Position numbers and translations under genes: made by a program
Source of the DNA: Acidobacteriota bacterium
GTDB taxonomy: Bacteria; Acidobacteriota; Vicinamibacteria; Vicinamibacterales; UBA2999
Assembly: GCA_021731095.1 (NCBI GenBank)
Contig: JAKFYA010000236.1
Location: forward strand, 1-36,512
DNA: 36,512 nucleotides
Direction: 5' to 3'
Part shown: positions 1-36,512 of the stretch, piece after piece
Numbering within the stretch: the stretch's first letter is position 1
Layout of the letters: each line of letters begins with the position of its first letter
The notes under the pieces: model-generated
The model's database searches: none
What the model was told of the DNA's origin: nothing
Seen by the model: the letters and a program-made list of their open reading frames with translations, nothing else

Positions 1-2
1 GG

Positions 3-1010
3 GAGGCCGAGAGCAACCGCCAGGTCTACGAGTCACTCCTGCAGCGCGAGAAGGAACTCCGCGTCGTCAGTAACAGCCGTGCCAACAACGTTCGGCTCCT
101 CGACCGGGCGCAGGTTCCTGGTGGGCCGTTCACGCCTGACATTCCCCGCGCGTGGATGATGGCGATGCTGTTCGGTCTCGGCCTCGGCGCTGCGGCCGCA
201 TTCGCCATCGACTATCTGGACGATACGGTCAAGACACCGGAAGACGTGACCTGGCGACTGAAGCTGGGGTTCCTTGGCCTCGTTCCCAAGGTACGGGGTG
301 ACAGACACCCGTTGTTGTCAGGCCCGGTGCCCCACGACTTCGGCGAATCTTTCAGAGCACTGCGCACGGCCCTCGTGATGAGCAGTCCTGGCCGCGGCAC
401 GCGAGTCATTGCCGTCACCAGCACGCAGCCGCTCGAGGGCAAGACCACGACGGCCGCCAACCTGGCCCTGGCGCTGGCGATCGGCGGTTCCCGGGTGCTG
501 CTGATCGATGCTGACATGCGCCGGCCAAGCCTGCACAAGGCCCTGCGCATGCCCAACGACAAGGGCCTGTCGCACCTCCTGACCGGCCAGGCGAAGATGC
601 GCGAGGTGGTCCACCGCTCCTCGGACCCGAACCTGCTGGTCATCACCGCGGGCGCCACCCCGCCCAATCCGTCGGAGCTGCTCGCCTCGGACGGCATGCG
701 CGGGTTCATCCAGCAGTTGTCGGTTGGTCCCTTCGACTGGGTGATCATCGACACGCCACCGGTGCTGGCCGTCACGGATTCGGTGATCCTGGCACCACTG
801 GTCAACAGCATGATCTACGTCATCGGCTCCGAGATGACACGCTGGAGACTCGCCGAGCGTGCACTGGCCACGCTTCAGGGTGGCAACCCCAAGTCGATCA
901 ATGCGGTCCTGAACCGGGTGGACTTCGATCGCAACCGCTATTACTACACCCGGTACTACGGCCAGAACTTCAAGAGCTACTACGCTGAGAGCAAGTCGGC
1001 GGCAAGCTAG
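3..1010 (+). CDS. wzc: Polysaccharide co-polymerase / BY-kinase (Wzc/GumC-CapB type), 5'-truncated by the window edge
   Basis: Frame is open from nt 3 (EAESNRQVYESLLQREKEL...) through a TM helix. Walker A STQPLEGKTT, A' LLIDADMRRP, Walker B VIIDTPP, C-terminal Tyr cluster RYYYTRYYGQNFKSYY. Confidence 0.93.
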   Translation, partial: EAESNRQVYESLLQREKELRVVSNSRANNVRLLDRAQVPGGPFTPDIPRAWMMAMLFGLGLGAAAAFAIDYLDDTVKTPEDVTWRLKLGFLGLVPKVRGDRHPLLSGPVPHDFGESFRALRTALVMSSPGRGTRVIAVTSTQPLEGKTTTAANLALALAIGGSRVLLIDADMRRPSLHKALRMPNDKGLSHLLTGQAKMREVVHRSSDPNLLVITAGATPPNPSELLASDGMRGFIQQLSVGPFDWVIIDTPPVLAVTDSVILAPLVNSMIYVIGSEMTRWRLAERALATLQGGNPKSINAVLNRVDFDRNRYYYTRYYGQNFKSYYAESKSAAS

Positions 1011-1050
1011 TTCGCGCAGCCTGACCCTCAGGGCGTCCCTGGCCGCCGGC

Positions 1051-2394
1051 GTGCCGATTCTGGCACTGGCCGCGCTGGGTGGTGCGTACTCCTCCTCGGT
1101 GCTCCCCCTCCTGGCGGCGGCCGCTGTCCTCTTCTTCGCAGGCGGCGGTGCCATCGCTTCCACCCGGGAGACCCGCCTCCTCGACGTCGCCCTCGTGCTG
1201 CTGGTTGTGGCCATGGGCCTGCAGATCCTTCCCCTCCCCTGGTCGTTCATCTCGTCGCTTTCGCCTCGCACGTTCGAGGTCATGGCCTCGCTGACGATGC
1301 TTGATCCGTCAGCCCCGGGTACGCTGAGCATCCGACCCGCCGTCAGTCGCGAGACCCTGATCTCGGCACTCTCTGTGGTGCTGGTGTTCTGGGGAGCGCG
1401 TGGGGTCTTTGACAACGGTGGCCTGCGGCCGGCGGTCAGGCTGCTGTCCTGGGCCGGCCTGGTCGCCGCGCTGGTCGGTCTGGCCCAGCGCGCCACCTCG
1501 CCCATGTTGCTGCTCTGGACCTGGAAGCCGCTGGACCCTGGCGGCAGACCATTCGGCCCATTCGTCAACAGGAATCACTTCGCCTTCTGGTTGCTGCTGG
1601 CGGGAGCTGTGGCGGCGGGCGCCGCCATTTCCCACATCCACGCGCATGGCCTGCTGCGTCGGCGCGCGCTGCGCGACCGGTTCGTGGACCTGCTCGCCGA
1701 CGGTACGGGCGTGATGCTCCTGGGGTCGGCCGCGCTCATGTGGCTGACACTGATTGCCTCAACCTCCAGGGGCGCCATTCTCGGCATGGCCGTGACCTGC
1801 CTGATTGCGCTGGTCATGGCGGGCCGGCGCATCCATTCACGCGCGGCCTTCCGGACCATGATCGTCCTGGTCGTGGCCCTGCTGTCCTGGGGGGTCTGGG
1901 CCAACATTCAGGCGCTGGCCAGCCGGCTGGATCTGAACAGTGGAGACGTCCCGCGCGTTGCCGTCTGGACAGACACCCTGCCGGTCATCTCGGCATTCGC
2001 AGTGACAGGAACTGGCGCCGGCACCTTCGCCGACGCGATGGTCCGCTTCCAGCAACACGAACGTCGCGTGCTGTTCAGCGAGGCTCAGAGCGAGTATCTG
2101 CAGTTGATGGCAGAAGGCGGGCTGCTGCTGGCAGTTCCGGTGCTGGTCGCCCTGCTGGCCTGGTTGCGGCTGTCTCTGATGCGCCTGAAAGCCAGCAGTC
2201 CCGGCTCGACCTGGATCAGACTGGGCGCGCTGGCAGGGCTGTCTGGAGCCGCCGTGCAGTGCCTCTGGGATTCGGCGCTGCGCATGCCGGCCAACGCGAT
2301 GCTGGTGGCCCTGCTCGCGGCCATCGCCGTCCACCAGCGCACGGATGGCGCCGGTTCAGCTGAGGGAAACGGGCGCGGCCCCGAACTCCACTGA
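1051..2394 (+). CDS. O-antigen ligase (Wzy_C/WaaL-like) family membrane protein
   Basis: Many hydrophobic helices; motifs GPFVNRNHFA, STSRGAILG, R..VW, GTGAGTF, AQSEYLQLMAEGG. Exact start uncertain. Confidence 0.85.
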   Translation: MPILALAALGGAYSSSVLPLLAAAAVLFFAGGGAIASTRETRLLDVALVLLVVAMGLQILPLPWSFISSLSPRTFEVMASLTMLDPSAPGTLSIRPAVSRETLISALSVVLVFWGARGVFDNGGLRPAVRLLSWAGLVAALVGLAQRATSPMLLLWTWKPLDPGGRPFGPFVNRNHFAFWLLLAGAVAAGAAISHIHAHGLLRRRALRDRFVDLLADGTGVMLLGSAALMWLTLIASTSRGAILGMAVTCLIALVMAGRRIHSRAAFRTMIVLVVALLSWGVWANIQALASRLDLNSGDVPRVAVWTDTLPVISAFAVTGTGAGTFADAMVRFQQHERRVLFSEAQSEYLQLMAEGGLLLAVPVLVALLAWLRLSLMRLKASSPGSTWIRLGALAGLSGAAVQCLWDSALRMPANAMLVALLAAIAVHQRTDGAGSAEGNGRGPELH

Positions 2395-3816
2395 GGCACA
2401 GGCCTGATAGAAGTCTGCCGGGATGCCGCGCGCCGGGCAGAACCGGTCCAGGAACCACGTCACCCGCTCGGCCAGCGCCGCTCCGGCTGGCCATGTCGGC
2501 ACCTGCTCCAGCCACGCGTCAAACACCTCTGACGGCCGTACGCCCTTCTCGCGACAGAGCATCCGGAAGGTCTTGCGATCGCCGATCTCCCGGAGGGCCG
2601 CTTCCAGTCTGAACCCATAGGCCACCTCATCTGGCGACATGGACAGATGGGACTCCACGAAGTAGGGCGGCTCGTGACTGAAACGCAGTCCCATCGCCTC
2701 CGCCTTGCGCCAGAGCTCGGTGCCTGGCAGGACCATCAGGGGAAACACGGCCAGTTCTGGCGGGTCCAGCGTCACGGCAAAGTCGAGCGAGCGGTGGAAC
2801 GAGGCGACGGTCTCTCCTGGAAGTCCATAGATCAGCTGGAGTTCGAAGGCGAGGCCATGCGCCTTCAGGAAGCCGATGCCATCGAGAAACTTCTGCATCT
2901 TCAGGCGGCGTTCGACCGTCGCCAGCACGTCCGCGTCCGTCGTCTGCAGGCCGACTTCCAGAAACGACACGTTGGCCTCGCGCATCAGGGCGGCAAGTTC
3001 GTCATCGATGAACTCGGCCCACACCTCCGCATGCACGGCAATGCGGCGGGGGTTGTGCGCGGCAATGAGCCGGCAAATCGCCTTCGCCCGGTCGGCGTAG
3101 AGATTGAACACCGGGTCCATGAGGTACAGCTCGTCGATATCGCGTTGCAGCCAGAACAGGATCTCGCGCTCCACGCGCGCCAGATCGAACCGCCGGTTCC
3201 GGACCGACAGGTCCTTGTTGTAGAAGCAGAAGTTGCAGCGGAACACGCATCCGCGTTGCGTCTCGATGCACACCACGCGACCAGGCCGGTCAGCATAGGC
3301 GTCGGTATGCGGGGACGGCAGCTCGTTGATGTCCCGCAGGAGTGGGGCCTCAGCATTCTCGATGATGCGGTCGGCCTGGCGATACGCGATGCCAGCCACC
3401 TCGTCGAGTGTGCGTCCGTCCCGCGCGCAGGCCACGACCTCCGCGAACGGCAGCTCGCCCTCACTGCACACCACCACGTCGACGAACGGGTTCGCGGTGA
3501 GCACGGCGGCCGCCACGGGTCCCACCTCAGGCCCGCCAAGGACCAGCAGCACATCGGGCCGAGCCGCCCGGATCAATCTGGCCGCGGCCATCAAGGTCCG
3601 CACATTCCAGACATAGCAGGACAGGCCCACCACGGCCGGCCCGGTAGACAGGATGCGGGCAGCGATGACCTCAGGTGCCGCCTCCTGGTCGAACTCCGCC
3701 AGGTCAATCTCACTGAGGGCATGCCCCGCTCGCTCCACGAGATAGGCCCTGAGGTACAGCAGCGCCAGCGGTATGAAGGACGGGTTCTTGTGAACGGTCG
3801 CCAGGCAGATCTTCAC
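2356..3816 (-). CDS. Cobalamin (B12)-binding radical SAM enzyme, candidate class B C-methyltransferase (486 aa)
   Basis: N-terminal B12-binding domain (PLALLYL, VVGLSCYVWN, LGGPEV, EGE), CxxxCxxC in TQRGCVFRCNFC, and IYGLPGET. GTG start at 3816 overlaps the upstream TGA (GTGA), so the ORF-track start at 3939 is probably too long. Confidence 0.9.
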   Translation of the reverse strand: MKICLATVHKNPSFIPLALLYLRAYLVERAGHALSEIDLAEFDQEAAPEVIAARILSTGPAVVGLSCYVWNVRTLMAAARLIRAARPDVLLVLGGPEVGPVAAAVLTANPFVDVVVCSEGELPFAEVVACARDGRTLDEVAGIAYRQADRIIENAEAPLLRDINELPSPHTDAYADRPGRVVCIETQRGCVFRCNFCFYNKDLSVRNRRFDLARVEREILFWLQRDIDELYLMDPVFNLYADRAKAICRLIAAHNPRRIAVHAEVWAEFIDDELAALMREANVSFLEVGLQTTDADVLATVERRLKMQKFLDGIGFLKAHGLAFELQLIYGLPGETVASFHRSLDFAVTLDPPELAVFPLMVLPGTELWRKAEAMGLRFSHEPPYFVESHLSMSPDEVAYGFRLEAALREIGDRKTFRMLCREKGVRPSEVFDAWLEQVPTWPAGAALAERVTWFLDRFCPARGIPADFYQACASVEFGAAPVSLS

Positions 3817-4796
3817 AGGCCGTTTCCCTCGAGACCGATCCCGTGCGCGGACGGCTCGGCTCCCCAGAAGGTGGACTGGTCCGTGGCCGCATGGCGAAGG
3901 CCACCCTGGGCATCCTCGATGCTGACCCGCCACCGCCAATGGATGCTGTCAAACCCGGTCATCTGCAGGCGGACGACATCCCCTGTCCCGACCGGGACAG
4001 CCGCAGGTAGCGGAAAGAAACCCTGCCGGTACTGCGTGCTGTTGTCAGACGGGCTGTTGCCGATGACGATGCCGTCTTCAAGGGTCGCCGAGAACCAGAT
4101 AGCCACCCCGTGCAACGAGCCGGCCCGTTCCATCGCCCACCGCACCTCCGCGTCGAATCCGTACCGGGCAAGCGCGTCGAGCCTGAATGTGGCCACCGCC
4201 ACAGGGCCGGCGAGCGACTCCGCCGGTGCCAACCAGACGGGATACCAGTTGTGGGTAGCCATGCCGCGGAAGCAGGACATGTCAACGCCTTCTCGCGGCG
4301 CATCCCAGCAGGTCACCGCGTCCGCATGCAGGCGCGCGGACTCGACCGGCGCTGCGTGGAGAACCACCAGGTCCGGCATGACCCGCCCGCCCGGGTTGAG
4401 AAAGCGCGTCACGGCGTCGCTGACGCACCGGAGGCCGTCCTTCTGAAGTCCGCAACAGTCGTACGTGTCCGTGACGATAAGGTCCACAGGCTCTGGTAGT
4501 GTGACCTGATCGGACGCCCCCTGGACCAGCACGACACGGTCTGCCACACCGTTCGCCTCGGCCAGCCGACGCACGAGGCCTGCCATGGGATGCGCCTCGA
4601 CCGCATAGACACGCCTGGCGCCTGCGCGCGCCGCCAGGACCGACAACACGCCACTCCCCGCCCCAAGGTCGAGCACGACCATGCCAGGCACGACAGCACT
4701 GGCCAGGGCTGTCGCGTAGCGCGTCAGTCGCTCACCGGTGCCGGCGAGGAGAAACCGCTGCTGCTGGAGAAACTCCGCCGACTCGGGGAATTGCAT
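3813..4796 (-). CDS. SAM-dependent methyltransferase with protein arginine methyltransferase (PRMT)-like architecture
   Basis: Motif I VVLDLGAGSGVLS, RVYAVEA, EPVDLIVTD, RFLNPGG, then a PRMT beta-barrel-like region LHGVAIWFSATL...SPSDNSTQYRQ at the THW-loop position. Confidence 0.85.
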   Translation of the reverse strand: MQFPESAEFLQQQRFLLAGTGERLTRYATALASAVVPGMVVLDLGAGSGVLSVLAARAGARRVYAVEAHPMAGLVRRLAEANGVADRVVLVQGASDQVTLPEPVDLIVTDTYDCCGLQKDGLRCVSDAVTRFLNPGGRVMPDLVVLHAAPVESARLHADAVTCWDAPREGVDMSCFRGMATHNWYPVWLAPAESLAGPVAVATFRLDALARYGFDAEVRWAMERAGSLHGVAIWFSATLEDGIVIGNSPSDNSTQYRQGFFPLPAAVPVGTGDVVRLQMTGFDSIHWRWRVSIEDAQGGLRHAATDQSTFWGAEPSAHGIGLEGNGL

Positions 4797-4808
4797 GGTG
4801 GCGAGGTC

Positions 4809-5435
4809 CTACAGGCCGTCGCGAAGGATGTCGAGAAAGGCGGGCTCGGACCGGAACCACCCTACGAAGGCCAGTTTCTCGACGGCGCCCGCGATGGGCG
4901 TGACCTGATGCTCAAGGGACTCATCGATACGGAACAGGAGTGCATCTCCTTCCCCGGTGTTGGCCACGTCATCAAGCACGGATCCAGACATCGCACTTCG
5001 CAGGCGGAACACGCCGCCCTCGTACGGGTGGTCTCCCAGATTGATGCTCATGCCGATCAAGCGGTGGTCCACGGCATCGTTGTGCCAGGACACATGGTGC
5101 GCGCCGCCCGGCAACATCCGGTACACCCGTCCCGTGAAGCAGCCAATGGCGCCGCAACCGGTGAGGTTCTGGATGCCGGCATAGACGACAGGGTCGTTCA
5201 CGAGAAAATGCAGGAGACTCACGGTGCCGTCGGCCTCGAGACACTGCTCGGTTCCGAGCCCCTCATGGTCCCGCTCGAGGAAGGTCCCCTGGTCCAGTCG
5301 CTGACGTATCGTCAGGCACAAGTCTGGCGACAGCACACCAGGTACCACCGCGCAGTTCGTGCGGGCAAACTGGTCGCGAACGCTGGACAGCTCATCAACA
5401 GGCCAGAACAGCCGAGACGTCAACGGCCCGGTCAT
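4809..5435 (-). CDS. Fe(II)/2-oxoglutarate oxygenase, prolyl-4-hydroxylase-like family, copy 2 (208 aa)
   Basis: WHND (HxD), INL...YEGG.F, GDALLF, EHQV (distal His), KLAFVGWF. ATG at 5435 is 2 nt after the upstream stop. Confidence 0.85.
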   Translation of the reverse strand: MTGPLTSRLFWPVDELSSVRDQFARTNCAVVPGVLSPDLCLTIRQRLDQGTFLERDHEGLGTEQCLEADGTVSLLHFLVNDPVVYAGIQNLTGCGAIGCFTGRVYRMLPGGAHHVSWHNDAVDHRLIGMSINLGDHPYEGGVFRLRSAMSGSVLDDVANTGEGDALLFRIDESLEHQVTPIAGAVEKLAFVGWFRSEPAFLDILRDGL

Positions 5436-5437
5436 TG

Positions 5438-6109
5438 TCAAACCCCCGCCCTGGCGCGAGCCAGGCCGACTTCCTCGGACCCAAACTCTTCGAGCAGTGA
5501 GACGAGAGACAGATCCGATACGAACCACCCTGCGAAGGTGGTACGCGGGACAGTGCCTGTGACCTCCGTGGCCCGATGCTCAAGGCCAGAGGCAATGCGG
5601 AACAGGACCGCATCTCCAAGGCCGGTATTCGCGATATCACACAGCAATCGCTGTCGCGGATCATCCAACAACTGGAAGTGCCCGCCTTCGTAGATGTCGA
5701 CGCTGAGGTTGAGGCTCACGCCAATGCGGCGCCCCTGCACGTTGTCCGAGTGCCACGAATCAAAGTGTCCGGCTCCCGGGACAAACCTGAACACACGCCC
5801 ACGAAAGCCTGACAGCGGCTCACAGCCGGTCAGTTCCTCGACGAGACGCAGCAACGCCGGGTCGTTGAAGGCGAAGTGCAGCAGGCTCAGGGCCGGATTC
5901 GGCATCATGGCGTGATCCGCCGCGATGTCGTGATGCTTCTCGTCAAAGAACGCCGACTCCGTCACATGCCTGAGCGCAAACGCCAACAGGTCGTCAGACA
6001 GCACCTGGCGAAGGTGCACGTAACGGTGTTCCGAAAACTGTGCTGACAGCGTGCGTCGTTCAGAGTCCGGCAACGGCGCAGCCAGGCCGTGTGGTGTCAG
6101 TTGCAGCAT
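5438..6109 (-). CDS. Fe(II)/2-oxoglutarate oxygenase, prolyl-4-hydroxylase-like family, copy 1 (223 aa)
   Basis: WHSD, LNL...YEGGHF, GDAVLF, EHRA, RTTFAGWF. ATG at 6109 overlaps the end of the kinase gene; a TTG at 6118 is an alternative start. Confidence 0.87.
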   Translation of the reverse strand: MLQLTPHGLAAPLPDSERRTLSAQFSEHRYVHLRQVLSDDLLAFALRHVTESAFFDEKHHDIAADHAMMPNPALSLLHFAFNDPALLRLVEELTGCEPLSGFRGRVFRFVPGAGHFDSWHSDNVQGRRIGVSLNLSVDIYEGGHFQLLDDPRQRLLCDIANTGLGDAVLFRIASGLEHRATEVTGTVPRTTFAGWFVSDLSLVSLLEEFGSEEVGLARARAGV

Positions 6110-7116
6110 GGGGGGCAAGTAGACAGGTCGGACAGGACTGCGTCACGCACCGTCGCAAGGAGGGGAAGCCGTCGAGGATAGGACAACCGCCTGACCGGTA
6201 TGCTCCCCGCCAGGTTCGTGACAAAGGCAAACTGCCGGGACAGACGTTCTGCGGTGGCCACGCGCCCATTGAAGGTATTGGCAATCAGCGCCAGGCACGC
6301 CTGGCGCAATGGCAAGTGGCGGATCCGAACCTGCGCATGGGCTTGCGCACGAGCCTCTGAACGACGCGCTTCGCCGATGACATAAATGGCCCGAAGCGGT
6401 ACAGCCGTCAGCGCCTGCTCACCATCCACCATGGGCATGGCCAGCTTGGGGGCCAGCAAGGGCATCGTGATGCCGGCCGGACGCCCCTGTCGCAATCGGG
6501 TCGCCATGCGGCGCATGAGCTTGATGCGTGGTGGCCCCAGGTGGGCCATCAGGGCTGTACCCTGGCGGGTGACGACCAGCTGGTCATCAGTGACCAGGTG
6601 ATACCCCGCCTGCACGAACGCAGCAGCCAGGCTGGATTTGCCGCGCCCTGATGGACCGAGGAACGCCACGCCCTGCCCGTTGATGGACACGACGCTTGCA
6701 TGAAGCGGTTCGAGACCCTGCTGGACCAAGGCGTAAGAGAGTGCGGGTCCGAGCATAAGGGCTTCGAACAGTTCCAGACCTGTCCGTCCCCCACGACGCC
6801 CAATGATGCGCGCGCCATCCCCGGTGACCAGGAACTCGATGGAGCGCCCCCAACGGAGATAGGACCCGCCATCATCAAGGGCGGCCCGTTCGAACCAGGA
6901 GGAGTGACGGGTGCGCGGCAGGAGGGCCGCAGAGGCAAACAGGCCATCATGGACAGATGTCGTCCCATCTTCAAGGGAGACGTCCCAGGACGGGGCGTAT
7001 GCGGATGACACGGGAGCAAACGGCAGGCGCCACGCGCTCGACAGGCGAACTGAAAAGAGATCGTATAGGTAGCGAGGCCCCTGGCCTGTGCCTCCCACCG
7101 CTGCGACCGGGGACAT
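6097..7116 (-). CDS. HPr kinase-like P-loop kinase, putative lasso-peptide kinase
   Basis: LHASVV...AFLGPSGRGKSSLAA...LVTDD, the His / Walker A / DD signature of HPrK-like kinases. ATG overlaps the precursor stop (TGATG). Confidence 0.88.
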   Translation of the reverse strand: MSPVAAVGGTGQGPRYLYDLFSVRLSSAWRLPFAPVSSAYAPSWDVSLEDGTTSVHDGLFASAALLPRTRHSSWFERAALDDGGSYLRWGRSIEFLVTGDGARIIGRRGGRTGLELFEALMLGPALSYALVQQGLEPLHASVVSINGQGVAFLGPSGRGKSSLAAAFVQAGYHLVTDDQLVVTRQGTALMAHLGPPRIKLMRRMATRLRQGRPAGITMPLLAPKLAMPMVDGEQALTAVPLRAIYVIGEARRSEARAQAHAQVRIRHLPLRQACLALIANTFNGRVATAERLSRQFAFVTNLAGSIPVRRLSYPRRLPLLATVRDAVLSDLSTCPPCCN

Positions 7117-7280
7117 CAGGACTTGGTGGTCTTCCGGATCCCGTCGCTCTTCTTGCCGCCCTTTGCCAGCGCCAGATGGCGCAGGTCTCCGTAGACCGTC
7201 AGCTTCGGCGTCCTGTAGGCCTTGCGCGACGTCTCGCCCTGGTCTCTCGATTCTGAATCAGACGATGACACGTTCTTCAT
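7116..7280 (-). CDS. Lasso peptide precursor, 54 aa: MKNVSSSDSESRDQGETSRKAYRTPKLTVYGDLRHLALAKGGKKSDGIRKTTKS
   Basis: Manually translated (below the 60-aa ORF cutoff). Leader motif YRTPKLTVYGDL fits YxxPxLxxxG. ATG overlaps the cyclase stop (ATGA), its TGA overlaps the kinase ATG, and AGGAG lies 8 nt upstream. It fills the gap exactly. Confidence 0.92.
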   Translation of the reverse strand: MKNVSSSDSESRDQGETSRKAYRTPKLTVYGDLRHLALAKGGKKSDGIRKTTKS

Positions 7281-9217
7281 GACCTGCTCTCCTGCCTGCT
7301 AGGTGAACCGCGCCCGACTGTCGACATCGGACCAAAGAACTGCTGCAACCAGACTTCCAGCGCCAGCACATCCGTGAGTCCCCGGCTCGCGTCGAACGTG
7401 TCGTTCGCCAGTGCCGCATGGGCCTCACGCAGGGCCCGGTCCGCTCCGGCCCGGACATAGCCTCGCTGCACCGCTTCGCCCGTCGCCGCCAGCCGCGAGA
7501 CGATCCGATTATAGTCGCGGGACACACCGTCATTCACCAGCGACGTGAAGCTGACTTTGGTGCGCCTGGACGCAATCGCCTCTGGCAGCACACCACGCAG
7601 ACTTTCCCGGAGCAGCGCCTTGGGCACCCCGCCAGCGCACAGCACGTCACCGGGAATAGCCATCAGGAAGGCGACCAGGTCCCGGTCCAGGAACGGGAAC
7701 GCGTGCTCGAGTCCTTCGATAGCCCCGGCCTTGTTGTGCCACTCCAGGCAGAACACGGCGTACCGGGACCTGGCCTCCCGGTAGAGACTGGCGCCGTGGG
7801 CCGTGAATCCGGCCGGCACCCGGACAGGCGGGCGCTCGGCGCTCCGGCGAAACGCGTCGGTGTACCAGCCTCGGACATCGCGCCGTGCCGCCAGACGCTG
7901 ACGCGCGCGGCGAAGGCGGCGCAACACCGCCATCGGCAGGTGTCGCACGACCAGCCCTCTCAGGAGTCGCGTGGTGAAGTAGGAGGCATCCGTGACGCTC
8001 AGCCACTCACCAAAGCCCCGCGCCTGCCGCCAGGCCTCGCGCCAGGCGCCCTGTTCGACCAGGTCCAGCAGATAACCATCATCTGCCAGGAACTGGTCGC
8101 CCCAGTCGCCCGACAGCAACACCCGGACGCCCTTGGACCTCACAAACCGGTTGAACGCCTGGTCGCTGGTCCACTCCATATCGAGGGATGGCACCTCGAC
8201 GTGCCAGACCCCCCGGTCCACCTCATCGACCATGCCCAACTGCGGATGCGGGAAGCGATGGGACTGGAGGCCGGTAGCGACCTCGACCGCTCTGAGAAAC
8301 GCTTCCTCGTCAGCCTTCGACCCTGGTGGCGGCGTATAGGTGACGCCAACCGGGGACTGGGCATGGCCGCGCCCCTGGTGGCGCAGGTGCTCCGCCACGC
8401 AGAAGATCGAGGACGAGTCCACGCCACCACTGAGCGACACGCCGACCGGCGCTGCGCTGCGCAGGCGACGCGACACGGCCTGCTCAAAATGTTCGCGAAA
8501 GGCCTCGGCGTACGCGCCGGGCGACGCAAGCCTGATGCGTGCGCCGGGATCGAAGTCCCAATACCGGCGTGTCCGTGCCTCGCGGCCGCGCACCACGACC
8601 TGATGGCCTGGCAACACGCTGAAGACCTGGTCGAACACTGTCAGGCCCTGCGTGTCCTCGGACATCAGGGCATTGAAGTAGAAGTCTGCGATGCATGCGT
8701 CGCACGGTGCGACGTGCGCCTCCGGGTGTGCCAGCAGGGCTTTCACTTCGGTGCCGAACAGTAGGTGCGTCGGCCCCTGCTGGTAGTAGAGGGGTCGTAC
8801 TCCCATGGCATCGCGAGCAAGGCAGAGCATGCGTGTCGCGGTCTGGTAGGCCGCAAGGGCGAAGTCGCCCAGGAGGTAGTCGGGAGCCGCCTCGCCCCAT
8901 CGCGCGTAGGCCGACAGCGCCAGGTTCTCGTCTGGCGTGTCCGCGCGAAGATGGTGGTCGCCCAGCCTCGCGAGCAGGTCGTCACGGTTGTCGAGTCGGC
9001 CATCAAAGGCGATGACCCAGCGATCGTCCCGGCAGACCTGGGCCAACGCTGGCGCCTCAGCGTCCCCGGGAGCCCAGTCGCGTACGGCACACCCGAACGA
9101 CGCATCCCGGAAATGCCGTTCGACGCCACGGTGAGCCATGGCCGCAGACATCGCCCGCAGTTCCGGTGCCCCGGCCAGACGTTCGTCGAAATTGAGGACG
9201 CCGCAGATGCCGCTCAC
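7277..9217 (-). CDS. Lasso cyclase (C protein), asparagine synthetase-like macrolactam synthetase (646 aa)
   Basis: Starts GTG-SGICG, with Ser in place of the catalytic Cys of AsnB MCGI. Also DGRLDNR, GDFA, ARDAMGVRPLYY, ATP-binding SLSGGVDSS, SGDWGDQ, FPFLDRDLV, KALLR. The ORF-track start at 9373 would overlap the B1 gene. Confidence 0.9.
   Translation of the reverse strand: MSGICGVLNFDERLAGAPELRAMSAAMAHRGVERHFRDASFGCAVRDWAPGDAEAPALAQVCRDDRWVIAFDGRLDNRDDLLARLGDHHLRADTPDENLALSAYARWGEAAPDYLLGDFALAAYQTATRMLCLARDAMGVRPLYYQQGPTHLLFGTEVKALLAHPEAHVAPCDACIADFYFNALMSEDTQGLTVFDQVFSVLPGHQVVVRGREARTRRYWDFDPGARIRLASPGAYAEAFREHFEQAVSRRLRSAAPVGVSLSGGVDSSSIFCVAEHLRHQGRGHAQSPVGVTYTPPPGSKADEEAFLRAVEVATGLQSHRFPHPQLGMVDEVDRGVWHVEVPSLDMEWTSDQAFNRFVRSKGVRVLLSGDWGDQFLADDGYLLDLVEQGAWREAWRQARGFGEWLSVTDASYFTTRLLRGLVVRHLPMAVLRRLRRARQRLAARRDVRGWYTDAFRRSAERPPVRVPAGFTAHGASLYREARSRYAVFCLEWHNKAGAIEGLEHAFPFLDRDLVAFLMAIPGDVLCAGGVPKALLRESLRGVLPEAIASRRTKVSFTSLVNDGVSRDYNRIVSRLAATGEAVQRGYVRAGADRALREAHAALANDTFDASRGLTDVLALEVWLQQFFGPMSTVGRGSPSRQESRS
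7289..7293 (-). promoter_or_regulatory. Shine-Dalgarno site (AGGAG) for the precursor gene
   Basis: Minus strand reads gcAGGAGagcaggtcATG, with an 8-nt spacer. Confidence 0.7.
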
Positions 9218-9233
9218 AGGTAGACTGATCCTA
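9218..9233. promoter_or_regulatory. Possible bidirectional, leaderless-type promoter between cyclase and B1
   Basis: Only 15 nt separate the divergent start codons. TAGACT (9221-9226, +) lies 6 nt before ATG 9233; TAGGAT (9233-9228, -) lies 10 nt before GTG 9217. Both fit TAnnnT. Confidence 0.35.
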
Positions 9234-9532
9234 TGACGAAAGTAACCCTGTCCGATGCGGTCAGGCCGGGGGCCAACGTCCTGTTCCGCGAGCTTGAAGG
9301 CGAAGGCATTCTCTTGAGCCTCGAGAGCGGAAAGTACTTCGGCCTCGACGCGGTCGGCACGCGGATCTGGCAACTGCTCGGCGCCGGTCCGTCACTCACC
9401 GGCGTCTGCGAGACGCTCGCCGCGGAATTCGATGTGGAGCGCGCCACCATCGAGGCCGACCTGCTGGCCCTGGTCGCGGAACTCTCGTCCCACGGACTCG
9501 TGCTGGTGGCGGAGCACGCCCCGTCGGCATGA
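9233..9532 (+). CDS. PqqD-family RiPP recognition element (lasso B1 protein)
   Basis: 99 aa; RELEGEGILLSLESGKYFGLDAVGTRIWQLL...LAAEFDVE...ADLLALVAELSSHGLV is a typical PqqD/RRE pattern. Confidence 0.93.
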   Translation: MTKVTLSDAVRPGANVLFRELEGEGILLSLESGKYFGLDAVGTRIWQLLGAGPSLTGVCETLAAEFDVERATIEADLLALVAELSSHGLVLVAEHAPSA

Positions 9533-9993
9533 TGGCCACCGGCGAGGCGTGGCTCGAACGCGTCGCCTGGGTTCGACAGGAGTGGCCGCTGATCGGCGAG
9601 GCGATGCTGGCCGCACTGGTGGTGGAGACGGGCCTCCGCGCCACCTCGCATCCCCGCCTGTGGCACTGGGCCGGGGTTGTCCCTCGCGACATGGCCTCCC
9701 GGCCAGACCCGGCGCTGCTCTGGGCCATCCTCCGCGCCAGCTACTGGGCATGCCTGCTGCTGCCGGTGCGTGGAACCTGCCTCCGTGAAAGCCTGGTGGC
9801 CGCGCGCCTGCTGTCGCGCCGCGGTCACCCCGTCACCGTGCAGGTGGGCGTCCGCAAGGCCGGTCCCCGTCTGGACTCCCATGCCTGGCTCGAAGATGGC
9901 GATGGACGCGCGCTCACCGATCCCCTTGCGGGGTACGCCCCTCTGATCGCCGACACGCATGACCGAACAGCTCTGCCGGATCCTGCGCGGTAA
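9529..9993 (+). CDS. Lasso leader peptidase (B2, transglutaminase-like cysteine protease)
   Basis: TCLRESL (catalytic Cys), VQVGV, SHAWLE (His). ATGA overlap with the B1 stop. Confidence 0.92.
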   Translation: MMATGEAWLERVAWVRQEWPLIGEAMLAALVVETGLRATSHPRLWHWAGVVPRDMASRPDPALLWAILRASYWACLLLPVRGTCLRESLVAARLLSRRGHPVTVQVGVRKAGPRLDSHAWLEDGDGRALTDPLAGYAPLIADTHDRTALPDPAR

Positions 9994-11110
9994 CCCGGTC
10001 GACTGGCCACCAGACGCCGCCGGTGCCGAGACCTTGCAGCGGGAGGCCTATGAGCATGGCGTCCATACCCTGGTCGCGGCACGGCTGTCGAATCCGTCGT
10101 ATGCCGACTGCCCGATCTGGGTCCGGCAACCGTTCGCGCGTGAACGCGTGGACGAGGCCGCTGAAGAGCAACTGGTACGCCAGTCGATCCGGTCAGTCAT
10201 CGCCGCGTGCGCCAGTGCGGGCCTGCACCCGCTCATCTTCAAGGGTGCCGCCCTCGCCTTCACCCACTATGACGACCCGAGCGACCGTCCCTATGTGGAT
10301 GTCGACCTTCTCGTCCGACCGGGCGAGGCGCGCCTGGCGGCACAGGTGCTCGAATCGCTGGGCTACCAGGCCGCCGTCAGCGTGACCGGCGCGCTGCTGG
10401 CGGATGCCCCGGATGCGACCACCATCGATCGGTATGCGCCCAGCTCGCAGGTCCCGTTCACGAAGCGTGATGCCCGGGGAACGCCGCTCGAGATCGACCT
10501 GCACTGGCGCCCCACAATTCCCCAGGTGTTTGCCCAGGTGTTCGACCTGGATGCGTTGCACGCCGACTCGGTCGCCGTGCCGGCCCTGGGTCCGCAGGCG
10601 CGCGCGTTTGGACCCGTTCATGCGCTGGTGCTGGCCTGCCTGCATCGCCTCGCCCACCACCACGGCAGCGACCGGCTGATCTGGCTGTACGACCTGCACC
10701 TGCTGGGGTCACGTCTCACGACGGGTCAGGTCACAGCGCTACTCGAACTGGCGCGTGCGCATCAGGTGGCCGGGGTCTGCCTGGATGGACTGACCCTGGC
10801 CAGGCAGGCCTTCCAGAGCCCGTTCCCGGACGCACTCATCGAAGGGCTCCGCGAGGCGGCCGCTGCCAGTGACGAGCCGTCCGCCATGTATCTGCATCAT
10901 CAGGTTCGCCAGATGGACGTGCTGCGCGCAGACCTCGCGGCCCAGCCCAACCTCTCCGCGCGCATCCGCCTGTTGCGCGAACACCTCTTTCCACCGCCTG
11001 CCTATCTGCGCCAGCGTTACGGCGCACGCGCGTCCCTCTGGCTGCCCTGGCTGTATGTCCGGCGTGCGGTGTCCGGTGCACGCCGGTGGATGACCTCGCC
11101 ACGCCCCTGA
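9959..11110 (+). CDS. Nucleotidyltransferase family protein (NTP_transf_5-like)
   Basis: FKGAALA..Y.....R...DVDLLV, EIDLHW, RLIWLYDL. Confidence 0.88.
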   Translation: MTEQLCRILRGNPVDWPPDAAGAETLQREAYEHGVHTLVAARLSNPSYADCPIWVRQPFARERVDEAAEEQLVRQSIRSVIAACASAGLHPLIFKGAALAFTHYDDPSDRPYVDVDLLVRPGEARLAAQVLESLGYQAAVSVTGALLADAPDATTIDRYAPSSQVPFTKRDARGTPLEIDLHWRPTIPQVFAQVFDLDALHADSVAVPALGPQARAFGPVHALVLACLHRLAHHHGSDRLIWLYDLHLLGSRLTTGQVTALLELARAHQVAGVCLDGLTLARQAFQSPFPDALIEGLREAAAASDEPSAMYLHHQVRQMDVLRADLAAQPNLSARIRLLREHLFPPPAYLRQRYGARASLWLPWLYVRRAVSGARRWMTSPRP

Positions 11111-11117
11111 CAACACA

Positions 11118-11166
11118 AAGGGGATGCCGATGGCATCCCCTTCATGACGGCGGCTCTTCAGCCGCC
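11118..11166. terminator. Two tandem hairpins between convergent genes, probable (bidirectional) terminator
   Basis: AAGGGGATGCC-gat-GGCATCCCCTT (11118-11142, perfect 11-bp stem, followed on the - strand by a T-rich tract) and GGCGGCT-cttc-AGCCGCC (11149-11166). Confidence 0.7.
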
Positions 11167-11184
11167 ACATCCCCCGGACCCGCG

Positions 11185-12345
11185 TCAGCTCAGCATGCGC
11201 CTGAAGAGCAGGGTTCGCGCCGGCTGGTGGCGGAACAACGCCAGAATCAGATCCCGATGGCGATTGAAGCGCGCCGTCTGTCGCACGATCGGCATGATGC
11301 CGTTGGTATTCGCCAGCCTGAAGAGGGCATCCATTTCGCCGTCACTGAGCTTCTGCGCCAGCATGCGCAGCGCCAGCTGCGTCCGGAACTCGGGAATCAG
11401 TTCCTTCCGCCAGCCCGCTTCATACACAGACAGGGCGGACGCATCCAGCCGGTCCCGGTGCAGCGCGTCGCGCAACACCTCGGCGGCCATCGCACCCGTC
11501 GTCATGCTGTAGTAGATGCCGCCCCCTGTGGTTGGCTTGACCAGCCCTGCGGCGTCCCCGATGGCGACCACACGATCGGCATAGGTCCGGCGGATCGCCC
11601 CGAGCGGCAACAGTCTGCGGCGCGGCGATGCCGCGATCGTGCCTGCCACGCCCCAGGACGGGCCGATTCTCTCCATCAACCGGCGAAACGGGCCGGCGGC
11701 GTCGCCGTCGCACATCAGGCCGATGCGTACGTGCGGTCCGTCGGGTCGCACCGTCGGCACAGCCCAGGCAAACCCCTGCGGGGCGACATCCAGACCGAAG
11801 TAGACCTCGACCTCGCCACTGCGACCCGCGGGCACTTCCATCTGGGCCGATGAGAGATACACCGACGGCAGACCCATGCCGAGCTGGCGCTGGAAGCTGT
11901 AATTGACCCCGCAGGCGAGCACGACCGCACGTCCCACGACCGGAGCCTGCCCCTCGATCCCGACCTCCACGGAGTGCTCGCCGTTCACCAGGCCCGTGGC
12001 GCGGGCTCCCCGGATGAGGGCGGCACCTGCGGCAACAGCTCTGGTGGCCAGCATCCCGTCGAACCGGACGCGGTCCACCACCACGGCTTCCAGGCGGTCG
12101 GGAGTCCACGAGAGCTCAAGCCCTCCGGGCGAATGAAATCGGACCGCCGGCAAGGGATTGAGCACGGCATCGCGCGGAAGCCCGAGCTCCTCGAACACCT
12201 CATCTCCCAGGATGCCGGTGCAATGCGGAGGCTGGCCTATCTCGGCGTGTTCCTCGAGGACAGCCACATCAAAGCCGTCACGCGCCAGCTTCGCGGCTGC
12301 GTGCAGGCCTCCCGGGCCGCCACCGATGATCACGACATCATGCAT
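11185..12345 (-). CDS. Geranylgeranyl reductase-family FAD-dependent oxidoreductase
   Basis: DVVIIGGGPGG, HCTG, VDRVRFD, GFAWAVP, IGDAAGLVKPTTGGGIYY. Confidence 0.88.
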   Translation of the reverse strand: MHDVVIIGGGPGGLHAAAKLARDGFDVAVLEEHAEIGQPPHCTGILGDEVFEELGLPRDAVLNPLPAVRFHSPGGLELSWTPDRLEAVVVDRVRFDGMLATRAVAAGAALIRGARATGLVNGEHSVEVGIEGQAPVVGRAVVLACGVNYSFQRQLGMGLPSVYLSSAQMEVPAGRSGEVEVYFGLDVAPQGFAWAVPTVRPDGPHVRIGLMCDGDAAGPFRRLMERIGPSWGVAGTIAASPRRRLLPLGAIRRTYADRVVAIGDAAGLVKPTTGGGIYYSMTTGAMAAEVLRDALHRDRLDASALSVYEAGWRKELIPEFRTQLALRMLAQKLSDGEMDALFRLANTNGIMPIVRQTARFNRHRDLILALFRHQPARTLLFRRMLS

Positions 12346-12377
12346 ACGGTGCGGCCATTATATGTGTCCCGTGCCAG

Positions 12378-12977
12378 TCACACCTTCGGCCCCGGGTGTT
12401 CCCATCGGCCACGGGCACTGATCCAGAACGACAGCGCAATGAGACGGACATCCAGCCAGAAGCCGGCACGCCGGCAGTAGAGCGCGTCGAAACGGAACTT
12501 CTGCGGTCGCGGCAGGTCACGCCGCGCATAGACCTGGGCCAACCCGGTCAGCCCCGGACGCACGGCGTGTCGCGCCACGTAGCCGGGAATCTCCTCCAGA
12601 CGCACGAAGCGTCCATCGCCACGTGCCTCGATTTCGCCCACCGCCAGGGGGCGAGGGCCGACGAAGCTCATGTCGCCAATGAAGATGTTCCAGAGCTGAG
12701 GCAGCTCATCAAGCGCCATGGCGCGCAACAGGCGACCCACACGGGTGATGCGCTGGTCATTGGCCACCACCTGCCTGGCAGGTTCGACTGACGCCGCCAC
12801 GAACATCGACCGGAACTTGTAGGCGGTGAATGGCCGTCCGCCACGACCGACTCGCGGCTGGGTGAAGAACACCGGGCCCCCATCCTCCAGCCGGATCGCC
12901 AGGGCGACCAGCAGCCACACCGGTGCGGACAGAACGAGCCCGAGGCCAGACAGACACAGGTCGAACAGGCGTTTCAT
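12378..12977 (-). CDS. Priming sugar transferase (polyprenyl-phosphate phosphoglycosyl transferase, Bac_transf)
   Basis: KRLFDL, GPVFFTQPRVG, KFRSM, LDELPQLWNI..GDMSFVGPRP, RPGLTGLAQV. Confidence 0.93.
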   Translation of the reverse strand: MKRLFDLCLSGLGLVLSAPVWLLVALAIRLEDGGPVFFTQPRVGRGGRPFTAYKFRSMFVAASVEPARQVVANDQRITRVGRLLRAMALDELPQLWNIFIGDMSFVGPRPLAVGEIEARGDGRFVRLEEIPGYVARHAVRPGLTGLAQVYARRDLPRPQKFRFDALYCRRAGFWLDVRLIALSFWISARGRWEHPGPKV

Positions 12978-12987
12978 GGGTTGCCCG

Positions 12988-14202
12988 CTACCGCACGCGT
13001 CCCGCGATCAGTCTGCGAAACAATGACGCGTAGGCTTCAACCTGCCGAGGACGGTCGAACCGCAGCCCCGCCTCTCGTGCTCGCGCCCCCATGGCGCGCA
13101 CCAGGTCTGGCGCGGCACGCAGGTCCCTGATGCGCGTGGCCAGGGCCACGCCGTCGCCCGGTGGCACCACCACGCCGCAGCCGTGTTCGCGGGCCAGCGT
13201 CACCAGTTCGCAGTCGTCCTCGACCGCGGCCACAAACGGCCGACCTGCGGCCAGGATGCTGTAGACCTTGCTCGGCACGATGTAGCCCGCCAGGCCAGGC
13301 CGCAGCGACACCAGGAAGAGATCGGCGGCGGCATACGACAGCGCCATGTCCGCACGCGGTTGATAGGGCAGGAACATCACGTGCGAGAGCCCTCGTGCAG
13401 CGGCCTGCGCCTCAAGCGACGCGCGACGCGCACCATCGCCGACAAACACGAAGCGGATGTCGGGGTCGTCCCGCAACTCGGCCGCCGCATCCAGCACGAC
13501 GTCCAGGTTCTGCGACAGGCCGATATTGCCGGCGTGCATGACCACGAACGCCTGCTGCAGGCCATGGGCGCGTCTGAAGGCGTTGTCCGGCGGACCGGGT
13601 GACAGCGCCGCGCAGTCGGCCCAGTTGTCGATGACGACGATCCGGGACGGCTCGGCGCCTTTGCCCTCCACGAGACGCCGCTTCATCGTGTCGCCAAGCG
13701 CCACGACCGCATCCGCCGTGCGGACCAGGAAGCGTCCGACCTGCTGAAGCACGGCATTGACCGTGGGGCTGCGGAAGTCCTCGAGCAGGACGGCCACTTC
13801 AGGAAAGACGTCCTGGCAGAGAAACACGAACGGCGCCCGCATGCGTCGCGCCGCACACCACCCGGCCAGACCGATGATTGGCGGGTCTGTCATGGCCATC
13901 ACGACATCGGCCCGAGGAACCCGGAGAGCCGCCCACAGCGCAGACACGAAGTACGACAGGTAGTTCATGGCCCGACCGGCAAAGCGGCGCGGGTCATGCA
14001 CGGTGCCGGCGGCACGCACGATTCGCACGCCGTTCCGCACCTCCTCAGCCGGCAGCGGGCCAGCGTGGCGGAGCGGGTACCCAGTGACTACCGTGACCTG
14101 GCAACCGTGGTGTGCCACCAGATCCTCGGCCAGTTCGGTGAGCAGCTGCCCTGTCGCGCCGAAATCCGGCCAGTACGACCGGTTGAAGATGCAGACCTTC
14201 AC
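12988..14202 (-). CDS. GT4 glycosyltransferase (WbuB/WcaI-like)
   Basis: YWPD...TGQLLTELAEDL, QDVFPE, AGNIGLSQNL, VPSKVYSILAAGRP. Confidence 0.9.
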   Translation of the reverse strand: MKVCIFNRSYWPDFGATGQLLTELAEDLVAHHGCQVTVVTGYPLRHAGPLPAEEVRNGVRIVRAAGTVHDPRRFAGRAMNYLSYFVSALWAALRVPRADVVMAMTDPPIIGLAGWCAARRMRAPFVFLCQDVFPEVAVLLEDFRSPTVNAVLQQVGRFLVRTADAVVALGDTMKRRLVEGKGAEPSRIVVIDNWADCAALSPGPPDNAFRRAHGLQQAFVVMHAGNIGLSQNLDVVLDAAAELRDDPDIRFVFVGDGARRASLEAQAAARGLSHVMFLPYQPRADMALSYAAADLFLVSLRPGLAGYIVPSKVYSILAAGRPFVAAVEDDCELVTLAREHGCGVVVPPGDGVALATRIRDLRAAPDLVRAMGARAREAGLRFDRPRQVEAYASLFRRLIAGRVR

Positions 14203-15944
14203 CGCTTCTCGAGCACGTGACTGCCCATCACCAGCACATCCATGTCCGTTCGGAGGAAGCAGTCGAGCGCCTGCGCCGGCAGATGCACGATCGGCTCGTT
14301 CTCGTTGAACGACGTGTTCAGCAGAATCGGAACCCCCGTCCGCTCGCGAAAGGCATTGATGAGCGCCCAGTACCGGGCATTGGTCGCACGACTGACCGTC
14401 TGGAGTCGTCCTGACCCATCCACATGTGTGACGGCCGGTATCTCCGCCCGACGCTCAGGCCGCACGGGATACACCTGAATCATGAACGGGTCAGGCACGG
14501 CGCCCACGAAGTAATCGTCAAGGGCGTCTTCGGCGATGGAGGGCGCAAAGGGCCTGAACTTCTCACGAAACTTGATACGCGTGTTGATGATGTCACGCAT
14601 GTCTGCGCGCCTCGGGTCGGCCAGGATGCTCCGGTTGCCAAGTGCGCGCGCTCCCCACTCCATCCGTCCCTGAAACCAGCCGACCACATTCCCGGCGGCA
14701 ATCCGATCCGCCGTCCAGGCACACAGGGTCTCCTCGTCCGGAATCACGGAGTGAGTGGCCCGTGCCAGCACATCCGCGTGACGCGCGTCGATGGCGTCGG
14801 CAATCTCGGCATCGGTGAAGGCGGGTCCCCAGTAGCCGTGCTCCATGACACACGCCCGGGCGCCACCGCCGGCATGCCAGGTGTGCAGCGCGGCTCCCAG
14901 CGCAGTGCCGTTGTCGCCGGAGGCGGGCTGCACGAAGATCTCCCGAAACGGTGTCTGCTCGCGAATCTTGCCGTTCGCCACCGAGTTCATGGCGCACCCG
15001 CCCGCGAGGCACAGACGGTCGAGCTTCGTGCGGGCGTGCAGCGCGCGCAGCACAGCAAACGCCGCTTCCTCGTAGACGGCCTGCAGCGACGCCGCCAGAT
15101 CTTCATGTCTCGACTCGAGCGGATCGCCCGGTCGCCTGGCTGGACCCAGGAGCCGCTCCATCTTCGGCGTGAAGACCGTGCCAATTGTCGGTGAGCCCTC
15201 ATCCCAGGTCATCGACACGCCGCCTGACCAGTGACTGAAGTAGGCCAGGTCAAGCGACACGTCCCCATCTCCCGACACCCGCACCAGTTGCCGCAATTCC
15301 CGGACAAAGCGCGGCGTCCCGTAGGGAGCCAGGCCCATGACCTTGAACTCGTCGCCGTAGCCGGGAAAGCCCAGGAACTGCGTGACCGCCAGATAGAGCA
15401 GCCCAAGCGAGTGCGGGAAGTAGACACGGCGATCGACCGTCAGCGACGTGCCGCGGCCGACACCCGTCGAGGTGCTGACAAAATCGCCGAATCCGTCGAT
15501 GGCACAGACCGCCGCCTCGTCGAACGGGCTCGCGAAGAAACTGCTCGCCAGATGCGCCGGGTGGTGCTCGACCGGACGAAACCGCGCCCGCACATGGGCG
15601 GGGTCAAGACCCAGCGACTGGGCGAGTCGGTCCGGCACCTGCGAGACGCTGGCCGCATTCCGTCCACGGTCCACGAGCATCCGGGGGTGTGGCAGTCGCC
15701 GGAGCGCAAAGAGCGCCTTTCGCCAGAGGTGCGCACGCGGGTCTCTGCTGATGGCGAAGAGGTCCACGTCGGCGGCCGTCGCACCAGCCATCTGCAGGCA
15801 CACCTGCATGGACTGGTCGGGAAAGCCCGCCCAGTGCTTGACCCGGCGAAAGCGCTCTTCCTCGACCGCTGCGACCAGTCGCCCGTTGTCGAGCAGCGCC
15901 GCCGCGACGTCGCCGTGATAGGCGTTGAGGCCCATGATCAGCAC
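14199..15944 (-). CDS. O-carbamoyltransferase (NodU/CmcH family)
   Basis: EEERFRRVKH, EHHPAH, DGFGD, EFKVMGLAPYG, AGGCAMN, GARALGNRSIL, FRPFAP, THVDGSGRLQTV, LLNTSFN. Confidence 0.95.
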   Translation of the reverse strand: MLIMGLNAYHGDVAAALLDNGRLVAAVEEERFRRVKHWAGFPDQSMQVCLQMAGATAADVDLFAISRDPRAHLWRKALFALRRLPHPRMLVDRGRNAASVSQVPDRLAQSLGLDPAHVRARFRPVEHHPAHLASSFFASPFDEAAVCAIDGFGDFVSTSTGVGRGTSLTVDRRVYFPHSLGLLYLAVTQFLGFPGYGDEFKVMGLAPYGTPRFVRELRQLVRVSGDGDVSLDLAYFSHWSGGVSMTWDEGSPTIGTVFTPKMERLLGPARRPGDPLESRHEDLAASLQAVYEEAAFAVLRALHARTKLDRLCLAGGCAMNSVANGKIREQTPFREIFVQPASGDNGTALGAALHTWHAGGGARACVMEHGYWGPAFTDAEIADAIDARHADVLARATHSVIPDEETLCAWTADRIAAGNVVGWFQGRMEWGARALGNRSILADPRRADMRDIINTRIKFREKFRPFAPSIAEDALDDYFVGAVPDPFMIQVYPVRPERRAEIPAVTHVDGSGRLQTVSRATNARYWALINAFRERTGVPILLNTSFNENEPIVHLPAQALDCFLRTDMDVLVMGSHVLEKR

Positions 15945-17044
15945 AGCTTGCCTACCTCATCCAGGCCGAGCGCCTGACGGACGCATGCCTGGGTCTGCTC
16001 TGGAGAAAACCGGTCCCTGATGGTGGCCATGGCCTCGGCCGACAGCCGGGCACGCCAGTGCGCGTCCGTCAGCAGGCGAATGATGGCCGCTGCCAGTCGA
16101 GCCCCGCCGTCCGTCTCCGGATCCACAATCACGCCGTCCACGCCGTGGGTGATGATCTCCTCGGGGGCGCCGGGTCGCGCCACGCACGGCGTGCCAGCCG
16201 CCATCGCTTCGAGATACACCAGTCCAAATCCCTCGCCGGCGCTGGGCATCACGAACGCAGAGGCGTCGCGATAGAGCGCCGCCAGCGTCGGCGCATCCAC
16301 GCGCCCGGTGAAGACGACGGCACCGGTCAGTCCTGCCCCACGGGCCACGGCCTCCAGCCTGGCCCGATCATCCCCGTCACCCGCAATGACGAGCCGGGCA
16401 TCAGCCACAGACTCGCGCACCCGAGGCCAGATGTCGAGCAGCGCGTCGTGGCCTTTGTACCGTTCCGCCGCGGACATCCGCCCCACAATCAGTGCGTACG
16501 GGCCGTCAATCGCCCGGTCACCCGCGGGCACGACCGGGGGCACACCGGGATGGCAGACCCGCACAGCCGCCGTTGCCAGCTCCGGATGTGTGGCGTGAAA
16601 CCGATCCACCGTGTGTCGCGAGATGGCAATGCGACACCAGGCCCGCTCCAGCGCCGCCCGCTCGCGCCGCCGCAGTGGCTTCCAGACTTCGATGCCGTAC
16701 ATCACGGCGGCCAGCCGCGCGCCACGGCGAAGCAGCGGCAGCGCCACGGCCAGCAGATGCACATGGAGACCGACCACCAGGGTCCTGGCACCGACCGCTG
16801 CGCACGTCAGGCCCCACCATGCGAATCTGACGCGACTGCCAGCCGCCGCTCGAAAGCCGATGGCCGGGTCCAACCCCTCGGGCCGCACCGCATCGGTGAG
16901 CGACCAGACCTCGAGGGCCCCTCCTGTCGCACGCATGGCATCCGCAAGCAGGGCCACATACTGCCGCGACACCTCGGCAATGCCGTCTGAGCCGGCGAGC
17001 CCTGGCGTGAGCACAATCACCCGACTCGTGGCCACTGCCTCCAT
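15938..17044 (-). CDS. GT4 glycosyltransferase
   Basis: YGIEVW, VGRM....YKGHD, MPSAGEGFGLVYLEAMAAG. Confidence 0.9.
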   Translation of the reverse strand: MEAVATSRVIVLTPGLAGSDGIAEVSRQYVALLADAMRATGGALEVWSLTDAVRPEGLDPAIGFRAAAGSRVRFAWWGLTCAAVGARTLVVGLHVHLLAVALPLLRRGARLAAVMYGIEVWKPLRRRERAALERAWCRIAISRHTVDRFHATHPELATAAVRVCHPGVPPVVPAGDRAIDGPYALIVGRMSAAERYKGHDALLDIWPRVRESVADARLVIAGDGDDRARLEAVARGAGLTGAVVFTGRVDAPTLAALYRDASAFVMPSAGEGFGLVYLEAMAAGTPCVARPGAPEEIITHGVDGVIVDPETDGGARLAAAIIRLLTDAHWRARLSAEAMATIRDRFSPEQTQACVRQALGLDEVGKLC

Positions 17045-18198
17045 CAGGCGCCCGCCGTGACCGGGCGCGCCGCGAGCACCGCGCGGTACTCCTGCTCGAA
17101 GCGTGCGGCAATAGCGTCCCAGCCGTAGGATGCCCGCGCCAACTCTCGACCGCGACGTCCCATGACCTGGGCCGCCGCCGGATCGGCCAGCAGTGACCCC
17201 AGGGCGGTCGCCAGCGCGTCGGCGGTCTGATCCACGACCAGGCCGGCCTGTCGTGGCGCCAGTTCCACCCAGCCACAGCTTCGCGTCACGACCACGGGCA
17301 CGGCCTCCGCCAGCGCTTCAAGCACCGTCAGACCGAAACTCTCTGAGTCTGAACAGAGGGCCAGTGCTGACGCCTGCGAGAGCAACCGGGTCCTGGTGGC
17401 CGGGTCGACGGCTCCGGTCCAGGTAATGCCCGCTGCCGCCGCTCCGGCCCTGGCGATCAGGCCTGCCTGCAGGCCCGCTTCATCGGGGCCTGCCACCACC
17501 AGGCGAGCCGCAGGCCACTGCGCGCGGATCCGCACAAAGGCATCGACCAGCAGGTCGAGCCGCTTGATGGGATGAATGCGGCCCACAAACAGAATGACGG
17601 GTGGACCATCCGGTCGTGGCGGCGCCACGTCCTCGGCGATGTCCACACCGTTGGGAATCAGCACCACGCGCGACGACGGGCTCCAGAGCTGAAGGCTCTC
17701 TGCCTCTCGTCTGGAGGTGGCATGCAGGAGCGCGGCTCCCTCAATGGTCTGTCGTTCAAGCAGCGAATAGGCCGCCCGCTTGCGCCAGGCGTGGTGGTCG
17801 AGCGCGGCCGACTGCAGCATGCCCCGCGGTGACAGCACATAGGGCACACCGGCCCGCCGGGCTTCGCGGGCCGCCGCCCACACGACACGGTTCCACAGGC
17901 CATGGATGTGCAGGACATCCGTGTCCGGCAGCGCTGTACGCAGCACGGGTGCCAGCGCACGCGAGCCGATGATGCGCAGCGGCCAGCTCCGGGGGCAGTA
18001 GGTGACCGGCACCCCTTCGAATGCTCCGGCCGTCGTCACGGCCTCCGGCAAGGCGCCGTCACCATTGGCGTCGGTGGAGTACACACGGACGTCTGTACCC
18101 AGGCGACGGAGCGCCCGACACAGACCATGAATGCTCGCCGGCGGTCCGCCATAGACGTAGGCCGGCGCGTAGTAGGCGGACACATGCGCGACCCTCAC
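17044..18198 (-). CDS. GT4 glycosyltransferase
   Basis: YGGP, HIHGLWN, SPRGML, FVGRIHPIKRL, ESFGLTVLEALA. Confidence 0.9.
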   Translation of the reverse strand: MRVAHVSAYYAPAYVYGGPPASIHGLCRALRRLGTDVRVYSTDANGDGALPEAVTTAGAFEGVPVTYCPRSWPLRIIGSRALAPVLRTALPDTDVLHIHGLWNRVVWAAAREARRAGVPYVLSPRGMLQSAALDHHAWRKRAAYSLLERQTIEGAALLHATSRREAESLQLWSPSSRVVLIPNGVDIAEDVAPPRPDGPPVILFVGRIHPIKRLDLLVDAFVRIRAQWPAARLVVAGPDEAGLQAGLIARAGAAAAGITWTGAVDPATRTRLLSQASALALCSDSESFGLTVLEALAEAVPVVVTRSCGWVELAPRQAGLVVDQTADALATALGSLLADPAAAQVMGRRGRELARASYGWDAIAARFEQEYRAVLAARPVTAGA

Positions 18199-19649
18199 GC
18201 CTTTCGACCTCCATCCGGACGATGAGGGTGAGCGGGAACCAGGGAGCGCTGCGCCTCCTGGGCCTCGTATTCACGCTCCTGTTCGTCGACCTCACGGGCG
18301 CGAATCAGCAGCCACCGATCCACGAGGTACGCCAGTCCGCCGACGTAGACCATGATGGTGAGACTGTCACCCAGCAACTTGGCAAAGGCCTTCTCGTACA
18401 GGTACAGCGTGATCCAGAACAACGCCATGGTGACCGACACCGCCAGTTCCCGATGAGCGATCGTCCGCAGGAACCACTCATAGGCGCCACCCATGAACGC
18501 CCCGTAGAGCAGGATCGGCAGGAACATCATCGGAATACCGAAGTCGAGGTACATCTCGGCTGCGTAACCGAACGCAATCGACGTGTCTGACTCGTCGCCA
18601 GCCACCCAGACGCCGGAATACTTCCGGACCAGTTCGCTTTCAGAGATCAGTGGCGGCTTGTCGGGAAACAGCAATCGGGGTGTCACGATGTGGAGCATCG
18701 TAGTGGCCAGCATCGAACCGTCGGTGTGCGGGAGCACCGACGGGACCCGGTTCACGGCCAGTGCCGGATAGTAGACAGCCGACGTCCGGTCGACAAAGGC
18801 GAATATGCTGTCGCGTGCAGTGGAGCCAGCCTGCGCGTACCAGTCGGTGAACAGGGCCTGCATCCGGGTGAGGCGTGCGCCACGCGACGCGGCGAAACCG
18901 GCATCGGCGAAATCCTCGCGATACTCGGCGCGGACGCCAATCCACATCACGGCTGCAAACAGGAGTGTCACCCCCAGCACACCAACGGCCACGACATGGT
19001 CGCTCCGCTTGCGGTCGAATACCTCCAGCAGCGCCAGTGTTGCCAGCAGGAGAGGCTCCTTGAAACCCGAGAAGTAGCCGGTGAAGCCCAGCGCCACCTC
19101 CACTGTCAGCAGAGCGATGACCAGGTCCCACCGGAACGTCGGGCGCATGAGTCGCCGCAGGACCAGCGACACCACGGCAAGGCGCCCCAACGACAACGCC
19201 ACCACCGCCTGCCGGAGCGGCTCGAACACGCCGGCCAGTTCCTGCAGTACGCCGGTCAGGGCCAGGGCGACACCGTAGATGACGAGCAGGGTGCTGAACG
19301 AGACCATCTCCTCGGGCGTCAGCTCGGGATAGGCCTTCCGCTGCTGCATGGCACGCAGGCCGATGATGAGCCCGATCGTCAGGGCCGCAACCGAGCCCAG
19401 TCCCATCACCATGGTCGTCCCGTAGGCCGGAATCTCCTCGATCGCCATCACCTCGCCGGTGAGGAAGGTATAGAAGGGGCCGATGGCCACCTGCATCCAC
19501 TGGGTGGTCATCGCCAGCTTCAGGACCGGCGGGCCTTCGGAGTTGGGGATGCCTTTCCAGATCAGCAGCAACACCGCCACGCTGGCGCCGTGGATCCAGC
19601 TGCCACACGCGTAGGTGACGATGGCGACGATGGCGAGGTCAAGAATCAT
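18195..19649 (-). CDS. Polytopic membrane protein, putative Wzy-type polysaccharide polymerase
   Basis: About 10 hydrophobic segments, a large loop with PRLLFPDKP, and EMYLDFG; located among GT genes. Confidence 0.6.
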   Translation of the reverse strand: MILDLAIVAIVTYACGSWIHGASVAVLLLIWKGIPNSEGPPVLKLAMTTQWMQVAIGPFYTFLTGEVMAIEEIPAYGTTMVMGLGSVAALTIGLIIGLRAMQQRKAYPELTPEEMVSFSTLLVIYGVALALTGVLQELAGVFEPLRQAVVALSLGRLAVVSLVLRRLMRPTFRWDLVIALLTVEVALGFTGYFSGFKEPLLLATLALLEVFDRKRSDHVVAVGVLGVTLLFAAVMWIGVRAEYREDFADAGFAASRGARLTRMQALFTDWYAQAGSTARDSIFAFVDRTSAVYYPALAVNRVPSVLPHTDGSMLATTMLHIVTPRLLFPDKPPLISESELVRKYSGVWVAGDESDTSIAFGYAAEMYLDFGIPMMFLPILLYGAFMGGAYEWFLRTIAHRELAVSVTMALFWITLYLYEKAFAKLLGDSLTIMVYVGGLAYLVDRWLLIRAREVDEQEREYEAQEAQRSLVPAHPHRPDGGRKA

Positions 19650-22078
19650 GGGCCGGCTCTCTCTGTGGCAGACAGGACGACATCGGCGGAGCGAGGCGAG
19701 ACCCCGAAGACCTCGAGCCAGGCGGACCAGAACCGCTCACGAGTGAAGCGCCCGGCTGAGGCTCGCGCGGACCGCGAGGCCAGGTCCAGTCGATCGCCGT
19801 CGCCCAGGAAGAATCTGATCCCCTCCATTATGGCGTCCACCGTGGCCTCCGAACAGACCCAACCATCCACGCCGTGTTCCACCAGTTCCGGAAGTGCCCC
19901 GCTCGCCGTCACGACAGAGGGGACGCCAGCCATCTTTGCCTCGACCGTCACGACACCAAACCCTTCGCGAATTTCCGGCAACGAGGGGCAGCAGTGAAGT
20001 CCCGCGGCTGCCAGCAGCGCGGGCACATCCCTCCGGACGCCCAGAAAGCGCACGTGGCCCTGGAGGTCGGGTTCGGTCGCTCTGGCGCGAAGCTGCGCTT
20101 TGTAGCCCACCCACGCCTCGGGCTCCCACCCGTCGATGTTGCCCACGATGTCGAGCGTGACCGGGAGGCCCTGCGCGCGCAGGCCAGCTACCGCATCGAG
20201 AAGCAGATGCGCCCCTTTCGGGGGAATGAGCTGACCCACATACAGGACGCGGAGCCGGTCCCGCGCGGCGACACCGGCCACAGGCAGAGACCTGGTCGGC
20301 GCGGCGTTGTAGATCATCCGAATCTTCCGAGGCGGCACCCCGTGGGCCATCAGGGCATCCTGCGTGAAGCGGGAGTTGGCGACGATCACGTCCACCACCG
20401 GACTGACCAGCCACCGCCAGACCTTCTGGTAAAACCGTCCCTCCTCTGGCGCATTGCCCAGTCGCAGAATCACGCGCACACCACACCACCGGAGCAGGAC
20501 GAGCGCAGGCAGGTTCCGGAGGGCGGCGCCATATTCCGGCAGCGCGACATGGGTGGCGCGCATCCGGACCGCGTCGCGGAGCAGGCCACCGCTGGTGCAG
20601 GCGATGTCCCAGAGCACGCGTGCGACCGAGAGCAGCGTCTGCTTGCGGCGACGAATCTCGTAGTAGTAGTACCCGGTGGACCAGCTGGCGCCAATGTCCT
20701 CAGCGAGCTCGACGATGGGGCTGCTCTCCCATCGGTTCACGATGCAGTGCACCTGCACCCCTTCATGACGCAGGGCGCGCAGCACCTCGAAGGTCATGCG
20801 CTCGAGGCCGTACACCGACACCATGTTTCCGCAGCACTCAATGACGCGGGGGGCGGCCCGGCCCGGCTTCGGCACCCGCCGCATGGCGAGCACGCGGCGG
20901 CTCATGGCAATCAGGCCGTCCGTCGCCGCCCCGAAATTGAACGGGGCCACCCTGGCTCGGCATTGGCGGGAGACGTCGTCGCCCTCGGCTCTTGCCTGAT
21001 GCACCGCGTGAAGCAGGCCCGACATGGCCTCTACATCGCCCACCGGTACCACCCAGCCGCCGTCGCCGCCCGCAACCAGGTCACGCGCGGCGCCGACACG
21101 GTCGGTCACGATGCAGGGCAGACCCGAGGCCAGCGCCTCGTTCACCACCATGCCCCACGTCTCGGATGCGCTCGGCAGCAGCAGGCAGTCCGCCGCAGCG
21201 AACATGCCGGGCATCTCGGACTGGTTGACGAAGCCGCGCATGGCCACGCGCACACCGACCAGCGCGGCCTCTGCCCTGACGGCGTCGGCCAGTTCACCGT
21301 CTCCCGCTACCAGCAGGACGACCGAAGGGCCAGCCAGGGCGACGGCCCGGACCGCATCAATGGGCCGCTTGATGGGTTGCAGTTTGCCGGCGAACAGCAC
21401 GACCAGATCAGACGGAGCTGCACCAATGTCTCGCCGGAGACGCTCGCGTGTTCCGTCTCGTCTGCGCGTGTCAACCTCGGTGGCCATGCGGTGGTTGTCG
21501 ACCGCATGGGGGGACGAGGCGATGAGTGGCTCGGGAACCCCGAACGCCCGGAGGTATTCGCGTGCCGCCGCACCCACGTTGAGGTAGCCATCAAAGAGCC
21601 GCAGCATGGCGCGCGTTTTGACGCGCCAGAGCAACCGGCGCACCCCGGAGGGGCCGCTCTCGAGCGTCGAATCACCCCGGTACAACACCGGCACCTTCAG
21701 TCGTCGGCACGCTCGCAGCGCCCGCACCTGCATCGCAGCATGCCAGCCCGGCACGACCACCACGTCCGGGTTCGTGGACGCAATCCGATCCCCAATGTCC
21801 GGCACGTCCACACCGAAGAAGTGCGCGCTGCCGAACTGCATCCCGTCGGCGGCTCCACACACGACGAAATCATAGCCCTCGGTCAGCGGGACATCCCACG
21901 CGAACGGCCGGCCAAAGCCCTCACCCTGCTGCGCGGGCGTCGGAATGGCGGCGTAAATGACCGTGAGTGCCACATCCGGTCTGTGTGCGGCGATGTAGCG
22001 GAACCAGGGCGAGAAGTACTGCACCGGATGGGTCAGCACCATCGTCACCCGCAGGGCTGCGCCCACCATGCGTTTCAT
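19646..22078 (-). CDS. Two-domain (GT4-GT4) fusion glycosyltransferase, about 810 aa
   Basis: Two GT4 signatures: ETWGMVVNEALASG and EGFGVVTVEAKMAG. ATG 22078 overlaps the upstream TGA. Confidence 0.88.
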   Translation of the reverse strand: MKRMVGAALRVTMVLTHPVQYFSPWFRYIAAHRPDVALTVIYAAIPTPAQQGEGFGRPFAWDVPLTEGYDFVVCGAADGMQFGSAHFFGVDVPDIGDRIASTNPDVVVVPGWHAAMQVRALRACRRLKVPVLYRGDSTLESGPSGVRRLLWRVKTRAMLRLFDGYLNVGAAAREYLRAFGVPEPLIASSPHAVDNHRMATEVDTRRRDGTRERLRRDIGAAPSDLVVLFAGKLQPIKRPIDAVRAVALAGPSVVLLVAGDGELADAVRAEAALVGVRVAMRGFVNQSEMPGMFAAADCLLLPSASETWGMVVNEALASGLPCIVTDRVGAARDLVAGGDGGWVVPVGDVEAMSGLLHAVHQARAEGDDVSRQCRARVAPFNFGAATDGLIAMSRRVLAMRRVPKPGRAAPRVIECCGNMVSVYGLERMTFEVLRALRHEGVQVHCIVNRWESSPIVELAEDIGASWSTGYYYYEIRRRKQTLLSVARVLWDIACTSGGLLRDAVRMRATHVALPEYGAALRNLPALVLLRWCGVRVILRLGNAPEEGRFYQKVWRWLVSPVVDVIVANSRFTQDALMAHGVPPRKIRMIYNAAPTRSLPVAGVAARDRLRVLYVGQLIPPKGAHLLLDAVAGLRAQGLPVTLDIVGNIDGWEPEAWVGYKAQLRARATEPDLQGHVRFLGVRRDVPALLAAAGLHCCPSLPEIREGFGVVTVEAKMAGVPSVVTASGALPELVEHGVDGWVCSEATVDAIMEGIRFFLGDGDRLDLASRSARASAGRFTRERFWSAWLEVFGVSPRSADVVLSATERAGP

Positions 22079-23367
22079 GCGCACACCGCGTCGAACACCT
22101 GGCCCAGACGTCCGGCCAGGGCCTCGGCCGACCAGGGCTGCCATGCGGCAGGAATGGGACAGTTCCCGGCTTTCGGGGCCATTGCCCGCTGTTCGAGTGC
22201 GCGGGAGATGGCCGGCACCAGCGCCGTCAACTCTGACGGACCGGCAAAGCTGAAGGCGGTCGCGGCTGGATGCCCGGCCAGGTGTGACGTGACCGTGCTG
22301 GCCGCGTGGTGCACCGCCAGCATGGGCCGTCCGGCGAGCAGCGCCGCGAAGACCTTGCTCGGCGTGTAGTGCGGTTCGTCGCTCCCCATCAGCAGCGTGG
22401 CGTCGGCGTCCATCAGCACACGCAGCGCATCCAGATAGTCCAGGCGCGACGGCTCCTCAGTCACGACATCGTCGACGCCGGCGCGTTGCGCCTCTGGCAT
22501 GACGCGTGGACGCTGATGGGCGCCGCGCTGGTTGCTCGTGCCGAAGAAGTGCACGCGCACGCGGGCATAGGCCTGCGGCGCCCGCTGCCTGAGATCAGCG
22601 AGAGCCATCAGCACGACCCGCAACACGCCCACGCCGGCGGGCAACAAGGTGCCGACGTAGCAGAAGTGCACGCACCCGTCGTCCGGTGCGAACCAGCCGT
22701 TCTGCCAGGGCCGTCGGGAGGCCACATCCCGGTCGGCCGGCTCGAACCCGATGGGCAATTCGTCGACCACCCGCGGAGTCAGGCCGGGATACCGGGCCAA
22801 CGCCTCCTGGTAGGTCCGCGCCGACACGGCCGTCACCGCGTCGGCGCCTGCCAGCGCACGCGGCTCAAGGGTCGTCGCCAGCGCGCGGCTGGCACGACTC
22901 CGCAGGTCGGCATGCCCGTCCGGGCCGGTGGTCAGCCCCCAGGAGCCAACCCACGGATCCTGATAGTCCAGCACGAACGGCACGCCGTGCCGGCGTTTCG
23001 GTCGCGGCCCCATCAGGGCCGTATAGGTCGGGTAGATCGTGATGAACAGGGCCTGGTAGTGCCCTGACGCCAGCAGCGCATCGGCCGCACGGTACAGCGG
23101 AACGAACGCCCGGAGCCCGAGATCGCCAACGCCGGCCGCCCGCGTCAGGCGCGATGGCCACGCAGCCACGCGACGCACCTCCAGCTCGTCCGCCACCAGC
23201 CCGGCCAGCCCGGAGTCGAGTCTGGTCTCGTGGCTCTCCGGCGTGACTGTCAGCACCGTCGGTGCCCACCCGACGGCCGCCAGGCGCGGCGCCAGCAGGC
23301 GCACGCGATGAGTGCCGGCGCTGCTGTCGGGTGGAAAGTGCGGGCTGACCATCAGGACACGGCGCAT
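22075..23367 (-). CDS. GT4-like glycosyltransferase
   Basis: SPHFPP...GTHR, LDYQDPW, YVGTL, PSKVF..L..GRP. Confidence 0.85.
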   Translation of the reverse strand: MRRVLMVSPHFPPDSSAGTHRVRLLAPRLAAVGWAPTVLTVTPESHETRLDSGLAGLVADELEVRRVAAWPSRLTRAAGVGDLGLRAFVPLYRAADALLASGHYQALFITIYPTYTALMGPRPKRRHGVPFVLDYQDPWVGSWGLTTGPDGHADLRSRASRALATTLEPRALAGADAVTAVSARTYQEALARYPGLTPRVVDELPIGFEPADRDVASRRPWQNGWFAPDDGCVHFCYVGTLLPAGVGVLRVVLMALADLRQRAPQAYARVRVHFFGTSNQRGAHQRPRVMPEAQRAGVDDVVTEEPSRLDYLDALRVLMDADATLLMGSDEPHYTPSKVFAALLAGRPMLAVHHAASTVTSHLAGHPAATAFSFAGPSELTALVPAISRALEQRAMAPKAGNCPIPAAWQPWSAEALAGRLGQVFDAVCA

Positions 23368-23368
23368 G

Positions 23369-24406
23369 TCACCCGGCCAGGAGGCGGTCGTACAACGCGA
23401 GATACTCGCCGATGATCACCTCGTCACTGAAGCGCCGGACGCCCTCCTCCCGACACACGCGGCGGTCAATCGAGGGCAGCGCCTCCACACACCTGGCCAT
23501 CTCCTCGACCGTTGCGCAGAGAAAGCCGGTGCGGCCATGGTCGATGCCCTCCGGCATGCCGCCCCGACTGAAGGCAATGACCGGCGTGCCACACAGCAGG
23601 GCCTCAGGAAGGATGACGGGGAACGGCTCCTCCCATTCGATCGGCGACAGCAGGGCGGCGGCGCTGCCAAGCAACGCATTCTTGTCGGCATTGCCGACCG
23701 GGCCGATGTACTCGACGAGGCGTCCGTCCATGCGGGGTCGCAGTTCCTGCTCGAAGTACGCACGCTCTTCAGGCAGCGTGGAGATGTTCCCGGCAATCAC
23801 CAGCCGGCGCCCAAGCCGCTCTGCCACGTCAATGGCGGCATGGGCGCCCTTGCAGCGCTCCAGGCGTCCCAGAAATGCCAGCGGCGCCGTTCGCGCGTCA
23901 ACGTCGTAGCGGGGGGCATACAGGTCTGGCCGCGCGCAGTTGTAGATGACACTCCACGCCCCGCCACCAGGCGCTCCTGTGCGACGAATGGCGTCGCTCA
24001 CGGCGGTGAAGTGGAGACGACGCGCACCAGCGCGCTCAGCCAGTCGCATGTTCGCCGGGTTGACGCGACGCATGTAGGTCTGGACCTTGGCCACGTCCGA
24101 GCGGAAGATGCCGGCCAGATAGGCCAGTCGTCCGAAGTTGTGGACCACGTCGAAGCGGTCGCCGCCCGTCCAGAAGCGACTGGTCACCAGCGCCACGTTC
24201 CGCAGGTTGCTCCAGCGCGTCCACTCCCCCTCCCGGCCAAAGGCTTCCAGCGTCGCGCGTGACGAGGACCCGGGCGCGGCCCAGAGCGTGACCTCGTGGC
24301 CCCGTTGACACAACCCGTCCGCCAGGTCGGACACCACGCGCTCGATGCCGCCGTAGTGCTCGGGCGGGACCTTGATGAGCGGATCCATCAGCAGCAGAAT
24401 GCGCAT
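23369..24406 (-). CDS. GT4 glycosyltransferase
   Basis: VPPEHYGGIERVV, FLGRL...KG, WEEPFPVILPEALLCGTPV. Confidence 0.92.
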   Translation of the reverse strand: MRILLLMDPLIKVPPEHYGGIERVVSDLADGLCQRGHEVTLWAAPGSSSRATLEAFGREGEWTRWSNLRNVALVTSRFWTGGDRFDVVHNFGRLAYLAGIFRSDVAKVQTYMRRVNPANMRLAERAGARRLHFTAVSDAIRRTGAPGGGAWSVIYNCARPDLYAPRYDVDARTAPLAFLGRLERCKGAHAAIDVAERLGRRLVIAGNISTLPEERAYFEQELRPRMDGRLVEYIGPVGNADKNALLGSAAALLSPIEWEEPFPVILPEALLCGTPVIAFSRGGMPEGIDHGRTGFLCATVEEMARCVEALPSIDRRVCREEGVRRFSDEVIIGEYLALYDRLLAG

Positions 24407-25651
24407 TCACATCACCCGTTCGGTCGCCGCCACAAGCGCCTCGCGCTCCTGTGGATGCTCCCAGTGCCAGCGGCGACGTGCCGCCTCCCAGGAGGCTTCG
24501 CGTGCCCGTGTCAGGGCGGCCCGGTCTGCCACCCAGGCGGACAGCCCATCGGCCAGCCGGTCCACCGCTCCCTCAGGAAATCGCACGCAGGCGTCGCCGA
24601 GGCTGTCGGCCAGCGTCCGCTGTCCCTCCGTCTCTGTCAGCACCAGTGCCAACCCCGACAGTGGATAGGTGAGGGCCTTGTTGGACAGCGCCAGGCCACG
24701 GTTCCGGGGCATGCGGGCCTCTGTCGCCAGGCCAGCGTCGCAGTGCCGCCCGTCCTCGGCCATGGCATCGGGATCAGAGGGCGCATGGACGCAGAGCCGC
24801 AATGCTGGCGCCACGCGCGCGGCGTGACGGCCCAGCTGCTCCAGGTATCCGGGCACGCCGGAGCCCCGCACGTGCAGTTCGCACAGTCGCCCCTGTTGCA
24901 GCCGGCCCGTCGCGGTCGCCACGTCCTCGAGGCCTCGCCCCGGGCTGATGGTCTGGCTGAACCAGTAGAGCTTCAGCGGTCCGCTGGTCGGTTCCGGGGG
25001 ACGCCCCCAGGCCAGAGGAAACACGTTGTGAATCGGCAGCACCGGCAGATGGAACTCCGCGCTGACCGCCTCGGCAATCGCTGCGCTGCCTCCGGTCAGA
25101 AACGCCGCGCGAGGCGCCACCTCCGCCATGACGAGGCGGGCAAGCGCGTCGTGGCGCGCGCCGGCCGCGCCAGCTTCGCCCTGGGCACAGTGCAGGTCCT
25201 CGAAGTCGATGCCGCACGGAGTGCCGCTCTGTGCCGAGGCCTCGGCGATAGCCGAGAGCGCCCCGGTGGTGCCACCGTAGATCACGTCTGTCGGCTCTCG
25301 GAGAATGGCCTCGACCAGCGCGCCATGTACCCGGCTGAACGCCTGTACGACAGCCCAGTGTGGGCGGACGGGAGACGGCAGCGACAGCAACCGTTCGGCC
25401 ACGCGGTGACGAAGTGCCGTGACCAGCCACCGTGCGGGAGCCGCCTCACGACGAACCTCCACCGGATCCCACCGCCACCCGTGCCGTGCCTGGAGCGCGA
25501 CGTCGTAGGCCCCGGCCCACGCGGCGTTCGGCGTGTTGACGACGCGGACATCCCAGCCAGCCCAGGCAAACGCGTCGGCCGCTTTCACGGCACGCGGACA
25601 GGTGGCCAGGCTGCCGGCTGCCACGACAGTGACCCGTCGAGGACGGGTCAC
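24407..25651 (-). CDS. Putative GT-B glycosyltransferase
   Basis: CPRAVKAA, DFEDLH, WFSQTISPGRGLE, LSNK..TY..SGL. GTG 25651 overlaps the upstream stop (GTGA). Confidence 0.7.
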   Translation of the reverse strand: MTRPRRVTVVAAGSLATCPRAVKAADAFAWAGWDVRVVNTPNAAWAGAYDVALQARHGWRWDPVEVRREAAPARWLVTALRHRVAERLLSLPSPVRPHWAVVQAFSRVHGALVEAILREPTDVIYGGTTGALSAIAEASAQSGTPCGIDFEDLHCAQGEAGAAGARHDALARLVMAEVAPRAAFLTGGSAAIAEAVSAEFHLPVLPIHNVFPLAWGRPPEPTSGPLKLYWFSQTISPGRGLEDVATATGRLQQGRLCELHVRGSGVPGYLEQLGRHAARVAPALRLCVHAPSDPDAMAEDGRHCDAGLATEARMPRNRGLALSNKALTYPLSGLALVLTETEGQRTLADSLGDACVRFPEGAVDRLADGLSAWVADRAALTRAREASWEAARRRWHWEHPQEREALVAATERVM

Positions 25652-26565
25652 GGGCCCAGCCTCGGCCACGAGACGGCCAGCCGATGCGCCAGTTCCGCGC
25701 CGCCGACACTGTCAAGCATCAGAAACCGCCGCTGTTCGTACCGGCGCCGGCTCGGGCAGGTGAACGCCTCACCCACCGCAAACCCGTCGCTGAAGTACCG
25801 GGCCACGCATGCCGCGGTCTCGTCCGTGAAGTCGAGACCCGGCCGACCGTTCGGATAGGCGAACAGTTCGGGTGCGACACCCAGCCACTCGGACAGCATG
25901 GTCCGGCTGCCCGCGATCTGGCGCTCCTGCACGTCGGCCGGTGCGGCAGCGAGGATCGGATGGTCCACGGTGTGGGCCCCGATTTCGACGAGCGGATGTG
26001 AAGCAAGGGCCTGCAGTTGCGCCACCGACAATGGGGCGAGCGGATGTGCCGCATCAGCGGACATCGCCGCTGCGTCCACGGCACGACGCCACGCGTCGTA
26101 CGGCTGGCCCTTGAGTTGGTCCACGCGACCGGAACCGGCCTGCATCTCCACCGCGTCGTACCAGAAGTGCTCGCGCCGCGCAATGGGACCGGTGCACACG
26201 AACACCACGGCCGGAATCGCGTACTGCTCGAGCACGGGAATGCCATGCGTCAGCACGCCGGCATACCCATCATCGAAGGTCACCAGAACCGCGCGCGGAG
26301 GCGCCGTCTCCGCCCCGGCGGCAATGCGGAGGAAGCGTGCGCCATCAATGGGCGTGCAATGCGAGCGCAGCACGGCGCAATGTGCCGCCAGTGTGGACGC
26401 ACGCACGTGCAGTGGCCCACCAGGCGCGCCGGCATCCCGTGTCTCATCCGCCAGCACTCCGTGATAGGCGAGGACCGCTACTCCCGGGAAGGGTGCGTCG
26501 AGCAGGCGCCTCCGGTAGACGCCCAGTCCGGCCAGCGACCGCTTCAGGATGTGTCCAGCGCGCAT
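25648..26565 (-). CDS. Polysaccharide deacetylase (CE4/NodB family)
   Basis: LAYHGV, VTFDDGY, GAHTVDHP, FAYPNG. Start at ATG 26565 (or GTG 26568), coupled to the upstream stop. Confidence 0.92.
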   Translation of the reverse strand: MRAGHILKRSLAGLGVYRRRLLDAPFPGVAVLAYHGVLADETRDAGAPGGPLHVRASTLAAHCAVLRSHCTPIDGARFLRIAAGAETAPPRAVLVTFDDGYAGVLTHGIPVLEQYAIPAVVFVCTGPIARREHFWYDAVEMQAGSGRVDQLKGQPYDAWRRAVDAAAMSADAAHPLAPLSVAQLQALASHPLVEIGAHTVDHPILAAAPADVQERQIAGSRTMLSEWLGVAPELFAYPNGRPGLDFTDETAACVARYFSDGFAVGEAFTCPSRRRYEQRRFLMLDSVGGAELAHRLAVSWPRLGP

Positions 26566-27281
26566 CACGCCACGGGTTTGCGGCAGCAGATTCCGACCAG
26601 GACCGGAAATTTCGGATCCATGACGTCCAGTTCGGCCGTGGTGAGTTCTTCCGTGGCCAGTCCCATCACGGCCGCTGTCGCGCTCAGGCAGTTGCCATAG
26701 GCGCGTACGGTGACGTTGCAGCCCGGCCAGACCCGCTCCGCCACCACCTGCCAGCCCTCGGCGCTCAGGTGCCAGTAGTCCTTGCCGTCGCCGTTCATCT
26801 GGCCGAGCACCGCTGTCGTGCCCAGGACCACGCCGCCCGGCCGGACCACGCGCAGAGCCTGCCGGAGGCACGCGTCGAGATCCCGAAGGAAGGACAACGT
26901 GTTCGGCAGGATGAAGCAGTCGTAGTGGTCATCGGGAATGATGGTGTCAGCCGTGGCCAGGTCGCAGCACCACGTCGGATGGAACTGCGGCTCGATGTCG
27001 ATGGTGTCGGACCGGCGCACCTGGTGCCCGTAGCGCCGTGTGATGTCACCGACCTGGACCTCCAGCACATCTCCGGTGATGTCGGCGCGATGGGCATCAA
27101 GGAAATGGGCCAGGTAGTACCGGTCGACAGGGGTGCCACGTTCGAAGCCGAAGTACGACGAGAACGGATGGGTCCGTCGCAGGTTGCCCCACCACGGAAT
27201 GGGCAGTCCACGCAGTACGCATCGTGCGCGTGTGGTCCAGCGCGGGCCCAGCCACGTCTTGAGTCTGGCCGTCAGCGGCAT
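26565..27281 (-). CDS. Class I SAM-dependent methyltransferase-like protein, polysaccharide-associated
   Basis: FGFERGTPVDRYY, GDVLEV, YDCFILPNTL, VVRPGGV, DYW, YGN. ATG at 27281. Confidence 0.75.
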   Translation of the reverse strand: MPLTARLKTWLGPRWTTRARCVLRGLPIPWWGNLRRTHPFSSYFGFERGTPVDRYYLAHFLDAHRADITGDVLEVQVGDITRRYGHQVRRSDTIDIEPQFHPTWCCDLATADTIIPDDHYDCFILPNTLSFLRDLDACLRQALRVVRPGGVVLGTTAVLGQMNGDGKDYWHLSAEGWQVVAERVWPGCNVTVRAYGNCLSATAAVMGLATEELTTAELDVMDPKFPVLVGICCRKPVA

Positions 27282-28594
27282 GAGGTGTAGAGGCTGAGGT
27301 AGTCTGCGGCCACGTCGTCCATTGAGCGCACCGGCGTGATGGCCGCGCGCCACAGGTCAAGCTGCCCGCGATTGGCCGCCAGGGTCCGCAGGGTCGAGGC
27401 CAGGCTGCGCCAGTCCCCTGGCGCCACCAGGGCCCCGGTCACGCCGTCATGCACAACCTCGAGCAGGCCGCCAATCCGCGTGCCGAGCACGGGCGTCCCG
27501 ACGGCCAGCGCTTCCAGCGCCACGGTCGGCCCGCCCTCGAAGGTCCGCGAGGGGCAACAGAGTAGGTCGATGGAGGCCAGGTAAGCCGGTACGTCGGCTG
27601 GCGCCAGCGGTGCCCCGAAGGTGACCCAGGCATCAGGCCCGACAATGCGCTTGAGTTCGGTCGCGATGGCCAGATCGGCGGTATTGGTCACCGGTCCGCG
27701 GAACTCGAAACGGATGGGCGCCGAGCGGCCAAGCAGGCGCACAGCGCGCGCGAGATCGTGCACGCCTTTGATCGGGTCGAAGCGCCCAAGATACGCCACC
27801 GTCATCGGGGCCCCAGCCTGGCGCATGGGTCTCGGCGGGGCGGCGGCCGTATCGATGCCCAGACGATTGAGTACCACTCGACCATGCCCGCCGGCCTGTG
27901 CCGTCACCATGGTTCTGGCGGCCTCGGTCAGCACCACGAAGGCGTCAACCGCGTCCAGCATGCTCCGCTGCTGCCGCAGGTTGCTGTCGATGAACGCCGT
28001 CATGCCAAGCGCGGTGCCCACCGGGCCAGGCACCAGCCCGAGGGCTCGCCCCACCAGCGGAGGGATGGCGCCGACGACATCGGCTGCCGGCCGCGGCAGT
28101 CCGGACGCCTGGAGCGCGCACCCGGCACACGTGAACGGACCCGCCGCACCGTCGCATGCCCGGCTTCCCCATCGCATGAGCGTACCGCGCTGACACAGGA
28201 AACCCAGGCTGCCCGCATGGGTGGTGACGATCACGCGGGCACCCGCGTCGCGAGCCGCCTGGATCTCGTGCGGCCCCACACCGGTGACGAACGTATGGAC
28301 ATGCACGACGTCCGGACGTTCGCGTCGCAACCAGGTGTGCAGACGCTCGGCCCCCCGAACCGCTACGCGGTGTCTCGCCTCTGCGCGACTGGGCTCGCCC
28401 GCGATGGGATAGCGATAGACGGGCACGCCTTCGTGCAGGTACACCCGCTCGGTGGCGGTCTGCGCCGCGTCCGGGGCAGCGACCAGCACTTCATGCCTGG
28501 CGGACCGGAAACGCCGGGCCAGCGCCGCCACGTATCCTTCGGTGCCTCCAAGCGACTGCGGGTAGTACCACCCGCAGAGTTGAACGATTTTCAT
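27272..28594 (-). CDS. GT4 glycosyltransferase
   Basis: YYPQSLGGTE, PDVVHVH, Cys-rich insert (CQRG..C..C..C), YLGRFDPIKG, EGGPTVALEALA. Confidence 0.9.
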   Translation of the reverse strand: MKIVQLCGWYYPQSLGGTEGYVAALARRFRSARHEVLVAAPDAAQTATERVYLHEGVPVYRYPIAGEPSRAEARHRVAVRGAERLHTWLRRERPDVVHVHTFVTGVGPHEIQAARDAGARVIVTTHAGSLGFLCQRGTLMRWGSRACDGAAGPFTCAGCALQASGLPRPAADVVGAIPPLVGRALGLVPGPVGTALGMTAFIDSNLRQQRSMLDAVDAFVVLTEAARTMVTAQAGGHGRVVLNRLGIDTAAAPPRPMRQAGAPMTVAYLGRFDPIKGVHDLARAVRLLGRSAPIRFEFRGPVTNTADLAIATELKRIVGPDAWVTFGAPLAPADVPAYLASIDLLCCPSRTFEGGPTVALEALAVGTPVLGTRIGGLLEVVHDGVTGALVAPGDWRSLASTLRTLAANRGQLDLWRAAITPVRSMDDVAADYLSLYTSCR

Positions 28595-28618
28595 GGGGGA
28601 GCCGTGGCCTCCGTCGTC

Positions 28619-29914
28619 TCAGGCGCCGGTGAGCATGGAGGCGCCGGTGCGGGTCGACCAGTCGGCACGCCGGCAGGTCAGGCCGTCGCTGGCCACCAGC
28701 GCGAACGGGCGCCACGGAACATGGGGCGGCAGGATCTCGAACTCGAAGGCGTCGTATACCTTGTCCGACAGATGCGTTCCCGGGATGCCGAGCCACGTGT
28801 GCACGCGGTATTTGCCCGGGGCAAACGTCGGTGCCGGAATGGATACGCGGACGGCACATGCCCGCTCCTCCGGCAACTCCACACCTCCGTCATCGGCGCT
28901 GGTCACGGTGCAGAGGGGCGTCCCTTCTTCCGAGCAGACCGTCAGACTGAAGGTCAACGCGTTGAGCGCACCCGCGCCCGTGTCGTCCATGACCAGGTCG
29001 GCCTCGAACACGAGCGGTTCGTCGGCGGGACAGCGCCCGGTCGCCCCATGCGAGCTGAGGAGTCGCAGGCCATCCACCAGCGCGTCCCCGCCGCCCTCCC
29101 GGGCGTGCGCGCGGAAGGTGCCCAGCACATCGTCCGCGCCAAAGCTCGACCGGTACCGCGCCACGATCGCGTCGATGGTGCCCGTGTCCACAAGCCGGCC
29201 ACGCTCCATCAGCAGCCCCTTGCTGCAGAGACGCTGCACCGCCTCCAGATTGTGACTGACGAACAGGATCGTTCGCCCCTCGCGTGACACGTCCGACATC
29301 TTGCCCAGACATTTCTTCTGGAACTGCGCGTCGCCAACCGCCAGGACTTCGTCCACAAACAGGATCTCGGGTTCCATGTGCGCCGCCACGGCAAAGGCCA
29401 GGCGCACATACATGCCACTCGAGTAGAACCGCACAGGTGTGTCGATGAACCGCGACACCCCCGCAAACTCGACAATGGCGTCGAACTTCCGGGACACTTC
29501 CGCCCTGGACATGCCAAGGATCGCCCCGTTCAGGAACACGTTCTCCCGTCCCGTGAGCTCGGGGTGGAAACCGGTGCTGACCTCGAGCAGGGTTCCCACG
29601 CGACCGCGGATGATGGCCTCTCCCTCGGTGGGTGCGGTGATGCGGGACAGCACCTTCAGCAGCGTGGACTTGCCGGCCCCATTGCCGCCGACAATGCCGA
29701 CCACCTCGCCGTGGCCCACATCGAAGGTGATGTCCTTGAGGGCCCAGAGCTCGGTGGTCAACCCATCTGGCCCGACCTGGCCTGACAGGCGCCTGAGGAA
29801 TCCCTGCGTGGCCTGGGAAATCCGTCCCCGCAGCGTCCCGTTGTGGCCGGGCTCGGCGCCAATGCGGTAACGCTTTCCGAGACCGCGCGCCTCGATGGCC
29901 AGACTAGAGGACAT
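28619..29914 (-). CDS. wzt: Polysaccharide ABC exporter ATPase with C-terminal Wzt_C-like domain
   Basis: WALKDITF, GGNGAGKSTLL, GFHPELTGREN, YSSGMYVRLAF, VDEVLAVGD, VSH; about 150-aa C-terminal extension. Confidence 0.93.
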   Translation of the reverse strand: MSSSLAIEARGLGKRYRIGAEPGHNGTLRGRISQATQGFLRRLSGQVGPDGLTTELWALKDITFDVGHGEVVGIVGGNGAGKSTLLKVLSRITAPTEGEAIIRGRVGTLLEVSTGFHPELTGRENVFLNGAILGMSRAEVSRKFDAIVEFAGVSRFIDTPVRFYSSGMYVRLAFAVAAHMEPEILFVDEVLAVGDAQFQKKCLGKMSDVSREGRTILFVSHNLEAVQRLCSKGLLMERGRLVDTGTIDAIVARYRSSFGADDVLGTFRAHAREGGGDALVDGLRLLSSHGATGRCPADEPLVFEADLVMDDTGAGALNALTFSLTVCSEEGTPLCTVTSADDGGVELPEERACAVRVSIPAPTFAPGKYRVHTWLGIPGTHLSDKVYDAFEFEILPPHVPWRPFALVASDGLTCRRADWSTRTGASMLTGA

Positions 29915-30758
29915 CGGCGAACGTGCCTTCCATCCGGCGGAAATAGGCCAGGCCCGCCACCAGCACTACGGCCACCGCCGCGCACGAGACATAGGCCATG
30001 GCGGATGGCAGCGGCGTCCCGAGCAGCGCCCAGCGAAAGCCTTCAACGACGGTGGCCATCGGATTCAGACCGAACAGCGGCCGCCACTGCTCCGGCACGA
30101 GCGAGGCCGGATACGCGATGGGCGTGGCGAACATCCAGAACTGGATGGCGAAGGGCAACACATAGCGCACATCGCGGTACTCCACATTCAGCGCCGCGAG
30201 CCAGATGCCGGCCGCCAGTGCGGTCAGTGCCGCGAGCAGGATGAACGCCGGCAGCATCAGCAACGCCGTCGGCGGGAGCATCCGGTACCAGGCCACCTCG
30301 ATGACCAGCATCATGCCGAGCGCAATCAGCAGGTCAATGAGCGGCGTGAGCACGGCGGCAGCCGGCACCAGCAGACGCGGAAAGTACACGTGCGTCACGA
30401 GCCGCTGGTTGCCGACCAGCGATGCGGCGCTATTGCCCACCGCTGTCGAGAAGTAGGTCCACGGTACCAGCGCGGCGAACGCAAAGAGTGGATAGGGTTG
30501 ACCGTCCGACGGCATCTTCGCGAGCTTGCCGAAGAAGATGGAAAACACGACCATCGCCATGAACGGCTGCAGGATGGCCCACGCAGCGCCGAGCACGGTC
30601 TGCTTGTACCGGACCTTCGCGTCACGCCACACGAGGAAGTACAGCAGTTCCCGATAGGCCCAGAAACTGGCCATCTGGTCGCGCAGCGACCCACGCCCTG
30701 GGCGAATGGCGGTGGCCGCAGCAGACGGCAGAGGCACGGCAGTGGAGACGGCGTGCAC
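29904..30758 (-). CDS. wzm: Polysaccharide ABC exporter permease
   Basis: YRELLYFLVWRD.KVRYKQTVLG.AWAILQP, VYFPR, YRDVRY, TPIAYP, LNPM. Confidence 0.94.
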   Translation of the reverse strand: MHAVSTAVPLPSAAATAIRPGRGSLRDQMASFWAYRELLYFLVWRDAKVRYKQTVLGAAWAILQPFMAMVVFSIFFGKLAKMPSDGQPYPLFAFAALVPWTYFSTAVGNSAASLVGNQRLVTHVYFPRLLVPAAAVLTPLIDLLIALGMMLVIEVAWYRMLPPTALLMLPAFILLAALTALAAGIWLAALNVEYRDVRYVLPFAIQFWMFATPIAYPASLVPEQWRPLFGLNPMATVVEGFRWALLGTPLPSAMAYVSCAAVAVVLVAGLAYFRRMEGTFADVL

Positions 30759-30762
30759 AGTG

Positions 30763-31638
30763 TTACAGGAGACGCTGACGGACGATGATCGTGTCGTTGG
30801 CCAGAATCGGGTCCGTCATCTTGACCTGGACTTCCACCTTCTTGCCGTCGACCACCCGTTGCACTTTGACCCCGCGCGACGAGCCGCGGTCACTCACACC
30901 CCCGGCCAGCGTCAGAGCCTGCAGCACGGTCATCCCCCGCTCATAGGTGAAAGCCCCGGGCGCCTTCACGAATCCCGAGACGAAGAACCGCTCTGCCTTC
31001 GGCACGAAGATCGTGTCGCCCTCTCGAAGGGTGACATTCGACGTCAGCCGGCCGGTCTGCAGCTCAGCCAGACTGACCGTGACCGTTTCGGAGGCCTGCC
31101 CTGGCACAACTTCTTTTCCGGCTGACGGATCCGCAGACCTGAGAATCAGCACATCGCTTCCCGCGGCCGACGTGGTGTAGCCGGCCTGGGCCAGCGCCTC
31201 AATCAGGGTCATCTGTCCGGTGAGGGGATACTTGCCAGGCGTGCGGACTTCGCCCACGACGAAGAGGCTCCGGCTGCGGTACTGCTCCACCTCGATGGCC
31301 ACCTGCGGACGCCGCACGAACCCTTCAGCCAGTCGTCTGGCCAGTTCCTCTTCGATCAGCCGGAGCGTCCGTCCGGTCGCCGACACGCGACCAAGAAACG
31401 GGTACTGGAAGGCCCCATCCGTGTCGACGCGGAAGGTCCCGGTCAACTGCGGCTCGTCGAAGACCGTGATCTTGAGTACGTCCTGGGACCCGACCACGTA
31501 GTCGCGGTTGTCAGCCGAACGACTCGCCCCGGACGCGCCACCTTGTGGCGCCGGCGCCGCTGCCGTGCCCTGTGGCGCGGTCTGCGCAGAAAGCGTGACA
31601 CTGGCCAGGAGGAAGAGAGCGAGACCTATACGCTGCAT
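30763..31638 (-). CDS. Polysaccharide export (OPX/Wza-like) periplasmic protein: Poly_export plus two SLBB domains
   Basis: Signal peptide MQRIGLALFLLASVTLSAQ; DYVVGSQDVLKITVF, DGAFQYPFLG, GEVRTPGKY, GFVKAPGAF. ATG at 31638. Confidence 0.9.
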   Translation of the reverse strand: MQRIGLALFLLASVTLSAQTAPQGTAAAPAPQGGASGASRSADNRDYVVGSQDVLKITVFDEPQLTGTFRVDTDGAFQYPFLGRVSATGRTLRLIEEELARRLAEGFVRRPQVAIEVEQYRSRSLFVVGEVRTPGKYPLTGQMTLIEALAQAGYTTSAAGSDVLILRSADPSAGKEVVPGQASETVTVSLAELQTGRLTSNVTLREGDTIFVPKAERFFVSGFVKAPGAFTYERGMTVLQALTLAGGVSDRGSSRGVKVQRVVDGKKVEVQVKMTDPILANDTIIVRQRLL

Positions 31639-31643
31639 CTGTG

Positions 31644-32831
31644 TTACCCCAACGTGAGGATGAGGGACGCCAGCACGCGCCGGCGGGTATATGCGAAAGC
31701 GGTGATCGACGAACGGCGATGAGCCCATTCGTAGGTGGCCGTGATGCGTGTGGTCCGCGAGGCCTGTACGCCGACGCCACCTCCGACGACCTCGTTGTCA
31801 TCCCGGCGCTTTGCCTGATTGCGGGACGGGACGCCCGGATAGTCGAGCGTCTGCAGCTGAGCATTGGCAAGGAGTTGCACAGGACCCAGCACACGCTGCT
31901 GAATGTCGACGCCGTAACCTTGCTGCAGGAAGTATGGCTGTTCCAGCGAGATGTTGGTATCGCGGTTGTAGCGCACTTGCACACGCGTGGTGCCAAACAG
32001 CGAGAACGACAGGTCCACGTCGGACGCGTATCCCTCGAAGGGCACCTGAGCCGGGCCGGTATCCAGCTTGTGGTACGCCACGGTGGCGCGACCGCTGATC
32101 ACCGCGTCAGGCGAGAACGACAGCCCGATGGTCGCCCGGGTGTCACGCAGGTTCCTGTCGGGATCGGCAAACCTGTCGCGGGACGCCATCCCGTCGATGG
32201 TCAGGATGGTAAGCGGCGTCACCTCGTACCTGGCGCCCACGCGGACGTTCTGGGCCTCGTGATTGAGCGAGCGCGAGAGCTCCAGCCCGCGGAACGTCTG
32301 TCCGGCGTCGTAGTCGATCTTCTCGTCGCCCACAGATGCCTGCAGGGACCCGCGCGGCGTGACCGCCCAGCTCAGGCCGACACTGCCTGTGAGTCCTCGG
32401 CGCTTCGACCGGAGGTCCACCTCAAAGCCCTGTCGCTCGCGCGCCCGCTCATATCCCCCGGACACGAACGGCGTCACGCGGGCCAGTGGCAGATCGATGC
32501 GGAGCGACGCGCGTCGATTGATGGAACGCTCGCCTTCGTACCGTTCGAAGTAGAGCGCATCGGCGCCCCCACTGACACTCAACCGGAAGTAGGGGGCCGG
32601 AAGCGTGGCGTCCACCCTGCCGGAGAACGTGCCCACCCTGTCTTCGCGCGGCCTGGCCGGGTCGTCGAACACGTTGCTGTCCAGACCGACGTCGCGCAAG
32701 GAGATCACGGGCTTCCAGGAAATAGGCCCCGTCTGCAGTCCGTCAGCAGTTGCCTGTGCCACCCCGGGCGTCGGTCGCGCCATGAGGATGGCAAAGGCGC
32801 AGAGGCTCACCCACCGCGTTGGCCGCATCAT
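31644..32831 (-). CDS. Outer-membrane beta-barrel protein associated with polysaccharide export
   Basis: Signal peptide, an N-terminal DSNVF motif, alternating amphipathic beta-strands throughout; directly upstream of the OPX gene. Confidence 0.75.
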   Translation of the reverse strand: MMRPTRWVSLCAFAILMARPTPGVAQATADGLQTGPISWKPVISLRDVGLDSNVFDDPARPREDRVGTFSGRVDATLPAPYFRLSVSGGADALYFERYEGERSINRRASLRIDLPLARVTPFVSGGYERARERQGFEVDLRSKRRGLTGSVGLSWAVTPRGSLQASVGDEKIDYDAGQTFRGLELSRSLNHEAQNVRVGARYEVTPLTILTIDGMASRDRFADPDRNLRDTRATIGLSFSPDAVISGRATVAYHKLDTGPAQVPFEGYASDVDLSFSLFGTTRVQVRYNRDTNISLEQPYFLQQGYGVDIQQRVLGPVQLLANAQLQTLDYPGVPSRNQAKRRDDNEVVGGGVGVQASRTTRITATYEWAHRRSSITAFAYTRRRVLASLILTLG

Positions 32832-32832
32832 C

Positions 32833-33420
32833 TCAGCGGACTCCCGCCTCTGGCGTGAAGTGACCATCCCCGTCAGGATCGATCTCGAGGAGGACCGTGC
32901 CATCGGCGTCGTAGGTCAGGCGGCGCGTGGCGTGCCCGACGTGCGCATCGTCGAGCAGGAGCTGTCGCAACACCCCGTGGTCGAACAGCTCCCACGCATC
33001 CATCTGACCGTCGCGATCCGTGTCCCGTTCCGTGCGCAGCAACTCGCCAGCCGTGTAGAACTCCCGCCGGTCAATCCGCCCATCGCGCTGCGTGGCAACC
33101 TCGACGCGCGTGTCCTGGCCGTCCTTGTAGATCCAGCTGTCCTCGACCCCGTCATTGGCCGTGGACGCCCCGAGCTTCGTCAGGGCGCCGCTCTCGTCGT
33201 AGTACTCCCACCGGTCGATGACCAGATCCTGGTTGGTGTCCCCCTCCAGCCGCACCGGCTTCCCATGCGCCATGAAGGTCCGGACATCGGTGGTCCCGTT
33301 GTGGTCGTAGTCGTAGTCGAGCCGCACCAGCTCATGGGTCTTCGGATCGTAGGTCGGCGTGACGTCTCGGGGCGCGGAACAGCCCCAGGACACCAGCATT
33401 GTCAGCAGCAACAGGCGCAT
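32833..33420 (-). CDS. Hypothetical lipoprotein with repeated Asp-rich Dx[DN]xDG-like motifs (195 aa)
   Basis: MRLLLLTMLVSWG-C lipobox-like signal; repeats DYDHNGTTD, DTNQDLVIDRWEYY, TANDGVEDSW, TQRDGRIDRREFY, DTDRDGQMDAWE, DPDGDG. Confidence 0.75.
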   Translation of the reverse strand: MRLLLLTMLVSWGCSAPRDVTPTYDPKTHELVRLDYDYDHNGTTDVRTFMAHGKPVRLEGDTNQDLVIDRWEYYDESGALTKLGASTANDGVEDSWIYKDGQDTRVEVATQRDGRIDRREFYTAGELLRTERDTDRDGQMDAWELFDHGVLRQLLLDDAHVGHATRRLTYDADGTVLLEIDPDGDGHFTPEAGVR

Positions 33421-33588
33421 CGGCACAGGAAGAGACAGCTTCGCCCTCTCAGTCACGGCGCGTGGGCGCATGGCTGTCGCGGGCCGGATGGGCCACGCAC
33501 CTCGGGGACTCTTCCTCAATATCGGCACGGTCTCCCCATCACGATACCAGTGGCCCAGCCCTCTGCCCACCCGCATGCCCCTCTGTTG

Positions 33589-33604
33589 GATCCGGATCCC
33601 GATC
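33589..33604. repeat. Three GATC sites at 6-bp period upstream of the Dam-family methylase
   Basis: GATCcgGATCccGATC at 33589, 33595 and 33601; I saw no other GATC in the 33421-33618 intergenic region. Confidence 0.8.
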
Positions 33605-33618
33605 CGATAAGGGTCCAT

Positions 33619-34590
33619 GTGAGTGTTCTCTGCACATTTCCGCACGCCGCCCGTCCCCTGCTGAAGTGGGCAGGCGGCAAGCGCCAGCTCCTTCCGGCCA
33701 TCCGCCCGTACTACCCCCAGTCGTTCGACCGCTACATTGAGCCCTTCTTCGGGAGCGGCGCGGTCTACTTCGACATGCTCGCGACCGGGCGACTGGACGG
33801 GCGTCGGGCCTGGCTGCTGGACGCCAATCCTGACCTGGTGGGGTGCTACCAGACGCTCCGGGACCGAACGGACGAGGTCATCGAGGAACTGGCCCGCCTG
33901 GAGCGGAGCCATCTGGCGCAGGGAGACGCGTTCTACTACGAGGTTCGGGACCTTCGCTTCAATCCCCGCCGGGCAGCCGCTCCTGGCGCCTACAGCCCGG
34001 ACCTGGCCGCCATGCTGATTTACCTCAACCGGACCGGCTTCAATGGCCTGTTCCGGCTCAATCGGCGTGGTGCGTTCAACGTTCCGGTGGGTCGGTACAC
34101 CAACCCGACCATCTGCGACCCAGCCCACCTCCGCCAGGTGGCGGCCGCCCTGGGCGATGGCCGGGTGCGATTCGAGGGGGGCTCATTCGAGGTGCCGCTG
34201 GCGGCGGCCGGCGCCGGGGACTTCGTCTACTGCGATCCGCCGTATGCCCCGCTCAGTACGACTGCCAGCTTTGCCAACTACACGGCAGCCGGGTTTGGGC
34301 CACGCGATCAGGAACGACTGTTCCACCTGGTGGTCAGTGCCGTCGAACGAGGCGCCTCGGTGGTGCTGTCCAACTCGAGCGCGCCTGAAATCGTGGACAT
34401 GTACGACTCGATCGAGGCCCGCCGCGCCGGTCTGGTGCTATCCCTGGTGCCCGCCCGCCGTGCCATCAACTCCCGGGCCGCGTCCCGTGGGACGGTCAAC
34501 GAAGTGCTCGTCACGACCCGGACGGCCCTGCCGGACGTGCGACCGACGCCCGCCGTCGCAGCATTGCGCCGGGCCCGCAAGAGCGCCTGA
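33619..34590 (+). CDS. dam: Dam-family (D12 class) DNA adenine methyltransferase, orphan
   Basis: PLLKWAGGKRQLL, YIEPFFGSGAV, YLNRTGFNGLFRLN..G.FNVP.G, catalytic FVYCDPPY, LSNS. Probable GTG start at 33619; the 661-aa ORF-track call is an in-frame extension antisense to real genes. Confidence 0.9.
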   Translation: MSVLCTFPHAARPLLKWAGGKRQLLPAIRPYYPQSFDRYIEPFFGSGAVYFDMLATGRLDGRRAWLLDANPDLVGCYQTLRDRTDEVIEELARLERSHLAQGDAFYYEVRDLRFNPRRAAAPGAYSPDLAAMLIYLNRTGFNGLFRLNRRGAFNVPVGRYTNPTICDPAHLRQVAAALGDGRVRFEGGSFEVPLAAAGAGDFVYCDPPYAPLSTTASFANYTAAGFGPRDQERLFHLVVSAVERGASVVLSNSSAPEIVDMYDSIEARRAGLVLSLVPARRAINSRAASRGTVNEVLVTTRTALPDVRPTPAVAALRRARKSA

Positions 34591-34592
34591 TC

Positions 34593-35756
34593 TCACCCCC
34601 GGGGCCGGTGCGCCAGCAGCGCCTGCTCCACCAGCGGTTCCAAACGGGCCCCGATGGCCCGGCTGGAGGCCTCCTCCAGAAACCAGGACCGCGCCGCAGC
34701 CCCCCGGCGCAGGCGCTCTGCCGGGTTCCCGGCCATCTCGGCCAGTGCGTCCGCCAGGGCGCGAGGGTCCCCTGGCGGCACCAGCCAGCCTCGCGTCCCT
34801 TCCCCCAGCAGGGCTGGCAGATCACCGACCCGACTCGCCACCAGGGCACGCCCCATGGCCATGGCGTCCAGTGCCTTGGCCGGCAACTGACTTTCCGCGA
34901 AAGGAACGGCCAACTGCGGCACAGGCACGGCATCCACCGCCGCCAGCAGGGCCGGAATCTCCTGGTACGGCAGCGATCCGACGCGGTGGCACCTCGGGCC
35001 AAGTCGCTCGGCGCAGGCCACATACGGCCCCAGATCCCGCGGCCCCGCCAGCACCAGGTGCCAGGCCGCCGCTCGAGGGTCGTCCAAGGCCTCGCACAGC
35101 ACCTCCAGCCCCTTGTGGGGCTGTGGCGTCCCCGCGAAGAGGAGCAGCGGCGCCGCTGGAGGCAGGGTGAATCGCTGCCGGAGCGGTGCCTGACCTGACT
35201 GGGTGGCCGGGTCGAACACGGTCTCGTCCGGCCCGTGGCGCACGATCGTGCCGCCGTAGCGTGTCCAGAGAGCGCGACTCGAGACGGTGACGGCATCGGC
35301 ACAGGCCACGAAGGGATGGAGGGCGCGTGTGTACTTCCACGCCGTCGAATGCCGCCAGCCACCAATCAGGTCACGCCGGATGAACGCCGGCCAGGTGGCA
35401 CCCATCGGCACCCATTCGTCATCCTCCACATCCAGCAGGAGCGGACGGTGCCGGCCGAAGCCCGAGGCCAGCAGCGCTGGACCGAAGCTGCCCACCAGCG
35501 GCTTGAAGCCGTAGATCACATCGCCCGTGGCCATCCTGGCCAGGCGATGGATGGCGGGCAGCACGTCGGTCATGTCCCGCGAGCACCTGATGGTGCGGTA
35601 GTCGAAGAGGTCGCGGTAGGGTTCGTACACGCCCTCGCCGTGGAGCAGGCCCAGCACCTCGATGTCGTAGCGGTGCTGCAGAGCCTGAGCCAGCGGAGCG
35701 GCACGGCCAATCGGATTGGCGTGCAGGTCGTGCACGAACAGGCTGATGCGAGTCAT
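34593..35756 (-). CDS. GT4 glycosyltransferase
   Basis: LDVEDDE, FAGTPQPHKGLE, QLPAKALDAMAMG, SRVGDL. ATG 35756 overlaps the upstream TGA. Confidence 0.88.
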   Translation of the reverse strand: MTRISLFVHDLHANPIGRAAPLAQALQHRYDIEVLGLLHGEGVYEPYRDLFDYRTIRCSRDMTDVLPAIHRLARMATGDVIYGFKPLVGSFGPALLASGFGRHRPLLLDVEDDEWVPMGATWPAFIRRDLIGGWRHSTAWKYTRALHPFVACADAVTVSSRALWTRYGGTIVRHGPDETVFDPATQSGQAPLRQRFTLPPAAPLLLFAGTPQPHKGLEVLCEALDDPRAAAWHLVLAGPRDLGPYVACAERLGPRCHRVGSLPYQEIPALLAAVDAVPVPQLAVPFAESQLPAKALDAMAMGRALVASRVGDLPALLGEGTRGWLVPPGDPRALADALAEMAGNPAERLRRGAAARSWFLEEASSRAIGARLEPLVEQALLAHRPRG

Positions 35757-36478
35757 CCGCGCCGGTCGACGCGCACCACGATCTGATTGGCGAAGAGGTT
35801 GGGCCAGAGCCGGTGCAGGCCGAAGACGGTGACCCCGTTGCTTGGCAGAATTGCGGCGTCCGGCAGGCCCAGACCAGTCAGCCACTCGCGAAAGTCAGGC
35901 AGCGACCAGAACCGGACGTGTTCACCGGGAAAGACGGCCCACTGAACCGGGAAGCGGCCGAACAGCAGCCGGAGCCGGTGCGGGAAGTAGGCAATGTTGG
36001 GAAAGGTGAGCCACAGCGTGGTACCGGTCAGCGCCCAGGCCTGTCGCAGGAGGCCTTCAGCATCGGCCACGTGCTCGATGACCTCGCTCATGATCACGGC
36101 GTCGAAGGGGCCGGCCGTGGCCACGGCGTCCAGCGTTCCGACCCGCACATCAAGGCCGGCCGCCCGGGCTCTGGCCGCGCCGGTCTCGCTGACATCAAGT
36201 CCGAGCGCCACAACGCCTTTGCGCTCCCGCAGATGGCACAGCAGCACACCGTCCCCGCAGCCCACGTCAAGCACGCGGGCACCGCGAGGCATCCCCTCTT
36301 CAATCAGGAGGAAGCGGGGATGCAGGCTGCCTGGATGGCGGTCGTTCCAGTAGGCGTCATAGTCGATGGCGCGGCCATTGAAGCCGGCCGGGCCCACGGC
36401 ACCGGAGATGCCGCGCTTCAGTTCGAGCCAGCTGAACCAGGCCGAGACCAGCGACCGTTTCAGAGCCGAATCACGCAC
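35753..36478 (-). CDS. Class I SAM-dependent methyltransferase (MetW-like)
   Basis: RVLDVGCGDG, GLDVSE, FDAVIMSEVIEHV, FPNIAY...R.RLLFGRFP. Confidence 0.85.
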   Translation of the reverse strand: MRDSALKRSLVSAWFSWLELKRGISGAVGPAGFNGRAIDYDAYWNDRHPGSLHPRFLLIEEGMPRGARVLDVGCGDGVLLCHLRERKGVVALGLDVSETGAARARAAGLDVRVGTLDAVATAGPFDAVIMSEVIEHVADAEGLLRQAWALTGTTLWLTFPNIAYFPHRLRLLFGRFPVQWAVFPGEHVRFWSLPDFREWLTGLGLPDAAILPSNGVTVFGLHRLWPNLFANQIVVRVDRRG

Positions 36479-36512
36479 GCGGTGCCTGCAGGGCGCGCCA
36501 CGAAGGCGGCAA

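Follow-up and report, generated by a model that had tools for sequence, protein, structure and literature searches.

A cobalamin-type radical SAM gene in a kinase-type lasso peptide operon of an Acidobacteriota bacterium: a candidate tailoring methylase with a loose link to lasso genes

Among described lasso peptide clusters, those of paeninodin (PadeK) and pseudomycoidin (PsmK/PsmN) resemble the locus reported here in an HprK-like kinase, a gene of the PF14907 family (described for PsmN), split B1 and B2 genes and a core ending in Ser, as far as the available parts of a 2022 review document them (PMC9266682). According to these parts and those of a 2024 methyltransferase review, the known lasso decorations are phosphorylation, glycosylation on the phosphate, C-terminal O-methylation, acetylation, hydroxylation, epimerisation, citrullination and aspartimide formation, none of which is listed there as the product of a radical SAM enzyme. 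Likewise, no lasso peptide modified by a radical SAM enzyme (rSAM) that depends on B12 was found in the accessible portions of the literature searched (including PMC9266682, PMC11285071, PMC10288494 and 10.1101/2024.12.31.630886).

The window, i.e. the entire stretch of 36,512 nucleotides analysed (contig JAKFYA010000236.1, assembly GCA_021731095.1), stems from an Acidobacteriota bacterium that is placed in the order Vicinamibacterales by its named relatives, which is one difference from the paeninodin and pseudomycoidin systems. It contains a minus-strand operon of seven genes that encode, successively, a lasso cyclase, the precursor, an HprK-like kinase, two 2OG oxygenases, a PRMT-like methylase and the rSAM (Table 1); all neighbouring genes overlap or stand at most 12 nt apart, the precursor gene sharing bases with the stop codon of the cyclase (ATGA) and with the start codon of the kinase (TGATG). 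The start of the cyclase is uncertain (GTG at 9217, or further upstream as far as TTG at 9373). With precursor, B1, B2 and cyclase all present, the lasso cluster around the rSAM is complete, and the latter is encoded together with the precursor, the cyclase and the leader-processing genes, as had been expected from the original prediction of a lasso operon. Judged from its kinase, PF14907 gene and C-terminal Ser, the predicted cluster fits the paeninodin/pseudomycoidin-like kinase type. In contrast to the clusters of these two peptides as described in the available parts of the 2022 review (PMC9266682), which are devoid of radical SAM, PRMT-like and 2OG oxygenase genes, it has all three kinds. 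No promoter-like site was found in the scan of positions 2000-11400, and the terminator-like sites in this range numbered 3 versus 3.7 expected. The C-terminal subdomain of the PRMT-like protein is of the PRMT type.

Table 1. Positions, strands and supporting evidence of the features of the lasso island and its flanks
Feature	Position	Strand	Evidence or remark
Flank: Wzy_C-family gene, part of the polysaccharide locus around the island	1051..2394	+	Synteny; convergent with rSAM
Class B (cobalamin-type) rSAM gene	2356..3816	-	486 aa, starts with GTG, closes the operon
rSAM: C-terminal domain made up of helices only (residues 395-479), no RRE	2380..2634	-	Secondary structure of model
rSAM: Radical SAM core, residues 184-347	2776..3267	-	PF04055 69.9 bits (cut-off 29.5)
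rSAM: CxxxCxxC [4Fe-4S] motif, C190/C194/C197	3226..3249	-	Invariant in 20/20 sequences (alignment A1)
rSAM: B12-binding Rossmann domain, residues 15-127	3436..3774	-	PF02310 60.7 bits (Pfam cut-off 32.1)
GTGA start/stop overlap of PRMT-like and rSAM genes	3813..3816	-	GTG 3816-3814, TGA 3815-3813
PRMT-like SAM methyltransferase, 327 aa	3813..4796	-	PRMT_C 55.7 bits (cut-off 27), PrmA 37.7 bits
2OG-Fe(II) oxygenase, second copy	4809..5435	-	PF13640 34.2 bits; ATG start at 5435 inferred, longest ORF from 5528
2OG-Fe(II) oxygenase, first copy	5438..6118	-	PF13640 33.4 bits
HprK-like kinase, lasso-tailoring kind	6097..7116	-	Hpr_kinase_C 36.3 bits (cut-off 33.3); weak matches to HprK_rel_A/B, ScmC
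Lasso precursor, 54 aa	7116..7280	-	Leader with aromatic-xx-P-x-L motif; C-terminal core residue Ser
Lasso cyclase, Asn-synthase type	7277..9217	-	NF033535 316.7 bits (cut-off 525), Asn_synthase 159 bits
B1, PqqD-type RRE, divergent from cyclase	9233..9532	+	PF05402 68.2 bits
B2 leader peptidase, transglutaminase-like	9529..9993	+	PF13471 58.7 bits
PF14907 nucleotidyltransferase	9959..11110	+	NTP_transf_5 120.2 bits
Flank: FAD-dependent reductase-like gene, part of the same polysaccharide locus	11185..12345	-	Adjoins wzy directly in L116

The rSAM reading frame gives a stop-free translation, and its GTG (3816-3814) shares bases with the TGA (3815-3813) of the upstream methylase gene, exactly the translational coupling that had been proposed. 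This start is supported by the other 19 sequences of alignment A1, all of which begin at most three residues from the same alignment column; given this agreement, an alternative longer ORF with a TTG start at 3939 is unneeded. Also as proposed, the rSAM closes the operon, the next gene (Wzy_C family) being convergent and overlapping its 3' end by 39 bp. The matches to its two Pfam domains (E 1e-16 to 1e-19; the whole-genome profile match for the B12-binding domain spans 3436-3777) and to the nearest 50% cluster representative (581 bits) are far beyond chance; at E 1e-30 the lineage comprises 1,736 representatives. Pfam detected these two domains only, with no PF05402 match indicative of a fused RRE, and in the predicted model (pLDDT 91) the C-terminal domain consists of five helices and no sheet. 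By domains, motif and predicted fold, the protein is confirmed as a genuine class B (cobalamin-type) radical SAM protein, and the original prediction of a B12-binding domain plus CxxxCxxC motif lacking a fused RRE was borne out.

In the structural comparison (Foldseek), the model aligned over all three domains with CysS of the cystobactamid pathway (PDB 9n1b-d; TMq 0.85, E 1e-29) and TokK of the asparenomycin carbapenem pathway (PDB 7kdx/7kdy; TMq 0.78), and these two cobalamin rSAM C-methylases were also its best PDB sequence matches (109 and 113 bits, respectively). All three proteins are built from a B12 Rossmann domain, a radical SAM barrel and a helical C-terminal domain. In contrast, sequence identity to CysS and TokK amounts to 20-23% only, the window rSAM is approximately 150-190 residues shorter, and their substrates are pantetheine-linked small molecules (according to the PDB entry titles), whereas the window rSAM sits in a RiPP operon. 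The best NCBIfam match was the KedN5 C-methylase (NF033712; 168.3 bits, cut-off 700); PhpK (TIGR04479; 109.9/600), HpnJ (95.9/577.6), BchE (95.7/481.35) and HpnR (65.5/650) were matched below their cut-offs as well, and none of the curated NCBIfam subfamily cut-offs was reached. The protein is not a member of the families of B12-binding rSAM enzymes that act on ribosomal peptides and offer a functional analogy, i.e. the PoyB/PoyC type (TIGR03975; 79.7 bits versus cut-off 281.85), ApyD (NF050148; 78.9 versus 750) and TsrM (PDB 6wte; TIGR04428, 26.7 versus 500; TMq 0.63). A further likeness exists to Mmp10 and MgmA/QCMT, cobalamin rSAM C-methylases of methyl-coenzyme M reductase residues that also work without an RRE; here the match is weak for MgmA (9ccb; 48.2 bits, TMq 0.61), the TIGR04014 model yielded 63.5 bits against a cut-off of 360, and the substrate is a large methanogen protein. 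Judged by sequence and model, the closest families with a characterised function methylate small molecules rather than RiPPs.

The reading favoured here, to which a probability slightly above one half (about 0.55) is assigned, is that the rSAM acts as an optional tailoring methylase of HprK-kinase-type lasso peptides and is encoded in cis or in trans. Methyl transfer as the reaction, the peptide as the substrate and the site of modification are what we infer from analogy. In the chemistry established for the structural relatives TokK and CysS, a [4Fe-4S] cluster, here coordinated by C190/C194/C197, would split SAM to yield a 5'-deoxyadenosyl radical that would abstract a hydrogen from an unactivated peptide carbon; methyl-cobalamin in the N-terminal domain would give the methyl group, and a second SAM would restore the methyl on cobalamin. 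As a result of the missing RRE and the location of the gene mostly far from lasso genes, the substrate would have to be found unaided, via B1, or on the finished lasso.

Lasso genes are present at 23 of the 108 related rSAM loci, and the rSAM directly adjoins them in at least six gene orders: its direct neighbour is B2 in 11 loci, a 2OG oxygenase in three (upstream, same strand) and two (convergent) loci, the HprK-like kinase in four (directly upstream), a nucleotidyltransferase in one and the PRMT-like gene in the window. Also in favour of this reading, a relative with 31% identity is encoded in L147 in a cassette of the peptide type, which comprises a PqqD-like ORF, three HprK-related genes and two rSAM/SPASM genes. 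Among the 47 loci flanked by 1 kb or more on either side, a lasso gene lies within 1 kb in nine, while 38 (and 22 of the 23 loci with flanks of at least 4 kb) have none beside the rSAM. Most orthologues are solitary and occur in unrelated contexts, e.g. the murG-murC gap of the dcw cluster (L021; the same neighbour clusters are found in L018 and L022), FMO/pirin, folP/ftsH or a Cys/Met PLP enzyme. The Pfam content of the neighbourhoods differs between groups, and the neighbour-ORF clusters are lineage-specific; no gene outside the lasso set was found to be conserved beside the rSAM so as to point to a substrate. The lasso-adjacent rSAMs do not form one clade (AU test, p 7e-62; at least five changes of state), and seven changes of lasso-adjacency state were counted in the 73-row rSAM tree. 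The lasso link of the rSAM is real but looser than originally assumed.

With regard to an association in trans, a B2 match (PF13471) over cut-off was present in 24 of the 25 rSAM-bearing genomes versus 81/151 in the order sample, a background in which lasso clusters are so common that co-occurrence at genome level is a weak test; the corresponding numbers for an HprK-like match were 22/25 versus 50/151, counts that derive from related genomes and bins of ungraded quality with a background drawn from the window's order only. Three of the rSAM-bearing genomes are thus without an HprK-like match and one is without B2, the latter being found in 20 of the 21 genomes whose rSAM is not lasso-adjacent. 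In 9 of the 20 lasso regions examined in rSAM-bearing genomes, an HprK-type cluster could be read together with a precursor belonging to the same family. The gene itself is rare (at E 1e-60, 5/151 genomes of the order and 4/401 of the phylum sample, with three candidates scored per genome in the latter), which rules out a housekeeping function, patchily distributed across phylum labels, and missing from 45 of the order's 50 genomes with an HprK-like match. On reading the precursors of kinase-type clusters, no core residue was seen that distinguishes rSAM-bearing from rSAM-free genomes; precursors that are almost identical were seen both where the genome carries the rSAM (L130, L146) and where it lacks it (L155). 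The predicted complex of rSAM and window precursor, both supplied as alignments, scored 0.01 compared with a mark of 0.32, in a run without controls. The original proposal of a C-methylation of the lasso core is upheld in part: the likeness to the C-methylases CysS and TokK (TMq 0.85 and 0.78) and the lasso adjacency in at least six arrangements speak for it, whereas the low TIGR03975 score (79.7/281.85), the 9/47 loci within 1 kb and the lack of a distinguishing core residue speak against it.

It is unlikely that the rSAM, while belonging to the lasso pathway, methylates a phosphate-linked sugar or nucleotide appendage produced by the HprK-like kinase and the PF14907 product instead of a side chain. 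Such a phosphate-linked group is put on pseudomycoidin by PsmK/PsmN according to the available parts of the 2022 review (PMC9266682), and the window cluster contains both the kinase and the PF14907 gene as well as a core ending in Ser; the frequency of HprK-like genes in rSAM-bearing genomes (22/25), the four loci with the kinase directly upstream of the rSAM, the small-molecule substrates of its nearest characterised relatives and the position of the whole lasso island within a polysaccharide locus point in the same direction. However, tblastn detected no nucleotidyltransferase in several lasso regions of rSAM-bearing genomes (L127, L129, L144 and L134), the 10 kb lying upstream of the L025 rSAM contained none either, and most precursors of the family carry a C-terminal residue other than Ser. 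A different cobalamin-radical reaction on the lasso peptide (rearrangement, cross-link or epimerisation) appears distinctly improbable: Class B does include such enzymes, with OxsB and AprD4 appearing in the structural comparison and BchE in the NCBIfam search, and the rSAM reaches no curated methylase cut-off, but its best full-length matches are the methylases CysS, TokK and the KedN5 subfamily, with much lower values for OxsB (24.5 bits) and AprD4 (57.4 bits).

The diverse contexts, the mostly solitary copies, the patchy distribution across phylum labels and the abundance of lasso clusters in the order (81/151) would also suit an accessory gene that is mobile, acts on a substrate of its own, has no connection with the lasso peptide and repeatedly comes to lie beside, or travels with, other accessory islands. 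This is considered quite unlikely in view of the five different lasso genes that the rSAM directly adjoins in at least six orders, the translational coupling in the window, the presence of B2 in 20/21 genomes with a non-adjacent rSAM, and a chance adjacency within 1 kb that is estimated at well under 1% (for a cluster of approximately 10 kb in a genome of 4-5 Mb) compared with the observed 9/47. If, on the other hand, the rSAM were a self-protection enzyme that methylates the cellular target of the lasso peptide, it could sit anywhere in the producer genome, e.g. in the dcw cluster of three Gemmatimonadota-labelled genomes; solitary intact copies in producer genomes, one of them placed between murG and murC, and the lack of any ABC exporter gene seen inside the lasso island (2356-11110) are compatible with such a role, yet its absence from 45/50 HprK-like-positive genomes of the order is unlike the pattern of a required immunity gene and renders this explanation very improbable. 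To our knowledge, none of the class B rSAMs plays a part in resistance.

Read as a methylase that optionally tailors lasso peptides of the kinase type, the rSAM would, as relatives elsewhere suggest, introduce a methyl group on carbon (or something similar), a decoration that has yet to be described for these peptides, and the cobalamin rSAM step would add C-methylation or another radical reaction to a stable, engineerable scaffold. One precursor family offers clusters with the rSAM in cis, in trans or absent, i.e. a test panel. Since the gene mostly lies at a distance from the cluster that it is presumed to serve, genome-mining tools that rely on cluster boundaries would miss this candidate. 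A more speculative reading, held to be quite improbable, regards not lasso plus rSAM but the HprK-like kinase and the B12 rSAM lineage as the conserved unit, an old two-enzyme module acting on a phosphorylated residue that would have been borrowed by lasso clusters, by a SynChlorMet-like cassette (L147) and possibly by glycan operons. For such a module, C-methylation at or beside phospho-Ser/Thr, or of a phosphate-hung group, would be possible, and this would represent a post-translational chemistry without described precedent.

The genome of the window contains five B12-binding domain matches over cut-off, which indicates, on the level of domain content, that the host uses B12; no CobS turned up in the genome, which is 81% complete. 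With respect to the origin of the island, the wzy/FAD-reductase slot of the polysaccharide locus is empty in L116; in L126 it is filled by a lasso cluster that lacks rSAM, PRMT and oxygenase, and in L123 by one that has PRMT only. According to this comparison of gene arrangements, the rSAM either came with the lasso island or was added to it.

The minus-strand gene at 2356..3816 (hereafter rSAM) encodes a 486-aa protein in which both the B12-binding domain and the CxxxCxxC motif of the original prediction were recovered (see table). Translation starts at a GTG (3816) that shares bases with the TGA stop of the preceding methyltransferase gene (GTGA), so that the proposed coupling of the two genes stands; this start was preferred over a longer TTG ORF because, in alignment A1 (20 rSAM sequences), the 19 others begin within three residues of the same alignment column. 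As the downstream Wzy_C-family gene (1051..2394) is convergent and overlaps the rSAM end by 39 bp, the rSAM is indeed the last gene of the lasso operon. On the minus strand, this operon begins at 9217 or 9373 and ends at 2356 (cyclase, precursor, kinase, two 2OG-Fe(II) oxygenases, PRMT-type methyltransferase, rSAM) with overlaps or at most 12 nt between adjacent genes; B1 (PqqD-type RRE protein), B2 (leader peptidase, PF13471) and a PF14907 nucleotidyltransferase are encoded divergently on the plus strand. Only 15 bp separate the candidate cyclase GTG start at 9217 from the ATG of the divergent B1 at 9233, and the longest cyclase ORF (TTG at 9373) would overlap B1 on the opposite strand; promoter-like sites were not found in window 2000-11400. 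Judged by a 2022 review (PMC9266682), which describes kinase-type lasso clusters of the paeninodin/pseudomycoidin kind, the window cluster is of this type, to which it adds three kinds of tailoring gene. At the corresponding place in relatives, a single 2OG oxygenase stretch was seen versus the two tandem copies of the window. By tblastn, many lasso clusters of the kinase type contain relatives of the PRMT-like gene (L025, L071, L123, L129, L139, L140, L143, L144, L150, L158); Arg is absent from the lasso core of L140.

Features of the window and gene arrangements around rSAM relatives (L numbers denote loci or regions from other genomes)
Feature	Position or locus	Strand	Detail
Lasso cyclase, Asn-synthase type		-	NF033535 316.7 bits, under cut-off 525; Asn_synthase 159 bits
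Lasso precursor, 54 aa	window 7116-7280	-	MKNVSSSDSESRDQGETSRKAYRTPKLTVYGDLRHLALAKGGKKSDGIRKTTKS
HprK-like kinase		-	between precursor and oxygenases
Two tandem 2OG-Fe(II) oxygenase paralogues	window 4809-6118	-	PF13640
Methyltransferase	window 3813-4796	-	PRMT-type C-terminal (oligomerisation) subdomain
rSAM, B12-binding domain	residues 15-127		
rSAM, radical SAM core	residues 184-347		
rSAM, cluster motif	window 3226-3249		C190-x3-C194-x2-C197
B2 directly downstream of rSAM	11 loci		
2OG oxygenase directly upstream of rSAM	3 loci		
2OG oxygenase convergent, abutting rSAM	2 loci		
HprK-like kinase directly upstream of rSAM	4 loci		
Nucleotidyltransferase directly downstream of rSAM	1 locus		
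PRMT-like gene directly upstream of rSAM	window only		
rSAM between murG and murC	L021:8872-12929; also L018, L022		cell-division/cell-wall cluster; Gemmatimonadota-labelled
rSAM between flavin monooxygenase and pirin	L011		
rSAM beside PPTase and TonB receptor	L004		
rSAM beside folP and ftsH	L016		
Solitary rSAM directly after C39-peptidase ABC exporter and HlyD-type gene	L049:6481-11488		without lasso genes
rSAM before Cys/Met PLP enzyme	L124		

Among NCBIfam models, the rSAM matched the KedN5 C-methylase subfamily best, with 168 bits against a cut-off of 700; the PhpK P-methylase family reached 110 bits (cut-off 600), RiPP methylase models scored lower (TIGR03975: 79.7 bits, cut-off 281.85), and none of the NCBIfam cut-offs was attained. 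TokK (113 bits) and CysS (109 bits) were the top matches of a PDB sequence search, and a structure model built from the 20-sequence alignment (mean pLDDT 91) superposed over all three domains on CysS (TMq 0.85) and TokK (TMq 0.78), with TsrM, AprD4, MgmA and OxsB ranking behind. Judged from model and sequence, the rSAM would act like a cobalamin C-methylase, yet it constitutes a separate family. In 50%-identity clustering, a single representative, with 56% identity and a score of 581 bits, covers the close relatives, and the full-length representatives that come next share at most 45% identity. Residues 395-479 were modeled as five helices, and neither the domain search nor the model revealed a winged-helix RRE, in agreement with the earlier statement that none is fused to the enzyme. 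CobS (PF02654) was not found in the window's genome (81% complete), which encodes five B12-binding domains over cut-off; cobalamin is for this reason probably imported rather than synthesised.

Two collection scans yielded 111 loci, 108 of them with an rSAM relative. Lasso genes were present at 23 of these 108 (window not counted), in the arrangements of the table and, at 2 more loci, 3.7-4.5 kb from the rSAM; since several lasso-bearing loci are near-duplicates, arrangements rather than loci represent the independent units. In the unbiased count, a lasso gene was located at most 1 kb away in 9 of the 47 loci flanked by 1 kb or more on both sides, and in only 1/23 of those flanked by 4 kb or more on both sides. 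The neighbours at the remaining loci are unrelated and mutually different; the genomes of L018, L021 and L022 carry a lasso cluster on a contig other than that of the rSAM. The surroundings of the L049 rSAM represent a peptide-export context. At L147:3049-11406, the last gene of an operon is a distantly related B12-rSAM of 31% identity; the operon further comprises three HprK-related/ScmC-like genes, an 86-aa PqqD-like ORF, an M28-PDZ peptidase gene and two rSAM/SPASM genes. This cassette resembles the SynChlorMet type and provides another peptide-type context in which the partners are kinase-like. On the 73-member family tree the lasso-adjacent state was clustered and required 7 changes (5 on the 36 labelled rows alone); holding the 16 lasso-adjacent rows together was rejected (p-AU 7e-62), this group having been set by context, though after the first tree was seen.

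The rSAM is rare in the window's order (match in 5/151 genomes; a single copy in the window's own). B2 was matched in all 5 rSAM-bearing genomes of this sample versus 81/151 overall, in 21 of 22 further genomes reached via rSAM loci and, combined, in 24/25 rSAM-bearing genomes (20/21 where the rSAM is not lasso-adjacent), and the window's kinase in 22/25 versus 50/151, the genomes being related to each other, some being bins with doubtful labels, and the background stemming from one order only. Among 20 lasso regions taken from rSAM-bearing genomes, 9 contained a readable HprK-type cluster with a same-family precursor; the other 11 were B1 plus kinase only (2), of other type (2) or too short or unreadable (7).

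Precursors of this family are recognised by an aromatic-xx-P-x-L motif in the leader and by a ring of 8-9 residues with Asp or Glu as the closing residue; two residues before the predicted core start, Thr is found in 13 of 14 aligned relatives and Ala in the window's precursor. Comparison of precursors from 16 rSAM-free regions (14 readable) with those of rSAM-bearing genomes revealed no residue or motif tracking the rSAM, and nearly identical peptides are found in genomes that encode the rSAM (L130, L146) and in one that lacks it (L155). Lys, Arg, Thr and Gly abound in the precursor tails. The possible C-methylation of the lasso core is plausible and receives comparative support, but is unproven, and most members of the family are encoded at a distance from lasso clusters. 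A functional tie of some kind to the lasso pathway is probable, and a peptide C-methylase, encoded in cis or in trans, for the tailoring of kinase-type lasso peptides is the favored reading (probability roughly 0.55). The rival reading, methylation of a phosphate-linked appendage by the rSAM, appears improbable. Literature searches and passages of two reviews, one of them PMC9266682, revealed no lasso peptide modified by a B12-rSAM, in a scope that did not extend to a 2017 survey with possible lists of such co-occurrences.

The lasso island (2356-11110) occupies a slot between wzy and a FAD-reductase-like gene of a polysaccharide locus. In same-family genomes this slot is empty (L116), contains nucleotidyltransferase, B1, cyclase, kinase and B2 without rSAM, PRMT or oxygenase (L126), or comprises B1, cyclase, PRMT, kinase and nucleotidyltransferase (L123, with the genome's rSAM of 46-47% identity on a different contig). 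The slot of L110 opens with a 40%-identical rSAM directly after the reductase gene. Because the slot contents vary among same-family genomes, the rSAM, PRMT and oxygenase genes behave as optional additions to a lasso core that is presumably older at the site. Between kinase and nucleotidyltransferase of the L123 slot, a 1874-aa protein with cadherin-like/Big_9 repeats is encoded (L123:9831-15455, minus strand). In the window, a 661-aa ORF with a D12-class N6-adenine DNA methyltransferase domain (32605-34590, plus strand) is located among polysaccharide export and glycosyltransferase genes.

Follow-up and report, generated by a model that had tools for sequence, protein, structure and literature searches.

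The window analyzed here, a 36,512-nucleotide contig of an Acidobacteriota bacterium from soil, carries a complete split-B lasso peptide cluster (2356-11110) with precursor, cyclase, PqqD chaperone, peptidase, kinase K and nucleotidyltransferase N (Table 1). Pfam and NCBIfam scans place Wzc and Wzy_C-ligase genes on one side of this unit and a minus-strand glycan operon on the other, which extends from GGred (11185) to the end of the EpsL-like gene (32903) and spans 21.7 kb. This agrees with the first-pass annotation, which had set the lasso genes between wzc/ligase and a glycan operon of about 22 kb. The genes on either side run toward the lasso unit, which in the window is therefore transcribed separately from the glycan genes.

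Table 1. Genes of the window, with positions counted from its first nucleotide.
Feature	Position	Strand	Evidence
Wzc-type polysaccharide co-polymerase/tyrosine autokinase, C-terminal part, cut by contig end	3-1010	+	GNVR + AAA_31; TIGR01007 166.7 bits, above cut-off
Wzy_C/O-antigen-ligase-like membrane protein	1051-2394	+	PF04932 E 4.3e-15; weak TIGR03097 (PEP_O_lig_1) match; ~10 hydrophobic segments (hydrophobicity scan)
B12-binding radical SAM enzyme, class-B methyltransferase type; last gene of minus-strand lasso operon	2356-3939 (start approximate)	-	PF04055 + PF02310
PRMT-like SAM methyltransferase	3813-4796 (start approximate)	-	PRMT_C + PrmA + Methyltransf_25
2OG-Fe(II) oxygenase, second copy	4809-5528	-	PF13640 E 5.2e-8; homologues in L022, L026, L067
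2OG-Fe(II) oxygenase, first copy	5438-6118	-	PF13640 E 9.4e-8
HPr-kinase-like peptide kinase (K)	6097-7116	-	PF07475 E 5.4e-9, above cut-off
Lasso precursor (A), 54 aa	7116-7280	-	ORF; leader motif; RBS; codon overlaps with C and K
Lasso macrolactam cyclase (C)	7277-9373, likely start GTG 9217	-	Asn_synthase (PF00733 E 2.4e-46) + GATase_7; RBS + GTG
PqqD-type RiPP recognition element (B1)	9233-9532	+	PF05402 E 8.1e-19; lasso PqqD models NF033536 and NF033530 below cut-off
Lasso leader peptidase (B2)	9529-9993	+	PF13471 E 6.8e-16; NF033537 62.2 bits vs cut-off 33
PF14907 nucleotidyltransferase (N), PsmN family	9959-11110	+	PF14907 E 1.4e-34
Geranylgeranyl-reductase-family flavoprotein (GGred), last gene of glycan operon, convergent with N	11185-12345	-	TIGR02032 175.3 bits vs cut-off 158.8
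Small phosphoglycosyl transferase (PGT, Bac_transf)	12378-12977	-	PF02397 E 4.2e-60
GT4 glycosyltransferase (GT4a)	12988-14202	-	Pfam
Carbamoyltransferase	14199-15944	-	Pfam
Remainder of glycan operon: GT4s, Wzy-like polymerase, deacetylase, methyltransferase, Wzt, Wzm, Wza, EpsL-like protein	15938-32903	-	Pfam, NCBIfam
Wzt	28619-29914	-	ABC_tran
Wzm	29904-30758	-	ABC2_membrane
Wza	30763-31728	-	
EpsL-like outer-membrane protein	31644-32903	-	

The four core lasso genes are intact in sequence, as are those for tailoring, and all are translationally coupled. The precursor, MKNVSSSDSESRDQGETSRKAYRTPKLTVYGDLRHLALAKGGKKSDGIRKTTKS, carries the leader motif Y22-x-x-P25-x-L27, and we regard it as a real gene because it has a ribosome-binding site, its ATG overlaps the cyclase stop codon (ATGA) and its own stop overlaps the kinase start (TGATG). 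The precursor model NF033528 matched at E 4.5e-5 with 23.3 bits, below the cut-off of 33, and a leader HMM built here recovered 33 similar ORFs, the window precursor included, across 29 loci plus the window. By alignment to L047, the precursor is predicted to be cleaved after L38, which would put Ala37 at position -2, where Thr is usual, and leave a core (A39-S54) with Ala as its first residue, Asp at core position 8 and a ring from A39 to D46. Leaders with Ile, Val or Ala at -2 have been predicted or demonstrated, according to the available text of PMC10368454. The predicted core contains five Lys and one Arg and ends in Ser, with three more Ser/Thr besides S54 (S45, T51 and T52); the cores of related precursors are Gly/Ser/Thr-rich and hydrophilic, and they are not cationic.

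Four tailoring genes had been overlooked at the first pass, namely those for the two 2OG oxygenases, the PRMT-like methyltransferase and the B12-radical-SAM enzyme. These true genes lie on the minus strand, and the long ORFs opposite them on the plus strand (2647-4446 and 4590-5693) are spurious. The best NCBIfam matches of the B12-radical-SAM enzyme, all below cut-off, were to KedN5-family C-methyltransferases, PhpK-family P-methyltransferases and RiPP radical SAM C-methyltransferases; a homologue occurs in 1 of the 80 N loci compared below (L022). The PRMT-like methyltransferase has 25 homologous ORFs across the same loci, frequently in the order K-PRMT-N.

For the cyclase, the best NCBIfam model is that of lasso cyclases (NF033535, 316.7 bits, with a cut-off of 525), and the exopolysaccharide amidotransferase model TIGR03108 scored 139.1 bits. 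The translation of K contains a P-loop followed by an Asp-Asp pair, and HprK-related kinase A/B models match it below cut-off. N, which overlaps B2 within a B1-B2-N operon, matches PF14907 with 120.2 bits (cut-off 31.2), and its residues D114, D116 and D180 are invariant across 26 homologues. Its predicted structure (pLDDT 91.4) is modeled as a Pol-beta nucleotidyltransferase fold with a Z score of 14.0 to both ANT(2'') (4xje) and MenT1 (8an4); the superposition on ANT(2'') gave an rmsd of 3.2 A over 166 aligned residues. The ribitol-phosphate transferase FKRP gave a weak structural match as well (6kaj, Z 8.1), which we note as a lead only. All three long N homologues found are glycosyltransferase fusions (GT4-N or GT2/GT25-N).

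The initial remark that the window holds neither a peptide ABC exporter nor an isopeptidase was borne out, as scans of about 45 window ORFs found no fused exporter of the ABC_membrane type and no S9 peptidase. The only ABC transporter identified in the window is of the glycan type, Wzm/Wzt (28619-30758), with ABC2_membrane and ABC_tran domains. Models specific for the Wzc, Wza, ligase and EpsL of PEP-CTERM systems all match window genes below their cut-offs, and an exosortase with EpsI, PEP-CTERM proteins and AsnB are encoded on another contig of the genome.

We next consider the 80 loci, out of 264, whose N is most like that of the window; 37 of them are from Acidobacteriota, and the counts are not independent. 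Core polysaccharide markers (Wzc, Wzy_C, PGT and Wza) are present in 43 of these 80 loci, with two or more in 34, and Wzc was found in 19 of 50 N loci versus 0.46 expected by chance from genome-wide GNVR counts. At least one lasso-type or RRE/kinase gene is present in 67 of the 80, an ABC_membrane exporter in 13. Of 79 loci, 16 have a glycan gene and 23 a lasso gene as a same-strand neighbor of N within 400 bp.

The placement of N varies, being within the lasso operon in some loci and within a PGT-reductase-N operon in others. GGred matches occur in 27 of the 80 loci and adjoin N on the same strand in seven, with gaps as short as 3 bp (L024), 12 bp (L062) and 18 bp (L028), while in L102, L103 and L106 a single open frame spans N and PGT. 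GT4a-like genes directly adjoin N in L191, L196 and L199, and a GGred-PGT-GT4a-carbamoyltransferase block neighbors the lasso genes of L022, L026, L080 and L229. The last of these, from a genome of the same family, has on a single strand PGT, GGred, a 24-bp gap and then B1, B2, C, A, PRMT, K and 2OG. In a separate set of 80 soil metagenome loci (not dereplicated), 16 have PGT-GGred-N followed by a convergent Wzc, with B1/B2 past Wzc in 8 of the 16. Mapping the polysaccharide label on the N tree takes 24 changes, and well-supported branches force 12 or more of these, which argues that adjacency was gained or lost many times and is not a single inherited accident. The three nearest relatives of the window's N (L002, L030 and L215) are labeled non-EPS, two of these loci being short.

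An unbiased sample of 80 B2-centered lasso loci from the same phylum comprised 35 with N and 45 without. Core markers were found at 8 of the 35 versus 2 of the 45, and panel glycan genes beside 16 versus 3 (Fisher 5.6e-5, uncorrected for phylogeny); the panel was built from the window's own proteins and can miss unrelated glycan genes, and any GT4 was counted. Conversely, 27 of the 35 N-containing loci have no core polysaccharide marker within about 10 kb, 19 gave no match to the glycan panel, and in 17 the vicinity contains no glycan gene and no ABC exporter. A missing exporter alone is thus no pointer to glycan-borne export. The linkage between N and glycan genes is real yet not universal: the association with wzc/wzm/wzt loci proposed at the first pass for this lasso subtype holds for the window's N clade but not as a general rule.

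Several characterized systems bear on this locus, as far as the available portions of the respective papers describe them. In pseudomycoidin, PsmK and PsmN together equip the C-terminal Ser with a phospho-(di)hexose that resists phosphatase, as had been stated initially; the additions of +162 and +324 Da on phosphorylated forms depend on PsmN, a D134A/D136A mutant is inactive, and the authors left undecided whether PsmN itself transfers the hexose (PMC6993621). The Bacillus pseudomycoides cluster psmCAKB1B2ND has in common with the window the split-B core, an HPr-kinase-like kinase, a PF14907 N with its DxD motif and a precursor ending in Ser (PMC6993621). It differs in having an ABC exporter, PsmD (PMC6993621), which the window lacks; the lasso unit of the window in turn has the four further tailoring enzymes named above and lies in a polysaccharide locus of an Acidobacteriota-like Gram-negative genome. 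The bsf cluster of Bradymonas sediminis is likewise a Gram-negative lasso cluster with K and N, and the leader residue at -2 is not Thr in either system (Ile in bsf, Ala in the window); its kinase requires the RRE and targets core Ser3, but it has an ABC exporter, BsfD, and unrelated flanking genes (PMC10368454). Davasins, in which the glycosyltransferase IgtG glycosylates one Ser up to four times, set an example of a mature lasso peptide on which an oligosaccharide chain is built, although their sugar is directly O-linked and the available text describes no kinase, nucleotidyltransferase or phosphodiester (PMC11912497).

The co-location of lasso and polysaccharide genes has already been published for Bacilli, where clusters for paeninodin-like lasso peptides and linear polyphosphorylated peptides (LPP) are embedded in capsular polysaccharide loci, and the authors suggest that neighboring polysaccharide genes could help modify the peptide (PMC13381572, Nat Commun 2026). 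Unlike the window, these clusters are from Bacillota and have an MsbA-like exporter, and the available text contains no cross-phylum statistics, N-PGT operons, GT-N fusions or covalent conjugate; a co-occurrence table in its Supplementary Data 2 may bear on frequency (PMC13381572).

We judge, with a probability of roughly one half, that the cluster in the window is functional, makes a lasso peptide of the paeninodin/pseudomycoidin type with several tailoring modifications and is integrated genetically into an exopolysaccharide locus, and that the peptide is a phospho-glycosylated glycopeptide linked to the surface-glycan pathway instead of a bare antibiotic. B1 would present the precursor, K would phosphorylate a core Ser or Thr (S45, T51, T52 or S54), and B2 and C would remove the leader and close the eight-residue ring A39-D46. 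Hydroxyl and methyl groups may be added by the oxygenases, the PRMT-like methyltransferase and the B12-radical-SAM enzyme. N would then join the phosphate to a sugar through a phosphodiester, like PsmN, with the sugar supplied, and probably extended, by the adjoining GT4a/PGT block in this lineage; the sugar part could be either small or a lipid-linked or polymeric glycan. In favor of this chemistry, the DxD pair whose mutation inactivates PsmN is invariant in the window's N family, and the predicted fold of the window's N is ANT(2'')-like. Counting against this reading are the lasso unit's own transcription, bounded by convergent gene ends, the lack of core polysaccharide markers at most N-containing lasso loci of the phylum and the non-EPS label of the nearest N relatives.

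Phosphocholine decoration by LicA/LicC/LicD proceeds through a kinase, nucleotide activation and transfer of the phospho-substituent to a sugar. The parallel drawn to it at the first pass is an analogy only: the logic is shared with K and N but homology is not, N having a Pol-beta fold and LicC a GlmU-like one, and the Pfam scans of about 45 window ORFs gave no LicC- or LicD-family match.

All of the evidence linking N to glycan genes applies equally to a bolder alternative, in which the phospho-peptide is joined by a phosphodiester to a lipid-linked or polymeric polysaccharide, for instance as a chain-end cap. N would perform the coupling beside the priming transferase PGT, with the peptide then leaving the cell on the glycan via Wzm/Wzt and Wza/Wzc as a surface decoration in need of no exporter of its own. 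We hold this to be possible, though with considerable doubt. It would fit the co-transcription of N with PGT in several genomes, the shared frames included, and the hydrophilic Gly/Ser/Thr-rich cores of the family. The window Wzt extends about 170 residues beyond its ATPase domain, and C-terminal extensions of Wzt can recognize glycan chain-end caps, but Wzt_C (PF14524) was not detected in it at E <= 0.01. Of the 36 N loci that have a lasso-type cyclase, 23 were EPS+ABC-, 3 EPS+ABC+, 8 EPS-ABC+ and 2 neither, counting fused ABC exporters (Fisher 2e-4, uncorrected). This pattern, however, tracks lineage, as every one of the 18 loci from Acidobacteriota is EPS+ABC- and those from Beta/Gamma are mostly EPS-ABC+, and the inclusion of unfused ABC ATPases adjoining lasso genes (L021, L034) changes the first two counts to 21 and 5. 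Fused ABC exporters also occur within polysaccharide loci of relatives (L047, L048, L065 and the same-family L187, where one sits between the ligase gene and N), and at least five are encoded on other parts of the window's own genome, which is 81% complete. Exporters are commonly missing outside a glycan context as well, and the literature on the compared systems, as far as available, reports no peptide joined to polysaccharide in this way.

The lasso peptide might instead be an independent free product, possibly phosphorylated and methylated, that has only regulation or ecology in common with the polysaccharide, such as co-expression in biofilms, a cationic peptide that binds an acidic matrix non-covalently, or signaling. 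The separately transcribed, convergently bounded lasso unit, the Lys-rich predicted core and the lability of adjacency on the N tree are consistent with such a product; the characterized relatives psm, pade and bsf are free peptides, all with ABC exporters, in the available accounts, and that of the Bacilli clusters suggests just a possible biofilm role (PMC13381572). Nevertheless, a free product leaves unexplained the movement of N between lasso and PGT-GGred operons, the GT-N fusion proteins and the enrichment of glycan genes at lasso loci with N but not at those without, and the cationic-binding idea does not extend to the other cores of the family. We regard such a free product as unlikely. 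It is highly improbable that N, and perhaps K, acts on the glycan or a lipid carrier with the lasso genes as bystanders. In seven of the 80 N loci (L007, L010, L040, L054, L066, L070 and L076), polysaccharide markers do occur while K, B1 and a lasso cyclase are all missing, and N is often paired with PGT and a geranylgeranyl-reductase-family gene. Against this stand the overlap of N with B2, the lasso-type or RRE/kinase genes in most N loci and the peptide substrate of PsmN (PMC6993621).

Taken as a whole, the interpretation given in the first-pass annotation is partly supported. In related bacteria the pairing of lasso and glycan genes is far above chance, and the peptide and the sugar pathway probably work together. 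Should the peptide indeed be joined to the polysaccharide, it would represent a class of peptide-glycan conjugate that the available literature on the compared systems does not describe, in which a ribosomal knotted peptide would structurally decorate a bacterial surface polysaccharide or cap the end of its chains.

The lasso cluster is real and intact; within the kinase/nucleotidyltransferase lasso family, it forms a new variant with heavy tailoring. Pfam and NCBIfam scans of the window, which is one entire contig (36.5 kb) of a metagenome-assembled genome that is 81% complete, bear out the cluster described in the first-pass annotation; its gene list was short of four tailoring genes at 2356-6118, which were hidden by spurious long ORFs on the plus strand. 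Translations of these ORFs (2647-4446 and 4590-5693) resemble out-of-frame GC-rich sequence without a Pfam match, and clear domains lie on the minus-strand ORFs opposite them. We thus rejected them as genes and ignored their matches in other loci ("unk599" and "unk367") as antisense echoes. The minus-strand lasso operon comprises seven genes and is convergent with the Wzc and Wzy_C genes. The divergent start codons of cyclase C and of B1, a PqqD-type RRE (9217-9233), are separated by only ~15 bp, so both promoters must sit within neighboring coding sequence; a search of 2000-12500 for promoters and terminators did not exceed the site count of shuffled sequence. Insertion by a mobile element was considered and rejected, as GC content across 1-13000 (0.62-0.69) is like that of the flanks, mobility genes were not observed, and the same arrangement recurs in other genomes.

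Features of the window, from Pfam and NCBIfam scans
Feature	Position	Strand	Remark
Wzc	3-1010	+	cut by contig end
Wzy_C/O-antigen-ligase-like membrane protein	1051-2394	+	
B12-binding radical SAM enzyme	2356-3939	-	
PRMT-like methyltransferase	3813-4796	-	
2OG-Fe(II) oxygenase	4809-5528	-	
2OG-Fe(II) oxygenase	5438-6118	-	
Kinase K	6097-7116	-	
Precursor A	7116-7280	-	
Cyclase C	7277-9373	-	likely start GTG 9217
B1	9233-9532	+	divergent from C
B2 (leader peptidase)	9529-9993	+	
PF14907 nucleotidyltransferase N	9959-11110	+	
Glycan operon, 21.7 kb	32903 down to 11185	-	convergent with N; from 32903: EpsL-like outer-membrane protein, Wza, Wzm, Wzt, GT4s, deacetylase, methyltransferases, then Wzy-like polymerase, carbamoyltransferase, GT4a, PGT, GGred
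PGT and GGred	11185-12977	-	
Wzt	28619-29914	-	431 aa
ORF with D12-class (Dam-like) DNA adenine methyltransferase domain	32605-34590	+	E 2.1e-51; opposite strand, between outer-membrane-protein gene and GT4
GT4	34593-35885		

The precursor is a 54-aa ORF with an RBS and a YxxPxL leader motif, its ATG overlapping the stop codon of C and its own stop overlapping the start of K. With a leader HMM built from similar ORFs, 33 such ORFs were found, the window's own included, in 29 loci plus the window. Alignment with a Gemmatimonadales locus (L047) predicts a core made up of the 16 C-terminal residues, in which Ala1 and Asp8 close the ring and Ser/Thr occur four times, the C-terminal Ser among them; the leader residue at -2 would be an Ala. 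For kinase-type clusters, the available text of PMC10368454 describes documented or predicted non-Thr residues at -2 and shows that such kinases need not target a C-terminal Ser. A precursor sub-family found mostly in Acidobacteriota loci with N, where a gene for a geranylgeranyl-reductase-family flavoprotein (GGred) is also present, has a conserved C-terminal Cys-Leu (L012, L018, L036, L049, L055, L067, and L229 at 6823-6981, minus strand; the member in L016 ends in Gly-Leu), which hints at modification of the C-terminal Cys.

Among the tailoring enzymes, the PRMT-like methyltransferase often accompanies K and N, with 25 ORFs in the 80 N loci surveyed and K-PRMT-N as a common gene order; because several cores of the precursor family contain no Arg, it may have a target other than arginine. 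The B12-radical-SAM enzyme, a homolog of which occurs in only 1 of the 80 (L022), has PhpK-family P-methyltransferases among its best NCBIfam matches (E 1.2e-31, far below the cutoff), a curious match for a cluster making a phosphopeptide.

The AlphaFold model of N is confident (pLDDT 91.4), and a VIA-align structure search matched residues ~70-283 to nucleotidyltransferases of the Pol-beta superfamily, with Z scores of 14.0 against both ANT(2'') (4xje; rmsd 3.2 Å, 166 residues aligned) and MenT1 (8an4). FKRP, a ribitol-phosphate transferase, matched weakly (Z 8.1) and is a lead only. These clear matches came from VIA-align alone: the profile of N found nothing meaningful among PDB sequences (best E 0.078), and Foldseek returned no match to the model at E ≤ 0.001. 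As modeled, N has neither a GT-A nor a GT-B fold and is not a LicC-type enzyme. The Phyre2 result for PsmN of the pseudomycoidin cluster, in which a DxD pair is essential, agrees with this fold (available text of PMC6993621). The window's genome has a second PF14907 gene, fused to a SAM methyltransferase (contig C10, L082:9437-11200, plus strand; 587 aa) and adjoining genes for a PEP-CTERM protein, a DegP-like protease, and an LPG_synthase_TM protein; since no lasso or polysaccharide genes of our panel lie nearby, it gives no extra support.

From an alignment of 26 N homologs, a scan of one genome per species yielded 264 relatives, the best 80 of which, with flanks of up to 10 kb either way, were retained and annotated by phmmer and by HMMs built from the window's proteins. 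Matches were checked with Pfam (71 ORFs of ≥450 nt) and NCBIfam (52 cyclase-like ORFs of ≥900 nt), and those under these lengths were dropped and scored as absent. Nine "cyclase" matches were EPS-type AsnB amidotransferases and were separated out; "Wzc" matches in L072 and L077 were ParA-type ATPases, and their removal lowered the core-marker count from 46 to 43 of 80. Among these best 80 of 264, 43 loci contain at least one core polysaccharide marker (Wzc, Wzy_C ligase, the small phosphoglycosyl transferase PGT, or Wza) and 34 contain two or more, while some lasso, RRE, or kinase gene is present in 67 and a lasso-type cyclase in 36 (30 clear and 6 fragmentary). As a chance control, GNVR domains were counted in the 49 genomes of the first 50 N loci (120 matches in 250.8 Mb): Wzc was observed in 19 of the 50 versus 0.46 expected, with GNVR at E ≤ 1e-5 in 17 of the 19. 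The first-pass annotation proposed testing across genomes whether this lasso subtype is linked to polysaccharide loci; for this N clade the outcome is positive. One of the 80 loci comes from a genome marked as unpublished (L034, G033); it supplies a single EPS-positive lasso locus and two of the precursors, and none of the conclusions depends on it. Eighteen of the 80 loci hold N, K, and PqqD without a lasso cyclase or B2 (e.g., L009, L037, L039, L041, L058, and L073) and resemble linear phosphopeptide (LPP-like, "HPr-rel-A") cassettes; 7 of the 18 adjoin polysaccharide markers.

The glycan tie is specific to lasso loci carrying N. B2 was searched in 400 species of the window's phylum, with matches in 106 of 401 genomes (the window's own included), and the 80 best-scoring of ~125 matches were annotated in the same way; N was present in 35. 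Core markers occur in 8/35 loci with N versus 2/45 without (Fisher 0.018) and, when GT4, carbamoyltransferase, and Wzy are added to the markers, in 16/35 versus 3/45 (Fisher 5.6e-5), both tests ignoring relatedness. On a FastTree phylogeny of 109 N sequences (with 6 short sequences left out), 51 of which carry the EPS label, this label changes 24 times, at least 12 of the changes being forced by well-supported branches, versus a mean of 36.4 for shuffled labels; none of 500 shuffles was as low as 24. Adjacency of N to polysaccharide genes is therefore clustered, yet has changed many times.

Within 400 bp on the same strand, N has a glycan-type neighbor in 16 of 79 loci and a lasso-gene neighbor in 23; 2 loci show both. 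GGred precedes N by 3 bp (L024), 12 bp (L062), or 18 bp (L028), and a methyltransferase lies between them in L016. A search for longer N homologs, which scored only 8000 candidates and was not exhaustive, returned three proteins, all of them fusions (GT4-N twice and GT2/GT25-N once). With the GT4-N fusion as query, soil metagenome loci were fetched (80 of 319 relatives kept, not dereplicated), 16 of which show PGT-GGred-N followed by a convergent Wzc; past this Wzc, 8 of the 16 have B1/B2, sometimes with PRMT and C. In L229, from the window's own family, a single strand carries Wzy, GT4c, GT4b, carbamoyltransferase, GT4a, PGT, and GGred and, 24 bp further on, B1, B2, C, A, PRMT, K, and 2OG. 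The tie of this N clade to a polysaccharide pathway is thus supported both statistically and architecturally, and it links the clade to genes for polysaccharide priming and for glycosyltransferases in at least five phylum-level groups.

Several further observations concern the glycan pathway itself. GGred (TIGR02032, above the cutoff; 27 of 80 N loci) is regularly paired with PGT, as in the window, which suggests a partly saturated polyprenyl carrier. C-terminal domains of Wzt proteins can recognize chain-end caps; the window's Wzt extends ~170 residues past its ATPase domain, and Pfam Wzt_C has no match in this extension at E ≤ 0.01. PglL is a type of O-oligosaccharyltransferase, and a PglL-type role for the Wzy_C gene on an exported peptide was considered but set aside, with no evident route for the peptide to the periplasm. 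Contig C7 of the same genome (L083:1510-19114) encodes an exosortase (EpsH), EpsI/DUF3485, PEP-CTERM proteins, and large TPR proteins, along with a sigma-54 activator, a two-component pair, AsnB, and a GT4; given this set, the polysaccharide locus of the window could be part of a PEP-CTERM system.

We favor, at about even odds (roughly 0.5), a phospho-glycosylated lasso peptide built with the sugar enzymes of the locus, in which N would act as the coupling enzyme between the phosphopeptide and the sugar pathway, through joining chemistry that we infer. That N acts on the glycan alone is very improbable. Mere co-location of the lasso cluster and the polysaccharide locus, with which their separate transcription in the window is compatible, is unlikely in view of the fusions.

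The first-pass annotation had gone further, proposing that the phospho-Ser peptide could be joined by a phosphodiester to sugar or polysaccharide and exported with it. Lasso-cyclase N loci do show an inverse relation between core markers and fused ABC exporters (markers only, 23; both, 3; exporter only, 8; neither, 2; Fisher 2e-4). However, this relation largely tracks lineage, with markers and no exporter in 18/18 Acidobacteriota loci, and is weaker once unfused ABC ATPases beside lasso genes (L021 and L034) are counted. In the B2-centered sample (80 best of ~125), moreover, 27 of the 35 lasso loci with N are devoid of core markers, and near 17 of the 35 there is neither a glycan gene nor an ABC ATPase. 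In L187, of the same family as the window, a fused exporter lies between the ligase gene and N, and the window's genome encodes at least five fused ABC exporters elsewhere (31-39% identity to that of L187). The window's lasso unit is, in addition, transcribed separately from the glycan genes. True attachment to exported polysaccharide, for which we likewise infer the joining chemistry, is accordingly doubtful.

In Bacilli, paeninodin-like lasso clusters and their linear phosphopeptide relatives sit within capsular polysaccharide loci or often co-localize with them, and neighboring genes could add modifications; the available text of this 2026 study offers a biofilm role for kinase/nucleotidyltransferase-type lasso peptides as speculation only (PMC13381572). 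A lasso peptide with up to four sugars on one Ser has been described (available text of PMC11912497). The available portions of the literature examined nowhere propose a covalent peptide-polysaccharide conjugate, nor do they report a lasso-polysaccharide association outside Bacillota, N-PGT operons, or GT-N fusions.

Our analysis adds the tie of the N clade to glycan genes, the alternation of N between peptide and sugar operons, the glycosyltransferase fusions, and the specificity to lasso loci with N, which together turn a vague co-location into a testable proposal of N as a phosphopeptide-sugar coupling enzyme. Should the conjugate not be real, the cluster remains a member of a known family with unusually heavy tailoring; should it be real, lasso peptides would take on a role in structure or at the surface, and the conjugate would define a glycoconjugate of a new kind.

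Follow-up and report, generated by a model that had tools for sequence, protein, structure and literature searches.

Positions 2356-11110 of the window, by which we mean the whole 36,512-nucleotide stretch of acidobacterial DNA analyzed here, hold a complete and intact split-B lasso peptide gene cluster, comprising cyclase (C), precursor (A), B1 and leader peptidase (B2) genes. The cluster is of the phosphorylated type, with a kinase (K) plus a nucleotidyltransferase (NT), and as a whole it occupies a conserved slot of an exopolysaccharide (EPS) locus. Six candidate tailoring genes accompany the core: those for the HPrK-like kinase, the PF14907 nucleotidyltransferase, two Fe/2OG oxygenases (Ox1 and Ox2), a PRMT-fold methyltransferase (MT), and a B12 radical SAM enzyme (rSAM). 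On balance, the explanation we favor overall is a tailored kinase-type lasso cluster that includes the rSAM in its pathway, with every modification of the peptide predicted from homology.

Organization of the cluster

An earlier note on this DNA had claimed ten ORFs, a full lasso core set, and six close junctions. All ten ORFs lie where it had placed them (Table 1), C, A, B1, and B2 are all present by Pfam and NCBIfam matches, and the junctions proved exact when read directly from the sequence: ATGA for C/A, TGATG for A/K, a 13-nt overlap for K/Ox1 (with ATG at 6109 as the Ox1 start), gaps of 2 nt for Ox1/Ox2 and 12 nt for Ox2/MT, and a GTGA overlap for MT/rSAM. Genes C, A, K, Ox1, Ox2, MT, and rSAM are on the minus strand, while B1, B2, and NT run divergently on the plus strand. 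As the same gene families co-occur in dozens of other loci, the ten ORFs are not a chance set. The further claim of six tailoring enzymes in one lasso unit stands as to six candidates in tightly coupled operons, but membership of the rSAM is uncertain. Pfam annotation of the window placed no ABC exporter within the cluster. The source metagenome-assembled genome (MAG), which probably belongs to the Vicinamibacterales (Acidobacteriota), has a completeness of 81% and a contamination of 5.3%.

Table 1. Genes of the lasso cluster and its conserved flanks, in window coordinates
Gene	Product	Position	Strand	Evidence
Wzy_C	Wzy_C (O-antigen-ligase-like) membrane protein, conserved flank	1051..2394	+	Pfam Wzy_C 4.3e-15
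rSAM	Radical SAM enzyme, cobalamin-dependent (class B)	2356..3816	-	Pfam Radical_SAM 4.6e-19 plus B12-binding 2e-16
MT	PRMT-fold SAM methyltransferase	3813..4796	-	Pfam PRMT_C 7.4e-15 plus PrmA
Ox2	Fe(II)/2OG oxygenase, Ox1 paralogue	4809..5435	-	Pfam 2OG-FeII_Oxy_3 (PF13640) 5.2e-08
Ox1	Fe(II)/2OG oxygenase	5438..6109	-	Pfam 2OG-FeII_Oxy_3 (PF13640) 9.4e-08
K	HPrK-like peptide kinase	6097..7116	-	Pfam Hpr_kinase_C 5.4e-09
A	Precursor, 54 aa	7116..7280	-	Translation, RBS, leader motif
C	Lasso cyclase (Asn-synthetase-like)	7277..9217	-	Pfam Asn_synthase 2.4e-46 plus GATase_7
B1	PqqD-like RRE	9233..9532	+	Pfam PqqD 8.1e-19
B2	Leader peptidase	9529..9993	+	Pfam Transglut_core3 6.8e-16
NT	PF14907 nucleotidyltransferase	9959..11110	+	Pfam NTP_transf_5 1.4e-34
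	FAD oxidoreductase, conserved flank	11185-12345	-	Pfam
	Bac_transf sugar transferase, conserved flank	12378-12977	-	Pfam

Lasso core genes

The cyclase is 39-40% identical to the cyclases of loci L046, L062, and L173 and matches the NCBIfam lass_lactam_cya model (2.5e-94) with 317 bits, under the curated 525. Its start is uncertain, since GTG 9217 gives 646 aa while the longest ORF begins at TTG 9373. B1 matches lasso_PqqD_Bac at 4.3e-15, under the cut-off, and B2 exceeds the lasso_biosyn_B2 cut-off of 33 with 62.2 bits.

The precursor, MKNVSSSDSESRDQGETSRKAYRTPKLTVYGDLRHLALAKGGKKSDGIRKTTKS, follows a GGAG-type ribosome-binding site. Alignment with 21 related precursors reveals a YxxPxLxxYG leader motif and divides the peptide into a leader (residues 1-38) and the 16-residue core that the earlier note had proposed (residues 39-54). 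In the same alignment, the usual Thr(-2) column is occupied by Ala37 and the ring acid column by Asp46, core position 8, so that the ring is predicted to run from core Ala1 to Asp8. Across the precursor family, the ring Asp/Glu falls at core position 8-9 and [KR]-T recurs near the C terminus; the core here is Lys-rich and has no proline.

Several of these features would fit a decaying or silent remnant from which lasso peptide is no longer made: the Ala at leader position -2, the missing exporter, the state of the MAG, and the divergent starts of C (GTG 9217) and B1 (ATG 9233), which are separated by only 15 nt and thus leave no obvious room for a promoter. Nor was a sigma-70-like promoter found in 900-12500, by a scan ill suited to this phylum. 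We nevertheless regard a remnant as very improbable, given that none of the ten frames is interrupted, the catalytic motifs are preserved, tight translational coupling is retained, an Ox1 with 93% identity is present in an independent assembly, and, in the available portion of PMC10368454, leaders lacking Thr(-2) are processed in a characterized system.

Kinase and nucleotidyltransferase

The kinase scores 36.3 bits against Hpr_kinase_C, where the cut-off is 33.3, and neither its P-loop residues (G154/G159/K160/S161) nor H139 varies among 16 homologues. According to the accessible text of PMC8498205, HPrK-like kinases of the paeninodin type (Paenibacillus dendritiformis; ThcoK, SyanK) act on the C-terminal Ser of the linear precursor. 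Such clusters share with ours split B1/B2, cyclase C, and the kinase, and the core here is also Ser-ended. The present cluster differs in its additional enzymes (the PRMT-fold MT, the two oxygenases, and the rSAM), in having no in-cluster ABC transporter, in carrying Ala at -2, and in its Gram-negative Acidobacteriota host; moreover, relatives of its precursor conserve the near-C-terminal [KR]-T rather than the terminal Ser.

The pairing of kinase and nucleotidyltransferase recalls pseudomycoidin (Bacillus pseudomycoides), in which, as far as the same source (PMC8498205) describes it, PsmK and the nucleotidyltransferase PsmN act and phospho-Ser is decorated with hexoses; the likeness of NT to PsmN is one of description. 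Unlike that system, NT here belongs to a divergent B1-B2-NT operon, and neither the additional tailoring enzymes nor an EPS setting is described for pseudomycoidin. In the available portion of PMC10368454, the bsf lasso cluster of the Gram-negative Bradymonas sediminis likewise pairs a kinase with a nucleotidyltransferase (BsfK, BsfN) and has a non-Thr leader residue, Ile(-2), with BsfK phosphorylating Ser3; that account gives it an ABC transporter, in contrast to ours, and no MT, oxygenase, or rSAM.

Methyltransferase and oxygenases

The MT regularly accompanies kinase-type lasso clusters: of 80 loci found by its profile, 70 have K, 67 have C, 59 have B1, and 53 have NT (by HMM). Its description in the earlier note as PRMT-like was right as to the fold but not as to the catalytic loops. 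In a PDB sequence search it matched PRMT6 (4.2e-29) and CARM1 (1.7e-26), and it shares with eukaryotic type I PRMTs (PRMT6, CARM1, PRMT2; E-values of 4e-29 to 2e-26) a Rossmann SAM domain plus a C-terminal PRMT barrel, with the SAM motif D43/G45/G47/G49 intact. Unlike those enzymes, it does not keep the THW loop, and its double-E loop reads Asp110 and Lys119/Asp120, the second Glu being kept in only 9/24 family members. Its substrate may thus be something other than arginine.

The oxygenase family is likewise lasso-linked and a regular member of this lasso family. Among the 301 genomes of the order, 28 have it, and 26 of these are kinase-positive (overall, 128/301). In 13 genomes, among the matches listed, an oxygenase and a kinase match are no more than 10 kb apart; tandem pairs are present in 9 further genomes, and one homologue (P0250) is an oxygenase-PqqD fusion. 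Ox2 is 37% identical to Ox1 across 195 residues and keeps the columns of the HxD...H triad, which in Ox1 (H120, D122, H178) is invariant. An AF2 model of Ox1 (pLDDT 89), for which the top Foldseek matches are Tpa1, Pseudomonas putida P4H, and PHD2, suggests a P4H/Tpa1-like fold. That fold points to prolyl hydroxylases, yet the core has no proline, which counts against the scheme proposed below. The partial text of PMC8498205 describes a precedent in canucin, where the Fe/2OG enzyme CanE hydroxylates the linear lasso precursor; by comparison, which for CanE is by description only, the present cluster has two paralogues with the Tpa1/P4H/PHD-like fold.

The B12 radical SAM enzyme

The rSAM is probably a C-methyltransferase. 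Like TokK (1.1e-31 in a PDB sequence search), CysS (2.3e-30), and the KedN5 family (2.1e-49 in NCBIfam, under the cut-off), it joins a B12-binding domain to a radical SAM core, with C190/C194/C197 of the CxxxCxxC motif invariant across its family. It is some 150-200 residues shorter than those enzymes and falls under every curated family cut-off, and whereas they act on small molecules, its proposed substrate is a peptide.

Within the block of oxygenases, methylase, and rSAM, occurrence elsewhere without lasso genes was found for the rSAM alone, and not for MT or the oxygenases. It is thus appreciably possible, if the weaker of two readings, that the cluster ends at MT and the rSAM is a conserved acidobacterial gene with a separate function, its substrate being for instance a different secreted peptide or protein, a lipid, or a polysaccharide, and merely adjoins the cluster here. 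No lasso neighbors were seen in 56/80 metagenome rSAM loci, of the 14 that extend 3 kb or more to each side only 4 have one, and the rSAM is absent from all 80 MT-profile loci. None of the nine other rSAM-positive reference genomes of the order has a lasso gene within ~8-10 kb of the rSAM: in G012 and G016 the orthologues (47-58% identity) lie among unrelated genes (LysR, deaminase, PLP enzyme), and seven more give the same result. Other loci offer other partners, including a type I secretion operon (FG-GAP / DUF4915 / OEP / C39-ABC / HlyD, then rSAM) in L099 and L103, PAS histidine kinases in 14 loci, and a dn2-dn1-rSAM trio with no lasso genes downstream in L106. Genome G000 has one rSAM copy, which resembles the family orthologue, and the mean column identity of 66% makes the family highly conserved, as would be expected if the gene had an independent function.

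Against separation, start-stop overlaps tie the rSAM to MT here and to K in L114 and L134 (ATGA), the former within a C-A-MT-K-rSAM operon. Lasso-type neighbors occur in 24/80 metagenome loci (2 of them weak), where, depending on the locus, the rSAM adjoins any of five lasso genes (B2, Ox, K, C, or NT) in varied orders; dn1 adjacency is limited to one clade. Lasso-adjacent rSAMs fall in several clades, with 10 label changes on a quick tree against a shuffled mean of 16 (0/500 shuffles were as low as 10). All 10 rSAM-positive genomes among the 301 have kinase-type clusters somewhere, although at genus level this co-occurrence (5/5 genera against a base rate of 69/120) is not compelling. The best homologues of rSAM (69%), MT (56%), and Ox1 (52%) are all on 26,063-bp contigs. 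We therefore lean toward membership of the rSAM in the lasso pathway, as a less frequent recruit than MT and the oxygenases.

Exopolysaccharide setting

Outside the cluster, the window is made up of EPS genes, including by Pfam a GNVR/AAA_31 kinase, Wzy_C, Bac_transf, many GT4 genes, a carbamoyltransferase, an ABC-2 transporter, Poly_export, and a BBP2 porin. The earlier note had not recognized this setting. The FAD oxidoreductase and Bac_transf pair recurs as a flank of lasso clusters in L090, L097, L172, L173, and others, and, together with Wzy_C-like genes, such flanks bracket lasso genes in G016, G029, L090, L097, and others. Wzy_C homologues occur in 8/69 lasso loci of several lineages, often beside NT (within ~3.3 kb in 7/7 with NT), and also in L172 and L173, and the Wzy_C flank may be linked to the lasso system.

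PglL/PilO-type O-oligosaccharyltransferases are Wzy_C family members. Conceivably, then, the peptide is part of the polysaccharide pathway rather than a free-standing antimicrobial: once it had been phosphorylated and had received a nucleotidyl or glycosyl group, a PglL-like ligase would load it with a lipid-linked glycan, which would account for the fixed EPS slot and suit a cluster without a dedicated exporter. We consider this unlikely. Wzy_C-like genes are absent from 61/69 lasso loci within the locus DNA examined, the shared flanks may be no more than a gene arrangement inherited within a single order, nothing in the sequence links ligase to peptide, and the NCBIfam match of the Wzy_C protein to PEP_O_lig_1 is weak, far under the cut-off (35.9 versus 188 bits).

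Proposed pathway and distribution

In the tailored lasso pathway that we favor, drawn by analogy with characterized lasso systems, B1 would bind the precursor through its YxxPxLxxYG leader, the kinase would phosphorylate a Ser or Thr of the C-terminal K-T-T-K-S stretch of the linear peptide, and the PF14907 enzyme may then, as in pseudomycoidin, add a sugar or nucleotide to that phosphate. B2 would remove the 38-residue leader, and C would close the isopeptide ring around an 8-residue tail. Side chains of the Lys-rich core could be hydroxylated by the two oxygenases, a cationic or nearby group methylated by the MT with its degenerate double-E loop, and one or more C-methyl groups added by the TokK/CysS-like rSAM.

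In literature searches, no characterized lasso pathway turned up that employs a PRMT-type methylase or a cobalamin rSAM, in agreement with the earlier note, and the accessible part of a review on interlocked peptides from June 2026 contains neither 'radical SAM' nor 'rSAM'. The suggestion of a new, highly modified class holds in that no characterized counterpart was found, but MT and oxygenases are common accessories of a widespread kinase-type family. Since both are lasso-linked in relatives, the cluster is not unique but belongs to a large uncharacterized family. That family is mostly from Acidobacteriota, and of the unusually large set of predicted tailoring enzymes in the present cluster, most are common to many uncultured soil Acidobacteria.

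Results

An intact lasso cluster and its candidate precursor

The window contains a genuine, intact lasso cluster, within which all parts of a split-B system were found: an Asn-synthetase-like cyclase (C), a PqqD-like recognition protein (B1), a transglutaminase-like leader peptidase (B2), and a short precursor (A). The match of C to the NCBIfam model lass_lactam_cya was strong (2.5e-94, 317 bits) and below the curated cut-off of 525, B1 scored 68.2 bits against Pfam PqqD (cut-off 23.4), and B2 scored 62.2 bits against NCBIfam lasso_biosyn_B2, above the curated cut-off of 33. An earlier note had placed a complete lasso set among tailoring genes and listed six gene junctions; the placement was borne out by Pfam, NCBIfam, and the open reading frames, and all six junctions were exact, including the ATGA between the C stop and the A start. 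The window is about 67% G+C, and codon-position G+C outlined minus-strand genes between 2356 and about 9217, with a plus-strand trio diverging from them at 9233-11110.

Features of the lasso cluster, with open reading frames of the surrounding locus that had no Pfam match
Feature	Coordinates	Strand	Basis
Asn-synthetase-like enzyme (C)	7277-9373	-	Pfam Asn_synthase, 2.4e-46
HPr-kinase-like P-loop protein (K)	6097-7116	-	Pfam Hpr_kinase_C
2OG-FeII_Oxy_3 oxygenase (Ox1)	5438-6118	-	Pfam
2OG-FeII_Oxy_3 oxygenase (Ox2)	4809-5528	-	Pfam
Methyltransferase with PRMT C-terminal barrel (MT)	3813-4796	-	Pfam
B12-binding radical SAM protein (rSAM)	2356-3939	-	Pfam
PqqD (B1)	9233-9532	+	Pfam
Transglutaminase-core peptidase (B2)	9529-9993	+	Pfam
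NTP_transf_5 (NT)	9959-11110	+	Pfam, 1.4e-34
Open reading frame, 513 aa	18195-19736	-	
Open reading frame, 434 aa	24407-25711	-	
Open reading frame, 449 aa	32833-34182	-	

Only 15 nt separate the likely starts of C (GTG at 9217, minus strand) and B1 (ATG at 9233, plus strand), so that either both promoters lie inside the opposite gene or C begins further upstream and overlaps B1. Between 900 and 12500, a promoter scan returned no promoter-like sites (0.9 expected) and a terminator scan returned five terminator-like sites (4.3 expected). At the far end of the run, the 3' ends of rSAM and the convergent plus-strand Wzy_C gene overlap by 39 nt (2356-2394). The host genome is a 3.6-Mb metagenome-assembled genome (MAG) in 490 contigs, estimated to be 81% complete.

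The precursor is a 54-codon open reading frame between C and K, preceded by a GGAG-type ribosome-binding site. A motif search of 80 related loci recovered one or two small open reading frames per locus, with leaders of the form K-K-P-Y-x-x-P-x-L-x-x-Y-G-(D/N)-I-x-x-L-T and cores having Asp/Glu at position 8-9 and [KR]-T within 0 to 3 residues of the end. The window precursor carries the YxxPxL leader motif and an Asp at core position 8, inside the expected range of 7-9. The Thr at leader position -2 is absent, Ala37 occupying the Thr(-2) column in an alignment of 22 peptides. As the available text of one report describes an Ile(-2) leader in a Bradymonas system and cites predicted precursors with Ile, Val, or Ala at this position (PMC10368454), we regard Ala(-2) as a tolerated variant. 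Cleavage would then follow Leu38 and leave a 16-residue core with five Lys, one Arg, no Pro, and a C-terminal Ser, in which the predicted macrolactam ring joins Ala1 to Asp8. For the unmodified lasso core, the calculated monoisotopic mass is 1642.948 Da ([M+3H]3+ 548.657). Related precursors at L017, L114, L117, and L172 end in K-(T/S/A)-C-L rather than the usual [KR]-T-x, and these endings represent a distinct, Cys-containing C-terminal subtype.

Kinase, nucleotidyltransferase, and a PRMT-fold methyltransferase

The kinase-nucleotidyltransferase core of the cluster is known lasso chemistry. K exceeded the Pfam cut-off for Hpr_kinase_C (36.3 bits; cut-off, 33.3), and its P-loop GxxGxGKS is intact and invariant among homologues. 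A C-terminal Ser in the core, a feature of phosphorylated lasso peptides, is present in the window, with relatives keeping [KR]-T near the end instead. PsmN, the pseudomycoidin nucleotidyltransferase, is presumably a member of the same PF14907 family as NT.

The methyltransferase is also a regular partner of kinase-type lasso clusters. A database search found 191 homologues, and a profile built from 24 of them was used to retrieve 80 genome loci, most of them from Acidobacteriota (Vicinamibacterales and Pyrinomonadaceae) and the remainder labelled Nitrospirae, Gemmatimonadetes, Burkholderiales, Cyanobacteria, and more; those closest to the window MT were Vicinamibacterales MAGs, and the host probably belongs to this order. 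By tblastn, K was present in 70 of the 80 loci, C in 67, B1 in 59, an oxygenase in 7, and rSAM in none, while HMMs built from the loci placed NT in 53 and B2 in 31. The commonest gene order was B1-C-A-K-MT.

With residues D43, G45, G47, and G49 of SAM motif I invariant in the family, a C-terminal PRMT barrel (PRMT_C, 7.4e-15), and PRMT6 (4.2e-29), CARM1, and PRMT2 as sequence relatives, MT is by sequence a true PRMT relative. The double-E loop was not kept, however: Asp110 and Lys119 align with the two Glu positions of PRMT6, and across 24 family members the first position was always D or E and the second was E in only 9. Neither was the THW loop, which reads T-Q-Y in the window MT and varies across the family. 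Because neither loop is kept, we rejected a genuine arginine methyltransferase and file MT as a PRMT-fold enzyme. Its target may, as a guess, be the phospho-group or a Lys or Arg beside the conserved Thr.

Paired oxygenases resembling prolyl hydroxylases

Ox1 and Ox2 are paralogues (37% identical) whose family has an HxD...H iron triad (H120, D122, and H178) invariant in 16 homologues. Searching PDB sequences with Ox1 gave no match below E 0.1. An AlphaFold2 model of Ox1 (pLDDT 89) adopted the double-stranded beta-helix fold, and Foldseek matched it to Tpa1 (E 1.1e-09, TM 0.70) and also to Pseudomonas putida P4H and PHD2. These nearest folds (Tpa1/OGFOD1, Pseudomonas P4H, and PHD2) are protein prolyl hydroxylases. 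A proline target was not found in the window's core, and several cores linked to oxygenases in other loci likewise contain no Pro.

Members of this family were present in 28 of 301 genomes of the order, and 26 of these 28 are also kinase-positive, compared with 128 of the 301 overall. The oxygenase lies no more than 10 kb from a listed kinase match in 13 genomes, and tandem pairs occur in 9 genomes besides the host. A direct argument for a peptide substrate presented by a recognition element comes from P0250, a 313-aa homologue of Ox1 in which PF13640 is fused to a PqqD domain (PF05402). Another homologue, P0242, is 93% identical to Ox1 and comes from a separate assembly, on a contig of 3,024 bp; at this identity, it represents the same gene carried by a close relative of the host organism.

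A radical SAM enzyme with variable neighbors

The radical SAM protein matched PF02310 (2e-16) and PF04055 (4.6e-19), and its CxxxCxxC cysteines (C190, C194, and C197) are invariant. TokK and CysS are its nearest solved relatives. Among the named subfamilies compared (KedN5, PhpK, rSAM_ocin_1, and ApyD), none was reached at NCBIfam cut-offs, the best curated match being KedN5 with 168 bits against a cut-off of 700. Homologues are numerous (at least 465 at E <1e-30, with the top 120 at 55-69% identity), and mean column identity within the family is 66%. One orthologue in a reference genome (G273:C21:2723-4174) contains a single in-frame TGA, which may reflect either a pseudogene or misassembly. 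A predicted complex of rSAM with the precursor scored 0.01 and was given no weight on either side.

Much of the wider genomic context argues against assigning this enzyme to the lasso pathway. Orthologues in two reference genomes (G012, from the same family as the host, and G016) sit among unrelated genes, and seven further reference genomes have no lasso gene within about 8-10 kb of rSAM. No lasso neighbor was found in 56 of 80 metagenome rSAM loci, and of the 14 loci that extend 3 kb or more to each side of rSAM, only 4 had one. The gene also recurs near PAS histidine kinases and in a type I secretion operon. At two metagenome loci (L099 and L103, about 1-11500), rSAM closes such an operon, after genes for a 1217-aa FG-GAP repeat protein, DUF4915, OEP, a C39-peptidase ABC transporter, and HlyD.

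On the other side, lasso-type neighbors accompany rSAM in 24 of the 80 metagenome loci (2 of them weak), where it directly adjoins B2, the oxygenase, K, C, or NT, depending on the locus. Locus L114 has the operon C-A-MT-K-rSAM with an ATGA overlap between K and rSAM, and L134 has the same overlap. In a quick maximum-likelihood IQ-TREE tree of 70 rows (13 of 83 rows, with partial matches, were left out), lasso-adjacent enzymes were spread over several clades, and the lasso-adjacency label required 10 changes compared with 16 when shuffled, with none of 500 shuffles as low. All 10 rSAM-positive genomes among the 301 were kinase-positive, a weak association, since they represent only five genera and the genus base rate is 69/120. 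The best homologues of rSAM (69%), MT (56%), and Ox1 (52%) each lie on a 26,063-bp contig, their co-location being judged from equal size only. Weighing both sides, we lean toward membership of rSAM in the lasso pathway, where it is probably a rarer recruit.

We also considered rSAM as part of an exopolysaccharide or lipid module together with an FAD oxidoreductase and a sugar transferase. This reading was ranked below the lasso link, as adjacency to those genes is confined to one clade of nine rows.

A fixed position within exopolysaccharide loci

Outside the lasso cluster, the window consists of an exopolysaccharide locus. It encodes a Wzy_C membrane protein, a GNVR/P-loop chain-length kinase, a Bac_transf initiating transferase, a carbamoyltransferase, and at least seven GT4-type glycosyltransferases, together with a Poly_export/SLBB protein, a BBP2 porin, and an ABC-2 transporter pair. 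Three of its open reading frames had no Pfam match at E 1e-4 (see table).

The lasso cluster occupies a slot between a Bac_transf/FAD-oxidoreductase pair and the Wzy_C-like gene, and the same flanks recur in other families of the order. Reference genome G016 reads Bac_transf, FAD oxidoreductase, B1, B2, A, C, MT, K, NT, Wzy_C-like, and G029 has B1-B2-K-A-C-NT between such flanks. Loci with these flanks include L090, L097, L104, L108, L110, L128, L172, and L173. Of the 69 lasso loci in the MT scan, 8 had a Wzy_C-like gene, which was usually adjacent to NT. Across several lineages, an O-antigen-ligase-like Wzy_C gene was next to or near the PF14907 nucleotidyltransferase (L033, L051, L059, L062, L065, L089, L090, L130, L164, and L172). 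The lasso cluster has no exporter of its own, which, along with the fixed flanks and the Wzy_C-like gene beside NT, suggests a possible functional tie to the polysaccharide pathway.

Discussion

The ability of lasso peptides to serve as scaffolds is prized, and few reactions that tailor them are known. The available portions of two papers name phosphorylation (paeninodin), phosphoglycosylation (pseudomycoidin), C-terminal O-methylation, acetylation, citrullination, epimerization, Asp hydroxylation (CanE), and aspartimide formation (PMC8498205, PMC9266682), and the corresponding portion of a review from 2026 extends the list with aromatic cross-links, chlorination and prenylation of Trp, glycosylation of Ser, and a second isopeptide bond (PMC13352647). 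Neither "radical SAM" nor "rSAM" appears in that portion of the review. In the open-access literature searched, no lasso-linked cobalamin radical SAM enzyme was evident by title or abstract among the papers listed, and for a lasso-linked arginine methyltransferase the only match was unrelated; the predicted-cluster lists in papers' supplements may already include this lasso family. Metagenome surveys, in the part available, describe many divergent, uncharacterized lassopeptide clusters in Acidobacteriota, including Vicinamibacterales (PMC8692599).

The earlier note had proposed a highly tailored, new lasso class and knew of no characterized pathway with a PRMT-type methylase or a cobalamin radical SAM enzyme. 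Its view holds in that all the tailoring types are combined here in one coupled operon and in that the searched literature yielded no such pathway. Rather than a class of its own, however, the cluster is one member of a large family, and the PRMT-fold methyltransferase and the oxygenase pair are widespread, uncharacterized accessories. Three enzyme types have no characterized lasso role in the searched literature: the PRMT-fold methyltransferase, whose active site is altered, the two prolyl-hydroxylase-like oxygenases associated with a core free of proline, and the B12 radical SAM enzyme.

A more speculative proposal, which we consider improbable, is that lasso peptides of this family are built into the cell's polysaccharide machinery rather than released as free antibiotics. 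According to this proposal, K and NT would activate the conserved C-terminal Ser/Thr, and the Wzy_C (PglL-like) ligase encoded next to the cluster would move a lipid-linked exopolysaccharide glycan onto the knotted peptide. Such a pathway would yield a lasso glycoconjugate that is hydroxylated and both N- and C-methylated, a type of molecule so far undescribed.

Dozens to hundreds of uncultured Acidobacteriota and other soil bacteria carry the methyltransferase and oxygenase types, so that a single expression study would provide annotation for a large family of such clusters. Their fixed slot within exopolysaccharide loci also invites the question of the peptide's role for its producer.

Follow-up and report, generated by a model that had tools for sequence, protein, structure and literature searches.

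Gene organization of the locus

The window, by which we mean the whole 36,512-nt stretch of DNA that was analysed, comes from an uncultured member of the Vicinamibacterales (Acidobacteriota) from soil or water. Lasso peptides are knotted ribosomal natural products of interest both as stable scaffolds and as antibiotics; to our knowledge, almost none is known from the Acidobacteria or other hard-to-culture phyla of soil and water. As judged from their sequences, the genes of the core lasso machinery, B1, B2, and C, are intact and adjacent (Table 1). The genes for B1, B2, and an NTP_transf_5 nucleotidyltransferase are divergent from, and upstream of, an operon that holds a short precursor gene between those for the cyclase and an HPr-kinase-like protein, K. 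No gene for a dedicated exporter was found beside the cluster.

Table 1. Features of the lasso locus, ordered by position in the window
Feature	Positions	Strand	Basis or remark
B12-binding radical-SAM enzyme	2356..3816	-	Radical_SAM, B12-binding; GTG 3816 overlaps PRMT-like stop (GTGA)
PRMT-like methyltransferase	3813..4796	-	PRMT_C 7.4e-15; PRMT6 4.2e-29
Fe/2OG oxygenase 2	4809..5435	-	2OG-FeII_Oxy_3 5.2e-8; ATG 5435, 2 nt past oxygenase 1 stop
Fe/2OG oxygenase 1	5438..6109	-	2OG-FeII_Oxy_3 9.4e-8; ATG 6109; 13-nt overlap with the end of K
HPr-kinase-like peptide Ser/Thr kinase K	6097..7116	-	Pfam Hpr_kinase_C 5.4e-9
Precursor gene A	7116..7280	-	54 aa plus stop; leader, residues 1-38; core, residues 39-54
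Predicted core AKGGKKSDGIRKTTKS	7119..7166	-	comparison with relatives
Core Ser16	7119-7121	-	C-terminal residue
Core Thr14-Lys15	7122-7127	-	internal [ST]-[KR] motif
Core Asp8 (Asp46)	7143-7145	-	predicted ring acceptor
Core Ala1	7164-7166	-	predicted first core residue
Leader recognition motif YRTPKL	7200..7217	-	Y-17, P-14, L-12
Lasso cyclase C, Asn-synthetase-like	7277..9217	-	Pfam Asn_synthase 2.4e-46
Shine-Dalgarno GGAGAG	7287..7292	-	6 nt 5' of precursor ATG
B1, PqqD-type RiPP recognition element (RRE)	9233..9532	+	PqqD 8.1e-19
B2, transglutaminase-like leader peptidase	9529..9993	+	Transglut_core3 6.8e-16
NTP_transf_5 nucleotidyltransferase (NT)	9959..11110	+	PF14907 1.4e-34
FAD-dependent oxidoreductase, possible cluster member	11185..12345	-	Pfam

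A reading made from the letters alone (the sequence-only reading) had proposed the precursor ORF. Mechanical listing and translation returned it exactly as described, with the translation MKNVSSSDSESRDQGETSRKAYRTPKLTVYGDLRHLALAKGGKKSDGIRKTTKS from its ATG. This ATG, at 7280, is the sole start codon of the stop-to-stop frame 7116-7298. The good ribosome-binding site claimed for the gene is there, as is the coupling to both neighbours: upstream, the cyclase TGA overlaps the precursor ATG (ATGA), and downstream, the precursor TGA shares bases with the ATG of the kinase gene (TGATG). The GC content by codon position is 0.47/0.51/0.82, the last value being similar to the GC3 of the neighbours (0.71-0.80). 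The ORF lister has a default minimum of 60 aa, which the 54-aa ORF does not reach. The identical peptide occurs as a singleton, of NCBI source, in a public protein collection and has therefore been called by at least one gene caller. Consensus scans of positions 2000-12500 gave 0 promoters and nothing above shuffled expectation, and 3 terminator-like sites against a shuffled mean of 4.1. No RNA run was listed among the 9 runs containing the stretch, which argues neither for nor against expression.

Curated lasso models matched the machinery to varying degrees. B2 scored 62.2 bits with the lasso B2 model NF033537, above its 33-bit cutoff. The cyclase, which probably starts at GTG 9217 in an ORF open up to TTG 9373, matched the lasso cyclase model NF033535 at 3.5e-94 and 316.7 bits, below the 525-bit cutoff. 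The precursor matched NF033528 (lasso_cyano) with E 4.5e-5 and 23.3 bits, below the cutoff of 33 bits, as did the cyclase and B1 with their lasso models. K matched a PDB HPrK at 1.1e-5, and its H139, G159-K160-S161, and D177-D178 are invariant in 11/11 homologues, the P-loop and catalytic Asp residues being intact. An alignment of 11 kinase sequences was too diverse for pattern searches of kinase loci; one of 4 sequences worked. With K as the only query for related loci, 0 of 85 pattern matches in genome contigs were confirmed. A nucleotidyltransferase gene was found in 11/14 and 22/56 related loci.

The ORF belongs to a conserved family of precursors

To examine the ORF by comparison, we built a profile HMM from 13 foreign precursors only, excluding the window, and searched 69,479 six-frame segments of the 3.6-Mb assembly. 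The ORF was the only match (E 1.3e-12; next best, 1.7), and the alignment extended through ...LAL-AKGGKKSDG. Similarly, a regular expression for lasso leader and core, run over 6.5 million six-frame residues, matched in two places, of which the precursor ORF alone has a stop 12-30 residues past the predicted cleavage site. In many loci, small ORFs homologous to the precursor lie directly upstream of kinase homologues, and the gene order C-A-K is conserved in loci L021 and L022. The claim of the sequence-only reading that this is a lasso precursor is thus supported by the foreign-precursor HMM, the conserved leader and core, and the adjacent B1, B2, and C genes. At the level of sequence comparison, the small ORF is confirmed as a genuine lasso peptide precursor gene.

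A protein search with the peptide alone as query returned only itself. Using a 16-sequence alignment as query, 747 public proteins were found at E<=0.001 among 2,049 candidates scored; the counts below refer to the best 120 of these relatives. NCBI names two of the 120 'lasso RiPP family leader peptide-containing protein'. Going by the titles and sources of the records, members occur in Acidobacteriota, Methylomirabilota/Rokubacteria, Nitrospirota, Gemmatimonadota, and Anaerolineae. Its core consensus is AKGGxxxDGxGKPxT[KR], with Lys2 in 116/120. The family appears to be large, uncharacterised, and unusually conserved for a RiPP core, and the present peptide looks like a divergent member. Specifically, its 16-aa core falls in the shortest length class (4/120), it has neither the GxGKP tail segment nor the tail Pro found in 112/120, and its charge of +5 is the highest, those of the relatives being 0 to +4. 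If the family is what it seems, its conservation across phyla would suggest a physiological role rather than a purely antibiotic one.

Leader, predicted cleavage site, and predicted ring

The leader string Y-R-T-P-K-L-T-V-Y-G-D-L-R-H-L-A-L had been read correctly as residues 22-38, and the core coordinates, 7166-7119, were also correct. With Ala39 as +1, Y22, P25, and L27 fall at -17, -14, and -12, the positions given for YxxPxL in lasso leaders (PMC10368454). These three residues, together with R23, G31, and D46, are invariant in the 16-sequence alignment. The predicted register, with cleavage at L38|A39, a macrolactam between Ala1 and Asp8, and an 8-residue tail, is supported by the relatives because Asp8 (116/120) and Ala1 (93/120) are conserved among them. 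The AKGG...D spacing is kept throughout the 120, as the other four carry a 1-4-residue insert before it. Besides Ala, position 1 is occupied by G (10), V (6), T (6), I (2), and M, Q, and S (1 each), such that 104/120 have A/G/S there.

Of the leader pattern YxxPxLxxxGxxxxxTx that had been proposed, YxxPxL and the Gly (G31) hold, and the Thr at -2 does not. Residue -2 is Ala37, which is unique among the 121 sequences, the other 120 having Thr. PMC10368454 describes Thr(-2) as a recognition element.

We also co-folded B1 with the precursor. The mark used was reached by 58/80 solved complexes and 2/110 mismatched pairs. The B1-precursor pair scored 0.52, against 0.01 for the best of 3 controls, in a range (0.60 or under) where only 7 of the 80 solved complexes and both passing mismatches lie. 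Runs agreed in at least 96% of contacts, with a partner pLDDT of at least 55. Since RRE-leader complexes have already been solved, the pass may echo those known structures; the model weakly supports binding of the leader to the B1 RRE.

Candidate targets of the kinase

Two hydroxyl residues of the tail were considered as the kinase target. An internal [ST]-[KR] motif, located 6-8 residues past the ring Asp, occurs in 120/120 relatives and corresponds to Thr14-Lys15 here. Apart from this motif, the core has no hydroxyl residue in 6/120, and the tail has none in 25/120. Partnership of the kinase with these precursors was shown only for the loci fetched through the kinase. The sequence-only reading had stressed the C-terminal Ser. 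Indeed, this core ends in Ser; as a family feature the residue did not hold up, being present in only 6/120 relatives (Ser or Thr in 13/120). From the alignment, the internal motif would be as good a kinase target as the C-terminal Ser.

A substantial minority possibility is that the precursor is real and that K acts on Ser16 and not on Thr14, as in paeninodin and the Sphingobium peptide. PadeK, ThcoK, and SyanK act on a C-terminal Ser (PMC8498205, PMC10368454), and Ser16 offers such a residue. Against this stand the 6/120 for terminal Ser versus 120/120 for [ST]-[KR], and BsfK, described in the latter source as a lasso kinase that uses a non-terminal Ser. With an invariant Thr/Ser-Lys/Arg site and a peptide kinase at hand, which residue the kinases of this family mark, and why, becomes directly testable.

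Decay, register, and chance

The unique Ala(-2), together with a core of the shortest class that has no Pro and the highest charge, could mark a decaying or poorly processed gene copy that has lost Thr(-2) and the GxGKP segment and yields little or no mature lasso peptide. To evaluate constraint on the gene, we compared contigs only, among which X1 has no cover over 7120-7187. In a strain variant of ~90% identity from other runs, residues 18-54 show 3 synonymous and 0 listed non-synonymous differences, a count from which differences within ~22 nt of contig ends, including the variant's 7173-7194, may be missing. Residues 1-17 of the variant's precursor carry 3 replacements, the first 40 kinase codons 7, and the cyclase tail 5; there are no indels. 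Thus, the listed part of residues 18-54 is unchanged at the protein level while the neighbours changed. The Ala(-2) codon is identical, with 0 other letters, in the contigs from a second study (X5), and all eleven neighbour genes are open and tightly coupled. Furthermore, a precursor with Ile(-2) has been validated as processed, and others have predicted precursors with Ile, Val, or Ala at -2 (PMC10368454); the same paper reports reduced leader removal in I(-2) substitution variants of BsfA. We consider decay unlikely. With its natural Ala(-2), this leader also offers a ready means of probing the strictness of the Thr(-2) rule.

Slightly less probable still is a lasso precursor in another register, cleaved one residue earlier or later, such that Leu38 or Lys40 comes first and the ring to Asp46 has 9 or 7 residues. 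Asp46 is the only acidic core residue; therefore, rings of 7, 8, and 9 are all formally allowed. Position 1 is V, T, I, M, or Q in 16/120 relatives, and the inserts before AKGG in 4/120 mean that the spacing to YxxPxL can vary somewhat. However, the distance from Y(-17) to residue 1 and the A/G/S-K-G-G...D8 spacing are constant in 116/120, and Lys is found at position 1 in 0/120. Lys is at position 1 in 1/39 precursors from fetched loci, a set that leaves out 5 HMM matches without YxxPxL...G and the duplicate loci L021-L023.

A chance ORF without product, which the shortness of the frame and the lack of any curated model passing its cutoff might suggest, is in effect ruled out by the comparisons (at least 747 family members, the genome-unique HMM match, conserved synteny, a GC3 of 0.82, and core differences in the strain variant that, as listed, are all synonymous), and its probability is negligible.

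Proposed pathway

Based on these comparisons, we put the probability at roughly 85% that the ORF encodes A, the precursor of a lasso peptide of class-II type, and that a split-B pathway produces this peptide as follows. B1 would bind the leader via Y22, P25, and L27. K, and probably other co-transcribed enzymes, would act on the linear, B1-bound precursor, with K phosphorylating a tail hydroxyl, either Thr14 of the family-invariant [ST]-[KR] motif or the last residue, Ser16; the phosphate may in turn be decorated by the nucleotidyltransferase. B2 would cut between Leu38 and Ala39, and C would activate the side chain of Asp46 (core Asp8) and join it to the amine of Ala1 around the tail. The predicted product is the 16-residue, +5-charged AKGGKKSDGIRKTTKS, whose ring and tail would have 8 residues each. 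We infer ring formation, threading, and every tailoring step. A concrete 16-residue core is now available to synthesise or express.

Additional candidate tailoring genes

Downstream of K, the operon continues with translationally coupled genes for two Fe/2OG oxygenases, a PRMT-like enzyme, and a B12 radical-SAM enzyme. A search of solved structures at E<=0.01 gave no sequence relative for oxygenase 1. The PRMT-like enzyme has an acidic loop with D...D where E...E is usual, and TQY for THW. The radical-SAM enzyme matched a KedN5-family C-methyltransferase model at 2.6e-49, below cutoff. Its homologues adjoin lasso genes in 10/36 metagenome loci of at least 5 kb; the other 26/36 show no lasso gene within the DNA covered. 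The contiguous order FAD oxidoreductase, radical SAM, B2 occurs in metagenome loci L097, L103, L109, and L124, all with C and NT, and also in L107, which shows neither. We rejected, as the main reading, that the radical-SAM and FAD genes are unrelated syntenic neighbours, because the lasso gene directly beside them varies (B2, K, PRMT-like), as does the gene order.

A literature search outside subscription journals, in which the radical-SAM papers listed were judged by title or abstract, found no account of lasso tailoring by an arginine methyltransferase or a B12 radical-SAM enzyme. By annotation, the operon appears to carry several modifying enzymes that have yet to be described in lasso pathways. 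Elsewhere, genes of the PRMT-like, B12 radical-SAM, and twin Fe/2OG types again accompany lasso genes, with their order rearranged; the enzymes are candidate sources of new lasso tailoring chemistry. A more elaborate version of the pathway, which we offer tentatively and think less likely than not as a whole, would have this divergent member of a cross-phylum lasso family phosphorylated at the invariant internal Thr, with its core also C-methylated by the B12 radical-SAM enzyme, N-methylated by the PRMT-like enzyme with its Asp...Asp substrate loop, and hydroxylated by the two Fe/2OG oxygenases. If so, the peptide would be among the most heavily tailored lasso peptides.

Comparison with known lasso systems

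The systems of paeninodin (Paenibacillus dendritiformis) and of the Sphingobium yanoikuyae and Thermobacillus composti peptides likewise have split B1 and B2, an Asn-synthetase-type cyclase, an HPr-kinase homologue, and a core-final Ser. Compared by description, the present family differs in having no conserved C-terminal Ser and an invariant internal [ST]-[KR]; the host, an acidobacterium, and the extra enzymes of the operon also differ. According to PMC8498205 and PMC10368454, lasso-cluster kinases, those of paeninodin-type clusters (PMC8498205) included, phosphorylate the linear precursor, at a C-terminal Ser or at Ser3. BsfA/BsfK of Bradymonas sediminis resembles the present system in its YxxPxL at positions -17 to -12, in an 8-residue ring of the Gly1-Asp8 type, and in a non-Thr residue at -2, and BsfK is assisted by B1 (PMC10368454). 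Again by description, BsfA has Ile(-2) and its site, Ser3, in the ring, whereas the present precursor has Ala(-2) and Gly at position 3.

By description, pseudomycoidin (Bacillus pseudomycoides) also combines a kinase and a nucleotidyltransferase in a lasso cluster, and its transferase adds a hexose to phospho-Ser (PMC8498205); its host and precursor differ from those here. Likewise by description, the canucin A cluster includes an Fe/2OG oxygenase, CanE, which acts on the linear precursor with the help of B1 (PMC9266682). In contrast, the present locus has two paralogous PF13640-type oxygenases, and the core's single Asp is needed for the ring. Finally, the core of lassomycin is strongly basic and 16 residues long, with an 8-residue ring of the Gly1-Asp8 type and a tail of 8 residues. 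Its dimensions match those of the predicted core, a likeness by description; lassomycin is actinobacterial, and its C-terminus bears a methyl ester instead of a modification by a kinase.

The precursor gene

Judged from its sequence, the encoded peptide is new to a large, kinase-linked, so far unstudied family of lasso peptides and atypical of it. Compared with the best 120 of 747 database relatives, it is set apart by an Ala at position -2, a tail of the shortest class without Pro, and the highest charge, +5.

The observation of the precursor ORF was confirmed. The mechanical ORF listing placed it, with an ATG start and 54 codons, where the sequence-only reading had (see table), and it translates as MKNVSSSDSESRDQGETSRKAYRTPKLTVYGDLRHLALAKGGKKSDGIRKTTKS. 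The signals claimed for it were also present: GGAGAG lies 6 nt ahead of the ATG, and the ORF is coupled to both neighbours, through an ATGA overlap with the upstream gene's stop and a TGATG overlap with the next start. No alternative start codon occurs within the stop-to-stop frame. The GC contents by codon position, 0.47, 0.51, and 0.82, show a third-position bias as in the genuine neighbouring genes. At 54 aa, the ORF may be missing from the ORF track because the mechanical list has a 60-aa default. An identical peptide is present as a singleton in a public protein collection, from an NCBI record, so the description of the ORF as unannotated cannot be affirmed.

Several searches argued against a chance ORF. 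The curated lasso peptide model NF033528 matched it at E 4.5e-5, below the model's cutoff. When the complete six-frame translation of the assembly (69,479 segments) was searched with a profile of 13 precursors from other genomes, the window excluded, the sole match was the ORF (E 1.3e-12; next best 1.7), making this the one precursor gene detected in the assembly; the alignment spanned the residue preceding Tyr22 to Asp46-Gly47. Finally, a regular expression for lasso leader and core matched twice in 6.5 million residues, with a sensible stop distance only for the ORF.

Core register, leader, and strain variant

YxxPxL is placed at -17 to -12 in PMC10368454, making Ala39 residue 1 of the core. 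Among the best 120 of 747 relatives, position 1 was Ala in 93, Gly in 10, Val and Thr in six each, Ile in two, and Met, Gln, and Ser in one each. Lys at position 2 and Asp at position 8 each occurred in 116 of these 120, the four exceptions to Asp8 having an insert of 1-4 residues ahead of an unchanged AKGG...D spacing. Asp8 was likewise found in 15 of 16 close precursors from related loci (window included), and the nearest core among the listed relatives starts AKGGKKSDG, as does that of the window over nine residues. The family thus favours the proposed Ala1-Asp8 ring; a 7- or 9-residue ring to the same Asp, while formally possible, is disfavoured. Overall, sequence comparison supported the interpretation as a lasso precursor in the Ala1-Asp8 register.

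The leader had been matched to the rule YxxPxLxxxGxxxxxTx, of which YxxPxL and Gly31 fit; the final T-x does not, as the leader ends A-L. Thr(-2) was present in all of the best 120 of 747 relatives, the window being the single exception. Contigs from another study's sequencing run (X5) read the same Ala codon, so it is not an assembly slip. Residues other than Thr are known at -2: Ile has been validated in BsfA, and Ile, Val, or Ala have been predicted by others (PMC10368454).

A ~90%-identical variant, found in contigs of two further runs, differed at six sites within the ORF and contained no indels there. Three changes were synonymous, at the third positions of K44, I48, and R49; the replacements, N3K, S11A, and T17A, all fell in the variable N-terminal leader. 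Over the first 40 codons of the kinase the same contigs had seven residue changes, and in the cyclase tail five. These contigs are of low depth, and differences near their ends (about 7173-7194) may be unlisted.

Relatives of the precursor

The sequence-only reading had proposed looking for homologous precursors beside related cyclases. Kinase-locus and profile searches found homologous precursors, most of them agreeing in register. Among 61 related genomes (the window's own included), 49 had kinase matches; one of these, the unpublished genome G026, enters that tally alone. In 12 of 19 foreign loci (1.5-kb flanks), the kinase had beside it a credible small ORF sharing this leader. Scanning species-representative genomes with a four-kinase alignment yielded 56 loci, assigned by record titles to Acidobacteriota, Methylomirabilota/Rokuibacteriota, Nitrospirales, Gemmatimonadales, Binataceae, Myxococcota, and Alphaproteobacteria; 37 of them contained regular-expression precursor candidates, a few of which were spurious. 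In an alignment of 16 precursors, Y22, R23, P25, L27, G31, and D46 were invariant, and T37 and K40 almost so. Used as query against a public protein database, this alignment matched 747 of 2,049 candidate proteins at E<=0.001; among the best 120, NCBI names two 'lasso RiPP family leader peptide-containing protein'.

Most RiPP cores are hypervariable, which makes the conservation of AKGGxxxDGxGKPxT[KR] across several phyla odd (by record titles Methylomirabilota, Nitrospirales, Acidobacteriota, and Gemmatimonadales; P0002-P0121 among public relatives, L035-L068 among related loci). In the related locus L059 (3661-3927, +), the frame of a family precursor (…LTA-VKGGAGGDGTGKPKTK…) continues ~40 residues further without a stop, which may reflect a frameshift, a fusion, or a longer tail. 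Four other loci (L026, L027, L028, and L070) have two distinct precursor genes apiece, either on both sides of the kinase or after it.

Predicted leader binding and candidate kinase targets

The suggested co-folding was run for B1, the PqqD-type RRE, using a 20-row B1 alignment, 16 precursor rows, and three controls. The pair scored 0.52 (best control, 0.01). Of 80 solved complexes, 58 attained the mark, as did 2 of 110 mismatches; only seven of the 80 did so at <=0.60, along with both mismatches. Contact agreement between runs was at least 96% and partner pLDDT at least 55. The model lends weak support to binding of the predicted leader by B1. RRE-leader complexes have already been solved, so the co-fold shows likeness at best.

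The C-terminal Ser, previously singled out, occurred in only six of the best 120 of 747 relatives. By contrast, all 120 had [ST]-[KR] 6-8 residues past the ring Asp (TK 67, TR 42, SK 6, SR 5), its hydroxyl being the sole one of the core in six and of the tail in 25. In the window, this motif is Thr14-Lys15, at offset 6. Among characterised lasso kinases, PadeK, ThcoK, and SyanK target the C-terminal Ser and BsfK targets Ser3 (PMC8498205, PMC10368454); Ser16 and Thr14 are thus both live candidates. We lean slightly towards Thr14.

Gene neighbourhood and additional enzymes

Genes of the lasso cluster and its surroundings
Gene	Position	Strand	Arrangement	Match	Junction with preceding gene
Cyclase (C)		-	first in order	Asn_synthase 2.4e-46	
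Precursor (A)	7116-7280	-	between C and K		
Kinase (K)		-	after A	Hpr_kinase_C 5.4e-9	
Oxygenase 1		-	after K	2OG-FeII_Oxy_3	13-nt overlap
Oxygenase 2		-	after K	2OG-FeII_Oxy_3	2-nt gap
PRMT-like methyltransferase	3813-4796	-	after oxygenases	PRMT6 homology	12-nt gap
B12-binding radical-SAM protein (rSAM)	2356-3816	-	last in order		GTGA overlap
RRE (B1)		+	divergent	PqqD 8.1e-19	
Peptidase (B2)		+	divergent	Transglut_core3 6.8e-16; lasso B2 model above cutoff	
Nucleotidyltransferase (NT)		+	divergent, with B1 and B2	NTP_transf_5	
FAD oxidoreductase	11185-12345	-	convergent, beyond NT		
Polysaccharide locus	12378-36512 and 156-2394		surrounds lasso cluster		

The gene neighbourhood sets the cluster apart within the known phosphorylated-lasso kind, its chemistry being predicted. 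All minus-strand junctions of the lasso operon are overlaps or gaps of <=12 nt. Only 15 nt separate the B1 ATG (9233, +) from the GTG at which the cyclase is inferred to begin (9217, -; region 9215-9235), which implies either divergent promoters inside coding sequence or a cyclase start farther upstream. The cyclase frame is open to TTG 9373; a start farther upstream would overlap B1 on the opposite strand.

The methyltransferase is genuinely homologous to PRMTs (PRMT6 4.2e-29, both domains); in it, both Glu of the double-E loop align to Asp (D...D) and THW to TQY. PRMT-like genes occurred in 6 of 14 extended related loci and 5 of 56 loci with 4-kb flanks. Arg is absent from some cores of such loci, so a residue other than arginine may be the substrate. 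In the same two sets, oxygenase homologues were found in 1/14 and 1/56, and rSAM homologues in 0/14 and 0/56.

The B12 rSAM and FAD-oxidoreductase genes sit on either side of the window's lasso cluster. Scanning metagenomes with the rSAM protein returned 80 loci (39-76% identity). Lasso genes lay beside rSAM, in differing orders, in 10 of the 36 loci of at least 5 kb, four of the 10 having related precursors; none were detected near rSAM in the other 26, within the DNA retrieved. FAD, rSAM, and B2 were contiguous in that order in five loci (L097, L103, L107, L109, and L124), K preceded rSAM in three, PRMT-like, K, and rSAM genes stood together in one, and an oxygenase and NT adjoined rSAM in one. 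The FAD/rSAM pair also occurred in L105 and L162, where the DNA retrieved held no detectable lasso genes. Because linkage survives rearrangement and the window's genes are translationally coupled, the rSAM, PRMT-like, and oxygenase genes are probable cluster members, with putative action on the peptide; the FAD gene is a possible one. A literature search covering the main text of open-access articles turned up no description of lasso tailoring by rSAM or PRMT-type enzymes.

No lasso-type exporter was seen in the window, and its remaining 24 kb are the polysaccharide locus. The host assembly comprises 3.6 Mb in 490 contigs and is an estimated 81% complete. The polysaccharide biosynthesis/export locus encodes a Wzc-like tyrosine kinase, an O-antigen-ligase-like protein, a sugar transferase, and several GT4 glycosyltransferases, together with a carbamoyltransferase-like protein, a deacetylase, an ABC ATPase, and a Wza-like exporter.
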